Positions 1 through 64,000 of a stretch of 64,000 nt of DNA are shown here, one piece after another. Each line of letters starts with the position of its first letter. The first letter of the stretch is position 1. Below the pieces are notes generated by a model. That model was not told where the DNA came from. It searched no databases and worked only from the letters and a program-made list of their open reading frames with translations. Both the position numbers and the translations under genes were made by a program. The DNA comes from Escherichia phage vB_EcoM_Goslar, in the sequence record NC_048170.1. One strand, written 5' to 3'.

Positions 1-4
1 TGCG

Positions 5-940
5 TTGCTGCTCGCACAGCTCCCTATGAGATACGACATCTCAGTACAAACTTACTACGACATGATTCTCGATCTTACCCCAGAATTGGGTAATCGTGTC
101 AAGTTGACAACATCAAGATACGCGGGTAAGTTATTCGACGGTGCTTTCTATCCGGGACTGCACGAAGCTATTATCGCAACCGGTGAAAGTCGTCTTATTT
201 CACGTGATGTTCTTGACAACTGGCGTAATTGGTCACCAGTTAGAATCGTGACGCACCCATACGCAAATCTTCGTTACATTCCTCTTCACCAAAAGCAGGT
301 TGAAGAAGGACGAGGTTTTGCGGTCATTATGGTTGATGTGCCTTTGTTAGCGCTACAGTATCGAATGTGGTCTTTGGTCATGGGTCATAACGTCGACGGT
401 AAATGGGTGGTTAAAGAACCGGTTACAAGCTTCCTTGCGAGTTTTCCGTTGGTTAACGCATTATACTCACACAACGATGTTGTTATACGCAATCGTTGTT
501 TGTGGGTATCACCGGCTAAGAATCCACTCAAATCACCAATTTACGTTAACGACCTTGATAACGTATTCAGCCAAGTCGTTCTGTCCGTACAGCATCATTT
601 ATTACGAAGAAGACGAAGCTACACCGATATGCTTAAACAGATACCGAGTTTATACGGGGATCAGTACCAAGCAACCCGAATGGGTTACACCGTCGATCTT
701 CGACAAACACGATGGGCAAGGGATCTGGGTTGTCTGTCATTATGGCAACAACTCGTCACATTGCAAAACGTATCTGAAAGCGTCGGGTTCAGCAGTCAAA
801 TCGATAACGACCTGTACCGTGCTGCTGACCGTAGTCTAAAAGAAGGTAACTGGGAGTCCTCTCCGTTACCTGGCGATTTAAGACGTGAAGTTATCGCACA
901 GGTTGCCGACCTCTTAAAAATTCTTCCCGCCGGTGCATAA
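5..940 (+). CDS. hypothetical protein; 5' end probably outside window
   Basis: ORF open to window start (first codon TTG); no recognisable motif. Confidence 0.4.
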   Translation: MLLAQLPMRYDISVQTYYDMILDLTPELGNRVKLTTSRYAGKLFDGAFYPGLHEAIIATGESRLISRDVLDNWRNWSPVRIVTHPYANLRYIPLHQKQVEEGRGFAVIMVDVPLLALQYRMWSLVMGHNVDGKWVVKEPVTSFLASFPLVNALYSHNDVVIRNRCLWVSPAKNPLKSPIYVNDLDNVFSQVVLSVQHHLLRRRRSYTDMLKQIPSLYGDQYQATRMGYTVDLRQTRWARDLGCLSLWQQLVTLQNVSESVGFSSQIDNDLYRAADRSLKEGNWESSPLPGDLRREVIAQVADLLKILPAGA

Positions 941-960
941 TCACCCCCCTCTTCCCTTGC

Positions 961-990
961 ATCCTCCCAACCCGTAAGGGAAGGGAGGAT
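961..990. terminator. GC-rich stem-loop between convergent genes
   Basis: atcctccc-aa-ccc GTAA ggg-aa-gggaggat inverted repeat between ORF ends at 940 and 1007. Confidence 0.5.
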
Positions 991-1006
991 GGGGTGGTGG
1001 GTTATG

Positions 1007-3160
1007 TTATTCTGCGGTTTCTTGCTTCGGTAAATAACTTGCTGCAATGTCTTGGGCTAACAATGTATTGTTTTTATTCGAGATGAAAATACCGTAACTT
1101 TCCATTAACGCGTAATACGAACGAACGAGCGTAGAGATCAATCGACGAATATCCATACCTTGAATAAAGATATCAGGAAGCCCGGAGGCTTCGATCACCG
1201 GTAATGGTATCGTTAAGTTGCTTATCGTTTTCTTATCGTTACGTACAATCCAATCACGGAAACGTTGTTGTAACCCTTTATCCTCCCAGGAATCAATCCA
1301 ATCGTTAAGAAGCGTTTTGTTCTTCGTCGCCAACGGCACACGAACCCCAACATAGGGCGGTTCCTGGCAATGGCCGTACGATTGAGCAAACACCTCTTCC
1401 CACATATCGTAAGACTGTTTCGTTACCGCAACATGTGGCTTCACTTTAACACGTGTTAAGAAATCGGGATCACCTCGTTTCATGGACTCAACGATTTCGT
1501 TTTCTAACGAGATAATATCATCAAGAACCAATCGAATGCTGATCTTCTCGTTACGTAACAGCTTATCCATGATACCACACATCATGCGTTCAACACGTTT
1601 GACGATCATTTTTGGTGCTGACGCGTCACGCATAACCGGACCTTTCAATTCCAGCTTCGGTGGGTTGATAGGAACCCCCTCACGCATGGTCATGTAACCG
1701 TAATAGTTTTTACCCATCGAGGTTAACGACAGAATCAAGAACATATATTCGTTCTTCATTTCCATCACGTACATATGCTCTTTCGCTACACCGATATTAC
1801 CAGAACACATCGCCATCAGATGAACCGTAATCTGCGTAACCAGATAGATAAGCGTATTTGCTAAGCGCGTCGAAACTGGATTGATCTCCATATTTCCAAA
1901 TCGCCACTGCACCCACTCCTGGCAGGTAAACACCGTCGAGTCGGTATCAGACAACACACCCACTTCACGGATTGCTGATGGGAAAGCATAAACGCCAGCC
2001 GGTTGGTTCTCGGTACGCCAGAATGCCATAATCAAATCTGCGTAGCTTTGAATACGCTGTAGCATTAATTTTGTCGTCGCCGCAGTAAGACGATAACCAA
2101 GTTCATTTCCTTTTTCTAGCGCTACGTAAATCGCTTCCCCGTTCAAGAACTCCGTGCATTGTGCTGTAATCCAAGCGACCGTGTTGTTATCCATGGAAGC
2201 AATAATGGCTTTAGCCTCTTCCATCGTTTCAACAGGTTCGGATGCCAGCTCACATAACGAGTCAAGAAAATCTCGAACAAATTCAGGATTAAGCTCACGT
2301 AACGAGTACAGGTTATTGCTGTACATGTAGCAGGCACGTTCCAACGGTGTTAAACCGGTAATTAACTCCCGGATAGTCAGTTCTTTCTCTGGGTCGAAAG
2401 TATATCGATGCAAGCATTTCGATACGTTAGCCCAAACCTCTTCCGGCGTAGGGTAATGTAGTTTGTATTTTACCATTACCTGCTCAATGGCTTTGCGATC
2501 GCTGTTACGAACAATACTTACGATGTTTTCAATTGCGATATCACAATCGTAATAATGGAAATTGCCCGCAAGGAAGCGTTCGTTGTTCGCATTGGCTGAA
2601 CCTGAAGCACAGCGACATGTTGTCGTTAAACTTGGATGCGCGATCGGATTATAAAAAGGGTTAAACTTGGACGCCTGGGTTCCTGACAAACTGTTGTTGT
2701 CTAACTTGGTGTTGGTTTGTCGTTTATCGTGTAACTCAGCTTCGTCTTTACGTCCGTGTGCTTGCGCTATCGACATTTGTTTCTTTTGTTTCTTACGCAA
2801 CTTACCGTTTTCAACCGCGAAGTCGCTTAGCACACTGGAACGTGTTTCACGTGGATAACAGTTAGCCCATACCGGCGTGATAATTAAATTATTTTCTTTA
2901 ATATCATTGAAGTATTGGCTGAACTTGATGACTTCTTTTTCACGATTTCCTTCGGTACGCTGTGTTAATACAAGACAGTCGGGATCAACCATCCCGTATT
3001 TTCCACCGGGACGAACCGTATCAAGGACAAACTGCAACGCTTCCTGCTGTGATATCCCACGCATGCGCATTAAGAACAGGGTATAATCCTGTACCGCTTC
3101 TTTGGTCATATCCAACGTACGACCATATCCGTTTTCATCGTAAAAGAACGGATTTTCCAT
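1007..3160 (-). CDS. large hypothetical protein with DTDS motif (possibly polymerase-related)
   Basis: 717-aa ORF; segment GVLSDTDSTVF resembles family-B polymerase motif C, but other motifs not found in expected order. Confidence 0.45.
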   Translation of the reverse strand: MENPFFYDENGYGRTLDMTKEAVQDYTLFLMRMRGISQQEALQFVLDTVRPGGKYGMVDPDCLVLTQRTEGNREKEVIKFSQYFNDIKENNLIITPVWANCYPRETRSSVLSDFAVENGKLRKKQKKQMSIAQAHGRKDEAELHDKRQTNTKLDNNSLSGTQASKFNPFYNPIAHPSLTTTCRCASGSANANNERFLAGNFHYYDCDIAIENIVSIVRNSDRKAIEQVMVKYKLHYPTPEEVWANVSKCLHRYTFDPEKELTIRELITGLTPLERACYMYSNNLYSLRELNPEFVRDFLDSLCELASEPVETMEEAKAIIASMDNNTVAWITAQCTEFLNGEAIYVALEKGNELGYRLTAATTKLMLQRIQSYADLIMAFWRTENQPAGVYAFPSAIREVGVLSDTDSTVFTCQEWVQWRFGNMEINPVSTRLANTLIYLVTQITVHLMAMCSGNIGVAKEHMYVMEMKNEYMFLILSLTSMGKNYYGYMTMREGVPINPPKLELKGPVMRDASAPKMIVKRVERMMCGIMDKLLRNEKISIRLVLDDIISLENEIVESMKRGDPDFLTRVKVKPHVAVTKQSYDMWEEVFAQSYGHCQEPPYVGVRVPLATKNKTLLNDWIDSWEDKGLQQRFRDWIVRNDKKTISNLTIPLPVIEASGLPDIFIQGMDIRRLISTLVRSYYALMESYGIFISNKNNTLLAQDIAASYLPKQETAE

Positions 3161-3221
3161 AAATCCTCCAAAAGTTATTTAGTCTGTCTACATCATCTCG
3201 TATATCTGTTAAAAAAGAAGG

Positions 3222-3234
3222 ACGGCATAAAAAA
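3222..3234 (-). promoter_or_regulatory. TTTTTTATGCCGT box following a UUCG-loop hairpin
   Basis: minus-strand hairpin ccgatctggc-TTCG-gctggatcgg then TTTTTTATGCCGTCC, about 70 nt upstream of ATG at 3160. Confidence 0.4.
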
Positions 3235-3458
3235 GAACCGATCCAGCCGAAGCCAGATCGGTTAAAAAGGATAATAACTGACAGAAAGATATCGATGATG
3301 TTCGTGAAACAAGATCTTCTCTCGTGTACAATGATGCTAGATCAGAGGGAGGTTGTAACACGAGAGGTGGTTCGCCAAAGAAGGAATAAAAACACGAACC
3401 TATCTTATTTCACTGATGGCACTAACCACTCAAAATATATAGTACTGTATGTAAAAGT

Positions 3459-3872
3459 TTACTGATTAATCAAGTCGTTAGCAACAATCTTGGTGTAACC
3501 TGCCTGATTAAGAATCTGATTAATTTTCGTTACGTCGGTCGCATCCTCAATAACGATGCTGGGTTTATAGATCAGCGTCTTGGTAACGACGATTGTACTC
3601 TCCTTAATCCAAGGAATCCCTAGAATCACATACTCGCCATCGGCTGTAATGACCTCGACGTAATTGTATTTCGTCGGATCGTTCGGTACACTAGACGGGA
3701 GCCGGGAATAAATCTGTTGGTGAATGGCGTCTACATCACGGCCGTTGCGCACAGCCGTACGATAGTTGTACACGGCGCTAATTTCTACTCCGTTGAAGTT
3801 AACCCCAAGTTCTGGGGCGTATACATCAAAACTCACAACAGAGCCAATCTTTTCTAAATCAGAAGCTGGCAT
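3459..3872 (-). CDS. hypothetical protein
   Basis: 137-aa ORF. Confidence 0.5.
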   Translation of the reverse strand: MPASDLEKIGSVVSFDVYAPELGVNFNGVEISAVYNYRTAVRNGRDVDAIHQQIYSRLPSSVPNDPTKYNYVEVITADGEYVILGIPWIKESTIVVTKTLIYKPSIVIEDATDVTKINQILNQAGYTKIVANDLINQ

Positions 3873-3883
3873 AATAGCATCCT

Positions 3884-4405
3884 TTATTTAAAAATGTATT
3901 CGTATCCGAAGGTCGTCGCCGACCAGACCCGGATAGATGATAGTGTTCCGCCACGATAAAACGTTTTTGTGAATTCCATATCCTGGGCAACACGATAATA
4001 AACACGTCCGATAATACGCACGATAAGGTTTCGTGATAACGATCTCTCCTCGCAGTATTCATCGATAAAGTCATCGTCGATATCCGATAAGACAACATCC
4101 GCAATTTCTTGCAGTAGGTTCCTCATCAGCATCTGCCTTCCTTCGGTACCCCACCCAGACAAACAGTAATCGTCTTCTGCCTGACTATAGATGTCGTTAA
4201 CCGCCTGTTCGAGCAGTTGCTCAAGATAGTAGTCATCGCGTTTTATAACGTGGCGACGGCGCTCAGTGGCGTATTTTTCCATCCTGTGTTTCTCTTGTTC
4301 GGCGTATGTATTAACGACGCCACAGTCTTTTCTGGATCGTCCCACAATGCACGACGAAAACTGGATACTACCATAACGGTAGGATAGATTTGTACAACCT
4401 CCCAT
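3884..4405 (-). CDS. hypothetical protein (start uncertain, likely internal ATG near 4282)
   Basis: ORF overlaps upstream ORF; acidic protein. Confidence 0.35.
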   Translation of the reverse strand: MGGCTNLSYRYGSIQFSSCIVGRSRKDCGVVNTYAEQEKHRMEKYATERRRHVIKRDDYYLEQLLEQAVNDIYSQAEDDYCLSGWGTEGRQMLMRNLLQEIADVVLSDIDDDFIDEYCEERSLSRNLIVRIIGRVYYRVAQDMEFTKTFYRGGTLSSIRVWSATTFGYEYIFK

Positions 4406-4731
4406 CCGTAACGATGTGCGTTAGTCGTACGTCCGACATTGAACAGACATAGCTGATTTAAGAAACAGAGCTGCATCTTCGTAAACAACACCATGTCTTC
4501 ACGTTTAACGTATCCGAGGATATACGCATTCTCGAACGCCTCGCGTGACAAGACGGGACGATTAAGATACCGCAACGACAGTACCAACAACGTTGTTATG
4601 CGCAACGGATCTTCTGGGTCATTCATGGTGCTCAGCTCTGCTTGTAACCAGTCAGGGATAGTAACCGTCAGACGATAGGTATCTGTTCCACGATCAACCA
4701 CATTCAATGTTGAAAAAGGCAACATATCCAT
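4243..4731 (-). CDS. hypothetical protein
   Basis: 162-aa ORF in chain of overlapping minus-strand ORFs. Confidence 0.35.
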   Translation of the reverse strand: MDMLPFSTLNVVDRGTDTYRLTVTIPDWLQAELSTMNDPEDPLRITTLLVLSLRYLNRPVLSREAFENAYILGYVKREDMVLFTKMQLCFLNQLCLFNVGRTTNAHRYGWEVVQIYPTVMVVSSFRRALWDDPEKTVASLIHTPNKRNTGWKNTPLSAVATL

Positions 4732-5269
4732 GAATTCCTTCTAGCTCGAGGTTGTTCTCGCCGGTCTTCGGTAATAACCCACTGGCCGTTAACATCTGCG
4801 TCATCGAGTAGTCAAAGCACGGAAATATCAGGTTAACGGTTTCCTGGATCGCGTCAACATAACTATAAATGGCTTCATAATACTCACCGTCATGATCTAC
4901 GCTAACCAGTTCCTGACACAGTTCTTCGCTTATCATTTCATATACCGGTGGATACCACGATTGAAATGGTCGCTGCATACGTAACGACCAATACTCGTAC
5001 GTCGTATACTGAAGCACGTCATAAGCCGATACGTTAATGCGGTCGAAGAAAGCATACTTGTCCATATGCTGATACAACATCGCCAGCACGGTTTCCAAGC
5101 ACACCGATATCCGCACGCCGTCATCTTTCCCGTTAAGAAAATTAGGTTTCTGCCGATAACGCACAAATGCCGACGGCTTTGATTGCATTATTCCACCACC
5201 AACCATAACGTCATACTCGTATCTAACGTAAAATTGAAATGCCACCAATCTTCTACACGTGGAATCCAC
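4694..5269 (-). CDS. hypothetical protein
   Basis: 191-aa ORF. Confidence 0.35.
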   Translation of the reverse strand: MDSTCRRLVAFQFYVRYEYDVMVGGGIMQSKPSAFVRYRQKPNFLNGKDDGVRISVCLETVLAMLYQHMDKYAFFDRINVSAYDVLQYTTYEYWSLRMQRPFQSWYPPVYEMISEELCQELVSVDHDGEYYEAIYSYVDAIQETVNLIFPCFDYSMTQMLTASGLLPKTGENNLELEGIHGYVAFFNIECG

Positions 5270-5739
5270 GTACGAAGGATTTGGTTAACTTCGCTTCGCA
5301 TCACCGATAAACGACAACGAAAATCGAACTTCTCATCATGACCGTAGTCTTCATGCATGAAAACTTCATCCAAAACGAACTCAAGTTGCATGTCGACATC
5401 ACGGCCAGAGATATTCCGTTTGTACAAATACAACTCAATCGTGTCGTAAAGCAACGTATGAATATCATAATTTCCGTTCGGTGAGAAATAAGGTAATCGC
5501 TCATCGAGCATCGAAAACAGATATTCACTGTAGTTTAATAACGGGATGATGTACCGACGCCCTGTCTGTGGTGTGCGAATATGTATCGAAACCTGACTTG
5601 GGCGCGGAATAACCGACGGCTTAGAATCGTCTCTCTGAAATTGCTCTAAAGATCGCAACAAAGGTGGCCGCATTGTAACTCTCCAACGCCCAATTGTAAG
5701 GCCCTTCCAACATGTGTTCCCATACGTGAATAAACTCAC
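5188..5739 (-). CDS. hypothetical protein (start uncertain)
   Basis: 183-aa ORF overlapping neighbours. Confidence 0.3.
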   Translation of the reverse strand: MSLFTYGNTCWKGLTIGRWRVTMRPPLLRSLEQFQRDDSKPSVIPRPSQVSIHIRTPQTGRRYIIPLLNYSEYLFSMLDERLPYFSPNGNYDIHTLLYDTIELYLYKRNISGRDVDMQLEFVLDEVFMHEDYGHDEKFDFRCRLSVMRSEVNQILRTWIPRVEDWWHFNFTLDTSMTLWLVVE

Positions 5740-6250
5740 TACCGAAGACAGGCTCTAGTGCCATAGTGAGATTCGTAAGTTCTGACGCGGCCGCATGGTA
5801 AGCATCAACATGTCTTTCCATTGACGGATCGTCTTCATTGAAAATACGTTCTGTATCGCCAGCGCGCTCAATAAGTTCGGTAATGAGATCTGTCCATGTC
5901 TCGTGACACGTCATCATTTCCTGTTCTCGACTTAGTATGCCGATGTCTGCGTGGACGCTGGACTCGAACCGGTCTAAAAGGACCCGAAGAACGTGCACCT
6001 TGTCGATGTATTTCACCGTTATCCAGGAAAGCGGTTGCCACCGACTCAGCATCCATCCGGTACTCGGGAACCCCAAACTCATATAGTACGGGTTGCACCG
6101 GACCGAAGACGGAGCGACGTTGTTTAAATCGCTCCTTAAGGGCAAGGCCTTGTTTAATATAAACGGGTTCATTGGCGAGCTGTTCCGCTTTTCGTTTTGC
6201 GTGAGCCAATCGAAGTTCTTCCAATTGCCCAAGCCATTCAAATTGTTCAT
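5621..6250 (-). CDS. hypothetical protein (start uncertain)
   Basis: 209-aa ORF; overlaps 5868..6845 by about 380 nt in another frame. Confidence 0.3.
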   Translation of the reverse strand: MNNLNGLGNWKNFDWLTQNEKRNSSPMNPFILNKALPLRSDLNNVAPSSVRCNPYYMSLGFPSTGWMLSRWQPLSWITVKYIDKVHVLRVLLDRFESSVHADIGILSREQEMMTCHETWTDLITELIERAGDTERIFNEDDPSMERHVDAYHAAASELTNLTMALEPVFGSEFIHVWEHMLEGPYNWALESYNAATFVAIFRAISERRF

Positions 6251-6845
6251 CTGTTAGCTCCTGGGGACGTTCAACAATCGCGCCAGATGGGCAGACATTG
6301 ATCGTGATGTTAATTGACGGCATCGCCATCACTCGAGGATTACTATTACGTACGCGGACAACGTGTTCGGTTGCTGATTTACGATCGACGCAATACTCTG
6401 TTTCTTGGAACTCAAATGCTTTTAACGGTGTTGGTTTTGTTTGACGTTTAGGAACGCGGCCAAGATCGACAATATAGGCATAATCGCACACACGTTCTAT
6501 TCCGTAAATACGGTTATCCGACCAGTTCTTACCAAACAGCTTGTTGTGATGATAAGACAAATATTCGGTTACCATACCCTGGACAACATCGAAGTCTTCT
6601 CGAAATTCAGGTTGGTACCAAATCGGGCCGAGAATATCTGCGAACGATTCATGACGATATCGAGGATCATGTCGAGTCCAGGTCATTCTCTGATTAAGAT
6701 CGAAATCCACCAACAACTCGGTTAATTGCAATTTTTCCTTCGGAGAAAGCTGGCGTTGATGATGCAAACTCAGGCAATCGATAAGCGGTAATGAAACCCA
6801 CGATGCTAATGTGTACAAATCGATCCTGGCTAATCTCTTGGTCAT
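5868..6845 (-). CDS. hypothetical protein
   Basis: 325-aa ORF; Arg-rich C-terminal part may be out-of-frame read-through. Confidence 0.4.
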   Translation of the reverse strand: MTKRLARIDLYTLASWVSLPLIDCLSLHHQRQLSPKEKLQLTELLVDFDLNQRMTWTRHDPRYRHESFADILGPIWYQPEFREDFDVVQGMVTEYLSYHHNKLFGKNWSDNRIYGIERVCDYAYIVDLGRVPKRQTKPTPLKAFEFQETEYCVDRKSATEHVVRVRNSNPRVMAMPSINITINVCPSGAIVERPQELTDEQFEWLGQLEELRLAHAKRKAEQLANEPVYIKQGLALKERFKQRRSVFGPVQPVLYEFGVPEYRMDAESVATAFLDNGEIHRQGARSSGPFRPVRVQRPRRHRHTKSRTGNDDVSRDMDRSHYRTY

Positions 6846-6936
6846 ACTCTTTTCCTAAGTCCCCATTGTTTATACACACGATATCTGGGAATAGTTAAAA
6901 TATACGGCGTAAAACGAAGCAGGAGAGTTTCTGACG

Positions 6937-7257
6937 TCATTTTCTCCCTCTTCGAATACCACCGATACCTCTTTCGTCTAAGACGTCCCAAGCACGCTTT
7001 ATTTCATCCTCCGTTGCTCTGGTATCTGGAGGGACAACCATAACACAGTCGTGGAATGGCCAATGTGTAGGTCTGGGGTTAGCGAACAAATCATCCCATT
7101 CAAATGTCCATTCTTTCTTTGAGCGATTGTAGTAGAGCGTAAGGTACGTGTTGGTATACGCCGGATAACCACGCATAACTTCAATATCCTTACGATCTTG
7201 CCGTTCCTGATTCCAATCGTTAAACCGCTTTCTTATTTTCTCCCACCACTTTCCCAT
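6937..7257 (-). CDS. hypothetical protein
   Basis: 106-aa ORF with RBS AGGAG. Confidence 0.5.
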   Translation of the reverse strand: MGKWWEKIRKRFNDWNQERQDRKDIEVMRGYPAYTNTYLTLYYNRSKKEWTFEWDDLFANPRPTHWPFHDCVMVVPPDTRATEDEIKRAWDVLDERGIGGIRRGRK

Positions 7258-7269
7258 GCTTTCTCCTAC

Positions 7270-7280
7270 ACGGCATAAAA
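7270..7280 (-). promoter_or_regulatory. TTTTATGCCGT box following a UUCG-loop hairpin
   Basis: minus strand: agcctgtcc-TTCG-gggcaggct then TTTTATGCCGTG, 12 nt before ATG at 7257. Confidence 0.45.
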
Positions 7281-7310
7281 GCCTGCCCCGAAGGACAGGC
7301 TCGATAGAAC

Positions 7311-7511
7311 TTAATAACCATCCAATTTCAATGAAGGATGGTTGACGATATGTGCGTGTTTTGCTGGGTCATATAGCTGATATGGAAAATAGCCATGCCA
7401 TTGACGGCCTTGGCATTTCGTACACAGGAACTGACCAACACCTTGTCGATTCTCGTAAGCGAGTTCGGTACTATCAACATGTCCGCAACGTTCGCAGATA
7501 AACAGCGACAT
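7311..7511 (-). CDS. small zinc-ribbon protein
   Basis: 66 aa with CxxC...CxxC (CERCGH...CTKCQG). Confidence 0.45.
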   Translation of the reverse strand: MSLFICERCGHVDSTELAYENRQGVGQFLCTKCQGRQWHGYFPYQLYDPAKHAHIVNHPSLKLDGY

Positions 7512-7548
7512 AGCGCATCCCCATTCACTTGAACCTTTTGGTTCGGCA

Positions 7549-8529
7549 TTAGAAAAGCAAGAAACCGCTATTCTTCGCTTCCGCTACAGTTTCGTCACCA
7601 ACTTTCGGTGCTTGTTGACGTGCGTTACGATGTTCGATGTAACGTTTCGCTTCGTCAGCGATTTGTTTGATAATACCCCCTAAACGATCGGTACTTAAAA
7701 CAAACGACGTCGCTTCACGAATCGGGCTGCTTTCAGGCACAAAACCATCACAGCTATAAATAGCGCTAACACCCATGACTTTTGTCGCGTCTTTCGGATA
7801 AAGCGTACAGAAAGCAATCGGGCTATCGTTCTCTTTCGTCCATTCGTATCCCATGAACGTATTCAGTTCGGTGATCGTCGGTTCCAAACCGGTAACACGT
7901 GGATGGTTTAAGAAGTTTTCCAGGTCGGCGCTGTCAAGACGACGGTTCTCGCCAGAAAACAGAACACAAAGCTGGCTAATAACAACCTGCACGTCCAGGT
8001 TGACATCCTGCTCCGATTTCCCATTTTCGCCATTCATGTGATAGCTAACAATCACTGGACGTTTCAACCCTTCTGCAGCCGCCATCAGTCCTTTGAAGGT
8101 GCGATCGGCGTTGATCGTCTGGCGCTCATCATCGAACGAGGCAACGATACAACACACCACACGTTCACCGCGTTCCAGCAGGTTAGCAACCAACGCAGGA
8201 CCGGCAACAGAACCTGAACCACCGCTCAAACTAAAGACCACGATATTAAATTTACCTGGCGTATGCTTATTGAGAATACCTGGGATTTGTGAACAGATCA
8301 GTTCAGCGTTCTCATCACGCTTCTTACCAGAACCGTCTAACTCACGACCAGCTGCATCTTTAAAGATGTAAATATGATCGTCGCCCAGTGTGCTATCGCG
8401 TAGGTTAGCGCGGCTGGTATCAACATACGTCATGCTGTGTAATCCTTTCGCGACTTCGCCTTCAAATGCTGAGCCGATTTCGCCACCACAACCACCGACA
8501 GCCCAAATATGTACTTGGTTCTCTTGCAT
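7549..8529 (-). CDS. phuZ: tubulin/FtsZ-like GTPase (PhuZ-like)
   Basis: N-terminal WAVGGCGGEIG and SLSGGSGSVAGP (tubulin signature GGGTGSG-like); RBS AGGAG before ATG at 8529. Confidence 0.7.
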   Translation of the reverse strand: MQENQVHIWAVGGCGGEIGSAFEGEVAKGLHSMTYVDTSRANLRDSTLGDDHIYIFKDAAGRELDGSGKKRDENAELICSQIPGILNKHTPGKFNIVVFSLSGGSGSVAGPALVANLLERGERVVCCIVASFDDERQTINADRTFKGLMAAAEGLKRPVIVSYHMNGENGKSEQDVNLDVQVVISQLCVLFSGENRRLDSADLENFLNHPRVTGLEPTITELNTFMGYEWTKENDSPIAFCTLYPKDATKVMGVSAIYSCDGFVPESSPIREATSFVLSTDRLGGIIKQIADEAKRYIEHRNARQQAPKVGDETVAEAKNSGFLLF

Positions 8530-8593
8530 GTGAACTCCTAATTTAATATGTATTTAACGCACAATGAATCTTTCTTTGCTAAAGGGGTGACCC

Positions 8594-9436
8594 ATGGGTG
8601 CTATTGACTACAGTGTAGATCGTATCTGTCGTACAATACCGGCAGACATCCTACAGTATTGCTATATCGATCGCTACGACTGGCGTAATCGCTATCCTCG
8701 TTCCGTAGAAGACATCATTACCGATTGGGTAATCCGTAAACGGGTTATCGGCGACATCGATATCTACGGGGGACTACAAACCGTTATTCCCCTTGATGAT
8801 GCCGGTGTCACTATCGAAGAAGTCACCATCAACTGTTATGTTTTCCACATTCCGTTGGAAGCCACGCAGGGACGTTATATCACGTCTGCATTATCCATTA
8901 TCTCAGGGAGCGTGAACAACTACGGAATAAACTATAACGGGCAATGGGGCGCTTTCAACCAAACCCAATTTCAACGTCAGCTTTGTGGGTGGAACCCCGC
9001 AAGCAACACGTTACAGCAAGGGATGAACGCGTTCGGTCCCATGAACGTTCTTAGTACAGCCAACGTTGATATCATCGCACCTAACACCATCATGGTGAAC
9101 AACGTCACGCCGGTACAATTTCCCCTGAGCCTACGCTGTTTCCTTGCCCACGATCCGGAACTTACCAACCTCAGCATGGAGGTTTGGAACGACTTCTACA
9201 AACTCTGTTTATACGCCACACAAAGTGACATCTACAACAGAACCGTTATCCGTCTCGATAGAGGTGTTACAGCACAAGGACAAGAAGTCGGTGCATTCAA
9301 GGAATACATCGATCGCTTTGCCGATGCTGAAAACACATATCAGGAATTCCTGAACGAAACGTGGGCTGGCGTTGCTGCCTGGAACGATCCACAAACTAAA
9401 CGTCGCGCCATTCGACTACAAACCGGTTACTTCTGA
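8594..9436 (+). CDS. hypothetical protein
   Basis: 280-aa ORF. Confidence 0.55.
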   Translation: MGAIDYSVDRICRTIPADILQYCYIDRYDWRNRYPRSVEDIITDWVIRKRVIGDIDIYGGLQTVIPLDDAGVTIEEVTINCYVFHIPLEATQGRYITSALSIISGSVNNYGINYNGQWGAFNQTQFQRQLCGWNPASNTLQQGMNAFGPMNVLSTANVDIIAPNTIMVNNVTPVQFPLSLRCFLAHDPELTNLSMEVWNDFYKLCLYATQSDIYNRTVIRLDRGVTAQGQEVGAFKEYIDRFADAENTYQEFLNETWAGVAAWNDPQTKRRAIRLQTGYF

Positions 9437-9963
9437 TTAACGACAGCTTCCTCCCTCGGCGTTTTCGAGGGAGGTATTTGCCGTTTGAACACTTTCAGCA
9501 TGTTCGCAAAATCAGCAGCAATAATACAGGCCGAGCTTGATAGCTTATTGCTGAAAATGAGATCGTCCGGTAAACAATCGAACTGAATACCGTATTGCGT
9601 CTTTGTCTCATCAACGATCAATGATGGTGTCGATCTTGTCTTCGCGATGTCGGTGATATACAAACGTAAAAATAATTCACCGTCTTCGCTATCCATAAAA
9701 CGATAAGCGTTACCAGAAAACGCAGCATGCGGCGTAACGATAAATTGAACACGATCGTCGGTCGGATGGATATTTAACCAACGTTCGATATCATTACTAC
9801 TCACATTTCGCATATTTACTACGGTAAAAGCAAATAGCGTATCGTGATGTTTGGAATAATGCAGCACATACGCCGCATCTTTCTTTCCGTGAATCCCTTC
9901 AATGTATTCTATTGTCGTATAGCCGGATTTATATAGCTTTACTTGCGGTTTATCACTCATCAT
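9427..9963 (-). CDS. hypothetical protein (start at ATGATG overlapping upstream stop)
   Basis: ATGA-type overlap with stop of 9960..10259. Confidence 0.45.
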   Translation of the reverse strand: MMSDKPQVKLYKSGYTTIEYIEGIHGKKDAAYVLHYSKHHDTLFAFTVVNMRNVSSNDIERWLNIHPTDDRVQFIVTPHAAFSGNAYRFMDSEDGELFLRLYITDIAKTRSTPSLIVDETKTQYGIQFDCLPDDLIFSNKLSSSACIIAADFANMLKVFKRQIPPSKTPREEAVVNQK

Positions 9964-10259
9964 AACAACCCTTCCCGTTTCATCGCGGCACGCATACTTG
10001 CGTAAAGCGCATTCTTCATTGCACCCGGACGCAACGGATAACAAATCTCATATCGACGTCCTTGTTTTACAGCAATTTTCCTTCCGTTCAGAAACAACGT
10101 GCCGTTATCCAGCAACAACTCACCTTGTAGTACCATGAGTCCTGCTTTAACATGACGTCCTTCTTCTTTAGTTAAGACCTTATAGCCGTGTTTATCCAAT
10201 AACCACAATTCGTAGATACCGTGCGCAGCCTTCGGCATTACTTTCTTCTTCGTCGTCAT
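9960..10259 (-). CDS. hypothetical protein
   Basis: 99-aa ORF. Confidence 0.45.
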   Translation of the reverse strand: MTTKKKVMPKAAHGIYELWLLDKHGYKVLTKEEGRHVKAGLMVLQGELLLDNGTLFLNGRKIAVKQGRRYEICYPLRPGAMKNALYASMRAAMKREGLL

Positions 10260-10271
10260 GGAAGATCCTCC

Positions 10272-10646
10272 TTAAACTCCTTGTCGGATCATCACCAACC
10301 GGAGCATGTTGTATTCCAATGTAGCGCTTTCTAATTCGAATTCATATCGATACCAGAAATTCGGCTCTAATTGACCTACAACACATTTACGAACATCTGT
10401 CTGCACCTTCCTCGACAACACCTGTAACAGTTGTGTTATCTCCGGCTTGAAGTAATACGCCAAACCTAACTGATCAGAATAAAACAGGCCACAATCAAAG
10501 ATGGCCTGTAAAATAACATATTCAACCATCAGGTGACGCGCATCGGGGTCAGGGAATGGCGAACGTAAAGCGAGGTCTAACACATCGACAATTGGGCCGA
10601 CATAAATGGCGGCACGGTACTCACGAATAACACTGATGTTATCCAT
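10272..10646 (-). CDS. hypothetical protein
   Basis: 124-aa ORF. Confidence 0.45.
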   Translation of the reverse strand: MDNISVIREYRAAIYVGPIVDVLDLALRSPFPDPDARHLMVEYVILQAIFDCGLFYSDQLGLAYYFKPEITQLLQVLSRKVQTDVRKCVVGQLEPNFWYRYEFELESATLEYNMLRLVMIRQGV

Positions 10647-10659
10647 GATAACCTATTCG

Positions 10660-11484
10660 TTAACTGTCGCTTTCTGATGTATCGACGTAGTTGAAAATAC
10701 GATCCCGTAAACACTCGTAACGAGGCAACGCACTAAGAATGATCATCTTCAGCTGCATCGCGATCGATACACGTTCTTCATCCGACGCATCGTCTCCCCA
10801 TTTACCCGGCTTAACCTGAATGGGTTCGTGCGGATCCTGCGGGAATATAAAACTTAACAACAGATAATCCGTACGGAACTCCCATACTTCTCGACCGTCG
10901 TTATCGGTTTCTTTACGCAACGTGAAGAGTTGGCGTTCGGTGGTTGGATCCAGCATCAGCGGTCGGCCACGAACAATCTCCAGTTTACGTGGGCTGACGA
11001 ACGTCGTACGTTCAGGAAGGTATTTTTCAACATCATCCGTATCCAACAAGAACAAAATGATATCGTCGAAATACTTCGGTGCGTACGTGTGTATCGGTTC
11101 GCCGTCGCTATACGAAGAGATCTCTTGAAGTATTGGTGTCTTACACGAAAAGTTCTGGCACGAACCACGGGTTATCGGTAAGGTGGTCCATTGATGTTCT
11201 GTAGACAATTCAACAGGCACCAACGGATAATCATCGATGAAGACCACGCACGTTGTACTAATGGGTATTCTTCCATCATTACCTGGTTCAAAAACCAAAC
11301 GTATCTTACCGGTAATCAGCGCCATCTCATCTGGCATTAAATGGCTTGCTGAACGAGCAAGTCTGAAACCGCTCGCCTGTTTATAAGGTTCGGGTTTATA
11401 GCCACGGACAATAAGAGAGACATCCGCAAGTTCAACGCTCACGAATACATCTTTGGTGTCTTCATTGTTCGTCGTTAACGTCAT
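10660..11484 (-). CDS. hypothetical protein
   Basis: 274-aa ORF. Confidence 0.45.
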   Translation of the reverse strand: MTLTTNNEDTKDVFVSVELADVSLIVRGYKPEPYKQASGFRLARSASHLMPDEMALITGKIRLVFEPGNDGRIPISTTCVVFIDDYPLVPVELSTEHQWTTLPITRGSCQNFSCKTPILQEISSYSDGEPIHTYAPKYFDDIILFLLDTDDVEKYLPERTTFVSPRKLEIVRGRPLMLDPTTERQLFTLRKETDNDGREVWEFRTDYLLLSFIFPQDPHEPIQVKPGKWGDDASDEERVSIAMQLKMIILSALPRYECLRDRIFNYVDTSESDS

Positions 11485-12499
11485 TGTTCATTTTCTCCAT
11501 TGCAACAAATCGTTCAAGCTCGCGTAATAAACGCTCTTTTAACGCAGTATCAACTTCCGGAGCATGTTTATCACGATACCACTCTGTCCCGTTGTATTGC
11601 AGGCTAACGTGCCATGTTCCTAACGGGCTTTCCTCTGCAGCAGCAATGAAATTCTTAACGCCGGTTTTGGTAGGATACTCCATGATAGGAACAGCCTGCT
11701 TCAGATCCATTACGGTAAGATCCTGGAAGTTATAATCCAGAAGCGTTAATGCACGTTTGTCGCGTAACAGTAACCCGCAATCTAAGATAGTGAAATCGAT
11801 ACCCCAAAATTGTAGCTTACCACCCGTACTGATAGGAATATGACCGCGATAGACCGCGAGATAGATCTCCCCTTTATCGGTTTCTTTATTGTATCCTGCG
11901 ATGAATGCTGCGGTAATTAACGGCTGATCGCCTTTCGCAAAGAAAACAGGATGCGTACGATAAAGCCAATCATTACGAATTAAATCTGATACTTGACCTA
12001 AACGTGCCGTAGGCACCATTGTCGATCCTAAGTCACCATTACTAACTTCGAATTGGTAATATTCAAACAGAACACCGTCGACTTCTTCTTTGGCGTATGG
12101 CTCACGAGCCGGGTTAGCGAGTAGGTAACGCAACTTGCTATCGATTTCGGTTACGCGTTCCTCATGGGTATCCATACGACTAGCGACGACGAAAGCGGCC
12201 AGATTACGTACGCTAAGGAACACGTCGTCTTTCTCTTGGTCAGTTAGCCCTTCTTCATCTGCTATCGTTGTCCAATGCAGTGGTCCCTCCACCATCTTTA
12301 ACCATTTGTCTTCACGTTCTGGGTAAACAAAGGGTTTATGTACAGGAACATTGGTATGCTGAACGCGCAATAGTAACGAACAAGGGGATTGCATTATCGA
12401 CTCCCATGGCACTATACCACTCGTGACAGCGATGACGTGACGATTAAGAACAAGAGAAGCTGAATAGGTGATGTTATCTAATCCTGGTAATTGATCCAT
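11462..12499 (-). CDS. hypothetical protein
   Basis: 345-aa ORF. Confidence 0.5.
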   Translation of the reverse strand: MDQLPGLDNITYSASLVLNRHVIAVTSGIVPWESIMQSPCSLLLRVQHTNVPVHKPFVYPEREDKWLKMVEGPLHWTTIADEEGLTDQEKDDVFLSVRNLAAFVVASRMDTHEERVTEIDSKLRYLLANPAREPYAKEEVDGVLFEYYQFEVSNGDLGSTMVPTARLGQVSDLIRNDWLYRTHPVFFAKGDQPLITAAFIAGYNKETDKGEIYLAVYRGHIPISTGGKLQFWGIDFTILDCGLLLRDKRALTLLDYNFQDLTVMDLKQAVPIMEYPTKTGVKNFIAAAEESPLGTWHVSLQYNGTEWYRDKHAPEVDTALKERLLRELERFVAMEKMNNDVNDEQ

Positions 12500-12754
12500 G
12501 ATAGGAATCCTTAGTATGTTTGATATGTTGTTTAATTGACATATTAAGTTTAAAAGAGGTTATGTTTTACGTAATGTTAATAACGTATTCTTATCTCTAT
12601 TAAGTTATGTTCTATCTAAAGATAGTAAACAGATATAATGCTCCCCACCTCCCCATTCTCCCAAGTAATACTGGCCTACCGGCCCTCTCCTTTTTAAGGG
12701 AGAGAGTAAGCATTCAGTATTGCTCAAATGAATAAGCAAAACAGTATAAACTTA

Positions 12755-12778
12755 CCGTCTCGAGACAACTCGAGACGG
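12755..12778. terminator. perfect 10-bp hairpin ccgtctcgag-acaa-ctcgagacgg
   Basis: inverted repeat in 300-nt intergenic region, followed on minus strand by T-rich tract. Confidence 0.4.
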
Positions 12779-12807
12779 CGTAGTAGTATCTGTTTATCTC
12801 TTTTATG

Positions 12808-13161
12808 CTAACAGCCTATTTCTGCATGAACCTTTAACGATTCGAATACATCTTCCTTCTTTGTCATCGTCTTGTATAAACGCGATTGAGCGATGATCTT
12901 TATCCATTGTTGGGGATCGTGTAAATTCACATTTTCAAAACGGGGTGGGGTATTATCTCCGTCGAGTCGGATATACCCTAAGAGCAATCCTTCATGGTCT
13001 CCTCGACGGATTTCGATATGTGGTTTGAGGAAGACACGATTGTCTGGTGGATACCAGCTTACGGTGTAGTAATGGTTTCCTGAAACAACGAATTCGTGAA
13101 CGATTTTTGTCTCATCGTCAATGACCGCATTTACGCTGGGAATCATTAATTTTTGAAGCAT
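12808..13161 (-). CDS. hypothetical protein
   Basis: 117-aa ORF. Confidence 0.45.
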   Translation of the reverse strand: MLQKLMIPSVNAVIDDETKIVHEFVVSGNHYYTVSWYPPDNRVFLKPHIEIRRGDHEGLLLGYIRLDGDNTPPRFENVNLHDPQQWIKIIAQSRLYKTMTKKEDVFESLKVHAEIGC

Positions 13162-13745
13162 GGGACATAAACCTCCATCAACATCGCATAAAGCGCACCA
13201 AGCCCATGCAGGACTTGGTTAGGTGCAAAGGTCGGAGTGTAACATACTTGTTCGGTTGGTGCTTGTTGACGTAAGTCTAACGGATCTCCGTTGATAAGCA
13301 TCTGCAGGAGATCAGCATCATCTTGCAATGTGTCTTCATCGATATACGCATCAACACAAAGCAGTCGGTGTAACTGTTCGGGTTTAATTGAAATACCTAC
13401 AACCATGCAGTTGTTGTAGGTGGCGTTGTCCAGAAAGAAGTGGATGACGCCTGCTTGAGGATCGCCACCGTAGTGAAGCCAACGCGTAAAACCAGCCGAC
13501 ATCATCCATAGCGGGTTGTGTTGTAACGCACTGACGACACGGGTCTCGAAATCCAAACCAAACTTCTGGAAGATTGCACCCATCTGGAAACGATCTTCAT
13601 CGAGACGGTAGCGGAATATACAGGCATCCGATCCCGTTGAGTTATCGTACACCGAAAGATACCCACGATGGATTTCCACGGTAACATTGTTATCGTCAAG
13701 CGTAGCGCTCGCAACGCCGTTAGAAAAGGTTGGAACAAAGCTCAT
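13146..13745 (-). CDS. hypothetical protein
   Basis: 199-aa ORF. Confidence 0.45.
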   Translation of the reverse strand: MSFVPTFSNGVASATLDDNNVTVEIHRGYLSVYDNSTGSDACIFRYRLDEDRFQMGAIFQKFGLDFETRVVSALQHNPLWMMSAGFTRWLHYGGDPQAGVIHFFLDNATYNNCMVVGISIKPEQLHRLLCVDAYIDEDTLQDDADLLQMLINGDPLDLRQQAPTEQVCYTPTFAPNQVLHGLGALYAMLMEVYVPCFKN

Positions 13746-14293
13746 CTTGTAATCCTTAATTTACCTGAATGAATTATCGTTGATGGGTCCACGACGCGAC
13801 CATATTTCGCGTTACGTAATACACGATGCCCAAAGAAGTCAGCGGTTTCCAAAACAACCGTATAACAACCCAGCTGATGTTGATGTCCCCAAAACCGTTC
13901 AATGGGAATCCAGCAGGGCGACATGCCTTTGTGTCGCCAATCCGTAACACAGCCGAATTCAGCAAACTGTTCAGTAAACCACTCGTCAATGTCGGTATCC
14001 GTAAAGAGAAACACGTGGTTTTTAACCAGATAAGCGAACCCAGGATAAAAAAGCTGAGGGTCATCTGGGTCACGGAGATAAACACGAAGTTTGTCTAGCG
14101 TACCCTCGACAACGATCGTATCGGGTAATCCCGGCGGCGTGAACCGAAGTTGGAAGTTATCCTCGTTTGCCGAGGCGTTAACCAAATACCCCAATTGAAG
14201 GGGCCGATGCAATTCGAAAAGGTTAAACGTTAATGCATATTCGATATACTCTAATCCTATATTCATGTCTGACCTATGTGGTATGGACGGCAT
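13742..14293 (-). CDS. hypothetical protein
   Basis: 183-aa ORF; 4-nt overlap with downstream gene. Confidence 0.45.
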   Translation of the reverse strand: MPSIPHRSDMNIGLEYIEYALTFNLFELHRPLQLGYLVNASANEDNFQLRFTPPGLPDTIVVEGTLDKLRVYLRDPDDPQLFYPGFAYLVKNHVFLFTDTDIDEWFTEQFAEFGCVTDWRHKGMSPCWIPIERFWGHQHQLGCYTVVLETADFFGHRVLRNAKYGRVVDPSTIIHSGKLRITR

Positions 14294-14398
14294 TGCATTG
14301 CCTTCCGCGAGTGTAATCAGGAAGGTAATGTAGGTTTATTTTAATCTCCATTTCGCGATGATATGACAGTCTTTATTACGTTTACCATCTGAGGGAGC

Positions 14399-15643
14399 AT
14401 GCTCATGTCTTCTATTTTACAGGTGTTTAATGCGCATGCGGAAGGCATTGACATCGACGAGTATTTTGTTAATCAGGTTATCCGTTACGCGACACGCTTC
14501 CGTACGCAAGACCAAGAACACATGCGTTTTTTCGGTGGGGTTCTGTTAGGTGTACAGAAAATCCGATTCACAACAAGACATAACGATACATGGTTTTCAG
14601 ACGTCTTGATGATGGATGAAGAAAGCTTACGACGCGATTTGAGTAAACTACCCTTCTACAATACGCAGACCAACCGTGTTGCCTCAAACGCCTTTAACCT
14701 AAGTTGCTGTTGGTTGCTTTATGCGATCTTCCACAGCAAACAAATCAAAAAAGAAAAGGTTCGTGAAGCCGGGATGCTTGCAGCAATGCAAGTCCTCCAT
14801 TATAAATTCATTTGCGGTCTGGTAGCACGACGTTATCCTTATAACGCTGATCCGGCTATCGCTATTAAAGCGTACGATGAGTTAACCCTCAAATCAGGCA
14901 TCAAGCGCATGAATAGCTGGAATGAGTACATCGACGAACGCTGTAATGCCATCATTGCGCGTAATAGTACACATTTCAGTCGTTGGTCAACCCTGGAACC
15001 TGATAGCGTCGCCGAACGTTTTGTGCGTGATGTGAATACCGGAATCCGTAAGGTTATCAACCGTATCACCGATACGTACTACGCGATGTACGAAGAAGGT
15101 AAGAAGATAGGCACGTCTTCTCAAACTGTAGAGTTAGACGATGGTCTCGCTGTCCGCGATATTAAACGCAACGAAACCACTTATCGTCAATATCTGTTCG
15201 AAATCGCTTATGACCGAACGAGTTTCGTTAAACGCGAACTCATGGTCGTCATCCTTGACGTACACCATACTACCAATCTTTTATCCCTTGAGCGAGCGTT
15301 AAGCTATATCAGCGCTAACGTAGAACGACCGACAAGAGACGGAAAACAGGTCTCTCAGATGTTGCGGCTTGTAATGGAGCATGCTATCGAGTATATCATC
15401 TTGAATAAGGTCGATATGCGCGATCTTACGTTCTTATTCTACATGCGTAACGTGTACACGTCTAACCGCACTAGCAACCCGAAACTGTTAGAACTGCGTA
15501 AAATTGGCTCTGAAGTCATTAAGAAAGCAACCAATGCGAGAAATGACGCTGAGGCTGCGGCGACACGCACCGGTGTCTTTCTGTATATCCTGCTTCGTGT
15601 GTTTAGCCGTAACTATTACGTTCGACGTGCGATGTCACGTTAA
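14399..15643 (+). CDS. hypothetical protein
   Basis: 414-aa ORF. Confidence 0.55.
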   Translation: MLMSSILQVFNAHAEGIDIDEYFVNQVIRYATRFRTQDQEHMRFFGGVLLGVQKIRFTTRHNDTWFSDVLMMDEESLRRDLSKLPFYNTQTNRVASNAFNLSCCWLLYAIFHSKQIKKEKVREAGMLAAMQVLHYKFICGLVARRYPYNADPAIAIKAYDELTLKSGIKRMNSWNEYIDERCNAIIARNSTHFSRWSTLEPDSVAERFVRDVNTGIRKVINRITDTYYAMYEEGKKIGTSSQTVELDDGLAVRDIKRNETTYRQYLFEIAYDRTSFVKRELMVVILDVHHTTNLLSLERALSYISANVERPTRDGKQVSQMLRLVMEHAIEYIILNKVDMRDLTFLFYMRNVYTSNRTSNPKLLELRKIGSEVIKKATNARNDAEAAATRTGVFLYILLRVFSRNYYVRRAMSR

Positions 15644-15796
15644 CAATGTAACGGTAAAACTTTACTGACGTTGGTTATTATTTGAAGCATAGGGCTTCAC
15701 CCAGGAGTACCATCCCTTTAAGTCGTTTGTCCTCTCCTGGTTAACTGTCGTTCTCTCACAGTGCTCGACAGACCAAAAATGCTCAGGCCTCATAGC

Positions 15797-15825
15797 CTCC
15801 TCTGGGAATGGAACCCAGAGGAGGA
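15797..15825. terminator. bidirectional terminator hairpin
   Basis: cctcctctggg-aatggaa-cccagaggagg between convergent genes. Confidence 0.5.
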
Positions 15826-15836
15826 CTATGTTTGCC

Positions 15837-16157
15837 TTAAAATTCAATGCGACCTTTTGTCGTAAACAATACACCTCTTTGCCAACAGAAAAGATCCTCC
15901 GATTGAGCGCAAACACGAATACCCGCATCGAATAGATGTTTTGTTCTAGCGCTTAAACAATCAGGATCTTCTACATACAACAGAAGACGTTGGCATTTAT
16001 TTTGAATGCGTTCGACAAGGATGTTCTTATCGCTTAAAATAAAATGCGCGTTATCTGTTAAGTTATCGTCGGTTTCCAGCTGCTTGACAAGTTTGATTAA
16101 AATACGTAATTGCTCAAGTGTGTCATGATCAAGTGAATCACCCATGGCGTACCTCAA
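15837..16157 (-). CDS. hypothetical protein (probable start MGDSLDHD a few codons inside the ORF)
   Basis: 106-aa ORF; RBS GAGGT before internal ATG. Confidence 0.45.
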   Translation of the reverse strand: MRYAMGDSLDHDTLEQLRILIKLVKQLETDDNLTDNAHFILSDKNILVERIQNKCQRLLLYVEDPDCLSARTKHLFDAGIRVCAQSEDLFCWQRGVLFTTKGRIEF

Positions 16158-16230
16158 CGTTATACGTCGTTTGTATTATAATACGCTATCGTCTCCCCGC
16201 CTGTATTAACGGGGAGTCTGCAAACTACTC

Positions 16231-18462
16231 TTAGAAAAAACCGCCCGGACGGTATTGACCCATCGTCATCCACGCATTACGAGAAATATTCCGTTCATTC
16301 GAAGAGCGGCTTATTTGACGATAAGTATTCGCTCGTTCCTCCCTTGCTTTCGTGATCATCGCATCAATAGAAACAGCCGCTGAATCTTCCCCACGTATTT
16401 TTCCTTTATACGTAAGAAGCTCTGCCTCCAATCGATCCAAGATAAGGCCGTTGGTTTCGGTCTTAAGCAACTCATAGATTTCAGCAACGCGTTGACGAAG
16501 CTTCGCCTGCTGTTGGTTAAGATAAGCTTCATACGGATCGATTTCACCCGTCACAGATGCCGGTAAACGACTCATGACTTTAAGCGGATCGATACCATAA
16601 TGAATCTGTTTCTTAGCGCGCTTGATGAACCACATCGCTAACATCCAGGCGAACGTCATGTCGTCGTGCATTCCATCCTGGTGATCGACACGCCCATCTT
16701 TGATAACCAATCCAAGGATCTCGGAACACAACATCTTATCACGTAATTGCCCGCGGGTTTCTACAATACCTTCCATCAAGATGTCGGAATACAACTCCAT
16801 ACGTTTGCGTGCATCCGTTGTGAAGCCCAAATGCCGTTTACGTTGAGCATACCAACTTTCATCACGCATGCTCAATGGTAATTTCAGGTCTTCGAACATC
16901 GCTGGGTTATCAGCATGTCTGTCCACAATTGTGTTGTATACGCGTTTGAATACGTCGATGCCCGCTTGTCTCAGGAACTCTTCAATTGCGTCTAACAACA
17001 TGATTGCGCTGCTTTTACGTTCAGGAATCAACGTAACGTTCTTAAAACGCATCATGAAGTTGGCCATCCAACGAGCAAAAGAAAGCAAGCTCAGTTTATT
17101 AAAACGTCCTGTCGCAACAACTTCTGCTGTTTCTACATCCACCATCACCAAACCGATAGCGTCACGACCTATTGCATCGCTGGTGTCTAAACCAGCAACC
17201 ACCTTATTGTTCTGCATGTATGTCTCGATTTGACCTCGAGGTATATACCAGTTAATGCAGTAGCCTTCAGGTGAGATCTCGATGTGGTCGATTTCACGTT
17301 GTCCTGCCATGATCATCTCAACCATCTCAGCGGTTAACGGGCTTTCTGCTGAACCGTTGGTCCAGATGTTCATGTAGTCGCGGTCTTTCTGAAGTTTATC
17401 ACCTTCCGTTTCGTTCATGGTTTTTGCTAACCATTCATCACTGAATCCCAACTGAGCATGGTTCCATTGTGCCCCGATCCTGACGGTCGCTTTGCTGAGC
17501 TCGCACGGTACGTTGTTCAATACCGTCTGATGCAGATGCTTTTCGTTACGGCAGTCAAAGAAACTTTCAGAGAACGGCGCGGAACGCATGAAAACTTCAT
17601 AAGCCCATTTGCCTTCGCGTTTATCCAATTCACCTGCTGTTGTCGTATAGATGATACTTGTCAGGTCGCCGTTGCTTAATGCTTCATCGCGTGCCGCACC
17701 CATCGCACCGATACCAGCAGGAACAATAATTTCGATGTATTTCGTAAACGCGGTTTCGTCGCTATGGAATAGCGGGGTTGTTAGACCACGGCCGATGTTT
17801 GTTGCTTGTTTCTTATCCGAACGTGGAATCTTTACCGATAACTTGTTCTTGAAACGTGTGTAGGTTACGTTCTCTTTGTTCGATGAATCCCGACTATCCA
17901 GCGTCCAGAGATACGCAGGTAACAGATCGCGTATACTACGCACGTCTTCTACCGTTTTCGTACGGGCGTCACCGTCTTTTGTTAATTGAATAACCTCGGT
18001 GTTTCGACTACGAACATAGGTTAGATAACAGAACAGTCCTAACATGGTCATGGATTTACCGGTCTGACGTATCTGTATCTGATACCAGTTCGTTCGGGTA
18101 AATATCCCCCAGAGCATCGGAATGTTACCGCGGTTAGCACGGAATGAAATTTTGTTATCACCCGCTTTAGCCGGAACACGCATCACTTCACGGAAGAAGT
18201 ACCATGGATTAAGATAGCATTCCGCACTGATCATCTGAATCTGTTCTGACGTCAAATTCGGTGCGTGGGGATCAACACCAATCAATCTTGGGTTTAATAA
18301 CGCCATGAAAAACGCAGAGTTCCGGACACCGAATTCACGACGATACAAGATCGCTAAATCACGCCAACTTGTGTTTGTTGTTTCCCAGTGTGGAACAGCC
18401 TGAGGAAAATAATCCCAATCTTCCTCAAACAGGATGATTTTCTTCGGATCGACAATCGACAT
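16231..18462 (-). CDS. terL: terminase large subunit
   Basis: Walker A IRQTGKSMT, Walker B/catalytic FHSDETAF, coupling motif IIYTTTAGE; RBS GGAGG. Confidence 0.8.
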   Translation of the reverse strand: MSIVDPKKIILFEEDWDYFPQAVPHWETTNTSWRDLAILYRREFGVRNSAFFMALLNPRLIGVDPHAPNLTSEQIQMISAECYLNPWYFFREVMRVPAKAGDNKISFRANRGNIPMLWGIFTRTNWYQIQIRQTGKSMTMLGLFCYLTYVRSRNTEVIQLTKDGDARTKTVEDVRSIRDLLPAYLWTLDSRDSSNKENVTYTRFKNKLSVKIPRSDKKQATNIGRGLTTPLFHSDETAFTKYIEIIVPAGIGAMGAARDEALSNGDLTSIIYTTTAGELDKREGKWAYEVFMRSAPFSESFFDCRNEKHLHQTVLNNVPCELSKATVRIGAQWNHAQLGFSDEWLAKTMNETEGDKLQKDRDYMNIWTNGSAESPLTAEMVEMIMAGQREIDHIEISPEGYCINWYIPRGQIETYMQNNKVVAGLDTSDAIGRDAIGLVMVDVETAEVVATGRFNKLSLLSFARWMANFMMRFKNVTLIPERKSSAIMLLDAIEEFLRQAGIDVFKRVYNTIVDRHADNPAMFEDLKLPLSMRDESWYAQRKRHLGFTTDARKRMELYSDILMEGIVETRGQLRDKMLCSEILGLVIKDGRVDHQDGMHDDMTFAWMLAMWFIKRAKKQIHYGIDPLKVMSRLPASVTGEIDPYEAYLNQQQAKLRQRVAEIYELLKTETNGLILDRLEAELLTYKGKIRGEDSAAVSIDAMITKAREERANTYRQISRSSNERNISRNAWMTMGQYRPGGFF

Positions 18463-18474
18463 ATAAACTCCTCC

Positions 18475-18501
18475 GATGGAGGGTGCCGGGCACCCTCCAT
18501 C
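18475..18501 (-). promoter_or_regulatory. hairpin abutting terminase RBS
   Basis: gatggagggtgcc/ggcaccctccatc inverted repeat ends 1 nt before GGAGG RBS of terL; also 3' of upstream gene. Confidence 0.45.
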
Positions 18502-18512
18502 GTTGTATTACC

Positions 18513-20252
18513 TTATGCGACTTTACTAATAACGACTGCAGTGATACCAAGATGTAGGTCGACGCCATTCTGTACTTTAATCCAGCGGATATACAGGTTA
18601 GCGTTATCCTGTCCCGTACCACCTGGGACGTTATTGTTCCTATTCCATTGCGAGATTTCGAAACGTTTCTGCACGTTAGGACCAACCATGATTTCAAAGT
18701 GAGTCGGTTCTGGTGCTTTCGATTCCGTCTTCTCAAGATAGAGTGGATGTGTCGGGTAGTAAAGTTGGTTCAACCATTCACCCAGATCTGAGTGTTTGTT
18801 CGTCAAGTCAACATACGCGTTACCAGCAACATCGTAAGTAAACAACGCTTTCGTGTTACGACCGTACACATCCGTTGTCGTCGGTGTTGTTTGCGAGCTG
18901 AACGTTACTGTCCAGTAATCACCGGATGTCGCCGAACCTGCTTGCAGTAACGTCATTCGAATAGTCTGCGTATGACGTACGCGTTTGTAAACAGTAGGAT
19001 CGACTTCATCTAACCAGATGTTGTACGCAAATTCCTGAGGTTGTCCGTATTTCTTCGGATTAAACTCAGGGCTGTTCAGCGCCAATTGTACTTTATCGGT
19101 TACGTTGTAGTATCGTTCACGGTCAACGTTGTACAACCAGAACACCAGCTCGTATCCCACCGCATCAGATACCCATTGTGGATAGCAGAACAGTTTAACA
19201 CTGTATGCCCCTTTCGCTTCTTTAGAAACGACGGTATAAGGTACGCTGATGTGTTTCACTGCGCCAGGTAACGCGTAGGATGTGTCCTCATCATCGTCCA
19301 GGTAGTAGTGTAACGCCAGCGGGTGTTTGCTGTTGATAACCTGGGACGTGAAGACGTTAAGGCCATCCAACACAACCTTGTTGCCAGTAACCGGCCAATG
19401 TTTAATGGATCCGTCGCTGTAGGTGACTTCAGCTTGAAGGTCAACGGAATCCAGGTTGACGTTGATCGGCAACTCAAGCAGTTTGGTATCGCTGCTGTTC
19501 AGCCACGTTGATTTCAGTCGTACCCCGTCTTCCAGAATATATTTAATACCCTGGTCTGGTGTGCGTACATAGTCGGTGATACGAACGATCATACGTTTCA
19601 TGGATAGCGGCTGTGGACCATCGCCATAACCTACCACCATCACCTGCTCAAAATCTTCGACGGGCTTAATGCAGTAACCTTCGCGGGGTGCCCAGATAGC
19701 TTTATTCGTTCCGTCTTTGTAAGCGATAAGCTGACACGGAATAAAGTCACTGATCTTATTCCCACTGTTGTCATACATCGCACTGATGATTTCGCCTTTG
19801 GCGCTGATATCAGAACCACGGAACACGGCGATACGTCGAATATCCGAACCATGCAGATGGAAACGGCGATCGATATTCATCGTAGCAGGGATCGTGTTCG
19901 TATTAATCAATACGCGCCATGTATCGTACGACCATGTCGGATCAATACCCTCAAAGGTTGTCGTCCCATCGTCCTGACCATCGAACGGAGCAGAAAGCTG
20001 ACCGATAAGTTTAAGGGTACTTAGTTTAGTGCGATCGTCTACGGCGATAACACGATATACTGCGTTGGTATCCCAGTCTTCAACTTTATCGTCCACGTTG
20101 GGAACGTAAAGTTTCCAGTCTTCTTCAACGCCATTATAGATCTCTTTATACGCATAGGTGGTATAGCGTCTGTCGAGATCCTGAATAGCGAGTTTATCCG
20201 GATGCTGTTGTGCATAAAGCACCGGATTGGTAATCTCTCTTCCCATTATCAC
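18513..20252 (-). CDS. putative virion structural protein
   Basis: 579-aa ORF, 4-nt overlap with upstream 864-aa ORF; between terminase and tail genes. Confidence 0.45.
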   Translation of the reverse strand: MIMGREITNPVLYAQQHPDKLAIQDLDRRYTTYAYKEIYNGVEEDWKLYVPNVDDKVEDWDTNAVYRVIAVDDRTKLSTLKLIGQLSAPFDGQDDGTTTFEGIDPTWSYDTWRVLINTNTIPATMNIDRRFHLHGSDIRRIAVFRGSDISAKGEIISAMYDNSGNKISDFIPCQLIAYKDGTNKAIWAPREGYCIKPVEDFEQVMVVGYGDGPQPLSMKRMIVRITDYVRTPDQGIKYILEDGVRLKSTWLNSSDTKLLELPINVNLDSVDLQAEVTYSDGSIKHWPVTGNKVVLDGLNVFTSQVINSKHPLALHYYLDDDEDTSYALPGAVKHISVPYTVVSKEAKGAYSVKLFCYPQWVSDAVGYELVFWLYNVDRERYYNVTDKVQLALNSPEFNPKKYGQPQEFAYNIWLDEVDPTVYKRVRHTQTIRMTLLQAGSATSGDYWTVTFSSQTTPTTTDVYGRNTKALFTYDVAGNAYVDLTNKHSDLGEWLNQLYYPTHPLYLEKTESKAPEPTHFEIMVGPNVQKRFEISQWNRNNNVPGGTGQDNANLYIRWIKVQNGVDLHLGITAVVISKVA

Positions 20253-22843
20253 TCACCTTTGATTGTGTAAAACTTCGTGAAGTCCACGCGATCTTTCAAG
20301 AACTCACGACTGACACGTTCTAAGAACCGCAGTTGTTTAACCGTAACTTCGAGCGGCGTCCAACTGTCATGTGGATGAATAGAAACCATACGCCAATCGT
20401 AATTACATAACGCAGGATCGTAGTCATAGAACCATTTATACGGCTCCATGAAATCCATCAGTTTAACGTCCTGCATATCAGGATCGGGATCGATAACACC
20501 ATTGATAAGATCGTACGTTACGGCCATCAGCGTTGGACTGATAAGCTGGTATTTGTTTTCAATCGTTACCGGCGTATCGTACTTCACACGAGGGAAATAC
20601 AAGGACATATAGTCTTCAACGCGTTTATCGGTTTCAAGACTTTTGTCGCGTAGATAATACGTGTCTGTGTTCACGAGACCACGGATAGGGGCAATAACGT
20701 GGTAGATCGCATAAGGCACCCCATCGTTGACTTTGATGTCGGCAGGGTATTGCGTGTCCTCAGCTGTAACCACTTCGCTACGATCGTAAATACGTCCACC
20801 AACCACAATACGAACAACATGATCGTCACGAACATTAAACACATCGTCGTAAGAAAGCTGGTTATGCATCGTCCAACCGGTATCGTAAACGGTTTCACCG
20901 GTTAAGTCCGTACGTGGAAAACCAGTACATCTCACGGTAACCGTGTGCGTGTTCCCTTCACCGAAATACCGTTTCGCGTTGATCACGATCGTTGGCCATT
21001 TTACGATATAATCGATATCGCGTACCAAGCTGTAGCTTTTGGTTGCTTGCTCGTCACCTAACCATACTTCGATTTGACCGGGTTCGAAAGGCAGCGGATA
21101 TTCAACATCAATACCCGTCGTAACATCCAACCATACAGTGTGATTACGATGTTGTATCGTGGTCTTATACGCTAAGAAGTAGGTGTCGAACAATACTAAA
21201 CCGGTTTGCTTTCTTCCATCCAGCGACCATTTTATTACCCCGTTCTCTTCCGTTACCACAGAAGCATCGTCGGTAACATCCTTCCAGGTGTTCGCAACAG
21301 GTTGTCCGTTACGAAGGTTTACGCTATAACAGCGGTAACTCGCCCATTCACGGATTGGGACGTCGGCAACACCCATTACGTAATCAAGCGTTCTCCCACC
21401 AACACCCGATCGACCCTCAACATAGGACGTGGTTTCATATTGCGGATAAAAATGTCGGCCCGCCGGATGTTGCGTGATACCCAATAATAGACCGTCACTG
21501 TCGTACTCAAAGAACGTCGCATTTGCACGCAATCCCCATGGTACTTCAGCAGTAGGTGTACCCATATCGTCAGTAACGCGTTGTGGGCTATCTGCAACCA
21601 GTTTTGCCATCGCGTTATACCCGTAAGCGGAGGTCACCATGTCGATCGTGATATTGCTTTCCTTATTACGCATGATGCGCGTATAATCACTGGCTTCAAG
21701 GGTACGTGCAAAGAACTCAGGTATATTAGCGTTCTGTTCTAACATTGCACCGACGATGACGTCGTCTGGAAGTTTATACAATTCGTGGATGCGGTTATGT
21801 TCGAAGGTTAACTGCGTTTTCAGCCCACTATCGCGGACAACCACTTCCAGGGTTAAATCACGAAGCGATTCTGCTCCATCAACCCGTTCAACGAAGTAGC
21901 TGACATAATCAACAGGAATCCCGTAATCACGATGCGTGAGCATGCGGATACTATTTTCCTGGTTGGTGTGGTAATAACGCCCTTTTCCGTTAGGCCCTTT
22001 CACGTAGATATCAACGTCATCACGATACCGGATTTTAGTATCCGCTTCATCTTTCGGCGGATGAATAAGATACTTCACTTTTTTGTCCAGATCGCTGTTG
22101 TATGTTTTAAGATCTTCTACACGGAAACTATAACGATGAACAACTGTGCCATCATAGATGACCTGAATGCTATCGCCGATCTTAAAACTTGACGGTGGGA
22201 TGTCTTCAACCGCTTCACCATTGATGCTACAGTGCGTCCAACCGATCCCGGTTTCTTGGATCTTTTTACGCCAAGCGTATAGCTGACGCTGCCACTGTAG
22301 AACCTGCGTTGAACTGGTTACAATCCCGCCAAGGACATGCACCTCGCGTCCCGTCGGTTTCGTGTATGACGGATAGCCTTCCGCGAAGTCAGCATTGAGA
22401 TAGGTGCGCCAGTAATAATTGCCAACGCCAAGGTCAGCGATATTCGGTTGGTCGAGCACACAGACCAGCATCGTTTCGTTTTCCAGATTACCCGTCCACG
22501 TTAATGTCAACGGGAATTCTTTACCGTCCTCGGTATAGATATTGTAATACGATCCCTTCACTTCACAGAACTTGCTGAGTTCTCGCCACCATAACCGCCC
22601 AGCCCCGACATTAAAATCCTCCCCCATATGTCGTCCAATAACAAACACATGGAACGTATTCGTATCGTCAGGAAGATTGAATGTACGATGCCAAGCCGTA
22701 AAGTTTTTTACTGCGCCGGTCTTTCCGGTAATACGACGCATCTTGATACGATGCTGGTTGTCCATTAATGGACGGCAGTTCACATTCAGCGCAGCATGAT
22801 TTATCAAGTATTGCGCTGTAGGATTAGAAGCGTTCAACACCAC
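20249..22843 (-). CDS. large putative virion structural protein
   Basis: 864-aa ORF in structural region. Confidence 0.45.
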   Translation of the reverse strand: MVLNASNPTAQYLINHAALNVNCRPLMDNQHRIKMRRITGKTGAVKNFTAWHRTFNLPDDTNTFHVFVIGRHMGEDFNVGAGRLWWRELSKFCEVKGSYYNIYTEDGKEFPLTLTWTGNLENETMLVCVLDQPNIADLGVGNYYWRTYLNADFAEGYPSYTKPTGREVHVLGGIVTSSTQVLQWQRQLYAWRKKIQETGIGWTHCSINGEAVEDIPPSSFKIGDSIQVIYDGTVVHRYSFRVEDLKTYNSDLDKKVKYLIHPPKDEADTKIRYRDDVDIYVKGPNGKGRYYHTNQENSIRMLTHRDYGIPVDYVSYFVERVDGAESLRDLTLEVVVRDSGLKTQLTFEHNRIHELYKLPDDVIVGAMLEQNANIPEFFARTLEASDYTRIMRNKESNITIDMVTSAYGYNAMAKLVADSPQRVTDDMGTPTAEVPWGLRANATFFEYDSDGLLLGITQHPAGRHFYPQYETTSYVEGRSGVGGRTLDYVMGVADVPIREWASYRCYSVNLRNGQPVANTWKDVTDDASVVTEENGVIKWSLDGRKQTGLVLFDTYFLAYKTTIQHRNHTVWLDVTTGIDVEYPLPFEPGQIEVWLGDEQATKSYSLVRDIDYIVKWPTIVINAKRYFGEGNTHTVTVRCTGFPRTDLTGETVYDTGWTMHNQLSYDDVFNVRDDHVVRIVVGGRIYDRSEVVTAEDTQYPADIKVNDGVPYAIYHVIAPIRGLVNTDTYYLRDKSLETDKRVEDYMSLYFPRVKYDTPVTIENKYQLISPTLMAVTYDLINGVIDPDPDMQDVKLMDFMEPYKWFYDYDPALCNYDWRMVSIHPHDSWTPLEVTVKQLRFLERVSREFLKDRVDFTKFYTIKGE

Positions 22844-23771
22844 GGCATGCCTCCAGGAGGTATTTCATGTTGGCTTGGAAATCATTGACATCACGCGCCA
22901 TACGACGCTGATCTGCCATGAGACGAGCCAACACGGTATCACGGTAACCACGATCGTGGTCAGCAGCAGAGCATAAAAGAATAAATGTTGGTGGGTGCTC
23001 TAAAGCAATCCCGGCAACTTCTTTACTATAACCCCCAACCCAACTGTAAGCGGTGATTTCAAACAACAACGCCTGGGTTAACGTGTTCAAACGGGGACTG
23101 ATATTACTTTCTTTTAACGCTGTTACAAAAGCTGCCATGTTAGGGATGTAACCCAGGTTTTCGGTTGCGATACCGATGCTCGCAAAATCGTAACGAAGCG
23201 TTGTCTGGATGGTGCGCACCATAGTTAGTCTTTCATTATTTGTAAGGCTATCTTTAAACAAGCAAAGATAATACCATGCTGTTATGATGGCAACATCACG
23301 ACGTTGTTGAAGGTCCAACCCTAAACGCTGTGTGATTTGTCCGCTAATCCAATCACAAAAGACACGCATCGGGATAGGGCCAAGACGTTCAAAAGGGCGT
23401 GTGCCCAAGGATTCCCATCCTACCTGAAGATACGCACGTGATTGAAGAAAGTTATATTCACGTTCGTTAACAACGGTAGTACGCGATCCTGGGCGTGAAG
23501 TGTCTGTTGGGGTGCGTGCGTAAGCGCGTTGGTCGATAACAACGCGCTGTCCGTCCATCACTGTTTTAATGACCAGCGGATGGCCGAAAGAAGGGATATC
23601 GTCCAACGTATTTTTGTTGCCGATGACTTCGAGAACGGGAGTGTTTACGCCACTTTCTTCACCGGGTGCACTTAACAATCCGCCGACGTAAGCAACTTCG
23701 ATAGCGGTTCGGATACGGTCAATGCCTTTTAGTTTTGTTCCAACAGTTGTGTCGTAAGGAGAGATGAACAT
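22824..23771 (-). CDS. hypothetical protein
   Basis: 315-aa ORF; RBS AAGGA. Confidence 0.5.
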   Translation of the reverse strand: MFISPYDTTVGTKLKGIDRIRTAIEVAYVGGLLSAPGEESGVNTPVLEVIGNKNTLDDIPSFGHPLVIKTVMDGQRVVIDQRAYARTPTDTSRPGSRTTVVNEREYNFLQSRAYLQVGWESLGTRPFERLGPIPMRVFCDWISGQITQRLGLDLQQRRDVAIITAWYYLCLFKDSLTNNERLTMVRTIQTTLRYDFASIGIATENLGYIPNMAAFVTALKESNISPRLNTLTQALLFEITAYSWVGGYSKEVAGIALEHPPTFILLCSAADHDRGYRDTVLARLMADQRRMARDVNDFQANMKYLLEACRGVERF

Positions 23772-23787
23772 ATGTAATTCCTTTATT

Positions 23788-23799
23788 ACGGCATATAAG
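23788..23799 (-). promoter_or_regulatory. TATATGCCGTAAT box (variant of TTTATGCCGT)
   Basis: 17 nt upstream of ATG at 23771. Confidence 0.35.
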
Positions 23800-23914
23800 A
23801 AAACGGGTTAAGCACACAGATTTACGCATAATTGTAATATTTTACGTTATGCCTATGACATTGTGTCACGTGTGCAATTATGTCATACAATTTCCTTAAA
23901 TTAAGGAGAGTTCC

Positions 23915-25987
23915 ATGAGGCTTAAGAATAGCACGCCTCGCGCGATTTTTACGGGCTTTAAAGAGGGTCTTACCACGGATCCGGTTACAGCCCCAGAGAT
24001 CACGCCCATTCACCTCCCGTATGTTTTCATTCAGGGTGGTCGTGGTAAAGAGGACACCTTGCTGTTAACAGGGGACGCCCTGTCTACAGTCTACGGTGAA
24101 GATATGCTGAACTACCGCAGTAAGTACGCTTCTCCAGCAACACTGATTGCTCGTCAGGCTGCTTCTACAGGTAGCGCGATCTTCACAAAACGTTTGGTTG
24201 CGCCGGATGCAACGGCAGCACGCATCCGTATCGGTGTTGAAGTGGTCGCCGATAAACTGGTCGTTTACCAGCGTAACGCTGACGGGTCCTTTGTGAAGGA
24301 CACGCTCGGCAACAAAATCCCTGACGGCGATAAAACCGTTGACGGGTTGAAAATGCGTTGGGTTGTTAACCACGACAAAGATGCCGAAACACCTAATGCT
24401 TTCGGTAAAGATGAAGTGGTTCTCGGACAACTGACTGCAACTGGTGGTGCCCAGAGCAACTACTATCCTATTCTGGATGGATTGGTGAGCTGGCGTGGTG
24501 CTGAAGGGGACAACATCGGCATACGTCTGGAAGCACCGACCGCGCTGAGCAGTAACCCTACCCGTACCGATATTATCGAACGTATCGGTGCTTTCCTGTA
24601 CCGCATTCAGTTCGTGGAACGCAAGTCTTCACGTACTGCGCCGACGGTCATTCGTACGATCAGCGGTATGGAACAAGAAACCTTCGCGTTGCAGGAAGGT
24701 GTTATCCAGCCTGATGACGAAACCGATCTGTCCTTCGGTAAAGTGGTCGTTGACGCCTACGAGTATAATGAGACGGGTAATACCCCGATCTTTGCTCCGA
24801 TGGATCAGATGCATCTTTATCAGAAGAACATCGATGACGTCGTCAAGATGCTGTACGAATCTGAACGCAAAGTTAACAACGATCTGTTAACCGACGTTGA
24901 ATTCGTCGAAGGCCAGATGAACATCTTCACCGGTGTTGATTACAACGGCATCCCGTATCAAACCATCGAAGTTCTCGATGCGGATCAGGGCGGTGCTATC
25001 TTCGACGGTACCAGCACCTTCTACGCGATCGATGGTAGTGACGGTGACGTAAACTGGGATACCTTCGATGCGTTAGCGAAGCAGCAGTTCGAATCGTTCG
25101 GCAACATGGGCGAAGATCTGGAAGACATGGCTTTCTATCCGTTCTCCATCGTGTATGACATTGGTTACAAAGTCGACACGAAGAAAGCGATGGCAAACGT
25201 CTTGTCTCTGCGTCCGGATGTCATGATCATTGCGTCAACCCATACCTGGAAGGGTGTGGAACTGAATGTCGATGAAGAAAGCTCCATGGGCGCAATGCTG
25301 CGTAACTACTACCGTCTGCATCCAGAAAGCGTGCTTTACAATACCCCAGCTTGCCGTGCTGCTGTATTCATGCAATACGGTGAAAGCATCGAAGCGCCAA
25401 GCCTGGGTAAAGTTCCGTTGACGCTGGAAGTTGCTAATAAACTCGCAACTTACATGGGTGCTTCGGATGGTGTTATCCGCGGTACTCGCATCGATAACAA
25501 CCCTGGTAACGTTGTCACAACGATGCGTAAAATCAACAAGACGTATCGTAACGCAACGGTCCGCGATCGTGATTGGGAAAACGGCTTGAACTATGTTCAG
25601 ACCTACAACCGTAATTCCAACTTCTTCCCGGCTTGGGGCACGATCTACAATAACGACCGTTCGGTATGGCGTTCGTTGATCAACGTGATCATCGGTTGCG
25701 ATCTGACGCGTGTCTGCTATCGTCTCTGGGCAGAAACCACCGGTACTACAGGAATGGATGAAACGCTGTTCCTGAAACTGATGGGTGAACGCTTCCTGGA
25801 ATACACCACGGGTCGTTACAACGACCACGTGACTGTTAAGGGACGTTTCTACCTGGATAAAGAAGACGGCTATAACGGCTTCAGCTATCACGGCGATATC
25901 AGCCTGATCGGCGATCCAGGCATGACCGTGGGTACGTTTACCATCACCGGGCTGCGTCGTAACACCGAAGCAGCAGAAGCGGCGTAA
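23915..25987 (+). CDS. major virion structural protein, probably tail sheath
   Basis: 690 aa, strong RBS AAGGAGAG, highly biased codon usage, immediately followed by a 296-aa gene; size/synteny argument only. Confidence 0.5.
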   Translation: MRLKNSTPRAIFTGFKEGLTTDPVTAPEITPIHLPYVFIQGGRGKEDTLLLTGDALSTVYGEDMLNYRSKYASPATLIARQAASTGSAIFTKRLVAPDATAARIRIGVEVVADKLVVYQRNADGSFVKDTLGNKIPDGDKTVDGLKMRWVVNHDKDAETPNAFGKDEVVLGQLTATGGAQSNYYPILDGLVSWRGAEGDNIGIRLEAPTALSSNPTRTDIIERIGAFLYRIQFVERKSSRTAPTVIRTISGMEQETFALQEGVIQPDDETDLSFGKVVVDAYEYNETGNTPIFAPMDQMHLYQKNIDDVVKMLYESERKVNNDLLTDVEFVEGQMNIFTGVDYNGIPYQTIEVLDADQGGAIFDGTSTFYAIDGSDGDVNWDTFDALAKQQFESFGNMGEDLEDMAFYPFSIVYDIGYKVDTKKAMANVLSLRPDVMIIASTHTWKGVELNVDEESSMGAMLRNYYRLHPESVLYNTPACRAAVFMQYGESIEAPSLGKVPLTLEVANKLATYMGASDGVIRGTRIDNNPGNVVTTMRKINKTYRNATVRDRDWENGLNYVQTYNRNSNFFPAWGTIYNNDRSVWRSLINVIIGCDLTRVCYRLWAETTGTTGMDETLFLKLMGERFLEYTTGRYNDHVTVKGRFYLDKEDGYNGFSYHGDISLIGDPGMTVGTFTITGLRRNTEAAEAA

Positions 25988-26002
25988 TGAGAGGAGTCCA
26001 TA

Positions 26003-26893
26003 ATGCGTCCTGATAATACCCTACTCGGTGAACAGGGTGTTGGTGCTCTTAGCAACGCGGCTATGGTCGATATTCGTGCAGGTGCCCAAAACGGGTACAT
26101 CAGCAATATCGGTACGTACGTTGCTAACGCCAACTACATTCCGAACCAAATGTTCTGTCTCCTGCTGGAGGCACCACGTGGTTTCAACTATCTACCTAAC
26201 CCGGATGTACAGATTGGTTATCTGAAGGCGCTGGTAGAAGAGGTTGCGCATTCGATTACCGGTCTGCAACGCGGATTGGAAGTTGAATTCGTTAGCGTCC
26301 CGGTTTCTGGTTCCGGTGAAATCCAGGAAGAAGTTTCTGACGTTAAACGTCCTCGCTCTAACCCGACTTTCGGGATCTATGAGAAAGAAGGTCGTTCCGT
26401 TAGTTACTTCCTGGAACAATGGATCACGTATCTGTTGATGGATCCGGATGCCAAATATCCGATGTTGTCGTCTATCGTATCCACCGGTGGTCCAACCGAC
26501 CTGCTGGCGGATTATCGTAGCGCAACAATGCTGTTCGTTGAACCAGACCGTCAACACAAGAAAGTGGTTAACGCCTGGCTGTGCACGAACATGATGCCTC
26601 ACGGTACCGGTGACTGGACATCACGTCGTAACAAGAACGATGCGCCAAACGTGGTAGAATTGAGCATTCAGTTCACAGCGTTAACACAGACCAACTACGG
26701 TGTGCGTGCTTTTGCACAACGTCTGCTGGATAAGATGAACCTGCTCAAAGTGAACCCGGATTTCCGTCCGGCTTATCTGAGCGACATCGATCCTGCTGTG
26801 GCAGCGCAGAAGGTTGGCTATACCTTCGACTTTGATAACAACGATACCTTTGAGGTACCGAATACTTATCAAAACGTAACACCTCGCGTGTAA
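26003..26893 (+). CDS. probable tail tube protein
   Basis: 296 aa, 15 nt after the sheath-like gene, RBS GAGAGGAG. Confidence 0.4.
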   Translation: MRPDNTLLGEQGVGALSNAAMVDIRAGAQNGYISNIGTYVANANYIPNQMFCLLLEAPRGFNYLPNPDVQIGYLKALVEEVAHSITGLQRGLEVEFVSVPVSGSGEIQEEVSDVKRPRSNPTFGIYEKEGRSVSYFLEQWITYLLMDPDAKYPMLSSIVSTGGPTDLLADYRSATMLFVEPDRQHKKVVNAWLCTNMMPHGTGDWTSRRNKNDAPNVVELSIQFTALTQTNYGVRAFAQRLLDKMNLLKVNPDFRPAYLSDIDPAVAAQKVGYTFDFDNNDTFEVPNTYQNVTPRV

Positions 26894-26918
26894 CGTAAAA
26901 AAAAAAAAGCATATTAAC

Positions 26919-26958
26919 CTCCCTTCCTTCCCTAGCCGTCAAGGCCGGGGAAGGAAGG
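26919..26958. terminator. bidirectional terminator hairpin
   Basis: ccttccttccc...gggaaggaagg; T-rich on plus side, T12 run on minus side (26897-26908). Confidence 0.55.
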
Positions 26959-26970
26959 TTTATGGTTTAT

Positions 26971-27510
26971 TTACTGTTTGTTCGTGGCTTCACGAATGAA
27001 AATGACATCAGGATATTCTTGAGATTCAATGAATTCAGGATTACGATAACGACGAATATGACGCATCGTTGTACAAGCAAGTTTGTAAAGATGTTCCTCC
27101 TCACGTTGTGTTAATAACATCAGTTGCGCGTCTGGAATCACGAATGGGAGTCTTTCATTCACATATTCTCGAAGGTCATCGAGATCATCGTGATGAATGC
27201 CCTCTGAGAGCTTATATAACGCTTCCAGCAATTCTAATCCGCCGAACTGGTAACTTCCTATTGTCGTCGTAAACAATGCGCCAGAACGCGTGGTGGATGC
27301 TCTATCGGCGACATCGTATTGTTCTAACATATATCCGTAGACCATGCTACGTCGATCCAGTGTATCCGTAACGAGATTACGCCACCGTTCCAGTCTTTCG
27401 AGCGCTTTGTCGATAGAGTAAACGATCATGCCATGTTCATCCAACTCTTCCGCAATACCCAATAGTTCGTTGTTGTTAGGTTTTGCTGCACCGATAAGAA
27501 AAACACTCAT
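26971..27510 (-). CDS. hypothetical protein
   Basis: 179-aa ORF. Confidence 0.45.
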   Translation of the reverse strand: MSVFLIGAAKPNNNELLGIAEELDEHGMIVYSIDKALERLERWRNLVTDTLDRRSMVYGYMLEQYDVADRASTTRSGALFTTTIGSYQFGGLELLEALYKLSEGIHHDDLDDLREYVNERLPFVIPDAQLMLLTQREEEHLYKLACTTMRHIRRYRNPEFIESQEYPDVIFIREATNKQ

Positions 27511-27923
27511 TACTCAAACTCCTTATTCCAAAACTCGATTAATGAATCGAGCTGTTCCTTACTGGTTATCTCACCTCCCCTAACAAAATGAAATCGTTCT
27601 TGAATGGCGATCTTTTCAAGGATATCGGTAAGCAAATGACGGTGACAGAAATTTCCTGCAGGACAATAACACCCTAACACCACAACCGGATGGGAGAATA
27701 AAGCCAACCATTCCGGTGTATGATCAACAAAGCTTTTACGCATAAGCGTGTAGTAGCCTGCGGTATATTCATCCTCGGTTAACGTTTTTGATTTGATTCC
27801 TGTAACAAGTTCCCATGAAGGTGCGAAGAGCGGGTTACCTGTTTTCACCGTCGTGTCCAGTAGGAACGCTCGTGTGTCTGAAAGCCAACGATATTTGGCT
27901 AATTGAAGGGTGTATAAAAACAC
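27510..27923 (-). CDS. hypothetical protein with CxC...CHR motif (DUF488-like?)
   Basis: LGCYCPAGNFCHRHLL; GTG start. Confidence 0.35.
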   Translation of the reverse strand: MFLYTLQLAKYRWLSDTRAFLLDTTVKTGNPLFAPSWELVTGIKSKTLTEDEYTAGYYTLMRKSFVDHTPEWLALFSHPVVVLGCYCPAGNFCHRHLLTDILEKIAIQERFHFVRGGEITSKEQLDSLIEFWNKEFE

Positions 27924-28026
27924 AGCGCTAACCCCAAAGGATAAAAATAAAACCTTGACATAACCACCACCGTAGCCCTGTATGGGGCTACGGTGGGGTC
28001 ATACAGAGAGACGTGTTAAGTTACAA

Positions 28027-28506
28027 TCAGTCTTTCAGCAGCTCAGCCGCATACGCGCTGATGTTGTCGCGAATATGCTTAACCTGAGTTGTCGGGAAAG
28101 ATTTCTTATACGCGGTAGTCAGGCGTCCGTAAACCTGTTTCTTCTCGTTAGAGCCGAAACCAACTTCAGCGCTGCGTTGAACCGTTGCAGACACAACGTC
28201 TTTGCCCAGCGGCAGGGTTACAGAAACAACGTCAACCTGTTTGTTATCCGCCATGAACTGCGCGCCAACGCGACCTACCGCCAGACCATGAGCCAGACCG
28301 ATATCGGTGGTCAGTTTCTGTGCTTTTTCCAGGATTTCTTTTTCTTCCGGCGTTACCAGAGTACCCAGGAAATCACTACCTAACTTCTGGCTACCAGATT
28401 CGTCCAGTTTAATACCAGCGGCGATTTTATCAGAAAGAGCCTGAACTTCCGGACGTACGTTAGAAGTGGTTTCAGTCGCTACGGTGGTTTCTACAGCTTC
28501 AGACAT
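28027..28506 (-). CDS. hypothetical protein, probably abundant
   Basis: 159 aa, strongly biased codon usage. Confidence 0.5.
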   Translation of the reverse strand: MSEAVETTVATETTSNVRPEVQALSDKIAAGIKLDESGSQKLGSDFLGTLVTPEEKEILEKAQKLTTDIGLAHGLAVGRVGAQFMADNKQVDVVSVTLPLGKDVVSATVQRSAEVGFGSNEKKQVYGRLTTAYKKSFPTTQVKHIRDNISAYAAELLKD

Positions 28507-28641
28507 GTTAATACTCCAATTAGTTTTTTCGATCGATCAAAAGGATAAAATCAGAAGATTCTTTCTTCATAGGGAAAACACAAGTCGGTTAAGGTTTACT
28601 TCTTAAACTCCTTGCGTTCTATCAGTTAGGTAATATAGACC

Positions 28642-29442
28642 TCAACTTTTTTCCAATAATGCCGCAACGTTCCGTGCGAAACGAATTACCTTGTAATTGC
28701 GGGTCTGTTTGATATCTTCTTCCCCATCACTGTCACCTTCAGACGGATCTTCCCACATGAAGTCTTGTTCGTCCGCTTTCTGTAAATAGCGGTATAACTG
28801 CACCATGCTGCGTGCGGTCGGAGAGATAGCGCGAAGCTCATCCAATTCTTCATCAGTCAACAGAACATGCGGTGAACGCAGTGGTTCCATTGTTGTATTA
28901 CACAACAGACGAATCAGCAGATCGACGCACGGAATAACCGAACCTGGTGAGGCGATTTCTGGGTGTAACGTATAACCCCAATATACGGTGTTAAAATACG
29001 TCAAAACAGCAGGTAGTGACGGATGTTCCATCGCACGGCCAATTTGTTGTCTTACGATAGATGCACGATCGTTCAATACATCGAAAGTAATCTGTTGCGG
29101 TTCCATAACCGCAAGTGAAATACCGTACGCGTCAGCCACACCCAGGATTTCATGAAGGGTCGAACGTTCTTCTTCGGTGGATATTGTCCCGATCGCCTTA
29201 CGCCCCGCAAGGTCAATCAGCATCGGTGAAACAGCTTCTTTAACCGCATTAAAAGAAGCCTGGTAAGCGTGTTTATGAATATACAGTGTCCACGCTAATG
29301 CGCGCTCAGCCGCATGAAGCAGATCGACATAAGACAGTTCTTGATGGCATGGGCCATACACACTCACAGCAAGCTTGGTGGCTTTCTCAGAGGCTTGCAT
29401 AATAACATCTGGTGATTTAGGCATATCGCGTTCTTCTTGCAT
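28642..29442 (-). CDS. hypothetical protein
   Basis: 266-aa ORF. Confidence 0.5.
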   Translation of the reverse strand: MQEERDMPKSPDVIMQASEKATKLAVSVYGPCHQELSYVDLLHAAERALAWTLYIHKHAYQASFNAVKEAVSPMLIDLAGRKAIGTISTEEERSTLHEILGVADAYGISLAVMEPQQITFDVLNDRASIVRQQIGRAMEHPSLPAVLTYFNTVYWGYTLHPEIASPGSVIPCVDLLIRLLCNTTMEPLRSPHVLLTDEELDELRAISPTARSMVQLYRYLQKADEQDFMWEDPSEGDSDGEEDIKQTRNYKVIRFARNVAALLEKS

Positions 29443-29531
29443 CTTTTTAAATTCCTACTTAACAATAAAGTTCATATACGGCGTATGTATCCGTAGAATA
29501 ATGGGTTCTGGTAAGATCTTACATCAAAATG

Positions 29532-29543
29532 ACGGCATAAAAA
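29532..29543 (-). promoter_or_regulatory. TTTTTATGCCGT box following hairpin
   Basis: minus strand: acctccttaccc-acat-gggtaaggaggt then ACTTTTTATGCCGTCA, about 90 nt upstream of ATG at 29442. Confidence 0.4.
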
Positions 29544-29725
29544 GTACCTCCTTACCCATGTGGGTAAGGAGGTTCGTCCATCACGACGAAAGGACGTTAT
29601 GTGACGCGGTGTCCATAACGGCCCTGGTAGCAGGCATTAAAGATAACAAAAAGGATGTAAGTTGAGCTAAACCACCTAAATACGGTAACGATTACTTCCG
29701 TACACAATATAACGCAACATCTTTT

Positions 29726-30535
29726 TTACCAATGATTAAAGCTGCCCGCTTTAACGACGTCACAGCGCAGATGGTTACGTAACTGATCCAGGAAGACAAC
29801 CGGACTGTCACCAGACAACATAGCCAGCGCGTGTTGGCCACCGGAACGAACAACAAGCTCATCAACCATTGGTGCTGTAATCGGGAGATCATACGCATCC
29901 ATGATTGCCTTGGCTTCCTGTTCTACGTCTTTCTGGAACCCTTCCATCGTCGGAGAGTCATATTTGGTTGCAAACTCGATCCCAGGTAAGTTAACGTAAT
30001 CGTAAGTCATGACACGGGTCATAACACGACGGCGCTCACGTTGCCAGATCTGAGGATCGGTTAACGCGCGAACCGAAAAACATACGTTCACTAGCGGTGT
30101 TTCAAAATCTTTACGTAATGGATCACCGTACGGTCCGCAAGGAATAACATCCCCCATCACCATCACGACAGGACGACCACGACGATCACGTCCAGCTTCC
30201 TCTAACCAAATCTTAGAAAAGCAATGGCTTACCTTCGTTTCTTCGATTCGTAATGCCCGCTGCAAAAAGCTGGTTGCATCCTGACCGATCTCTGGTTTAG
30301 GGTGACCGTATTCACCTTTCAACGAACGATTGCGTGCGTTTGTTTGCAATAAACTGTTTTCCAGGAACAGCGGTTTCGAACGCTCAAGTTCGTAATATTC
30401 TTCGGTATTGTTAAAACAGTTAAACCCGCCTATAACACAGGTGTAGGCACCGTCAGCATTAGGACGGATAATACCTTTCTTATTCACACCAAGATAACTG
30501 GTGCAAACAAGATTACTAATTGGTGGTTGCATCAT
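29726..30535 (-). CDS. hypothetical protein
   Basis: 269-aa ORF. Confidence 0.5.
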   Translation of the reverse strand: MMQPPISNLVCTSYLGVNKKGIIRPNADGAYTCVIGGFNCFNNTEEYYELERSKPLFLENSLLQTNARNRSLKGEYGHPKPEIGQDATSFLQRALRIEETKVSHCFSKIWLEEAGRDRRGRPVVMVMGDVIPCGPYGDPLRKDFETPLVNVCFSVRALTDPQIWQRERRRVMTRVMTYDYVNLPGIEFATKYDSPTMEGFQKDVEQEAKAIMDAYDLPITAPMVDELVVRSGGQHALAMLSGDSPVVFLDQLRNHLRCDVVKAGSFNHW

Positions 30536-30583
30536 AACCCCTTTATAAGCAACTGAATGAAAAAAGCGTTACATTCCCGCTTT

Positions 30584-30597
30584 TACGTCAAGAAGGT
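30584..30597 (-). promoter_or_regulatory. ACCTTCTTGACGTA box (copy 2)
   Basis: identical 14-mer to 33856-33869, about 49 nt upstream of ATG at 30535. Confidence 0.4.
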
Positions 30598-30614
30598 GAC
30601 GCGTAAGCGTTATA

Positions 30615-31346
30615 TCACCATTCATACGATCCGGCGCACTGATGCCCCAACAGTACCAACGCGTCGTCTTTGGCAGCTAGGTATTTCTCTAACGTTATCC
30701 GTGAAACAGACACATTAGAGAAATCCATCACACCTAAGCGATGATCGTAATGGTTAATTTGCATCCGGTAGTAACCTTTCTTTACCACCAGAAACTCGCC
30801 TTGACGCAACCATAGCGGAACGTTGTCAACCTCCGCATGGATATAAAACACTGGACATTCTGTCGTAACGGAGTTTTCCTTCCCATCGCTATCTGTAATC
30901 TTCCCTTTGGGAACAGCCGCGATAAAACATTCTCCGATACGCTCGGTTTGATACCCGTTTGGATAGCGCGGATCGTGAAATAACCAGTGCTCATCGCTAA
31001 TATCAACATCGGATAATAACGTACGATGTGGACGTAAGGCGATATCAAACGGAACACGATAAATAACGTACCCGCCTAACCAATGGGCTAAGTGACCGCC
31101 AGAAAAATACTGCTTGATTGCGGTACTGTAACCGTATATACAACCCATCAAACTGCTGGATACACAGATCCTTGGAAACGACCCGTCTTCCATACGCAAA
31201 GTACGTTGAGGGATACGTGGCATCATCGTTTTCAGTTCGGTATCGGTGCTGATGTGCAATAAACCGAAAGGAAGCGTTTTACTCGGCACCCACGCACAAC
31301 GTTCCATAATCGCTCTTGGGACAATAGTCTCGATAGACGATAACAT
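30615..31346 (-). CDS. hypothetical protein
   Basis: 243-aa ORF. Confidence 0.5.
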   Translation of the reverse strand: MLSSIETIVPRAIMERCAWVPSKTLPFGLLHISTDTELKTMMPRIPQRTLRMEDGSFPRICVSSSLMGCIYGYSTAIKQYFSGGHLAHWLGGYVIYRVPFDIALRPHRTLLSDVDISDEHWLFHDPRYPNGYQTERIGECFIAAVPKGKITDSDGKENSVTTECPVFYIHAEVDNVPLWLRQGEFLVVKKGYYRMQINHYDHRLGVMDFSNVSVSRITLEKYLAAKDDALVLLGHQCAGSYEW

Positions 31347-31347
31347 A

Positions 31348-32058
31348 TCACCCCCTCAGAATCGCTTCTGTTTCGCTGATCGTATCCGCAGGATAAACCA
31401 AACTACTATCGATTGCGTTATTCACGTAACCACCCATTAAGTTGGTGATGGTGTTTGTGCCGCTATCGATAATGTTTCGTAATCCGATGTCGATGGCTTT
31501 TAAGGTGCTGCGTTCCTCATCCGAAAGCAAACGCCATGCTCGACGACGATCGTTGGGGTCACGTGTGGTGATAGAAGCCAGAACAGAATAGATGCTGCTA
31601 TCCGCATTCAGTTTAACGCCTGCCAATTTCGCTGACGTGTAGAGCAGCTGATATTTTTCTTTCTCAGTGTACCACCATGGCACCTTACCGAGCGTATAGA
31701 TCTCGTTATACATCAGCCATGGGAAAGAGTTTCGCATCACGACATCGGTCGACACCAACACCGTGTCGCCGGGAAGAAACACAAATTCATAAAACGGCTG
31801 GCCATCCATGGTAATTTCACGGATGTCAGAAGGGTCGATATGGAGCTGGGTCAATGCGTGGCTGACACCATACTGACCATCAGGAAGAATAATCGGGCAG
31901 CACGCACAAACCCGGTTCTCACTCCCGATGATAGATAAACCCAATCCCTCGTAACGGACGGGTGTCAGAATCGAACACCCGCCACGAGTAACAACAGATT
32001 TATCTTCTTGTATGTCCCAGTCCGCAAGCACCGCAGCACCGTTGCGGACAAGCGCCAT
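31348..32058 (-). CDS. hypothetical protein
   Basis: 236-aa ORF. Confidence 0.5.
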   Translation of the reverse strand: MALVRNGAAVLADWDIQEDKSVVTRGGCSILTPVRYEGLGLSIIGSENRVCACCPIILPDGQYGVSHALTQLHIDPSDIREITMDGQPFYEFVFLPGDTVLVSTDVVMRNSFPWLMYNEIYTLGKVPWWYTEKEKYQLLYTSAKLAGVKLNADSSIYSVLASITTRDPNDRRRAWRLLSDEERSTLKAIDIGLRNIIDSGTNTITNLMGGYVNNAIDSSLVYPADTISETEAILRG

Positions 32059-33582
32059 TTACACCTCGCTAATCTGGATAACGTAAAGCTGCTGGACCAC
32101 GTAATCGGTGGTCAGATGCATCGTTGCGATGGTTGCTGCTTCGAACACCGTGAGTTCAGGACGTTCACGCATAATCAAATCGATCTCATCGATAAGACGG
32201 TTAACGCCTTGAGCGTCTTCATGATGCATCGTTTTCACGTACAGCGTACGGAAATACTGCTGGAAATTAGCTACGTCGGTATCGGTAAGGGTAGCAACTT
32301 CACCACGCACAATTTCCATGACCTTCTTACGGGTATCTTCATCGAGGTCCACAGTAATCAGATCAGCAAATACACCCTGCAATGCCAGCGCATATGCACG
32401 TAAGCGGTTTGCGGCTTGCTGGCTGGCTTTCATGTTGATGTAGTTACGGTAATGCTGCATGAAGCCTGCGCCGTTAGCCAGCAGCTCATCTTTACTGATG
32501 AGTTCGCGCTCTAACAGGACAGCTGCGGTTAGTGCTTCCGGTGAACCGCCTTCTTGCAGATAACCCATGTAGACATCCGCGTTAACGAAAATCGTCATCG
32601 TTGACGCATCTTCAGCACGTTGAATCTGAGAAGCTGACGGTGCAGAAAGAATCAGTTCACCACGCTCCATACGCAGAATACGATCACGACCGACGCGTGC
32701 CATCCCGTTGATCGCCGCAGCACGAGCTTGTTGCATTTTAGCGCGGTAGTTTTCAAGCATCATGTCGTTGCCGTCCTGGATGTCTTCCAGCAGGTTAACG
32801 GCCCACATATAGCAGAGGAATGCAGGAGTTGCCGCAGCGCGGGAACCGTGGAATGCAACGTTATCGCTATCCGGATATGTAATCAGATAAGCGGTGTTGT
32901 TCGAAGAAGGAGCGGAACCACGGAAGAAATAGTTGTAGATGTCTTCCAGTGCCTGATCGCTCATCCCTTCCGTCGCTTGCTGTACAAAACGATCCAGGTT
33001 TTCATTACCGGTATACAGCAACGTACGCAGCTTGTCACCAGTGATAAACGCAAGCTTTTCGGTTGGGGTGAAATCGTTATTAATCGAAATCAAGCCATTG
33101 AGATCGTAATCGCTAACTAAGGCCTGGTACTCTTCGGAGTTATAAAACTCAGGATAGTAACTCAGACTTACCGTCGGGATCAGTTTCGGTGCCAGGATGA
33201 TCGAATCGATACGTTTTTCCAGTTCCGGGTACAGCGCACGGCATTTCGGCAGGATGGTATTACGCGCCAACTCTTTGGCATACACCACTTTTTCCACCAC
33301 GTCTTGAACTGCGGTCTGTAAAACTTCATCGTGGATATAAACCTCGCGTTCGCTGGCAGGTGCTACAACGCCATCTTCGGTTTCATCGAGTGTTTCAGCA
33401 ACAACCATACGTTCAGCACTAAGTTGCACCAACGCATCCGCGTCTTCCGGTGGCTGGTTCCAATGCATGGTTTCACAAACCGCGGCTAACGGGGTACCTG
33501 GAATCGCAGCGACGATTTGGTTACGTTTGATAAACCCTTCGACAATAGGCTCAACAGCATAAACGGTTTTATTGGTGATCAT
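32059..33582 (-). CDS. hypothetical protein (possible virion protein)
   Basis: 507-aa ORF. Confidence 0.5.
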   Translation of the reverse strand: MITNKTVYAVEPIVEGFIKRNQIVAAIPGTPLAAVCETMHWNQPPEDADALVQLSAERMVVAETLDETEDGVVAPASEREVYIHDEVLQTAVQDVVEKVVYAKELARNTILPKCRALYPELEKRIDSIILAPKLIPTVSLSYYPEFYNSEEYQALVSDYDLNGLISINNDFTPTEKLAFITGDKLRTLLYTGNENLDRFVQQATEGMSDQALEDIYNYFFRGSAPSSNNTAYLITYPDSDNVAFHGSRAAATPAFLCYMWAVNLLEDIQDGNDMMLENYRAKMQQARAAAINGMARVGRDRILRMERGELILSAPSASQIQRAEDASTMTIFVNADVYMGYLQEGGSPEALTAAVLLERELISKDELLANGAGFMQHYRNYINMKASQQAANRLRAYALALQGVFADLITVDLDEDTRKKVMEIVRGEVATLTDTDVANFQQYFRTLYVKTMHHEDAQGVNRLIDEIDLIMRERPELTVFEAATIATMHLTTDYVVQQLYVIQISEV

Positions 33583-33815
33583 TACTGCGCTCCCTCCAAC
33601 GCATTACTACCTACGGGTTCTTTGGTTTCCAGACGGCTGTTTAGGCGCGCAGCAACCGCATCTTCCAATCCCAACGGCATAACCTTTTTGTTCACGTCAG
33701 GATCGGCGGCATCATTACCAACGGTTTGACGTACGACCTCAGCAACCAACGTTACCGCGTTCGTCAGCGCAACAAAGCTCGCTGCCCGAGCCGTGTTAAG
33801 TTGTTCTTGGTTCAT
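33582..33815 (-). CDS. small hypothetical protein
   Basis: 77-aa ORF. Confidence 0.4.
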   Translation of the reverse strand: MNQEQLNTARAASFVALTNAVTLVAEVVRQTVGNDAADPDVNKKVMPLGLEDAVAARLNSRLETKEPVGSNALEGAQ

Positions 33816-33846
33816 TCACTTTTCCTTTTAATGTCAGAGCATCGCA

Positions 33847-33869
33847 TTCTTGACATACGTCAAGAAGGT
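33847..33869 (-). promoter_or_regulatory. ACCTTCTTGACGTA box (copy 1) within palindrome TTCTTGAC-GTAT-GTCAAGAA
   Basis: about 41 nt upstream of ATG at 33815, directly after beta-gene terminator. Confidence 0.45.
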
Positions 33870-33890
33870 ACTGCGTTCAGCGAAATAAAC

Positions 33891-33916
33891 GAGCAGGGGC
33901 ATGAAGCCCCCTGCTC
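33891..33916. terminator. terminator hairpin after RNAP beta-like gene
   Basis: gagcaggggg-c-atgaa-g-ccccctgctc immediately after stop; T-rich on both sides. Confidence 0.55.
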
Positions 33917-36900
33917 TTATTTGGCGTCGTTAAAATAAATATCAACAGCTCGTTCCGTTGCGTAGAGGAGACCAAGATTCACAGTCCCAACCACTTCCGG
34001 TGAACCGATGATACGGTTAGCGATACTGGTGCCACTGAAGATAGCATCAAGGGTGTGCCCGTCTTCGGTTTTGTTCACACCATGACCCACGGAAGAGACA
34101 ACGGATTTCGCTTGTGCTGCGAAGGTACCTTTATCACCCATCCCCGCACCAAGGTCGTAACGCATGAAAATACGGATGGCGATCTGGTTCTCGCCTAACG
34201 GATTACCGTCTATTCTTACGTTACTGTTGTTGATACGCCCCGTTGTTGCTTCGTTGAGTTTCAGTTCCTTAACGCGTTTAGCTCGTGCTTTATCCGCATC
34301 GCCGACGAGCGCTGCCATGGTTTCACTCATATCCTCAATCTGAGCGCGGTACAATACATCGATCTGTACAACTTCACCATGAACGTCAGCACGTGGGTTA
34401 TACTGACTCATACGCCGTAATGCTTCAACGGCTTCCTGACTCTCATCACTCAGATCGGTCGCAATCGGTTCTTCCAGTGTTGCAAGGATCGTTCGTGGTT
34501 CAACATGATCGCCGATTTTCACGAGACCACGAATGTTGAGATGGGCGTCAACGATGAGTGTACGACTCTTAATCGATGGTGTTACGAGACGATCGGCAAG
34601 ATTGTCGAAGATATACGAACTGTCCTCGTGCGTCTCTGGAATATCCAGAATACCGACAAGAGACAGAACACCTGCGCGCCAAACAACCTGACCTGGGTTC
34701 CACCAATCGCGTTTAAAATAAAGACGATGGAAAACCACCACATCCTGATCCTTAACGCGATCCCCGACTTTATAATCGGTAATGAGATCGTGAGGATAAT
34801 ACTTACCTGGTCCTTTCCCGATTATCGTGCCGAGTTGGAAAACCTCTTCTCCTAACTCTGGATCGTCGTATTGTATCGTAAGCGCAGTTTTGGTGACCTT
34901 CTTAACAACACCATCGCCTTGGGCAGCTGCTGCGAAGAGTTTACCAACACGATGCGCGATGACTGTCTCGCCACCCGTACGCCATGGTTGTACATCGTAA
35001 CCTTCAGCAGCAATCATGCGGTTGTGTTGGATTCCGACAAAAACCAGACGTTTTCCATCGTCACGGTCTACAGCCGGAACAGCTAACGCCGACGTACTCA
35101 TTACCGATGAGATACCATCTGTCTTTTCATCGAATGGTCGTGTTTCACCATACACCGACACGATATTAGCATTAGGTGCAAGGTAAGCAGAGATACCCAC
35201 ATCCCCACTATCTTTCGTACCCTCTGACACAATACCAACATCAGACTTGTCGTATTCACGATCGCGTGCGCGTCGAAGCGATGTCTTTGAACGACCTCCG
35301 ATACCGGTCATCGTTGCTTCTTCACCTTGCTTGATATCCAGCATTGGGTTGGTTTCATCAATGACGATAGAAGCACTGTCGTCAAGGATTTGGTTCCAAA
35401 CGCTCACCGGACTGATTGAGATCTTCTGTCGGTTGCCTTGGCTGCTGTTCTCATTCTGACGAATAGCGCCAACCAGGTCCTTATACACCAATTCAGCGAA
35501 CTTATCGTACGTTTTAAAACGTTGGTAGTTCACATCGTTCGTGTTAGGTGCCCAATCATCCAGAAGCAGTTCAACAGCACGCAGTAGCAACATGGCGAAA
35601 TCAGTAGGTTCTCCCATGTTCTGTAATAGCGTACGGCTTACCGGATCAACGAAAAGACGCTCCATGAGTTCAAGTTCGCGTAAATGGCGAACCTTAAGTC
35701 CAGCACCATCGACAACGTTAAAATAGATATCACGATTGTCAAAAGCGCCGCGAGCGTAACCGATGTAGTTACGGTACTCGTTAAACCCACCCAGCAACAA
35801 CGTCGTCATGCGATCGTCTTTACTGAAAATCAAACTTTCATCGTCAAAGCTCACCGCGAATTCATCTGCTGCTAACCCCATACGAGAACCACGAGGTACC
35901 GTACGATAGTTTGCTTTAAGATGTTCTAATAACGGGGTAAGTCCGCCCAGATAACTTAGAACAACGCCAACCGGAATACGTACACCCATGAATTCAAGAT
36001 CGGCGGCTTCGATCGGCATCTTAGCCGCATTGATACCGAAGAAATCAGGGAACGTCCCTACAGGTGTTGGTGTTTGTCCTGACTGACAGATATAGAGCTG
36101 ATTGCGTTCATCGATCGCTAGGAACTCACCCGATGTGTTACGTGCGAACGTCAGGAGTCCTTCGGCTAACTGTTCGTTGAACCGATCTTCCCCAATGAAC
36201 TCCGGCAATGTTTTTATATCGAGACGTATATCCCAATCAGCAAATTGGATTTGGGTATAGTTGCGTGCAAGCACAGCGAAGTAATACGGGACTTTGACAG
36301 CCGGATCAAAGACGTTACCACGTTTTAACGTTGTTAAGGGTGAGGACTTATCGTAATACATCGCCGTAAGTTGACGTGTTAGCCAACGACCGGCGTTATT
36401 AACGACGCGCTCTGAACGTTTAACAAACACCTTACCGTAGGCGGTACTTAATGCAACTTCGGATGATGATACCTTTCTAATAGGTTTATCAACACGTTGT
36501 TTACGCATCCGGTACTTGATGCCGTTAACAACATAAATGCCATCCTTACGAACCTTCGGCAACATCACCGGGAACGTGGTTGGGACACCGCCTACAGGGG
36601 CCAGTTTAATCGTGATGACTTGATAATCCCCCATCACGTCAACAACATCTTCGACTTTATATCCCGTAACAGGGTAACCTGCTTGCTGTACCGCAACAAC
36701 GGCAGCTGCGATGTCCTTTTGCATTACATGCTCAACGTAATGTTTATCCCACACCGCAAGCGTCGATTTACATAGGCTCTTATCGACGATAACATCCGCT
36801 TCCGGCATAACCTTTGCGGGAGCTAATTTTGCGGCTTTTGGTTTAACTTCAACATACTCGGCAAGCGTGAGTCCAGAACCGTCGGGCGCTTCGATTTCAT

Positions 36901-38263
36901 GAATAGCGTCGGCATTACGCATCGCTGCTTTATATTGGACGCCGCTTAACTGACCCGCATCCGCCAGATCGCTCGCGCGCACCAACACCGCATCCGATAA
37001 CGACTGAATATATTCACCGTGCGTTTTTGGTAACGTTGCCGCGTCAAAGACATCAACCTTTTCTTCTTCGGTATCGTCGGTAACGACTTCGAAGAGATCG
37101 TCGGTAATGTCCTGATCTTCATCGGGTTGGAAATCTGGTTGTACTTCTACCCCGGGTACTTCACGGACATCTTCGAACGCGCGTTCTACAATGGCGTTCC
37201 ACGCATCAGCGTCATCGTCTTCATCCGACCCACCGACCAACTCCGCTTCTAACTCGTCGGGGTCAAGAACAGTGGCCAGATCCTCCCCGTTAGGAAGCAT
37301 GACGTCACGATCATCGTACTCCGCATCCGGGCTGTCCGCAAGAATATCTCGCTCTTGACGAAGAACCTGTTCCTCTTCTTGTTTCTGTTCTTCTTCATTC
37401 GCACTCTGCGACCACAGACGTGTTACCGCCATCATCCAACGACGCTGGAAGGTTTCAAGTGTCGTTTTATCGAGTTCTTCCCCTTCCTTTACAAGTCCGG
37501 TACGCCATTCTTCCAGTAGACCAAGATTCAGCGTAAAGAAGTACACACCGTCTGTAAATACAACGTTAAGCTTATCCAGCGTGGCTCTGTCTAACGAAGC
37601 CATCGTGCTGTTCTCACGATCGACGCCCAGCCAGCGGAAGAAGTCAAAGAACGACAGCTCCTCCGGCGTGGCGAAATTCATGAGGTTGTTACGGGTCGGT
37701 GCCTGTTGCGTGGTACGCATCAACGAAATCTTCGGCAATGTTGACGGTATACGGAACAACAAAAAGTGTTGACGATCGCTTTGCTGTGCGATTTCGTTGG
37801 CTTTCGACCAAATTGTTTTACGCACGTTGAACCATTCATCATACCAACGGGTGAGCGTTGGACGATAGATGTACATGTGGTTAAGATGTGCGTAGTTAGC
37901 AACGATCTGAGCGTTGATGTTTTTCTCCACCGTACTTAGATCGGTAACCAAACGAAAACGACGATGCGATGCACGATAATCCAATTTCGCTCGTGGAAGT
38001 TGGAATCGTTGATCGCGTCGAGGTGCACCCTGTTTGGTTGCGAGATCATCAGCAAACGAAATCCATAGTTGAGCACTTTCTTTACTCAGCATGTATTCGT
38101 TTTCTGGAGGACCTATCAATGAAGGATCCGTTGCGGTGTAATGATAGACAGCATAACGCGGCAGCTGCAATAGCTGCACTAAACGTAATCTCGGTGACAA
38201 TAGCTCTTGGTAGCGTCTGACACCAAACTGTCGGTAGTAATCAAGGTATTTAAGTTTTGCCAT
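33917..38263 (-). CDS. multisubunit RNA polymerase beta-like subunit
   Basis: NPMLDIKQGEEATMTGIGGRSKTSLRRARD...SEGTKDSGDVGISAYLAPNANI resembles beta NPLSEITHKRR..GPGGLTRERAG..ETPEGPNIGLI; GDKGTF...GHGVNKTEDGHTLDAIFSGTSI resembles GDKMAGRHGNKGV block; RBS GGAG. Confidence 0.55.
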   Translation of the reverse strand: MAKLKYLDYYRQFGVRRYQELLSPRLRLVQLLQLPRYAVYHYTATDPSLIGPPENEYMLSKESAQLWISFADDLATKQGAPRRDQRFQLPRAKLDYRASHRRFRLVTDLSTVEKNINAQIVANYAHLNHMYIYRPTLTRWYDEWFNVRKTIWSKANEIAQQSDRQHFLLFRIPSTLPKISLMRTTQQAPTRNNLMNFATPEELSFFDFFRWLGVDRENSTMASLDRATLDKLNVVFTDGVYFFTLNLGLLEEWRTGLVKEGEELDKTTLETFQRRWMMAVTRLWSQSANEEEQKQEEEQVLRQERDILADSPDAEYDDRDVMLPNGEDLATVLDPDELEAELVGGSDEDDDADAWNAIVERAFEDVREVPGVEVQPDFQPDEDQDITDDLFEVVTDDTEEEKVDVFDAATLPKTHGEYIQSLSDAVLVRASDLADAGQLSGVQYKAAMRNADAIHEIEAPDGSGLTLAEYVEVKPKAAKLAPAKVMPEADVIVDKSLCKSTLAVWDKHYVEHVMQKDIAAAVVAVQQAGYPVTGYKVEDVVDVMGDYQVITIKLAPVGGVPTTFPVMLPKVRKDGIYVVNGIKYRMRKQRVDKPIRKVSSSEVALSTAYGKVFVKRSERVVNNAGRWLTRQLTAMYYDKSSPLTTLKRGNVFDPAVKVPYYFAVLARNYTQIQFADWDIRLDIKTLPEFIGEDRFNEQLAEGLLTFARNTSGEFLAIDERNQLYICQSGQTPTPVGTFPDFFGINAAKMPIEAADLEFMGVRIPVGVVLSYLGGLTPLLEHLKANYRTVPRGSRMGLAADEFAVSFDDESLIFSKDDRMTTLLLGGFNEYRNYIGYARGAFDNRDIYFNVVDGAGLKVRHLRELELMERLFVDPVSRTLLQNMGEPTDFAMLLLRAVELLLDDWAPNTNDVNYQRFKTYDKFAELVYKDLVGAIRQNENSSQGNRQKISISPVSVWNQILDDSASIVIDETNPMLDIKQGEEATMTGIGGRSKTSLRRARDREYDKSDVGIVSEGTKDSGDVGISAYLAPNANIVSVYGETRPFDEKTDGISSVMSTSALAVPAVDRDDGKRLVFVGIQHNRMIAAEGYDVQPWRTGGETVIAHRVGKLFAAAAQGDGVVKKVTKTALTIQYDDPELGEEVFQLGTIIGKGPGKYYPHDLITDYKVGDRVKDQDVVVFHRLYFKRDWWNPGQVVWRAGVLSLVGILDIPETHEDSSYIFDNLADRLVTPSIKSRTLIVDAHLNIRGLVKIGDHVEPRTILATLEEPIATDLSDESQEAVEALRRMSQYNPRADVHGEVVQIDVLYRAQIEDMSETMAALVGDADKARAKRVKELKLNEATTGRINNSNVRIDGNPLGENQIAIRIFMRYDLGAGMGDKGTFAAQAKSVVSSVGHGVNKTEDGHTLDAIFSGTSIANRIIGSPEVVGTVNLGLLYATERAVDIYFNDAK

Positions 38264-38266
38264 GGG

Positions 38267-38446
38267 TTAGGCTCCACGAGGTCCCGTTAAGTTGCGTAAT
38301 AGGAACGCAACCGTATCGTAACCAATATCAATGTTGAATTTATTTTTACCACTTACCCAGAAAGCTCGCTTCTTGTGCGAGTTGGTAATTTCGTCAATAG
38401 CTTCCATGGAATAAAGAACGTTAACCGAGACCGTATCACCGTCGAA
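38267..38446 (-). CDS. RNAP beta-prime-like subunit, exon 2
   Basis: frame translates FDGDTVSVNVLYSMEAIDEITN...GYDTVAFLLRNLTGPRGA*, colinear with E. coli beta-prime after DFDGD; below 60-codon ORF-track cutoff. Confidence 0.6.
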   Translation of the reverse strand, partial: FDGDTVSVNVLYSMEAIDEITNSHKKRAFWVSGKNKFNIDIGYDTVAFLLRNLTGPRGA

Positions 38447-38930
38447 CCTTGTCTTCGCCTCAGGTCGCTACGCTGAGACCGCCTGCATGGATACGTACAT
38501 CACAGGCTGCTTGCACTTTCATGCAAGAGGAGACTATATCAAACCGTCAGCTTCACTTTCTCGATCATATCGAGAATGCGGCGCTGAAGTATTCTTCAGC
38601 AGCACCTGTTACGGTAACCTACACTTCGAAGACGCTTGTCCTCTACAGGGTGGTAAATCCCTTAGTCGTTGAACCTGCGTTGTTTCACATTCTTACAACC
38701 AAGAATGCCGTATTGCTACGCAATAACCAGGCTGCTGATTGCCCATTGTCTCGCACCTTAGCACCGCTTACGCGGCTTTTCTTTCAGCCTAAGCCTCTTA
38801 CGGAGGTAGTGCATCTCAACTGTTGTTTCTGCCTTTCGGCACCTCATGGGTCGTTGAGCTTTAGGGGTTCCCAGCAATTCGTAGGTTTTTCAAGCACTCC
38901 CTTTCAGGAATACCGGACCTTATAGAAAAG
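38447..38930 (-). ncRNA. group I intron catalytic core (3' part of intron)
   Basis: minus strand: AATTGCTGGGAA (38879-38868), AATCAGCAGCC (38740-38730), GTTCAACGACTAAG (38674-38661), GATATAGTCTCC (38540-38529) in P-Q-R-S order; no ORF of 60 codons or more on the coding strand. Confidence 0.6.
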
Positions 38931-40403
38931 CTATTTATTCAAGTATCTGAAATCCCACTTATCCTTACGTCTATTATCGCACTTGATGTCAGGATGTCTA
39001 ACACGGTGTTGAATCGTAGTCGCTGGTAATTGACTCACATTCACAGCCGATTTCGCGCCAAGAACAATTGTTTTTGTGTTGTCCGGACGAGTAACTTCTA
39101 CCGCTCGATGATGTTTACGTAACACATCACGCCAATACTCACGCCGTTCCGGTTCCGCGTATTCGAGCATATAACCGTTGGTATCGACCAGACCGTAACT
39201 CTCGTTTAAACGAGAGGTGGCGGCTGGTCTACTAATACCAATCGCTTTAGCCGCGTCAACCACGGTTTTATACGGGGTCTCATTACCGTCTCTATCTACA
39301 ACCACAATAAAATCTGGACGCGAATCGAGCAGCTGCTGTCTTCGTTCAAGGGCTTGTTGATGAAGCACCTTATTAACATGTTCGAACCCGTAACCTTCTG
39401 GACCGTGCCACCCTGGATTGTTATTCGCTCGATAAAGTATCGTCGCAGATTTCACTCCCGTCTGACGTGACGCCTCGTTCGCACTATGGACAACCGTGGT
39501 AGTGCCATCAGGGTGATATATCCGTATCTGGTTCATTATACCAGAACCAACGAAATTACCATCAGCTGATTTAATGTCCGGCCAGGGTTGTGGATCATCT
39601 TTGAATTTAACCACCCAACGGTTGTTAAACAATTTGACTTTCCGAGCATGTTTACCTAATGTCGTGTCTGTAACACCGGCTACAGCAGAGGCTTGCGCGA
39701 TACTAGGATATTCCGTGACCACATCTTCTTCAGTATCCCAAAGGAGAACCGGTTTGTTATCATCACGTAGTCCGGTCTCAACCGCATGTAGAATATTTCT
39801 AAGGCGGGTTGCCCATTCTAGATTGTCTAACGCGTAATTCCACTTATCGCCATCAAGATGGTTAACGTCCATCCTATCGACATCAGCCGGATAATCTTTC
39901 CACGCTAAGAGCAGACAGCGATGAAGCGATCTTCTCTGGGATTTAAATCGGCAATCATGCTGCATACTAACGAAAACATAGCTATCGTCAACACACCAGT
40001 GAGGACACTGACGGCCAGTAATACGGTTGATGATTCTACCTTTCCGGTTGGCCAAATAACGAGTGTGTCCGGGAATGACACGATAACCTGGGTACTTAGC
40101 GATTTCGTAAGCAGGCTCGAACCGATAGGATAAATTATCAACATCCCAGTTAGATTCGTCACCATCAACAAACATCGCTTTGACGTATTTCTGTGTTTCA
40201 ATATCAACCAGGATGTTTTTGTGTGCGATACAAATCAATGCTGGGATATTGAATTCGCGACCGGCTATGATAACCGTGTCGCCATTTCTCGGTACCTCGA
40301 CGTGGGTATCGCGATACCGTAAGTTTCCATAGCCGTCTATTTCAATCCAGCTTAAAAACGGAATGGGTATAAACTCTTTTTCAGATACTCGCCATTTAAA
40401 CAT
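38931..40403 (-). CDS. HNH homing endonuclease (intron-encoded)
   Basis: HNH motif VNHLDGDKWNYALDNLEWATRLRN; C-terminal repeated DNA-binding-like modules (SIAQASAVAGVTDTTLGKHARK, TVVDAAKAIGISRPAATSRL). Confidence 0.8.
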   Translation of the reverse strand: MFKWRVSEKEFIPIPFLSWIEIDGYGNLRYRDTHVEVPRNGDTVIIAGREFNIPALICIAHKNILVDIETQKYVKAMFVDGDESNWDVDNLSYRFEPAYEIAKYPGYRVIPGHTRYLANRKGRIINRITGRQCPHWCVDDSYVFVSMQHDCRFKSQRRSLHRCLLLAWKDYPADVDRMDVNHLDGDKWNYALDNLEWATRLRNILHAVETGLRDDNKPVLLWDTEEDVVTEYPSIAQASAVAGVTDTTLGKHARKVKLFNNRWVVKFKDDPQPWPDIKSADGNFVGSGIMNQIRIYHPDGTTTVVHSANEASRQTGVKSATILYRANNNPGWHGPEGYGFEHVNKVLHQQALERRQQLLDSRPDFIVVVDRDGNETPYKTVVDAAKAIGISRPAATSRLNESYGLVDTNGYMLEYAEPERREYWRDVLRKHHRAVEVTRPDNTKTIVLGAKSAVNVSQLPATTIQHRVRHPDIKCDNRRKDKWDFRYLNK

Positions 40404-40410
40404 TTCAATA

Positions 40411-40440
40411 CCTATTAATTACCACTTTCATATTAATAGG
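40411..40440 (-). promoter_or_regulatory. AT-rich 9-bp hairpin just upstream of HNH start codon
   Basis: minus strand cctattaat-atgaaagtggta-attaatagg ending 8 nt before ATG. Confidence 0.35.
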
Positions 40441-40490
40441 TTTAAAAGTTAAATTTGCCAGAAAACTGGCATTTTGTTAGCCTTTCCTTG

Positions 40491-41957
40491 ATCACCGCCA
40501 AGTCCGGCGAGGTATGGCGCAGGGACAATAGTAGTTTCTACGAACGAGGCATTAGGTAACCAGTCGGGGTATTCCCACGCAATAAATCGCTCATCCGTTA
40601 TTGGTTCCCAGTTACTATCAAGTTCAGTTTTCGGTTTTGCTGCAACGGTCGTACGCGCGTAACAGGTTAACGGAATGACGGATTGCATACCCGATACCGG
40701 ATAACGTGTTACCATTGCAGCCAGGTTATTCCAGTATTTATATCCTGCGATATACACTAATTCGGTATACGTGATAGGGTGAACATCTGCACCAGGTTTG
40801 TTAAGCATCTCCGGAGGTAATTCACTCATACCACGGAATAACCGAAACGAATCATTGTTCACATAGACAAGACAAAGATATCGTCCATTAACCATGATAG
40901 GTTCGTTACGCACACCCGGATCGCTTAAGGTGTTCAGTAAGCGTTCTATTCCGTCCCAGGTTGTAAAGTCATCGATGGTGTCTGGATCAAGCGTGACGCG
41001 TTCACGTTCCATCGTTTCGGTATCAATAAGTTCAACTTCTGTAACATCACGGACAAATATTTCCTGCAAAATCCCCGTACGTAATGCATGTTGCGTTACA
41101 GGGAGAGCAGCTTTACTCATCTGGTATAACCCTAACTGAACCGCGGTACAGGAAGGCTGGTTAGGCGACCCTAGTACCTCCGTTGTGGGGTTAATTGCTG
41201 AAATAACGTTACGGGTTGAGTTCCAAACGCGACGTGAACCAAACTTACCTTGGAAGATCCCTTTCTTACCTTGGAACATATCCAACAACAAAGCGTAGAT
41301 ATCGTTAAATGTTCTCTGTAAGCTCCAGCGCTGGCCGTCGTAAACGGGATCAGAATAATCTTTTAATCCATCGGGGACGGTGTTAGAAATTGCAAGGAAA
41401 CGACGATACAACTCTGTAATCTCTTGCTCGCTTTCATACCCGCCTTCTTTTACTTCTATTTCACGTAAGCCTGCAGGCAATACCAGTAAGTGACGGGTCA
41501 TCGCTTTGAACATGTTCTCTTCGACAACTTTAATTCGTAGCTCTCGTTGAGCTGAGCCCGTTGAAACGAACTTGATATCCGCGACGTGTTGTGCAAAGAA
41601 CCCGTATCCTGTTTGTCCTGTTAACGCATCAGACGCAACGAAGTCGCGTTGTTCAGGATCCCAACGAGCGTACGCCTTCCCCGACATGATATCACCATAG
41701 AGGTGTTTTAGTCGAATGAGGCGGTCGTAAATGACAGGGTGCAGGATTTCAACTTTACATTCAATCACCGCAAATCGACGGTCTCGATCTTCACTACCCG
41801 CACTACCAAAGATGGTGTAAGAATAGAAACCATCATCGTGGAAATTACCGGTGCTTGGGTCACGAATGCTCATGCTCGTGATCTTGGGGAGAAAACGTAA
41901 CTGCTGTTTATCGAGGTGTAAAATGCTAATGTTAAACGGCTCTCTGACTTTAGCCAT
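40491..41957 (-). CDS. RNAP beta-prime-like subunit (N-terminal fragment), exon 1
   Basis: RBS GAGGAG before ATG at 41957; blocks LLVLPAGLREIEV, KKGIFQGKFGSRRVWNSTRNVISAINP, RYPVSGMQSVIP align with [41 protein letters not shown]; ORF-track tail past 40491 is intron read-through. Confidence 0.6.
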
Positions 41958-42202
41958 GGAGACACTCCTCTTTACCACCACCGGCTGCGGCGGTATCATC
42001 TGAACACACGAGAGACGTAATGGGTGATGGCGTCACCCATCGCTTCCTTGCTTGAGGCGAGGAAGTTATTAGGTTACGTACCTGCGTGATAAAATCAAGC
42101 AGGCGATGTGTGAAGTTACGCTTCAACATTATCAATGCCGAAGGTAAACTTCGTGCATCACGTTCCAACGTAACATGGGAACGTATCGAACTGGAGGTAT
42201 AC

Positions 42203-45200
42203 ATGGTAGATAAAACCCGTGTTGAGGGTGATGATAATTGGGATAACTGGGATGAAGACTTCTCCCTGGATCTCGATTTTAACGAACCCAAAGACGATCG
42301 TAAACCGATAACACGCTTTGCGATAGGAGCGGTTAAAGGTGCTGCTGAGGATCTTACTTCCTACGAAAGAATGAAGGAGATCGCCAGAAACGCATTGCCT
42401 AAGGGCTACAGCGACGGTATGGATCTTATCGATTCCGCCGTCGGATCCACGAAGGAACTATACAATGAAGCCGTTCGTGACGTTCTTCCTAAGGTCCAAA
42501 GCTCAAAACGGTTAGCAGCACAACTGACCAAGAAATACCGTGCGAGCATGCCCGATTTCTCGAAGAAAATTCTTGAGCAATGGGAGCGAGAAGCCAAGGA
42601 AGAAGACGAACGTAAACAAGCTGAAGAAGCCCTTCGTCAACGCATGGCGAGCGCGGGGGACGATGAGATCGCCCGCAAGGTTGCCGAGGCATTAGGCGAA
42701 TCAGCAAACCAAAGCGCGGATCAGTTTGCTGAACAGCAAGCGAAAGAAAGTATCCGTGACGATATCGCTGACAAACGGTACGCTGTAACCAACAAACAAA
42801 TGAGTGCGATGCAAGAAGGCGTCGCCAAGATGGTTGGTTTCAACAATGAATTCGCTGCACGCTACATGCGTAAAAGCCTGGAACTGAAATATCGTTCCTT
42901 AGCGATTCAACGTGCAAGTTTCGATCAGCATAAAAAGTTAGCCGAAGTCTATATCGGTCTATTACAAAACATCCAGAAGAATACGGCTTTACCTGATGCA
43001 GCTAAAGCGAAGATGTCGGAAGAATTCCGTCGTAGTGCATACCAACGTTTCTTTGGTAATGCGTTAGATGCGATGGGTTCTTTCGAGAACCGTTTCTTTG
43101 CCGATGTTAAGAAGAACCTCGCCACCAACGCATTAGGTGCTTTAAAAGGCGTCGTGTCTGGCGCAAACGATGCGTTATACGGTTTAAACGAAGCACGTGA
43201 CTCGATGTCCATGATGGACGGGATGGGGTCAGAAGGCGATATTAAGGAAATGCAAGGAAGGATGTTGGGTCAGTTCATTGGCTCAACTGTCGCGCCGTGG
43301 ATGGCTAATAAAGGCAGGATGGCGTTACGCGATTTAGCAAAACGTCACCCCAATGCTAAATTCGCAGGTGCGTTAAAAGCCGTGGATCAAGGTGGTGAGG
43401 CTGCCGCTTACACGACGCGTAATCTCGGTAAACTGCTCCAGGAAGATATTCGTAAGAACGAATTCAATCTTAGCGATCCATTTTACAAGCAATTGTTACG
43501 CGGCGCAGGGCGTTGGGCGTTCAACATGGACAGCGGACGTAACTTCCGTGTGATGAACGACACCGCTGAAACACTGGCAGAGCAAACATCTTTCGACGGT
43601 TTAACCTACCGCAGCATCAACGAGGTTATTCCGGGCTTTCTTGCACGCATTCTGAAAAGCAGTGAGGGTATCCGCACCGGAAACAGCGATCCTGACTACG
43701 AGGTCTATGACGGCATCAGCGGGCAATTCGTGGCTCAGCGCACGCGCGAACAAAGCGTCAACGACACGCTGTTTAACAAACGTTCGTTTGGTTATTACGC
43801 AAGCCGTTTCAATGAGGTTATCTCGGTCATCGATCCCGATAAACAATTATCGGAAAAAGCCAGAAAGGCGCTGGCCAAGCAGTTGGCACGAGATAGCGAC
43901 GCAAACATTGCATTCGACCCAGCTCGTTTTACGGATGAAAGCAACTTCGATCGTAGTATCGACCGTGACGCTATTAAGGAACTTTCCACATACTTTCGAG
44001 ACCGTTACGGTATTCGTGATGATGTCAACGATAAGGGCGAACGTCATCAGGTCATTGGAAACCGCGGGCAATATTACACGGAACGTAACCGAGCTGACCT
44101 TCGCTACGGAAATCTGAAATCGTTACAACCGGATATTCAGCGTAACCTTAACCTACTGAAACGTACTGGTGACGTCCAATATCTGGAACGTATCGGTATC
44201 GTAACGAGAAATAGCGACGGAAGCTACTCAGTTAATCACGATCGGTATTTCTCTGAAATCGATCGATACATCGACCGACCGGAGTACGCTGACCGCGGCG
44301 ATGTTAATACGCGATTAACCGCTCAGGAAACAAGAGCGCTGGCGTTGGGTTATCGTGACGCAAAACCATCAACTGGTGACGTCCAAAATGCGGGTCTGCC
44401 GAACATCGATCGTAAGGCTGCTGGAACAGTAACCGTTGATGAAAACATCGGCTACGATAAATGGTGGAACGACGCTGGCGTTATCACTACATCGCTTGAA
44501 GAACAGAATCGAGCATGGCAAGAACTCTATCTCGAAGCGTTATCTGAAGCATCCGAACAACGTGTCGAAATGCTTGCGTTGCTGAAAGCCATTTCTGAGA
44601 AAGACTGGTCTAATAACGTTTCGCTGGATGGTGAAGACGTACCTGAAGGTGCAGCGCCCATTTCATTTATCGATCGCGCCAAACAAAAACTCGGCGGACG
44701 CAACCTCTTTAAAGGTGGCCGTAATCTCCTCTGGAAAGGAATTAAAAATACCGCACGATTGGGTGTTAAAGGCGCACGTTGGGGTGCAGAACGTACATTA
44801 GGTAGTTTGGTAAATTCCGGCCGACGTATTATCAATTTCAACCGTTTTGTGTTCGGCGCATTATCCAAGGTCGATCAGGTTCCGTTTGACATTTACGTTA
44901 AAGGGGAATCCCAACCACGCATACTGGCTGCCAAACTTCGTCAGGGGTTATACTTCGACGAGGCGACAGGAAAAGCCGTAAAACGGATGAAGGATATCAA
45001 AGGCCCACTCGTTGATGCGGATGGAAACGTCGTAATCAGCAACGAGGATATCGAGAAAGGGCTGGTCACTCGCGCTGGTCGTGCCTTTGAGAATTCAGGA
45101 CTTAAGGCGTGGGCGCATGAAGGTCTTAATGGAATAACGACGGTATTAAGTCTGCCACGGATGTTAAAACGCGGTGCGGTTGAGATCTACAAACAGCTTG

Positions 45201-48200
45201 ACAGAACACCCGACGTTTACGTCAAGGGAGAATCAACGCCTCGTCTATTATCCATGGTGTTAGCAGCGGGTGGGTATTTCCGTCGCTCTGATGGGCAAGT
45301 CATCAAAAATCTTGAAGACATCGATGGTGATGTTGTTGATGCACAAGGTAACGTCGTACTTACGCTTGCCGACATGCAGAAAGGACTTGTCGATAAATAC
45401 GGTAAAGCGATTCGTCGCTTAAAAGAAAAGCTCATCAACTTCGGTGTGAAAGCTTTCACGTTACCGTTAACCTTACTACGCAAGACAAAGGACATCCTTA
45501 AAGCCCTTCCAGGTAAAACCGTTAACGGTCTACGACGGATGGGATTAAATTTCCAATCACCTGACGCATTACTGGTGGGAACAACGTCGAGCATGGTAGA
45601 TCGGCTCGATGCGATTTACCAGCTTCTTGACCAGCGTATGCCGGGTGGTGATAAGGATTACCGCGATTGGGATGGCGATGGTGTTCGAGAAGGATCGTTG
45701 GAAGACCTGAAACGTAAACGTGCAGCCAAGGAAAACGGTGAGGATGACGCAGGCAAAGATTCCAATAAAGGGGAAGAAAAGGAGAAGAAACGAGGATTAC
45801 TCGGAAGCCTTTTCGATATGCTCGGCGATACCGCATTAGGTAAACGCCTCATGGCGAGTCCGCTTGGAAAAATTCTAGGTGGTCTTGGGGCGGTGTTAAG
45901 CGGCGGTGCATCGTTAACCGGGTTGTTGGGCAAAGGTCTCATTAGAGGAACCGGTGCACTGGTCAAGGGAGGACTAAGTGCGGCAGGATGGTTAGGACGT
46001 GGTGCGTTAATGGCGGGCGGGGCCGCATTGAACGCCGTTGGTGGGTTATCGGGATTAGGTGCATTCCTCATCTCACCTGTTGGGCTTGCTATCGCTGGCG
46101 GCGCATTGGCTGCTTATGCTGGATGGAAGATCTATCAGCATTTCGCCGAGAAGCCTGACCCGATGCAGAAGCTCCGTCTTATCGCATACGGTGTAAAAGG
46201 TGACGATAAAGACTTCAATAAGAAGCTGCTTGCGACAGAAACATACCTCACCGACCATGTGGTTATGACCGGGGATACCATCGGATTCGATCCGAAAGCC
46301 GATTCTGAAAAGATTCTCGAAATCTGGGAATTGTCCCTGGAAGATTCCGACCGAATGAACGAATGGAAACGTTGGTATCTACATCGTTTTATTCCTGTTT
46401 TCGCTCGTGCGTACAAACTCTGGAAAGAGCATATGCCGGACGAGAAGAAATACATGGAAATGGATAAATATCCAAACGGTGAGAACAAAGTGAAATGGTC
46501 GGAAGCGTTTATCTGGCCTTCCGATAGTCCTGATGGTCCGTATTACGTCGAAGCTAACCCGTTGGGTTCTTCTGGTGCGACGCGTTATATTGCTGGTCAA
46601 GACGTCAAAACCTTGATGCTGAAACAACTCGAAGCCATCAAGAAAGAGTACCAGAATCAGATTAAGCAATACTCTCATGATGAGGCTATTGCTGATTGGT
46701 CACGGATGTCTGACACACAACGTAAATCCGTTGCGCCTAACGCATTACGCGGTCAGAAAGCGTCGTTACGTTTTAACGATAAACGTTACAACAGTGCTGG
46801 CGCTAAAGGACGACAGAAACTGGATGCAACCGCGGTTATTGAAAGCGTAGACCGCCGCGGCAGGAAATGGGTTGCCGGTGGATACATCGATGAACTCACC
46901 AGTCTCCGTGTTCGCGCGTACGGTATCAAGGTTCCGTTGTTAAGCCAGATAAAAGTGCTGATGGAACTTGAAGACGCTGTAGAACCTGGCGTTGTCGCTG
47001 AAGGTAAAGGTGTTAAATACGGTGGCGATCTTGTCGCGCTCTACAAGAAATTCGCGACGAAGTTCGGAAGAGACGTTAACAGCAAGCATGATCAGGATAT
47101 CTGGTTTGCTTGGATGAATAACCGTTTCCTGCCCGTCTTTTTAACCTATTACCAACAAGTTAGCGAAATGGGCGGTCAAGGACTTCTGTCCGACGTGGTA
47201 CAGAACCTGAAAGACAGCCAGCGTTGGGAAATCGGTGAAGCACTTGTCGCAACGCAATACCGTGATGAGAAAGGTGCATTACAGCCTGTATGGTCGTGGA
47301 ACAGTTGTGGTTTCTCCGGTACTGAAGCTAACACCACCAGCAGTTCAACAAAGAGCCAACTCGATCTGTTAAAAGAATATGCGGATAAAGAGAAGGTTCG
47401 TGAGAAGAACGCGGAAGCATCGCAAGAGGATACCGATAAATTATCGAAGATCCAAGAGCTGATGATGAAGCAGGCTGGGTACGAGAAGAAAGACGGTGTC
47501 TGGCAGAAGAAATCTCGCATTACTGGTGGGATGAGTAACTCCGAAGCGAATTACAACCCCAATGGGAATAAGGTCGGTGCAAGCAGCTTTACTGCTTCGG
47601 CTACTTCCAATGCGGGATTGGGATCAACCGGCGATCTTACTGGATTGCCTAACATGGGCTTACAGAAACCGGCAACGGGACCGGGTCCTGAAGCTGGACG
47701 TCGTGCGCTTGTTAAATCCGCTGTAAAACGCGGTATTACCGATCCAATGGAAATGGCGATGTTCCTTGCGAACATCGAACATGAATCGGGGAACTACACT
47801 CACGTACGTGAGGGGAACTATAAGACACCTGAGCGTCTTAAACAGGTCTTCCCTTACAAATTCCGTGATGTGCAGGATGCCGCACAGACGATCAGCATGG
47901 GGCCGGAAGCGGTATTCGAACGTGTGTATGGTAATCGTAAAGACCTAGGAAACACACAGAAAGGAGACGGGGCGAAGTATTTAGGACGTGGATTCATTCA
48001 GGTTACCGGTAAAGCTAACTACGCTCGTCTGTCTAAGACCTTGAATAAGGATCTTGTCAGCGATCCGACATACCTGGAAACGCCGGAAGGTGCAGCGGAA
48101 GGTAGTGTTGCATGGTGGCTCAACCGAGGTAACGTATTACGCGATCCCGCAAAACGGGGTGACGTGCGCCAAGTTCGTTATCTGGTTAATGGTGGCTATA

Positions 48201-48868
48201 ACGGATTACGTGATGTTGAACAACGTTCTGCATATTGGATTCAGGCGGCTAAGAATGGCACCCTGAAGAAAATGATGGACGAGTTATCAGGGTCAACATC
48301 AGACGATCAAGCTGAAGGACCGACCACTGCCGAACAGGTGAAGAACGAAGCAGCACAAGAGGCAAACGGAACACCAGCTGTAAGCAACGATCCGCAAGCC
48401 CCAGTATCTTCTACTACCCCTGAAGCTAAACCGTCTGCAGCTGCCGGGACGGCCCCAGCACCTGGAGAAGCATCACCAACGCCTGGAAGTTTCGAAACAG
48501 CAAAAGCCGCGGCAGGACAACCGACATCAACTCCAGCACCTAGCGATTTGCCGTCAAACCCGGGCGCAAATCGAGGGATATCGGTTCCGAATACGCCTGC
48601 ACAGGTTGCACAGTCTGCGACACAAACGTCGGCTGCAAGTGAGAACTTCTACGGTAGCGCAGGTGAAATTCTCCGACAGCAGCTGACCACGCAGCAGAAC
48701 ATCGAGAAGAACACCGGTAGAACGAATGAACTTATTTCGGAATTAATCCAAGCCGTTAAGGGTTCTTCTATCGGTAAGGGTTCTGCAGGTCCTTCTCAAC
48801 AACAGACGATGTCGCTACCTAATCGTCCGCAAGGAATCTCTCCAACACGGACAAGGTACGCACAGTAG
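42203..48868 (+). CDS. giant virion-associated protein with GH19-type lysozyme domain
   Basis: start MVDKTRVE with RBS GGAGG; FLANIEHESGNY...YLGRGFIQVTGKANY lysozyme/chitinase-like block; Gly-rich hydrophobic segment GGLGAVLSGGASLTGLLG...AIAGGALAAYAGW. Confidence 0.6.
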   Translation: MVDKTRVEGDDNWDNWDEDFSLDLDFNEPKDDRKPITRFAIGAVKGAAEDLTSYERMKEIARNALPKGYSDGMDLIDSAVGSTKELYNEAVRDVLPKVQSSKRLAAQLTKKYRASMPDFSKKILEQWEREAKEEDERKQAEEALRQRMASAGDDEIARKVAEALGESANQSADQFAEQQAKESIRDDIADKRYAVTNKQMSAMQEGVAKMVGFNNEFAARYMRKSLELKYRSLAIQRASFDQHKKLAEVYIGLLQNIQKNTALPDAAKAKMSEEFRRSAYQRFFGNALDAMGSFENRFFADVKKNLATNALGALKGVVSGANDALYGLNEARDSMSMMDGMGSEGDIKEMQGRMLGQFIGSTVAPWMANKGRMALRDLAKRHPNAKFAGALKAVDQGGEAAAYTTRNLGKLLQEDIRKNEFNLSDPFYKQLLRGAGRWAFNMDSGRNFRVMNDTAETLAEQTSFDGLTYRSINEVIPGFLARILKSSEGIRTGNSDPDYEVYDGISGQFVAQRTREQSVNDTLFNKRSFGYYASRFNEVISVIDPDKQLSEKARKALAKQLARDSDANIAFDPARFTDESNFDRSIDRDAIKELSTYFRDRYGIRDDVNDKGERHQVIGNRGQYYTERNRADLRYGNLKSLQPDIQRNLNLLKRTGDVQYLERIGIVTRNSDGSYSVNHDRYFSEIDRYIDRPEYADRGDVNTRLTAQETRALALGYRDAKPSTGDVQNAGLPNIDRKAAGTVTVDENIGYDKWWNDAGVITTSLEEQNRAWQELYLEALSEASEQRVEMLALLKAISEKDWSNNVSLDGEDVPEGAAPISFIDRAKQKLGGRNLFKGGRNLLWKGIKNTARLGVKGARWGAERTLGSLVNSGRRIINFNRFVFGALSKVDQVPFDIYVKGESQPRILAAKLRQGLYFDEATGKAVKRMKDIKGPLVDADGNVVISNEDIEKGLVTRAGRAFENSGLKAWAHEGLNGITTVLSLPRMLKRGAVEIYKQLDRTPDVYVKGESTPRLLSMVLAAGGYFRRSDGQVIKNLEDIDGDVVDAQGNVVLTLADMQKGLVDKYGKAIRRLKEKLINFGVKAFTLPLTLLRKTKDILKALPGKTVNGLRRMGLNFQSPDALLVGTTSSMVDRLDAIYQLLDQRMPGGDKDYRDWDGDGVREGSLEDLKRKRAAKENGEDDAGKDSNKGEEKEKKRGLLGSLFDMLGDTALGKRLMASPLGKILGGLGAVLSGGASLTGLLGKGLIRGTGALVKGGLSAAGWLGRGALMAGGAALNAVGGLSGLGAFLISPVGLAIAGGALAAYAGWKIYQHFAEKPDPMQKLRLIAYGVKGDDKDFNKKLLATETYLTDHVVMTGDTIGFDPKADSEKILEIWELSLEDSDRMNEWKRWYLHRFIPVFARAYKLWKEHMPDEKKYMEMDKYPNGENKVKWSEAFIWPSDSPDGPYYVEANPLGSSGATRYIAGQDVKTLMLKQLEAIKKEYQNQIKQYSHDEAIADWSRMSDTQRKSVAPNALRGQKASLRFNDKRYNSAGAKGRQKLDATAVIESVDRRGRKWVAGGYIDELTSLRVRAYGIKVPLLSQIKVLMELEDAVEPGVVAEGKGVKYGGDLVALYKKFATKFGRDVNSKHDQDIWFAWMNNRFLPVFLTYYQQVSEMGGQGLLSDVVQNLKDSQRWEIGEALVATQYRDEKGALQPVWSWNSCGFSGTEANTTSSSTKSQLDLLKEYADKEKVREKNAEASQEDTDKLSKIQELMMKQAGYEKKDGVWQKKSRITGGMSNSEANYNPNGNKVGASSFTASATSNAGLGSTGDLTGLPNMGLQKPATGPGPEAGRRALVKSAVKRGITDPMEMAMFLANIEHESGNYTHVREGNYKTPERLKQVFPYKFRDVQDAAQTISMGPEAVFERVYGNRKDLGNTQKGDGAKYLGRGFIQVTGKANYARLSKTLNKDLVSDPTYLETPEGAAEGSVAWWLNRGNVLRDPAKRGDVRQVRYLVNGGYNGLRDVEQRSAYWIQAAKNGTLKKMMDELSGSTSDDQAEGPTTAEQVKNEAAQEANGTPAVSNDPQAPVSSTTPEAKPSAAAGTAPAPGEASPTPGSFETAKAAAGQPTSTPAPSDLPSNPGANRGISVPNTPAQVAQSATQTSAASENFYGSAGEILRQQLTTQQNIEKNTGRTNELISELIQAVKGSSIGKGSAGPSQQQTMSLPNRPQGISPTRTRYAQ

Positions 48869-48878
48869 TCATTAGTTA

Positions 48879-48899
48879 AGGGCGGGAATCTCCCGCCCT
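48879..48899 (+). terminator. hairpin after giant gene
   Basis: agggcggga-atc-tcccgccct then TCTTCTT. Confidence 0.4.
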
Positions 48900-48917
48900 C
48901 TTCTTGAGGAATGTTAC

Positions 48918-51059
48918 ATGGGTATTCTTGTTCAAAACGCCCTAATTACCAAACAAGCGTTTTTATTACCAGGCGATAGCAGCACGCTTAGTGCCGACAT
49001 GATTAAAGCGAGACATACACCGTATTCCTACGATAACGTCGATGATACCACCTTAGGTGGGAACTGGGTGCTTAACCCACCGCCGCAATATACCAAATTT
49101 GCCGACATCAAAGAACGCCGACGTGCGGTTATGCCGGGATCAACGGGCATGGGTCGAGGCTATAGTGAAAGCATTAACAGCTTTAAAGAGGTCGTTACGT
49201 TACGATTCGGTAAACCTCGCTTTACAGGCGCAAGTATCTTCTTTACTGATTTCTACGATGCGGATGTTGCCGTAACGGTTAAAACCGGTCGCGATCCCGG
49301 TATCCTTTATTACGCAGCCAAAGCGTATACCACCGTTCTTTCTTACCTCACACCTCTACCCTACTTGTATATGGTTGGACGTATTGGTCGATATTTCCTG
49401 GGTAAGCCTACCAGTCAATATTACTATCAAGTACCAACCATGCATGTGTATTGGGCGTCTTTCCAGACGCTGGTAAACCAAACAGCGATAAACATGGGTC
49501 TTATCGCCGGTGCCGGTAAAGATAAAGGCTACGTGGAAGAAGGAGGTACCGTACTCCATCAATATTCAATCGGTGGTCAGAACGTTGAAGAATTCATCAA
49601 CTACGCGTCTAAGACGCTACCTGGGATTTATAAGAAAGGTGGTGGGATCGATATCTACCAGATTGCAACACGTCGTCAGCGTATACAGAACGCATGGGTA
49701 CGTCGTATTCAATCCATGATGGAAAACGATTACTCGTCTTACGAAGAATTCTGGAACGATCTTGATAAACGACTTGATAGCGGAGCGTTTCCATCGGATG
49801 TAACCGGCCGTACGCTAACGCAGTATCTCGCCGACACACAGAAGTCTGCTGTTTACAGCGCGACAGCTGGTGATAATAAACAAACGATGGACGACCTTTT
49901 ATTCGGAAGGGCCTCGTACACCAATAAAGATGCTGACGCCAACTTCAATGTCTCAGCGGCTACCTCCGACGGAGGTACGTCAACACAGAGTCAGGGTACA
50001 ACAGCCAATGTCGGTAATTCAACGTCAGGGACAACACAGGCTTCAACAGCAGCATCAACAGCTGGAGGCGCGAACGTACAGAGCAAAGGAATCGGGCAAA
50101 CGAACGCAGCCGAAGAAGCTACGTTTCTTGATCTGATGGATGCTGAATTGGCCGACGGTGCTCAGTTCATCAGTTTTCGAGTCGATTCTGTCACCAGTGT
50201 AACCGAAACGTTTTCAAACAGCGCTTCAGAAAGTTCTATCGCGCAGACGATGAACAGTCGTGCGCAAGCGAACATCGAACGTCGTTTCACCCTCTCCGGT
50301 GGTAATACCGGTTGGGCTGTACTGGACGAAGCCATCAAAGCCGGTTCCGACCTCGTCAATGGTGCTATTTCCGGGATGGGTCTGGATGGTATTTTTGGTG
50401 CCTTCATGGGTTCCGGCTTCGCTGACATTCCGAAATTCTATTCTGGTTCATCGGTAAGTCTTCCGCGTGCAGATCTGACGATGGAATTACGTTCCTGGAG
50501 TGGGGATCGCTGGTCGATCTTTACGAACCTCATGGTACCTCTTTTAGCGATCCTTGCAGGCGGTTTGCCTCAGGCTACCGGTAAATCGTCCTACGGGATG
50601 CCGTTCATGTGTGAGTGTTATATTCCCGGTAAAGTCCAGATTAAAATGGGCCTTATCGACAACATCACTGTGACGCGTCATGTTGGAAACGTGCCGTCAA
50701 CACGTGAGCGGTTACCGTTAGGCATCGATGTCAGCTTCAGTGTTTATGATCTGTCGTCCATCGTCGCAATGCCGATCACAACGACAGCCGCATCGATCGC
50801 AAAATTAGATCCTCGTGGCTTCTTAAGTGATCTTCTTGCTGACGATACTCCACTCAACAACTATCTTGCTGTGTTATCGGCATTGACGCTTACGGAACAA
50901 GTTTACATGATTCCGGATTTAAGTCGTCGCATGCATAAAACCATGGCTGATATCGATAGTTTCTGGAGCAAAGGTAATTTTGCTAGCTGGTTGTCTGACA
51001 CCATGCCTGGCAGGATAGCATCAGGGCTGTTATGGAAACGTACAGAACGACCGTTCTGA
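48918..51059 (+). CDS. putative virion structural protein
   Basis: 713-aa ORF with Ser/Thr/Gly-rich central region. Confidence 0.5.
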   Translation: MGILVQNALITKQAFLLPGDSSTLSADMIKARHTPYSYDNVDDTTLGGNWVLNPPPQYTKFADIKERRRAVMPGSTGMGRGYSESINSFKEVVTLRFGKPRFTGASIFFTDFYDADVAVTVKTGRDPGILYYAAKAYTTVLSYLTPLPYLYMVGRIGRYFLGKPTSQYYYQVPTMHVYWASFQTLVNQTAINMGLIAGAGKDKGYVEEGGTVLHQYSIGGQNVEEFINYASKTLPGIYKKGGGIDIYQIATRRQRIQNAWVRRIQSMMENDYSSYEEFWNDLDKRLDSGAFPSDVTGRTLTQYLADTQKSAVYSATAGDNKQTMDDLLFGRASYTNKDADANFNVSAATSDGGTSTQSQGTTANVGNSTSGTTQASTAASTAGGANVQSKGIGQTNAAEEATFLDLMDAELADGAQFISFRVDSVTSVTETFSNSASESSIAQTMNSRAQANIERRFTLSGGNTGWAVLDEAIKAGSDLVNGAISGMGLDGIFGAFMGSGFADIPKFYSGSSVSLPRADLTMELRSWSGDRWSIFTNLMVPLLAILAGGLPQATGKSSYGMPFMCECYIPGKVQIKMGLIDNITVTRHVGNVPSTRERLPLGIDVSFSVYDLSSIVAMPITTTAASIAKLDPRGFLSDLLADDTPLNNYLAVLSALTLTEQVYMIPDLSRRMHKTMADIDSFWSKGNFASWLSDTMPGRIASGLLWKRTERPF

Positions 51060-51076
51060 TATTCACTGCATAAACC

Positions 51077-51108
51077 CCCTCTCCCAACCCGTGAGGGAAG
51101 GGAGAGGG
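51077..51108. terminator. bidirectional terminator hairpin with GTGA tetraloop
   Basis: ccctctccc-aa-ccc GTGA ggg-aa-gggagaggg between convergent genes. Confidence 0.5.
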
Positions 51109-51114
51109 AATATG

Positions 51115-52182
51115 TTAACCTAACGTTACCGTCGGTAAATCAGGATAAAGTTTCTTCAAGCCTGCCATCGTGGTGGTAGTTGTATAATTCTTACCCATTA
51201 CGGCGAGAGATGCGTATTTCCTACTGCGGGAGAAAAGAGAATAGAACCCACTGGATGTTTCCATCCACATCGTGAGGAGTTCTGCATCGTTACCGTGATA
51301 GTTCGTTTTACCCCATCCAGGTTTAAACGCATCAGCAAAATCAATTAAACGCGAGGCTTCAGCGTCGTATTCTTTAAGGGTAATGTACGATGGAATGCGG
51401 TAGTTACGAAACAGTAACGTAATGAGTTCAGGGACAACGCTACGGGCACGTTCAGCCGTGATAAGTTCGGTGATCACAGCAGCTGTACGGAAATCGCCGT
51501 TAAGACCAACGCTGCTTAACGATTCCGCTAAAGTGGTCGCCATCGCCACTTTATCCTCCGCTGACCCAGAGTCATACAGACTACGCACATCGATGTAGTT
51601 GCCTGCTAATGCGGCTTGACGAATCAACGATGTGACAACTGTCCGGTTCGTCTTATAGTCGTTGTAGCTGAATTCGGTTCGCGTTTTCCCTTGATCGTCG
51701 AGATACCGATCGACAATCGTCGACAGTTTATAATACTCATCGCCCGACATCAGACTATCGAGAAGCTTAACGTTTCCATCTTTATCAATAAGCTTCCCTA
51801 ACGCGCCATTGGATTGCTGGTTAATGGTGCTGTAAATCTGGTCTTTTACTTGCGATAGGATGTTATCGGTTGACGATATATTCAGGCCAGTAACATCTTT
51901 GATCTTATTCATCAACGCATTTTCATTCAGGGAGATTTTGCCTCCGCTGATATCGATGAAAGAATTAAGATCGCTTATGGAAATCAGGTTTCCTGTTAAC
52001 GCCGATAATGTACTATTGATACTGTTCGTAATACTGCTGCGAAAACTGGTTAACGCATCCGCCGCTGAAACAGCGGTACCGCTAACCGCTTTAAGGAGCG
52101 TATCACGCCCTGTCGAAAAGTCACTGGTGATGGTTTTGATCTTGGACGTATCTATACTCGGCAGTTTGTCGTAAAGACTCAT
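51115..52182 (-). CDS. hypothetical protein (start MSLYDKLP)
   Basis: RBS GGAGG before ATG at 52182; ORF-track start is further upstream. Confidence 0.5.
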   Translation of the reverse strand: MSLYDKLPSIDTSKIKTITSDFSTGRDTLLKAVSGTAVSAADALTSFRSSITNSINSTLSALTGNLISISDLNSFIDISGGKISLNENALMNKIKDVTGLNISSTDNILSQVKDQIYSTINQQSNGALGKLIDKDGNVKLLDSLMSGDEYYKLSTIVDRYLDDQGKTRTEFSYNDYKTNRTVVTSLIRQAALAGNYIDVRSLYDSGSAEDKVAMATTLAESLSSVGLNGDFRTAAVITELITAERARSVVPELITLLFRNYRIPSYITLKEYDAEASRLIDFADAFKPGWGKTNYHGNDAELLTMWMETSSGFYSLFSRSRKYASLAVMGKNYTTTTTMAGLKKLYPDLPTVTLG

Positions 52183-52210
52183 CACGTCCTCCTGAAAAAG
52201 AAAAAAGAAA

Positions 52211-52220
52211 TACGGCATAA
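52211..52220 (-). promoter_or_regulatory. TTTATGCCGT box following hairpin
   Basis: minus strand agcctacccac-cattgt-gtgggtaggct then TTTATGCCGTAT, 29 nt upstream of ATG at 52182. Confidence 0.45.
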
Positions 52221-52264
52221 AGCCTACCCACACAATGGTGGGTAGGCTAAGATCAACATCGATG

Positions 52265-52777
52265 TTAAACTTCTTCGTTTTCTGAACCTAACGATTCAGC
52301 ATCTGGATCGTCAACAGGAATTGTTGCATCAAAATACCGTTTCGTATGCGTGGTTGTATATCCTACGCTATCTGTGATGGAAATCGTAAACGTGACTTCC
52401 CTTGCACGGATTAAGCGTAGTTTATTCATGAAGTTACGGAACGGCATCGATCCCCGATTCAACTCCTTAATGACGTTTCCTCGAATACTGGAAATGTCTT
52501 TATTCGTTTTATCAGGATGTCGTTTCTTCACATCACGCATATGTCGGGTAATATACGAATTGAGCTGATTTGCGCCGATCCCTCTCTCCGTATAAATCTG
52601 CAACAGGAACTCCGTAAGGAAATCCTGTCTACCCGTAGGCGTCCAGAAATTGTTACCGTGATGGTAGTTAGTCGCTCGTCCTCGATTGCTTTGAGGATTT
52701 TCATCATCGCTTTCATCACGACGCTTAAGCGGATTAATGCGTGCGCGGAAAGAGACTTCATTATATTTATTTGTCAT
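52265..52777 (-). CDS. hypothetical basic protein (start MTNKYNEV)
   Basis: ATGA overlap with stop of 52774..53289. Confidence 0.45.
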   Translation of the reverse strand: MTNKYNEVSFRARINPLKRRDESDDENPQSNRGRATNYHHGNNFWTPTGRQDFLTEFLLQIYTERGIGANQLNSYITRHMRDVKKRHPDKTNKDISSIRGNVIKELNRGSMPFRNFMNKLRLIRAREVTFTISITDSVGYTTTHTKRYFDATIPVDDPDAESLGSENEEV

Positions 52778-53289
52778 AATACACCAGTGTACTGACTGAG
52801 TGCGAAGGTTAGGAGTTCGCAACAGTCTCTCGCTAGTTTCCTTGTTTTGCGTAATCCATAAGCCGCATCCAAATCGTCCCGTTCCGCCAGCGCGTCTAAC
52901 CACGTCGCAAGTATGCGTCCATACTCGATAACGTCGCGCATGAGAACGTCGAACTGGATAACACGACCATCGGCATCAGCAAGCCAACGATTGAATGTGA
53001 TTTGTGGTGCTAGTATTGCATATGTTCTCTCCTCTAATGCGATTATGTTTATGTTGCCTTCGTTATCGAACGCTTGATGCCAACGGCGAAGGTCAAGCAT
53101 CAACGACTCAGCGTCCATATACCACAACGGTAAATACGTTTTACGTGCAACGCGTATATCGTAGATGTTGTGAACCCAGGACGTTGTTTTGTAAAGCAAC
53201 AAGAGTTCGTTTAACCGTTGCCTATCATCTTGAAACGTCTTCCTTTTATAACGCTGGAACGCACGCCTCAAGAAAAAGCGATGTAACAT
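52774..53289 (-). CDS. hypothetical protein
   Basis: 171-aa ORF. Confidence 0.5.
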   Translation of the reverse strand: MLHRFFLRRAFQRYKRKTFQDDRQRLNELLLLYKTTSWVHNIYDIRVARKTYLPLWYMDAESLMLDLRRWHQAFDNEGNINIIALEERTYAILAPQITFNRWLADADGRVIQFDVLMRDVIEYGRILATWLDALAERDDLDAAYGLRKTRKLARDCCELLTFALSQYTGVL

Positions 53290-53422
53290 GGCATCACCTA
53301 TGTATCATTCTTGCAGGCATCAATGAAGCCATCACAAGAAGGTAACGTTATACGTCGCCTTCATGACAGTCATCATGAAGGTAATATAGTCCTGTTATTT
53401 TTTTCAATACGGAGAATGTAAA

Positions 53423-54052
53423 ATGAGCGAATATGGTGTTGCCCCCGTAGATGATGAACCGCAAGAAGCACCTGATAAATTCGAGGTCCGTCTTGACGAA
53501 ACCCGTAATATCCGCCAACGATTTATTCAACGCCTTGAAATGCTATTAGATAGCGAATTCAAAGATTTCGAGCGTAATCCTGGCGCTGATAACAAAGCCA
53601 TCGTCGACGTCGAAAACGTCGACCGAATAGGTAAGCTGTTGTTGAAATCGTTGGGCGATAACGACAAAGTCGACTTAACGTTGAAACGTATCAGTGCCGA
53701 CCAGGCCATGAACGACAGCGCGTTGAAAACAGCACAAGCCCTAACCGAAACCATGCTGCGCCGCTTAGGTCAGATGGATCAACATCCTCTCGCAGCAGGG
53801 GCTGTTTATGAAGGCGAAGTCGTGAAGCCAGTCACACCTGAAGAACGTGATCGTCGACTTGGTTTTGCGTCATTGGAAGAGTTCGATAGTAAGGAGTTTT
53901 CACCAGGCGTTCTCATCCAGGGACGTGTCGAAGAAACCAGTGATGCTTTCTACGCTAGAATGGCTCAACTGACGGCGTCGGTTCGTGAGGAGGTATCTCA
54001 GAAGATGGCTGCAGACCATCAGTCTTCGGAGGCGTCACACGAGGAGGAATAA
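53423..54052 (+). CDS. hypothetical acidic protein
   Basis: 209-aa ORF. Confidence 0.5.
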   Translation: MSEYGVAPVDDEPQEAPDKFEVRLDETRNIRQRFIQRLEMLLDSEFKDFERNPGADNKAIVDVENVDRIGKLLLKSLGDNDKVDLTLKRISADQAMNDSALKTAQALTETMLRRLGQMDQHPLAAGAVYEGEVVKPVTPEERDRRLGFASLEEFDSKEFSPGVLIQGRVEETSDAFYARMAQLTASVREEVSQKMAADHQSSEASHEEE

Positions 54053-54743
54053 AATAACTGAACCATTTTATTCCAAAGAACCGCATGAACATCACAGGTG
54101 CGTTAGAAAGTTCGATTGCTTCGTAAAGTTTATCATAAGCCAGATCGGAATCAGGGATGGTTTCACTGATTCGTCTGGCTACAACCAATACGTTACAAAT
54201 CGGATTGTCTTCTAACAGCATCTGATTGGGGAGGTGCCAGCGTTTGAAATCGTAAAAGAACATCGCATTATACGTCTTACGGATTTCTGACGGATGCAGT
54301 GTGGCCGGATGACGGTAAATAATCTCAACGCTATCTTGCGCGCCGAGGTATTGCTGGATGCCTTCTTTTAACGCAATTGCAGCATCTCCCACAAATTCAA
54401 ACGGGTACGTATTCACATGAACCGAAAAATCCGGTGCAGCAATCCCTGTCAAGCGGTCTTTCATGTAGTCCGCTACCACGTAACATAATCGCCACATCAA
54501 CTCCGTCGGAATGCATTTATCGAGAATGGTTTCATCGATATTTGCCAACGCACCCTTAAACTCTTCGTAAGTGTAAGTAACACCCGCCTGCTTCTCCGGC
54601 TCCAGGTTATAGGGTCGGTAATGCCATTTCTTCCCCCACTTTCTGATAGCCTCCGGATCCAACGTTGTTGCTACCGCCATTTCGATATCAAGCAGCGCCT
54701 CGAGTTCTACGTACACCGTCACTAACGCCGCACTTCCAATCAT
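53955..54743 (-). CDS. hypothetical protein
   Basis: 262-aa ORF; 3' end overlaps convergent gene by about 100 nt. Confidence 0.45.
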   Translation of the reverse strand: MIGSAALVTVYVELEALLDIEMAVATTLDPEAIRKWGKKWHYRPYNLEPEKQAGVTYTYEEFKGALANIDETILDKCIPTELMWRLCYVVADYMKDRLTGIAAPDFSVHVNTYPFEFVGDAAIALKEGIQQYLGAQDSVEIIYRHPATLHPSEIRKTYNAMFFYDFKRWHLPNQMLLEDNPICNVLVVARRISETIPDSDLAYDKLYEAIELSNAPVMFMRFFGIKWFSYFIPPRVTPPKTDGLQPSSEIPPHEPTPSVEPF

Positions 54744-55447
54744 CGTTGCTCTCCAGCTTCACCGGTTAACATCTGCATATCGGGAGACGTTTTAATTTTC
54801 TTCTCGTACTCTTTTGTTTGTTTGAATACCAACTCACCGATTTCTTCCAATTCTTCAACGGTGACGGTATGCAAATAAAGCAACGGAATAATCCAGGTAT
54901 TCGCACGAAGCATATCCCGAATATCATCAACGGTGGGTAATTCCGTAAAGAACTGTTCGTCTACCGCGAATAAATCCCGGGCGATACCATCCACCAGTTT
55001 ATGATTGCTTTCATGGATCCATGCAAAACTTCCAGCAAGATGATCGATAAGTATATCGATATCATCGACCGTTGAGAACACTGTACGGCGAACATGCGTT
55101 GTGAGGTCCATCGTAAAACCCATTAACGAAGGGGTTTCCTCAGAACGGAGTTCACGCCAAAGACGGATCATGTTTTCAGGGATAAACAAATCATGGATGA
55201 ACGTCACACTGAATTTCGTAACCCAGTCACGAATTGTTGCCCCTTTGGAATATTGTTGCGGCGGGGAATACAAATACACCCAGCGTTTTGTGTACGCGAT
55301 AACTTCCTTTCGCATCGCTGCATCTAAAACAAGCACGTAACGATCGGAAGCAAGCTCTTCTAATAAAAGCTCGAACGCGGTATCACTCTCTGGGGAGAAC
55401 GATCGTTTTATTTCTGCGATACGTCGTGATAACCGACCACGTAACAT
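54740..55447 (-). CDS. hypothetical protein
   Basis: 235-aa ORF. Confidence 0.5.
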   Translation of the reverse strand: MLRGRLSRRIAEIKRSFSPESDTAFELLLEELASDRYVLVLDAAMRKEVIAYTKRWVYLYSPPQQYSKGATIRDWVTKFSVTFIHDLFIPENMIRLWRELRSEETPSLMGFTMDLTTHVRRTVFSTVDDIDILIDHLAGSFAWIHESNHKLVDGIARDLFAVDEQFFTELPTVDDIRDMLRANTWIIPLLYLHTVTVEELEEIGELVFKQTKEYEKKIKTSPDMQMLTGEAGEQR

Positions 55448-55449
55448 AA

Positions 55450-56124
55450 TTAGCCCTCATCAAGGTTATTCTGGAGATGCATCGCGGTGAGGATAACGCC
55501 AACCGCCGAAACCGATTTTGCCTTGCTGTCTTCAGGGAGCTGCTCCAAGCTTACGGTACCTGTTTCTAACAGCATGCGGTTCATCGCGTTGAACTTCTTA
55601 TCGTCACCACCACGAGCCTGCATCAGTTCTCGGTTCACGTTCGGCATCGAGCGTCCTAACGTTGCTTGCATTTCCGGCTGACTCCAAGTGGAACCTTTAC
55701 TATCACCCGTCGGCTGATTGGTGAGCTGGTCCTTGGTGTTGTTGTTTTTCGGAATCGATATTTTAGCACTCAACGTTTCGGCTTGTCGGCGGTTTGGAAT
55801 CAAGTACAATCTGGTTGGACGGTCACGAAGCACCAGTTGTCCTGTTTTCTGGTCGGTGAGGTAAATACGCTGGAAGAAAGGGAAACCGTATTTCTTACCG
55901 ACTTCCAACGCACGTTTTATCGTCACCTCGTTTTTGTTCATGTTGGGTACCCAGATGGGTAGAATCTCTTTCTTATCCCGACATAAACGCATATAGGCAT
56001 CAAACGTCTCATCATCGATTTCAGCAAAACGTTTTTTGTAAATAGCGTAAGTCGGGCTCGATTCACCCACCAGGTCTTTGATATACCCAAGAATGAATTT
56101 TTCTGCTGCAGCGCGGTTGGACAT
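55450..56124 (-). CDS. hypothetical protein
   Basis: 224-aa ORF. Confidence 0.5.
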   Translation of the reverse strand: MSNRAAAEKFILGYIKDLVGESSPTYAIYKKRFAEIDDETFDAYMRLCRDKKEILPIWVPNMNKNEVTIKRALEVGKKYGFPFFQRIYLTDQKTGQLVLRDRPTRLYLIPNRRQAETLSAKISIPKNNNTKDQLTNQPTGDSKGSTWSQPEMQATLGRSMPNVNRELMQARGGDDKKFNAMNRMLLETGTVSLEQLPEDSKAKSVSAVGVILTAMHLQNNLDEG

Positions 56125-56133
56125 AAACGTCTC

Positions 56134-56475
56134 CTATTGTCGTGTCTGTTGCGGAAATACCCGAAACACCTGGACAATGATGTTCTTGTCCTCGCGGTTG
56201 GCGATGTCGATCATGTGTTTTGTTCCAGGACTTTTGAAATCCCAGAACGCAATTAAATGCGTAATGACATCGCCCATCCACTCATTGCGTCTGAATCCAG
56301 CACCTTTACGATAAGGGCCATCCCAATCGGCAGGAAACGTGGTGTATTTAAACCCGTAATCCTTCGCATAGCGGCGCACGTGCAAATCAGCACCTGAACG
56401 CGCACCGCCAGCAATGAGATGAACTTTGTCGTGAGGGAGGTTATGTAACATCTGGTTCATACGCTTTTCGAACAA
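56134..56475 (-). CDS. SLOG-fold / DUF2493-like protein
   Basis: LIAGGARSGADL...FPADWDG...GAGFRRNEWM...IAFWDFKSPGTKHMI. Confidence 0.55.
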   Translation of the reverse strand: MFEKRMNQMLHNLPHDKVHLIAGGARSGADLHVRRYAKDYGFKYTTFPADWDGPYRKGAGFRRNEWMGDVITHLIAFWDFKSPGTKHMIDIANREDKNIIVQVFRVFPQQTRQ

Positions 56476-56528
56476 GGGATAATCATCCCAGTAGCGTGAT
56501 CCTGATACCCCTACACGATAGGGTTCGC

Positions 56529-56849
56529 TTATCTTCCACCGCGCAATGACTTTACGTTGCGTGCGATAAAGGGTGCAACGTAATCACGGAAATTATGGAT
56601 CCATCCTTTAATGGGTTGGTTGTCTAGTAAGCACTCACGTACCGAAAACGTACTTACTTCTAATACGCCGAACTGTAGTCGCCAATAGCGATTGATTTCA
56701 GCTTGGGTATGTTCTAATGTCATGTACTCAGGAACACGAGCCAATAGGTCGTGTTTAAATTGCTCAGCAATCGCTGGTTGATGTGACGCAATTGTCTGCG
56801 TGATAACATCAATCAGTTCATGCGCATGCTTGATAGCAGGTGCGGTCAT
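56529..56849 (-). CDS. hypothetical protein
   Basis: 106-aa ORF. Confidence 0.45.
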   Translation of the reverse strand: MTAPAIKHAHELIDVITQTIASHQPAIAEQFKHDLLARVPEYMTLEHTQAEINRYWRLQFGVLEVSTFSVRECLLDNQPIKGWIHNFRDYVAPFIARNVKSLRGGR

Positions 56850-56861
56850 TTATTTAGCCTT

Positions 56862-58352
56862 TTATTTTTTACTCGGACGATTCAATGCGGGTACCGGGTT
56901 CTTTGGTTGCTTTGTCTTTTCATCCATCCAGTACGGGAAGTACTCACCGGTACGCATACGCAATAAGTCCATTGTGGACAGGAACGGCAGTGGGTTAGGA
57001 TCGTCCAAATACGTCCAGTAACCACGCGTGTTTAACAATACATCCCAATCGAAACCTTTTGCTTTAAGATCGTCGTACAGTTCCTGTGGGGTGCAATACA
57101 GCTGTGGGTTTTCGTAAACCTCTTGACGCCAGAGATTATGCATCTGACACAGCTCCGACGTGATTTCCAGAGCACGCTGTAAATACTCATCCTCTTCGCA
57201 AAGAGAACGAATGGTCGTACGCTGCAACGCAACATCCGGATAAATATCCAAATATACCGTTGAAGCACCATCAGCTGATTTACCACCTGACGCATGCATA
57301 CCCCAACCACGCATCCAATCTTTATCGCGCAGGTAGTGGTATTCCGTTAATGATGGTTTAACCCCTTCGCTCTGACTAACCACAATCGGGAACGGTAAGC
57401 CGGTGGGTCCGTTTTTAGCACGCATGTTGAAGACTTGAATCAACTGCAGATCGGTATCCCCGATAAGGTTGTCACCAGGCCCACGCGGATAAAGGACGCG
57501 TTTATCGGCGTTCTGAAGAATCGTCAGTTTATCGATTTTCCAGAGGTTATTCGTATAAAACGTGAAGCGTTCCGGGACGTTCTTAAACTTCTCATCGCCC
57601 TTAAACCCTTTCAGTTTTCGTACCGGCTGCTGTCCAGGCATACCACCGACGTTTACACCATCACCAAGGTGGGCAGTCATGGTAATGTAGATACCCGCCG
57701 ACGCTGTGAGTACTGGCATCTGTGATAAAATCTGGCTTTTCGCTGCTGCGGAACGCATCGCTTCAGCATTCAGTTTTGCACCACCAGCGGTTTCTTTATC
57801 GAACAATGCATCAACAGCATCGATTGGTAACCCAGAGAAACTGTCGATGAGTACAACGGTCGGCAACCACCAGGTATAGTTCTCACCGTGTTTATTAATA
57901 AACGGAACGGCTTTGCGTTGAGATTTATCTTTGACCTTGTCGTCACGGAATTTCTTAATCGCATCAAACCAAATGTTACCGCTCATCTGAACAGCATCGG
58001 TGATAAACACACGTTCTTCTTCGAAAAGATCGACACCTGCGATATTAGACATGTTCATCGCAAGCGTTAAGATACGTGTTGTCGTTAACGACATTTCTGT
58101 GTCGTAAACGCTACTATTGCTGTTTGCGTAACGATCGATAACGCGTAACAAGCGAAACATTATGAACGTGGTTTTGTTCATGTTGCCGCGAGCGCCTGCG
58201 CCCTCAACAAGCATCATGCCGCCATTACAAATGCTTTCACCGTGTTTACCGACATAGTACCGACCACCAGATGTGGGAATATCCATTAAGCAACCAATGT
58301 TGAGATTAAAACGCATCTCTTCACCAGGAGAAAGGTACTTATTAAGATTCAT
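56862..58352 (-). CDS. RecA-fold ATPase, possibly UvsX/RecA-like recombinase
   Basis: VEGAGARGNMNKTTF (P-loop-like), VVLIDSFSGL (Walker B-like). Confidence 0.4.
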   Translation of the reverse strand: MNLNKYLSPGEEMRFNLNIGCLMDIPTSGGRYYVGKHGESICNGGMMLVEGAGARGNMNKTTFIMFRLLRVIDRYANSNSSVYDTEMSLTTTRILTLAMNMSNIAGVDLFEEERVFITDAVQMSGNIWFDAIKKFRDDKVKDKSQRKAVPFINKHGENYTWWLPTVVLIDSFSGLPIDAVDALFDKETAGGAKLNAEAMRSAAAKSQILSQMPVLTASAGIYITMTAHLGDGVNVGGMPGQQPVRKLKGFKGDEKFKNVPERFTFYTNNLWKIDKLTILQNADKRVLYPRGPGDNLIGDTDLQLIQVFNMRAKNGPTGLPFPIVVSQSEGVKPSLTEYHYLRDKDWMRGWGMHASGGKSADGASTVYLDIYPDVALQRTTIRSLCEEDEYLQRALEITSELCQMHNLWRQEVYENPQLYCTPQELYDDLKAKGFDWDVLLNTRGYWTYLDDPNPLPFLSTMDLLRMRTGEYFPYWMDEKTKQPKNPVPALNRPSKK

Positions 58353-58450
58353 TGGGTAAAGACTCCTTCGATTCTTCGACTAATTCTTAGTGTTCAGAGA
58401 ATAACTATTTTTAGTTAAGACTGACAACCGCTATTTCCACGAGGACAATC

Positions 58451-59293
58451 ATGCATAAATTTACCATTCCTGAAGACCCGATTACACTGCAGACCCTTTG
58501 GGATTCACATCGTGCTTTATCAATGGAAGGCTTTGCGCAAGACTTCGCTTCACTTACCGCAGTAACGAACCTTCGTAGTATGTTTACTAACGGTAAGAAG
58601 TTCGTTACCGATTGGCTTAAGAAACGTGATGTGACGGTTTATCCTAAAGTCTTCGATGACCTCGATACCATCTTTAGCAACAACGCTTACAGCGATCTCA
58701 TTGGGTATCGCGCTTTTATTCCGAATGGTTTAAATGCGCCGATGTCAGATTATGTTGTCGCTTTAACCCAGAGTCTGGATAGCGTAATTGGCACCATCCT
58801 ACCCGATTTGGATAAGTTGACCGTAACGTGCGCTAAAGCCGTCAACGACGTTAACTTCCGTCGTAGTAGTGGTATGGCTCAAACACTACCTAAAAACGAT
58901 CCAGAGAACGTTCTAGAGACGTTACGTGCGATGTTCAAACAAGGGACGGTAACACAGACCACTGTAGGCCGTGCATATAAGAACGAAGATGATATTCGTC
59001 AGATCGGAAAAGATCTGGATGCTTCCCGTATCCGTGCGCTTGACGTTAATCCTAAAGACGTGAAGAAGGCAATCGAACGTTTCATGGAGGTAGCTGACCG
59101 TTTAACCGAAATCCTGGTTCAAGACTACAACGAAGGTGCGGTGAGTAACGCAATGATTCGCGATATTAGCGACGCTATCTACCAAACAGCCAAACAGGCT
59201 GAGCTGTATGCGTTTCTCGTGAACGCTTTGGCTGAGGCGATCATCGCATATAACGACACTTGGGACGCTGTTAAAAAGAACGCGAAAAAATAA
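58451..59293 (+). CDS. hypothetical protein
   Basis: 280-aa ORF. Confidence 0.5.
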   Translation: MHKFTIPEDPITLQTLWDSHRALSMEGFAQDFASLTAVTNLRSMFTNGKKFVTDWLKKRDVTVYPKVFDDLDTIFSNNAYSDLIGYRAFIPNGLNAPMSDYVVALTQSLDSVIGTILPDLDKLTVTCAKAVNDVNFRRSSGMAQTLPKNDPENVLETLRAMFKQGTVTQTTVGRAYKNEDDIRQIGKDLDASRIRALDVNPKDVKKAIERFMEVADRLTEILVQDYNEGAVSNAMIRDISDAIYQTAKQAELYAFLVNALAEAIIAYNDTWDAVKKNAKK

Positions 59294-59301
59294 CATAATA
59301 A

Positions 59302-59337
59302 CCCACCCTACTACCCCGTTAAGGGCGGTAGGGTGGG
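59302..59337. terminator. bidirectional terminator hairpin
   Basis: cccaccctac...gtagggtggg between convergent genes, followed by TTTATTTGCCGTAT. Confidence 0.5.
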
Positions 59338-59344
59338 ATAAGGT

Positions 59345-59776
59345 TTATTTGCCGTATAGTTGTACCACTCGTTGTGTCGTAGGAACGCAGACTCTTACCA
59401 GAAGCTTCTTAATCTCCTGACGAATCGTTGCTTTATCATCATAATAAAGCCATGGCGGAACGCGTTGCATTATGCACTGCACGGCTTCATCGTAGTTCGT
59501 CGTCTCATTAAGTAACGTCTCACTATCCAGATCTTTCCATGCAGTAATACCAAGTCGCGCAGCAAACATCAACGCTGAAACCGACTCAGCTATCTCCAAT
59601 CGCTCATTCATATCCGCAAGACCTTTTAGCATGATGTAATTATCATCATGCTGATGTAAGGTGCCATACAAACTTCCGAAGAGAAGTATACGTTTAGCTT
59701 TTGCGGTTAAGAGGAACGACAGGAGAGCGTGTTTCAACGGTTGTTTCTCACGTTCTACCTGTTCGACCATCACCAT
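59345..59776 (-). CDS. hypothetical protein
   Basis: 143-aa ORF. Confidence 0.5.
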   Translation of the reverse strand: MVMVEQVEREKQPLKHALLSFLLTAKAKRILLFGSLYGTLHQHDDNYIMLKGLADMNERLEIAESVSALMFAARLGITAWKDLDSETLLNETTNYDEAVQCIMQRVPPWLYYDDKATIRQEIKKLLVRVCVPTTQRVVQLYGK

Positions 59777-59779
59777 TGA

Positions 59780-61318
59780 TTACTCCAACACATAACGTGG
59801 GTTACTGTATATGTTAGCCCATATACCAACGTCGTCTCCTGATTCGATAATCACAGCGAAACGAAACGCAACATCAGATTCACGATAAGTTACCGCGTAC
59901 GCTTTCGTTTCTGGCGATGCTAAATAGCTCAAGTTCAGACGTTGAGGTAGGTCTAACCCCAAGGACATGGTACAAGACGTAACGCCCTGCTTATCGGGGG
60001 TCAGTCTGTAATTCACGTCCACCTTCAAGCTTTTCGTAACCTGCGTAATCGCACTATGCACTTTGGTAACCGTTTTGCCTTTCTTATCCTTTTCTGTTTC
60101 GAAAAGAACGTCGGTAATTTCGGTTACAACCAGGCGCGGTGTGGATTCGCGGTTAGCATCCAGCCATTCATCCAGCAACGTCTTTAAGAAGTTCAAGGAA
60201 TCAATCGCGCGCCAAGCAAGGTTAGGTGGATTGCACGCTTCCATTAGAATGGCTGTGTTGGATCCACCTAGCGGAAGATGCACGCTCTTACCGAGGCCCG
60301 TCGGACGCATCGTAAGATCGCACTCGCCCTCAAGAATATCGCGATGATACTGACGATGATGAAGGTTATCCGTGTATGCGATATACACTGACTCCGTTGT
60401 CCCATGCTCTAATACCCGAGATGCATGCGTACGCATAATCTCAACAGCATCATCCGGCTTGCTTAAATAGATAACACTGTACGCACTATCGCTAATCCTT
60501 TTCCCTAACTCAAGACGTCCCTTGTTGTCTTTATCAGTGTTACCACCGAAATAGATGTAGCGGCCATCTTTCGCACGCTCTTGCTGCTGGTTGGTGGTAA
60601 AGTAGCAGCGTGAGAACGTAAAGAACGGGCTTATTTCCGGTTCGGGGCTCCAATACCCCTTAGCCGGAAGTTCGCGGCGTATTTGGGTTCTTACAGCCCA
60701 GTCCTGGTTTTGTGACAGATATGTTCCACGCGTTGCCAGCATATCCGCACGTTCGTTACCAACATTGCCCTCATGTCCAGGAACGTAGCGCAGCGAAATA
60801 TCGATAGCGTCGCGCTTCGCATCCCTTATCGCGCTATCGAGTTTCCGCCACCGTTCCGCATTCATTAACGGTTTATTGTCGGATTTAACCCAGTTGTTCT
60901 CTCGCCAGTTAGCAAGATGGTTGGTGGCACCTACAACAACATATTGGCTGTCCGACAACAGCTGGATCCGTTTTGCCCCCTTTGCTTTTCCAAGTTCAAT
61001 CGCACGTATTGCAGCATCCAACTCAGCCTGATTGTTCGTTACGTTGAAACCCAAAGCCTCTAACTCATCCACGTATTCCTTGGGTTCGACCAGCACAGCG
61101 TCTTTAGGAAAGTCGAGTTTAGGGTCAACATAACCGTATTGCGTTGGTTTGGGCTTCCCACTTTTTGAGGGTTCCAAGGTGCCTTTTATTTCTTTCACCA
61201 TATCGTAGGTGTAGCCGTGCACGCCGTAGCCACCATACCCACTCGATGTTGGACGGGATCCTCCATCACAGTAGAAAACGGCACCGAGCTCAGTATTTCC
61301 TGCCATTGTAAACCTCAT
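59780..61318 (-). CDS. RNase H-domain protein with C-terminal extension
   Basis: N-terminal FYCDGGS...NNQAELDAAIRAIE...LLSDSQYVV...NW...GHEGNVGNERADMLA matches RNase HI catalytic blocks. Confidence 0.7.
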   Translation of the reverse strand: MRFTMAGNTELGAVFYCDGGSRPTSSGYGGYGVHGYTYDMVKEIKGTLEPSKSGKPKPTQYGYVDPKLDFPKDAVLVEPKEYVDELEALGFNVTNNQAELDAAIRAIELGKAKGAKRIQLLSDSQYVVVGATNHLANWRENNWVKSDNKPLMNAERWRKLDSAIRDAKRDAIDISLRYVPGHEGNVGNERADMLATRGTYLSQNQDWAVRTQIRRELPAKGYWSPEPEISPFFTFSRCYFTTNQQQERAKDGRYIYFGGNTDKDNKGRLELGKRISDSAYSVIYLSKPDDAVEIMRTHASRVLEHGTTESVYIAYTDNLHHRQYHRDILEGECDLTMRPTGLGKSVHLPLGGSNTAILMEACNPPNLAWRAIDSLNFLKTLLDEWLDANRESTPRLVVTEITDVLFETEKDKKGKTVTKVHSAITQVTKSLKVDVNYRLTPDKQGVTSCTMSLGLDLPQRLNLSYLASPETKAYAVTYRESDVAFRFAVIIESGDDVGIWANIYSNPRYVLE

Positions 61319-61356
61319 TAATCATTGTCCGTATGATAGCCCAAAGTTGTACGGTA

Positions 61357-61908
61357 TTACCGATTACCGTCGGTTGACGTTGGTTGATCGCGATCGACTT
61401 TCATTGACCGCAGTTTTCCGCCGTTAATTACACATTGATTGCGCTGTTTGGCGGAGGTCAGACTATTACAGACGTAATAGGTATCGATAAAACGTTCAAC
61501 GCGTTCTTGAAACTCCCTCTCGTCAACTTTCTCTTTTTCAAAAGTTCGTAACGCCCGATCAACCTCACCCTGGAGAATCCGGTTCTGTTCAACCATACTG
61601 TCGATTAAACGGCCTCGTACTTCGTTCGATGTGTAAAGTTGACGAATCAGTTCTCGGTTGGTGTCTCGCGCATAACGCAATGTTGCATTTTCCTGACGTA
61701 AACTACTCACGTCAGCCATCAAGGTAATGATTTTTTCGCCAGCGAATAACGTCACGATACCCAATACGATGAAAAAGCCCGTAATCAAGAATATCGAGGA
61801 CTGTCGAGCTCCATCTCGACGATAGCGTGTGGGCGGTCGCTTACTTCGCCGAAACAACTCGCGAAGAAAAGGGAAAAGCCAGGGCAACGCCTTGAGTGTA
61901 GTAAACAT
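61357..61908 (-). CDS. membrane protein with N-terminal TM helix and coiled coil (spanin-like topology)
   Basis: start MFTTLKAL with RBS AAGGA; hydrophobic SSIFLITGFFIVLGIVTLFAG then heptad-like charged region. Confidence 0.35.
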   Translation of the reverse strand: MFTTLKALPWLFPFLRELFRRSKRPPTRYRRDGARQSSIFLITGFFIVLGIVTLFAGEKIITLMADVSSLRQENATLRYARDTNRELIRQLYTSNEVRGRLIDSMVEQNRILQGEVDRALRTFEKEKVDEREFQERVERFIDTYYVCNSLTSAKQRNQCVINGGKLRSMKVDRDQPTSTDGNR

Positions 61909-61962
61909 GCGTGTGTCCTTGATAGTATGAAATTTCCAATACAACTTAACCGAGGACGTCGA

Positions 61963-63303
61963 ATGATTAGTATTTTTGGTTTTTATACGTACAAAGGGTA
62001 CGCTAATAACCACCCAAAAACCACGGCGAAATTCGGTGAGTTCAGTCAGCACAGTGCTACGTTCAGTCGCGAAATCGGCATCTATACCAACACGGCGTAC
62101 GCACGTACGACCTTATTAGTGTTGAATGCCGAAAACGAAGCTGGTGAAGCACAAACGCTGAATGACGACACCGCAGGCCGCATTCTTCAGGTTGGTCAAT
62201 GGTTGCTGGAAAAAGCCGCATCGGGCGAAATCCAGGAAGACCGAGACCAAGTTATCGATTACCTAAAAGACGACTTCACAACGTATCTGGATTCTATCGA
62301 CATCCCAACACCCACCACCGATGGCACAGTCTATCTACCAGCGTGGATCAGTTTCAAGATAACGGCCACCGGCGATGTTGTCAAGATTTGGTTGTCTGAT
62401 AGCGTATTCCAAAGTCAATATCCAAAATACGAATATGAAGTCGTTCCCCCTGTTCCTAAGGATCAGTTAGATACCTTCTTCGAAGATCTGGCAACATTGA
62501 AGAAACTGGTTGACAGTCGAAGCAGCGAGAAACTGACCGAAGAAATCAACGAGGTGCGCGACCAATTCCCAGACACACAATTGTGGACGAAAACCTATAA
62601 AGCGTACGATTACACCGACGATTCGAAATACATTAATACCGATTGGACGGTGATTATCTACGGTGCAGCAGGTAACAACATTGATAATATCAAGGAGTTC
62701 CTGCAAAACTGGATTCTTAGCAATAGCACGCACGGACGTCCAGACTGGGAAATCGTTCTGCCGGATCTTTTTATTCCGACGGAACACATCTTCATCCCGA
62801 TCTGGAACCGCCACAGTGCTCCAGAAATGACCAATCAGGCACGTATTTATAGTCCTATCTTCGATGATTCGTTGATGGATACCTACCTGAAAAACTTTGC
62901 TGATGGTTACGGCGAAACCGCCGAAGTCCGTAAGTCGCTTCAAGCGGTGCCGACGTTGTGGCGCTCGATCGGTTTCTTAAGTGTCGGTAACTCACGTAAC
63001 CGAGACGGTAAACTTAAGTTCTACGATCGTTGGCCACAATACGCGCTCATCAGCACAACCAGCATCGACATTAACCGTATCGACGATGCGACACGTGAAT
63101 TCATCACGTTCACTTACGAAATGCTGAAACTGGCAGAATCGCTCACCGAAGACGACCCGGTACCGTTGGGTTATAGTCGTGTTACGCGTGGTAGCAATAG
63201 CTTCTTAGCGAAAAGCCACAACGATGTTCAGTATCTCTTCTTAACAAAAGAAGCGTTCCTGAAGAAAATGCCGGATGAAGCCGACACGCCTGTTGGAGGT
63301 TGA
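61963..63303 (+). CDS. hypothetical protein
   Basis: start MISIFGFY with RBS GAGGA. Confidence 0.5.
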   Translation: MISIFGFYTYKGYANNHPKTTAKFGEFSQHSATFSREIGIYTNTAYARTTLLVLNAENEAGEAQTLNDDTAGRILQVGQWLLEKAASGEIQEDRDQVIDYLKDDFTTYLDSIDIPTPTTDGTVYLPAWISFKITATGDVVKIWLSDSVFQSQYPKYEYEVVPPVPKDQLDTFFEDLATLKKLVDSRSSEKLTEEINEVRDQFPDTQLWTKTYKAYDYTDDSKYINTDWTVIIYGAAGNNIDNIKEFLQNWILSNSTHGRPDWEIVLPDLFIPTEHIFIPIWNRHSAPEMTNQARIYSPIFDDSLMDTYLKNFADGYGETAEVRKSLQAVPTLWRSIGFLSVGNSRNRDGKLKFYDRWPQYALISTTSIDINRIDDATREFITFTYEMLKLAESLTEDDPVPLGYSRVTRGSNSFLAKSHNDVQYLFLTKEAFLKKMPDEADTPVGG

Positions 63304-63305
63304 TT

Positions 63306-63932
63306 ATGGCTGTAACACGCATGACGCCAAGTCCCGGTGCGGTCGGGGTATTCACAGTATCAGCGCCGTTTTCCGTTGGTACGTCAACGCTATATACCGT
63401 TACAGCGTTACGCCGATTCAGCGAAGTCATCGGTAGTGGAATCGATCTATTTACGGAACTGTACGAACCGTTATCAATAGACAAATCCACTTTCGAAGCG
63501 CATCTCGAAGCGAATGCTTATCTCGTCACGTTGCAACCGGATTATGGTGCGCCCGTACTGGTACCCGATACGTATATCACGTCGTACCCAAAGAACGATT
63601 CCTTGCGGTATCGTCGCATTATTCTGGGTATCGATTTCGGGCCTCTTCCTCCCGGTCTTGACCTTTCGTATTTAACAACGATATTGAAAGGTAAGGCTAG
63701 TGATATTCTTGGTGTCGAACCTGAAGTTAAAACGATGGAAATCACTCTCGATGATACCGTTACTCAGGAACAACATCAGATAAACGAAGCCCGTCGTCAG
63801 GCTGCGATAAAAGAACGAGATACCATTTACGCACGCTGTGAAACGCAAGAGAAGCAGATAACGGCTTTACTTGCAACCCAAAAGCAACTTATCAAATTGC
63901 TTCAAGACGCCGGTATCAATCCGACACCTTAA
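63306..63932 (+). CDS. hypothetical protein
   Basis: start MAVTRMTP with RBS GGAGG, 2 nt after upstream stop. Confidence 0.5.
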   Translation: MAVTRMTPSPGAVGVFTVSAPFSVGTSTLYTVTALRRFSEVIGSGIDLFTELYEPLSIDKSTFEAHLEANAYLVTLQPDYGAPVLVPDTYITSYPKNDSLRYRRIILGIDFGPLPPGLDLSYLTTILKGKASDILGVEPEVKTMEITLDDTVTQEQHQINEARRQAAIKERDTIYARCETQEKQITALLATQKQLIKLLQDAGINPTP

Positions 63933-63938
63933 CATATT

Positions 63939-63980
63939 CCCTCCTCCTTCCCTGATGGGTTGGAGGAGGGTTATGCCGTC
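63939..63980 (+). promoter_or_regulatory. hairpin followed by TTATGCCGTC box
   Basis: ccctcctcc-ttccc-tgat-gggtt-ggaggaggg then TTATGCCGTCAAGC then A16. Confidence 0.4.
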
Positions 63981-64000
63981 AAGCAAAAAAAAAAAAAAAA

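Follow-up and report, generated by a model that had tools for sequence, protein, structure and literature searches.

Among viral polymerases, clamp-fold processivity factors are represented by UL42 of HSV-1, which is monomeric, and UL44 of CMV. The closest described relatives of the locus considered here are the Rhc (RNase H–clamp) proteins, gp155 (= Nlp2) of phiKZ and gp190 of Goslar, for which RNase H activity, polymerase stimulation and import into the phage nucleus are experimental properties (PMC12571901, PMC13648687, PMC13648698). Rhc has no sequence similarity to UL42 or UL44, differs from both in carrying an RNase H domain, and binds the polymerase only transiently (PMC13648687). In both phiKZ and Goslar it is bound directly by DNAP-C. 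The catalytically dead D102N variant of phiKZ gp155 complements fully (PMC12571901), and in Goslar the catalytic activity makes a partial contribution, R-loop resolution having been proposed (PMC13648698).

The window analysed here is a stretch of DNA of 64 kb, in which a first-pass annotation had described three minus-strand ORFs within 5 kb, encoding a SLOG-fold protein, a RecA-fold protein and an RNase H fusion; all three were found where it had placed them. The same 5 kb also carries two conserved small genes on the minus strand (56529–56849 and 59345–59776) and a virion-protein gene on the plus strand (58451–59293). The features, in window coordinates, are as follows.

1007–3160, minus strand: DNAP-C, C-terminal subunit of the split B-family DNA polymerase, orthologue of phiKZ gp50 (PHROG 2927, E=3e-206)
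55450–56124, minus strand: virion RNA polymerase subunit, orthologue of phiKZ gp149 (PHROG 3233, E=1e-65; BLASTP 39% identity, E=4e-46)
56134–56532, minus strand: SLOG-superfamily protein, YAcAr family (PF10686, formerly DUF2493), predicted extent; listed ORF 56134–56475 (TTG), 113 aa
56529–56849, minus strand: gp150-like small protein, 106 aa (PHROG 6181, E=5e-7; BLASTP 201phi2-1 gp234, E=0.002)
56550–56557, minus strand: candidate −1 slip site, the conserved ACGTAAAG motif (GTA AAG in the gp150-like frame), suggestive only
56862–58352, minus strand: RecA/UvsX-like recombinase, 496 aa, orthologue of phiKZ gp152 and 201phi2-1 gp237
58451–59293, plus strand: gp153-like protein (PHROG 4682, E=3e-24; weak BLASTP match to 201phi2-1 gp238, E=5e-4)
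59345–59776, minus strand: gp154-like small protein, 143 aa, 3 nt downstream of Rhc (PHROG 9853, E=2e-18)
59780–61306, minus strand: Rhc, orthologue of phiKZ gp155 and Goslar gp190 (PHROG 3265 'ribonuclease', E=3e-103)
59783–60691, minus strand: C-terminal sliding-clamp-derived domain of Rhc, ~300 aa, residues 210–512
60692–61306, minus strand: N-terminal RNase HI domain of Rhc, residues ~5–209 in the 512-aa numbering (Pfam RNase_H, E=2e-25, residues 91–198)
61963–63303, plus strand: gp157-like virion structural protein, boundary of the block (PHROG 3293, E=7e-129; BLASTP phiKZ gp157 32%, E=9e-74)

Gene order and strands are the same as in phiKZ gp147–gp157 and 201phi2-1 gp231–gp243, and pairwise BLASTP against these two phages supports the counterparts of gp149, gp152, gp154, gp155 and gp157 and, more weakly, those of gp147, gp150 and gp153. 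The gp154-like protein matches 201phi2-1 gp239 (E=7e-8) and phiKZ gp154 (E=1e-6), and its gene occupies the equal position in phiKZ, 201phi2-1, Serratia phage Moabite and the related lineages L006 and L012. The gp150-like gene also lies as in the relatives, its 3' end overlapping the open SLOG frame, and the gp153-like gene agrees with them in position and strand, its phiKZ and 201phi2-1 counterparts being virion structural proteins. The locus is not a dedicated nucleic-acid-metabolism module; the syntenic block to which it belongs interleaves virion and virion-RNA-polymerase genes.

The best explanation as a whole, which we hold with high confidence, is that the block is the well conserved counterpart of phiKZ gp149–gp157, carried by an uncultured jumbo phage of ~229 kb that is phiKZ-like (Chimalliviridae-type) but divergent. 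Points against it, detailed below, are the low identities to the characterised proteins (26% to phiKZ Rhc, 38% to gp152), the changed interface residues and near-neutral charge of the clamp domain, and the recombinase's deviating P-loop and missing Pfam RecA/Rad51 match. The hallmark genes of Chimalliviridae present in the window are the split DNAP-C, pieces of the multi-subunit virion RNA polymerase, Rhc and gp152; within these 64 kb of the ~229 kb, chimallin gave no match by tblastn with phiKZ gp54, and DNAP-N and the helicase were not found. A megablast search with the 5.4-kb region returned zero matches among 50,697 phage records, and thus the phage is not close kin of anything deposited. 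Its proteins are 26–45% identical to those of cultured phages, and the same species occurs in at least eight metagenome assemblies. The window extends the Rhc and gp152 families by a lineage that is divergent and widespread in the environment, leaving the understanding of these proteins unchanged. Scans for sigma-70 promoters (10 sites against 10.5 in shuffled sequence) and for intrinsic terminators (10 against 7.6) showed no excess.

The RNase H fusion is Rhc, a protein that has recently been characterised, and the finding is real but already explained. The PHROG match covers residues 10–508, i.e. the full length, and BLASTP aligns residues 12–505 collinearly with residues 4–476 of phiKZ gp155 (26% identity, E=1e-47). 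The open frame (59780–61318) reaches an ATG at 61318, corresponding to 512 aa; the start is probably the second ATG, at 61306, which is preceded by GAGG 6 nt upstream and gives 508 aa, the length of the database gene call and of Goslar gp190. Profile searches bore out the RNase H assignment, the Pfam match being accompanied by matches to the E. coli and human RNase H1 structures in the PDB (E=1e-15 to 2e-16). All five active-site residues are kept: D18, E99, D123, H182 and D192 align with D10, E48, D70, H124 and D134 of the E. coli enzyme, D123 being equivalent to D102 of phiKZ, and an insertion of ~50 aa follows the first β-hairpin. The fusion had been called unusual, rightly so, since full-length matches are confined to phiKZ-like jumbo phages (203 records), other phages matching only the RNase H part. 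The genomic position is also kept, in the order gp157, gp156, Rhc, gp154, gp153 (opposite strand) and gp152.

The C-terminal domain, initially described as of unknown function, was assigned by its fold to the sliding-clamp-derived domains. Its predicted partner is encoded in the same window: DNAP-C is 33% identical to phiKZ gp50 over 728 columns (BLASTP, E=1e-138) and keeps motif C, SDTDST. The residues M346, F478 and I479, by which the polymerase interface of phiKZ Rhc was disrupted, are here L367, P507 and R508, of which L367 alone is conservatively retained. Across Rhc homologues these columns hold mostly L, then L/I/P, then R, and the phiKZ residues are therefore clade-specific. In bulk charge the clamp domain is near neutral, unlike the net basic domain of phiKZ (pI 6.4 versus 8.5); this measure had been considered as a proxy for the DNA-binding surface and was dropped as uninformative. 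The lineage comparison separates features common to the whole Rhc family (the catalytic residues of RNase HI, the clamp fold and the adjacency of gp154) from clade-specific ones (the residues of the phiKZ polymerase interface and the clamp domain's net charge).

The second protein, of 496 aa, is 38% identical to phiKZ gp152 and matches PHROG 97 'UvsX-like' (E=2e-32). No Pfam family was reached at E≤0.1, the RecA/Rad51 models being silent, a single-sequence phmmer search of the PDB gave no match, and the profile met T4 UvsX only at E=0.56, so that the assignment was settled only by a fold search; this found the RecA core fold, in agreement with the first-pass annotation. The Walker A lysine (K60), the catalytic glutamate (E86) and the Walker B aspartate (D170) are invariant in 50 of 50 homologues, all of which have S or T at the position of T61. 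Further, the P-loop carries Ala54 where 48 of the 50 have Gly and Asn59 where 37 have Phe, and both the P-loop and YDTE align with GPSKSFKS and YDSE of T4 UvsX. On either side of the helix that follows Walker B, where L1 and L2 would be expected, there is a loop of low confidence (180–191 and ~232–253). Some 200 residues lie outside the RecA-aligned core, a difference from E. coli RecA, T4 UvsX and phiKZ gp152 / 201phi2-1 gp237; they include a helical region at the C-terminus (~380–496) that is highly conserved. On family knowledge, the protein would be a phage RecA/UvsX-type ATP-dependent recombinase, most likely aiding recombination-dependent replication and repair of the phage DNA.

The third protein was correctly recognised as SLOG/DUF2493-like, the listed ORF matching Pfam PF10686 YAcAr at E=2e-8 and 34.3 bits, above the cut-off of 28.2 bits. 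It carries the GSR, GGA·GAD, FPADWD, AG··RN and GT motifs and all 14 residues that are invariant in a 34-sequence alignment of the family. The solved structures nearest to its profile are the Rossmann domains of DprA (E=0.005–0.03), covering only β1–α1–β2, whereas single-sequence phmmer against the PDB gave no match. PF02481 (DNA_processg_A), the Pfam DprA model, was not matched either, and the protein is therefore not a member of the DprA family. A correspondence of the gene with phiKZ gp150 or gp151 was rejected, BLASTP showing no similarity; the counterpart of gp150 is the 106-aa ORF, and gp151 is a DUF488-N3a protein.

As regards the role of Rhc, the literature on phiKZ and Goslar leads us to place its essential function with the split DNA polymerase, which it would serve as an accessory or processivity subunit, and not with primer removal as such. 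As described for its orthologues, it would bind the polymerase and the newly made duplex and so boost polymerisation, while its flexibly tethered, catalytically intact RNase HI domain would strip RNA from template RNA:DNA hybrids (R-loops or primers). The alternative, that of a free-standing primer-removal or R-loop enzyme whose C-terminal domain merely targets nucleic acid and is not a polymerase subunit, appears very improbable. The intact active site would suit such an enzyme, as would the bona fide RNase H activity of phiKZ gp155 in vitro (PMC12571901), but in phiKZ replication is fully rescued by the catalytically dead mutant. The lack of conservation of the phiKZ interface residues in the window protein would also suit it. 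Against it, the clamp domain of characterised Rhc boosts the polymerase in vitro, an interface mutant abolishing the boost (PMC12571901, PMC13648687), and the window has both the clamp fold and the DNAP-C partner. Two further points favour the free-standing enzyme: group-1 jumbo phages have no identifiable primase and all keep RNase H1 (PMC7824862), and Goslar Rhc has an effect on late transcription that does not depend on replication (PMC13648698). The proposal of primer removal or R-loop resolution in the first-pass annotation survives in part: primer removal as such is not supported, and R-loop resolution is plausible but secondary, given that D102N complements and that catalysis contributes only partially in Goslar (PMC12571901, PMC13648698).

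The small SLOG protein is the product of an accessory gene, the slot of which, next to the recombinase, is variable; on family knowledge, it most likely binds nucleotide or ssDNA, like the related DprA fold. It is rather unlikely that the three genes form one recombination module, in which a DprA-like SLOG protein takes the place of the missing UvsY as loader of the UvsX-like recombinase and Rhc clears RNA:DNA hybrids for recombination-dependent replication. The gp150-like, SLOG and UvsX-like genes do adjoin in the window, in Moabite and in L006, L010, L011, L012 and L014 (in Moabite and L012 the SLOG gene is in the same slot), but the blocks of phiKZ and 201phi2-1 have no SLOG gene, which makes it an accessory insertion in the window, and in phiKZ the slot is occupied by DUF488-N3a (gp151), a DprA-like protein (gp207) being encoded elsewhere in the genome. 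The replacement of UvsY by DprA/SLOG in group 1–2 jumbo phages has been suggested by Iyer et al. (PMC7824862), and in HelB of ICP1 a DUF2493 domain is fused to a Dda-like helicase (bioRxiv 10.1101/671271). DprA proteins are also the closest solved relatives of the profile; however, the protein itself fails to reach the Pfam DprA model, the block is broken up by virion genes, and SLOG homologues are scattered over 459 phage records of unrelated groups, including N4-like, Bacillus and Streptomyces phages. This patchy, accessory distribution would fit a role in counter-defence, in which the protein, unrelated to the adjoining DNA enzymes, would bind or process second messengers of nucleotide or NAD+-derived type, a reading that we consider possible but doubtful. 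The ligands predicted for SLOG domains, YAcAr included, derive from NAD+ or nucleotides, and the domains are listed among the conflict genes of jumbo phages (PMC7824862), and the alternative occupant of the variable slot is another small domain. Nevertheless, SLOG has neither a fused nor a neighbouring sensor or effector partner, and several lineages share its placement next to the recombinase.

The SLOG coding sequence very likely begins further upstream, at ~56532. The extension comprises 19 more codons, back to the ATA at 56532–56530, which overlaps the upstream stop codon, and it raises the YAcAr score from 34.3 to 52.4 bits and the profile coverage from positions 18–64 to 2–64 of 66. The family-invariant G11 and R13 fall within it, the comparison with L006 reveals a codon-type substitution pattern, and the first β-strand (…AGSR) is encoded in frame and conserved. 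The window lineage differs from the YAcAr/DUF2493 family in that no canonical start codon is present upstream of this strand. An assembly error was rejected as the cause, because the junction is common to eight independent assemblies. IMG/VR and a metagenome collection, searched for independent lineages of the junction, contained only 98%-identical copies of the same phage and one distant partial match.

A programmed −1 frameshift at GTA AAG, or termination-coupled initiation at a non-start codon, might yield a gp150-like::SLOG fusion acting as a DprA-like mediator with the UvsX-like recombinase, although we judge this unlikely. The ACGTAAAG motif, close to the 3' end of the gp150-like gene, is unchanged between three lineages whose nucleotide identity is 58–66%, and it is followed by a conserved CGCGGTGG at 56536–56543; in L011, CGCGGTGG is placed after the stop of the upstream gene. 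As for a stimulating hairpin 3' of GTA AAG, every lineage could form a G·U-rich stem, but with z of only −0.4 to −1.7. The SLOG gene without a start codon, which could represent a recoding event, is the sole new lead from the window; gene callers truncate it in the window source, L010, L011 and L014, and miss it entirely in L006.

The three minus-strand ORFs claimed by the first-pass annotation within 56134–61318 of the window are present as described, and all of its fold assignments, which were to fall if profile searches failed, have been backed by such searches. The 113-aa protein described as SLOG/DUF2493-like scores above the curated cut-off for Pfam PF10686 (YAcAr, a SLOG family once named DUF2493); the 496-aa protein, described as RecA-fold, matches PHROG 97 "UvsX-like recombinase" (E=2e-32), with no match to Pfam. 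The RNase H domain of the 512-aa protein is recognised by Pfam RNase_H (E=2e-25), and this protein also matches PHROG 3265 "ribonuclease" over its full length (E=3e-103). The other ORFs lying among these three, and a polymerase subunit relevant to the last of them, are:

56529–56849, minus strand, small ORF of 106 aa
58451–59293, plus strand, ORF of 280 aa
59345–59776, minus strand, small ORF of 143 aa
1007–3160, minus strand, DNAP-C, a split B-family DNA polymerase subunit of 717 aa, 33% identical to phiKZ gp50 (E=1e-138), with motif C (SDTDST) intact

The RNase H fusion of the window is Rhc (RNase H–clamp), as the family has been named in two 2026 preprints (PMC13648687, PMC13648698). It aligns over its full length with phiKZ gp155 (26% identity, E=1e-47), and E. 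coli residues D10, E48, D70, H124 and D134 correspond to D18, E99, D123, H182 and D192 of the window protein, D123 being also the equivalent of phiKZ D102. Antisense knock-down has shown that gp155 (Nlp2) is essential to phiKZ, both for amplifying the genome and for maturing the phage nucleus; the protein is a genuine RNase H, yet the catalytically dead D102N variant still complements fully (PMC12571901). The C-terminal domain of Rhc is a distant relative of the PCNA and 9-1-1 clamps, and it binds, as a monomer, both the thumb of DNAP-C and the duplex as it emerges. Rhc strongly boosts the split B-family polymerase (gp82+gp50), an effect lost in the interface mutant M346E/F478A/I479D (PMC13648687). 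Goslar Rhc also aids replication through its RNase H activity and supports late transcription, probably via R-loop removal (PMC13648698).

The fusion had been called unusual, which holds in that it forms a confined full-length family, matched end to end only in phiKZ-like phages (203 records), other phages having the RNase H part alone; it is, however, an established hallmark of chimalliviruses, for which an explanation has recently been given. Likewise, the C-terminal domain of about 300 aa is present, but its "unknown function" has been superseded by its assignment as the Rhc clamp domain. The predicted model of residues 205–512 (pLDDT 86.6, pTM 0.86) gives TM scores of 0.69–0.84 to other chimallivirus "ribonuclease H" proteins among predicted viral structures. 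Some features differ from phiKZ: in place of the interface residues F478 and I479 the window protein has P507 and R508, in columns which vary across the family, and its clamp domain is not net basic. The true start of Rhc is likely to be the ATG at 61306, giving 508 aa.

The 496-aa protein (56862–58352, minus strand) shows 38–39% identity to phiKZ gp152 and 201phi2-1 gp237. Residues K60, D84, E86, D170, S171 and S173 are invariant among 50 homologues, and in profile alignment the GPSKSFKS and YDSE motifs of T4 UvsX pair with its P-loop and YDTE stretch; therefore LIDSFSGL, previously read as Walker B-like, is the Walker B strand. Unlike most homologues, which have Gly and Phe, the window protein carries Ala54 and Asn59. 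From its family relationships the protein would be expected to have recombinase activity. About 200 residues fall outside the RecA-aligned core, probably including a helical C-terminal region (residues ~380–496) with many invariant residues (W436, R443, W446, S459, D462, Y471, W475). In phiKZ and PhiPA3 the homologue is a protein imported into the phage nucleus (PMC11087766).

The genes are arranged in the same order and on the same strands as in 201phi2-1 gp243–gp231 and phiKZ gp157–gp147, a correspondence borne out gene by gene with BLASTP. The proposed "cluster" of nucleic-acid-metabolism genes is a case of conserved synteny rather than a functional module, the SLOG gene being an accessory insertion outside the conserved core block. 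No SLOG counterpart is found in this block in phiKZ or 201phi2-1. Equivalence to gp150 was ruled out, the adjacent 106-aa ORF being the gp150 counterpart. In phiKZ the place of the SLOG gene is occupied by gp151 (7325–7675 of the phiKZ locus), which matches Pfam DUF488-N3a (E=2e-9); therefore, the small accessory domain found in the slot by the recombinase varies from one chimallivirus to another. In Serratia phage Moabite and several metagenomic relatives a SLOG gene sits in precisely this slot, and homologues are spread over 459 phage records belonging to unrelated groups. With a 34-sequence profile, the nearest solved relatives are DprA Rossmann domains, weakly (E=0.005–0.03), and the protein does not match the DprA Pfam model. 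In ICP1 HelB, DUF2493 is fused to a Dda-like helicase (bioRxiv 10.1101/671271). Iyer et al. (PMC7824862) place YAcAr with the domains that use NAD+ or nucleotides, and propose that DprA/SLOG proteins may bind ssDNA in place of UvsY.

The SLOG frame stays open for 26 codons before the listed TTG. In this stretch lie the codons for …ISEPYRVGVSGSRYWDDYP…, the fold's first β-strand; adding it lifts the Pfam score from 34.3 to 52.4 bits, covers the entire profile and takes in the family-invariant G11 and R13. Of the 18 codons lying between the stop of the upstream gene and the TTG, 6 are identical to those of the metagenomic relative L006 (~66% nucleotide identity), 6 differ synonymously and 6 non-synonymously; the gene body shows a similar pattern (38/31/31), and the two other frames have 0 and 3 synonymous changes. 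A product without β1, made from an internal ATG, is possible; the extension contains no ATG, GTG or TTG, and gene callers either truncate the gene to 105–125 aa or miss it entirely. An internal ATG, truncating the domain, is called in the window's source contig and in relatives L010, L011 and L014, and the intact gene of L006 (14790–15164, SHAO19-1 scaffold_11) is missed, an opposite-strand 60-aa ORF being called instead.

At the expected start position the codon is TTG in L011, ATA in the window and GTA in the clade of L006, L010 and L014, which has no table-11 start codon in the open SLOG frame. The ATA and GTA both overlap the upstream stop codon, and the junction is common to eight independent assemblies; termination-coupled, non-canonical initiation is one possible route. 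Another is a −1 frameshift yielding a gp150-like::SLOG fusion. Relative to the gp150-like gene, the SLOG gene is read in the −1 frame; ahead of it stands the conserved ACGTAAAG (GTA AAG in the upstream frame), which lies in the overlapping upstream gene and could be the frameshift site. The stretch holding this motif and the β1-coding extension is window 56476–56557, minus strand (L006 14765–14850; likewise in L010, L011 and L014). A hairpin rich in G·U pairs could form 5–6 nt downstream of the motif, though it does not stand out statistically. In L011 the upstream gene stops directly after the GTA AAG motif, and the subsequent CGCGGTGG and the −1-frame peptide RK·I·RW are kept.

At the DNA level, megablast against 50,697 phage records gave no match. 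The best protein-level hits come from phiKZ-like jumbo phages whose hosts are Xanthomonas, Proteus, Erwinia, Pseudomonas and Serratia, with ~31% identity for the RNase H fusion and ~45% for the recombinase. The window adds a new, divergent member to known families. It further encodes virion RNA polymerase subunits, tail sheath, terminase and the 717-aa DNA polymerase subunit; chimallin, DNAP-N and a DnaB-like helicase were not found within its 64 kb, and the gene set suggests a nucleus-forming phage. An identical RNase H protein is present on a 228,861-bp sewage-type metagenome scaffold, and a 98%-identical SLOG region on 183–249 kb contigs of at least seven other public metagenome/MAG assemblies, including GenBank JACXXQ010000003.1; the species is environmentally widespread although uncultured.

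Beyond Rhc, the mechanically listed ORFs 61357–62052 (minus) and 61927–63303 (plus) run into each other head to head; in the source annotation both genes are shorter (61357–61908, 183 aa; 61963–63303, 446 aa). The 183-aa product occupies the gp156 position but has no detectable similarity to phiKZ gp156; it resembles a coiled-coil protein anchored in a membrane. Finally, a 490-aa HNH endonuclease ORF (38931–40403, minus; PHROG 59, E=2e-26) lies between two genes for β-type subunits of the virion RNA polymerase (33917–38263 and 40449–41999); it could be a homing endonuclease, either free-standing or intron-associated, of the kind described in other chimallivirus RNAP genes.

Follow-up and report, generated by a model that had tools for sequence, protein, structure and literature searches.

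The run of sixteen adenines (A16) that closes the window (the whole stretch of DNA analysed, 64,000 nt) is a genuine, conserved homopolymer of unstable length; it is likely to be located between the back-to-back terminators of two convergent genes and to form a place at which assemblies break. It is very probably to be classed as a slippage-prone homopolymer of convergent terminators coinciding with an assembly break, i.e. as an element of known kind in an undescribed phage clade. In the proposed arrangement, hairpin 1 and TTATGCCGTC would form on the plus strand a phiKZ-type terminator module for the DUF7194/gp161 gene; on the minus strand, hairpin 2, a spacer of 4–9 nt and the T-run as U-tract would form an intrinsic terminator for a gene of 233 aa. 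The value of the result is mainly practical: the end of the window proves not to be a genome terminus, and the downstream sequence can be predicted.

The window is, by its sequence, part of a phiKZ-like jumbo phage. Pfam and PHROG matches were obtained for tail sheath, tail tube, a split RNA-polymerase beta-like subunit, DUF7193 and DUF7194, and further for terminase, an RNase H-like nuclease and a UvsX-like recombinase (Table). The last gene, DUF7194, was assigned the start ATG 63306 and not TTG 63300 (start codon and Shine–Dalgarno context); its exact product is present on a Logan contig, and phiKZ gp161 is named as its homologue in a PhiPA3 annotation note. No match to the last 2 kb of the window was obtained with megablast or blastn in a phage collection of 50,697 records, nor with megablast in complete E. 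coli genomes; the best protein identity in tblastn against cultured phages was 38%. Identical or near-identical proteins were found in contigs of 236–248 kb, in metagenomes as well as in isolate assemblies of E. coli, Salmonella and Shigella (P0008, P0011, P0028–P0041). Since neither the phage collection nor the complete E. coli genomes contained a nucleotide match, the clade seems to be an uncultured or undeposited group of enterobacterial jumbo phages. The ORF at 42086–48868 (2260 aa) matches a phiKZ-type 'tail fiber' PHROG in its N-terminal part and is endolysin/lysozyme-like in its C-terminal part (residues ≈1875–2100); its product is presumably a virion-associated peptidoglycan hydrolase.

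Table: Positions of the homopolymers, terminator elements and genes of the window (+, −: strand; a point stands for either strand).
Feature	Position	Strand	Basis or remark
A16 homopolymer (T16 on minus strand)	63985–64000	.	putative minus-strand U-tract; length-hypervariable; probable contig break
A12 homopolymer (T12 on minus strand)	26897–26908	.	between tail tube stop codon and shared terminator hairpin
Hairpin 1: stem CCCTCCTCC / GGAGGAGGG, 14-nt loop	63939–63970	+	sequence; hairpin scan; folds; conserved in 30 relatives
TTATGCCGTC, 3' half of phiKZ-type conserved terminator motif	63971–63980	+	matches published motif; recurs after window hairpins
Module copy: hairpin + TTATGCCGTC, then CTTCTTTTTT	3221–3263	−	
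Module copy: hairpin + TTATGCCGTG	7269–7302	−	12 nt upstream of gene start
Module copy: hairpin + TTTTTATGCCGTC	29531–29575	−	
Module copy: hairpin + TTATGCCGTA, then TTTCTTTTTTCTTTTTC	52211–52248	−	
Shared hairpin of tail tube gene (+) and convergent 179-aa ORF, 26971–27510 (−)	26922–26958	.	folds; scan on both strands; relatives
phiKZ-type tail sheath gene	23915–25987		Pfam phiKZ_gp29PR; PHROG tail sheath; precedes tail tube gene
Tail tube gene	26003–26893	+	Pfam Phage_TTP_14 E = 8.9e-113; PHROG virion protein
Split RNA-polymerase beta-like subunit	33917–38263		Pfam/PHROG
DUF7194 gene, phiKZ gp161 homologue, last in window	63306–63932	+	Pfam PF23824 E = 2.6e-67; PHROG 3241

Both homopolymers, A16 at 63985–64000 and A12 at 26897–26908, are present exactly where the initial annotation had put them, and A16 does follow the hairpin + TTATGCCGTC module as described there: hairpin 63939–63970, TTATGCCGTC 63971–63980, 4 nt, A16. 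The rarity of long A/T homopolymers, claimed at the same time, was borne out by counting. A-runs of 1, 2, 3, 4, 5 and 6 nt occur 8217, 2852, 711, 198, 37 and 8 times in the whole window, i.e. the counts drop geometrically to length 6 (8 cases); there are none of 7–11 nt, one of 12 and one of 16 nt. The sole remaining run of at least 7 nt besides A12 and A16 is T7 at 53398–53404, which makes three in all. The numbers expected in the window are far below one: 0.012 (iid) to 0.033 (first-order Markov) for A/T runs of at least 12 nt, and 6e-5 (iid) to 2.4e-4 (first-order Markov) for runs of at least 16 nt. Homopolymers of at least 7 nt are under-represented across the window (3 observed vs. 9–15 expected from composition). 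Given the rarity of A16 and A12 against expectation and this depletion, the two long runs are not due to chance. A coding or frameshift role of A16 and A12 was rejected; both are located past stop codons and outside ORFs.

The window ends in the order CCCTCCTCC-TTCCCTGATGGGTT-GGAGGAGGG-TTATGCCGTC-AAGC-A16, in which CCCTCCTCC and GGAGGAGGG are the arms of a 9-bp GC-rich stem and TTCCCTGATGGGTT is the loop; in relatives, the region homologous to hairpin 1 folds with z = −7 to −8. The motif 5'-BCCYCCCCHWWDGGGRRGGBYTTATKYYGT-3' was described in 61 mapped phiKZ terminators (Putzeys et al. 2024, Microlife, PMC10914365), and 201phi2-1 has a similar motif A (PMC11512511). GTTATGCCGT at 63970–63979, directly after the stem, fits YTTATKYYGT, and the stem fits the CCYCC...GGRGG type required of the phiKZ-type terminator module. 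By position and motif, hairpin 1 is assigned as the terminator hairpin of the DUF7194 gene. Four other copies of hairpin + TTATGCCGT (Table), together with more hairpin + TATG sites, were found within 64 kb. The likeness to the phiKZ terminators consists of a stem-loop of the CCYCC/GGRGG type followed immediately by TTATGCCGT, of an intergenic location past gene 3' ends in many copies per genome, and of paired or bidirectional sites between convergent genes. The differences are a loop of about 4 nt there vs. 14 nt here and the long A/T homopolymer, which adjoins the module here and is absent from the published motif; moreover, phiKZ is only distantly related (gp161, at most 38% amino acid identity), and its terminators were mapped by RNA 3' ends, those proposed here being predicted from sequence. 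The hairpin + TTATKYYGT terminator motif of phiKZ would thereby be extended to a distant clade.

T-rich stretches, e.g. CTTCTTTTTT and TTTCTTTTTTCTTTTTC, are often located 3' of the hairpin + TTATGCCGT modules (minus strand; 3211–3220, 52194–52210, 59270–59290 and 27935–27955), which hints at a distal U-rich part of the terminator module in this clade, absent from the published phiKZ motif. Intergenic hairpins flanked by TATG on both strands, i.e. symmetrical modules, were observed at 18460–18517, 26910–26964 and 63933–63975; with TATG on both sides of the hairpins, terminator and late-promoter start motifs coincide in both directions.

The sequence past the A-run was taken from 30 relatives covering the site, gathered via homologues of DUF7194 and of the 233-aa gene. 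All 30 share one layout: stop codon, CATATT, hairpin 1, TTATGC(C/T)GTCAAGC, A(n), (G/T AAA)(T/C)GATA, hairpin 2 and the 233-aa gene. The A-run, 9–26 nt long, has almost invariant flanks, and the spacer between the convergent genes DUF7194/gp161 (+) and 233-aa (−) amounts to roughly 110 nt. The Logan contig L001 matches window 60828–63940 at 100% identity and stops in hairpin 1. An exact search with a 34-mer gave nothing in viral_contigs and genome_contigs and matched one metagenome contig, L002 (90.5% identity), which reads through: CAAGCC-A9-GAAATGATA, a second hairpin (GTCACGA...TCGTGAC) and the convergent 233-aa gene. In the closest read-through relative, L024 (97.5% identical to window 61806–64000), A16 is followed by CGATAGTCAC and hairpin 2; A16, then G, C or T, ...GATAGTCAC and hairpin 2 were found in L020, L024 and L033. 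Ordinary sequence thus follows the run in these relatives, and A16 is probably the full tract. The sequence predicted beyond position 64000 is (G/C/T)(AAA)TGATAGTCAC, i.e. GATAGTCAC..., followed by hairpin 2 and the 233-aa gene. The alternative of ordinary sequence continuing after a short A-run, which the initial annotation had named as refuting its reading, applies in one part only: relatives do show such sequence past the site, but the great length of the run is genuine.

Lengths of the A-run (n, number of assemblies): 9, 1; 10, 1; 11, 4; 12, 7; 13, 5; 14, 1; 15, 2; 16, 3 (plus the window); 19, 3 (L014 and L028 being one scaffold); 20, 1; 21, 1; 26, 1. L014 and L016 were aligned over 3554 nt with 0 mismatches, the sole difference being a 2-nt gap (A19 vs. 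A21); L020 and L021 were aligned over 1979 nt, again with 0 mismatches and a 2-nt gap as the sole difference (A16 vs. A14); L014 and L015 differ by 3 substitutions and by 1 nt in run length. In these alignments the A-run is the fastest-changing position of the region, and the slippage-prone nature claimed for the tract agrees with both the range of 9–26 A and the near-identical contigs that differ only there; the length differences may reflect real slippage, read or assembly error, or both. Neither homopolymer has a length that can be relied on in short-read assemblies or that is suited as a strain marker. One lineage (L014/L028, L015, L016, L018, L036, L037) carries an insertion in hairpin 1, which results in a hairpin within a hairpin: CCCTCCTCC-TTCCCTTGCA-TCCTCCC-TTCCCTTACGGGTT-GGGAGGA-TGG-GGAGGAGGG (homologous to window 63948–63961); the longest A-runs (19–26 nt) were also observed in this lineage.

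At the second site, the tail tube stop codon is located 3 nt before A12, and the hairpin begins 9 nt after it. This hairpin has a 12-bp GC-rich stem and an inner 3-bp stem (two folds, z = −4.6 each). On the plus strand it is followed by TTTATGG (26959–26965; UUUAUGGUUUAUUUA, TTTATGGTTTATTTA), and on the minus strand by GAGGTTAATATGC, then T12 (order: hairpin, TATGC, T12). The initial annotation had assigned A12 to the U-tract side of a terminator working in both directions; the layout (A12, 9 nt, hairpin, UUUAUGGUUUAUUUA) makes this plausible, but the fit is loose: the GC-rich core stem lies 13 nt from the run and would be extended up to it only by a weak outer AU helix (predicted fold), and a simple terminator scan gave no call at this site. 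In relatives the homologous run measures 9, 9, 9, 10, 10, 11, 11, 11, 11 and 12 nt, and across eleven sequences including the window it spans 9–12 nt; the hairpin is conserved, with its loop in either orientation. In a more distant lineage (78% identical tail tube) two hairpins take the place of the single one, with TTATGCCGTC and an A-rich spacer between them, and this two-hairpin layout after the tail tube gene is the layout found at the window end. A search for related loci in genome_contigs with the tail tube protein gave nothing. From its layout, A12 is judged to be the same kind of element as A16, placed on a single shared hairpin.

A canonical intrinsic (Rho-independent) terminator consists of a GC-rich hairpin and a 3' U-tract; bidirectional ones have, in addition, an upstream A-tract. 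Hairpin 2, which was seen in relatives only, being located beyond the window, starts about 10 nt past the stop codon of the 233-aa gene. Of its 17 pairs, those of the core are intact throughout and one has undergone a compensatory GC↔AU change; the loop is tolerated in both orientations. The T-run starts 4–9 nt 3' of hairpin 2, the spacer being AUCG, UAUCA or UAUCAUUUC and only partly U-rich. The T-runs of A16 and A12 are most likely the U-tracts of minus-strand terminators, a reading drawn from this layout. As in canonical intrinsic and bidirectional terminators, a GC-rich hairpin is located past a stop codon and the T-run is 3' of it on the transcribed strand; as in the bidirectional ones, the opposite strand carries an A-run and the genes form a convergent pair. 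In the canonical terminators, however, the U-tract is 0–2 nt distant from the stem and usually 7–9 nt long, whereas the perfect T-run here is 4–13 nt distant and 9–26 nt long; transcription here is presumably carried out by multisubunit RNA polymerases of the phage itself, unlike that at canonical bacterial terminators. Nine uridines would be enough for a terminator, so lengths of 16–26 nt are left unexplained by function. The complete intergenic region of L024 matched no family in an Rfam scan.

The A-tract might instead be a neutral, slippage-prone spacer between two terminator hairpins that are self-sufficient, conserved in position only and with no role in termination. Such a spacer would agree with a length of 9–26 nt under no visible constraint, with the distance of 4–9 nt between hairpin 2 and the T-run, with a simple hairpin + T-tract scan that called no terminator at the window-end site, and with the definition of phiKZ-type terminators by hairpin + TTAT and not by a long U-tract (PMC10914365). 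A neutral homopolymer should, on the other hand, decay by substitution in some lineage, whereas a run of at least 9 nt is kept in 30 of the 30 relatives, including lineages in which the neighbouring protein is only about 65% identical; moreover, a hairpin followed by a T-run is also the layout of the A12 site and of other modules. On balance this reading is unlikely, though it is the strongest competitor of the U-tract.

Less probable again is a role of the A-tract as a regulatory element of a TATG-type late promoter, with transcription starting at the G of TTATGCCGTC and passing through A16, an A-rich leader or antisense RNA to the convergent gene, and expression tuned by length (contingency locus or transcriptional slippage). 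TTATGCCGTC indeed includes TATG, the start motif of phiKZ late promoters, and TATG with the start at G is the core of the late promoter of the phiKZ nvRNAP (PMC4666361); the motif is exact here and conserved in relatives, the tract is hypervariable between near-identical genomes, and the minus strand of the A12 site also reads TATG-C-T12. TATG alone is, however, insufficient for promoter activity (PMC4666361), and the motif itself has been described for terminators (PMC10914365); in relatives no plus-strand gene follows but only the antisense of the 233-aa gene, and the run is outside ORFs, does not separate promoter elements and changes in length without an obvious switch-like effect. A scan for sigma-70 promoters at both homopolymer sites found nothing relevant. 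A sigma-70 promoter on the minus strand, made up of the T-run as UP element plus TTGACG, was rejected for lack of a −10 hexamer at the right spacing.

What the tract has in common with contingency loci (Neisseria, Haemophilus, Campylobacter and some phages) is a long run of one nucleotide that takes different lengths in near-clonal genomes (here L014/L016 and L020/L021). In those loci the run occupies an ORF or the spacer from −35 to −10, whereas here it lies between two convergent terminators; no ORF passes through it and no sigma-70-like promoter spans it. From this position no on/off switch is expected from changes in length. It is at best a slim prospect that in this clade rapid change in length (9–26 nt) and flip-flop inversion of the adjacent terminator hairpins act together as a tuning element in place of a passive U-tract; for convergent late genes they might modulate read-through or antisense transcription starting at TATG, and heterogeneity of expression at the population level would then follow.

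A contig end at A16, one of the possibilities named in the initial annotation, agrees with independent assemblies that end in or at the same tract: L012 (NCBI contig, 236,859 bp) begins exactly with A13-TGATA, L017 begins within the A-run, and L036 (scaffold of 244,438 bp, plus 6 similar) ends with CAAGC-A26-TGGAAGACCC. The last 10 nt of L036, TGGAAGACCC, have no match at the homologous place in relatives and are probably a spurious contig-end extension. Scaffolds of the L015 type (244,468 bp) end in hairpin 1. For chance alone to place the window end at the final base of its longest homopolymer, the odds are about 1 in 64,000; from this coincidence and the analogous contig ends, position 64000 is taken to be the end of the source contig, and with several other contigs ending in or at the tract it is almost certainly an assembly break. 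Differing run lengths among reads would fork the assembly graph exactly past the last common A, and in a circularly permuted genome of about 240 kb the graph would be cut at its weakest point, the tract. This would account for the tract being the shared end of the window and of several ≈240-kb contigs of the clade. As in homopolymer-associated breaks of short-read assemblies, contigs of several assemblers end at or inside the run, and, as in homopolymer-associated indel errors, run length is the sole difference between otherwise identical contigs; the effect is an ordinary one of assembly, of note only because a circularly permuted genome, about 240 kb in size, seems to break preferentially at this tract.

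As a packaging site or physical end of the genome (cos, pac or boundary of a terminal repeat), at which contigs would stop for a biological reason, the A-run is hardly credible. The window, L012, L017 and the 244-kb scaffolds of the L036 type do all end in the same intergenic region, and homologues bear the locus tags _000001 and _00005; but the site is internal in contigs of 83–248 kb: L025 (237,533 bp), L024 (182,865 bp), L014/L028 (244,431 bp), L032 (237,753 bp), L033 (247,917 bp) and L005 (83,449 bp). A genome terminus is thus discarded, as a site internal in such contigs is no fixed physical terminus. Besides, L013, a Logan contig that matches L012 at 100% identity over 2534 nt, continues through A13 into hairpin 1, and phiKZ-like phages package by the headful mechanism with circular permutation. 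Equally little credit is due to a technical artefact (poly-A tail, adapter remnant or spurious extension at the contig end) absent from the phage. The initial annotation had raised an assembly or poly-A artefact; A16 does stand at the very end of the window, and the A26 + TGGAAGACCC end of L036 looks like a spurious extension, but the homologous run is internal with identical flanks in 30 independent assemblies, and exactly A16, followed by ordinary sequence, is found in the closest relatives L024, L020 and L033.

Close relatives differ in the orientation of the loops of their terminator hairpins: TTCCCTGATGGGTT vs. AACCCATCAGGGAA, AATGAA vs. TTCATT, and TAGCCGTCAAGGCCG vs. CGGCCTTGATGGCTA. 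The loops concerned are those at window 63948–63961 and 26934–26946, in hairpin 1 of L019 and L029, in hairpin 2 of L010, L024 and L030, in the A12-site hairpin of L023, L040–L042 and L045, and in the inner nested hairpin of L037. Whole terminator hairpins have been flipped repeatedly with the flanks unchanged, which suggests recombination or template switching between the inverted arms.

Logan contigs (k = 31) often stop inside terminator hairpins and not in homopolymers. At the window-end site seven of them end in hairpin 1 (L001, at window 63940, L003, L013, L016, L019, L020 and L021) and others read through; L045–L047 end at the A12-site hairpin. These stops could be caused by a drop of coverage at GC-rich hairpins or by mixed hairpin orientations in the sample.
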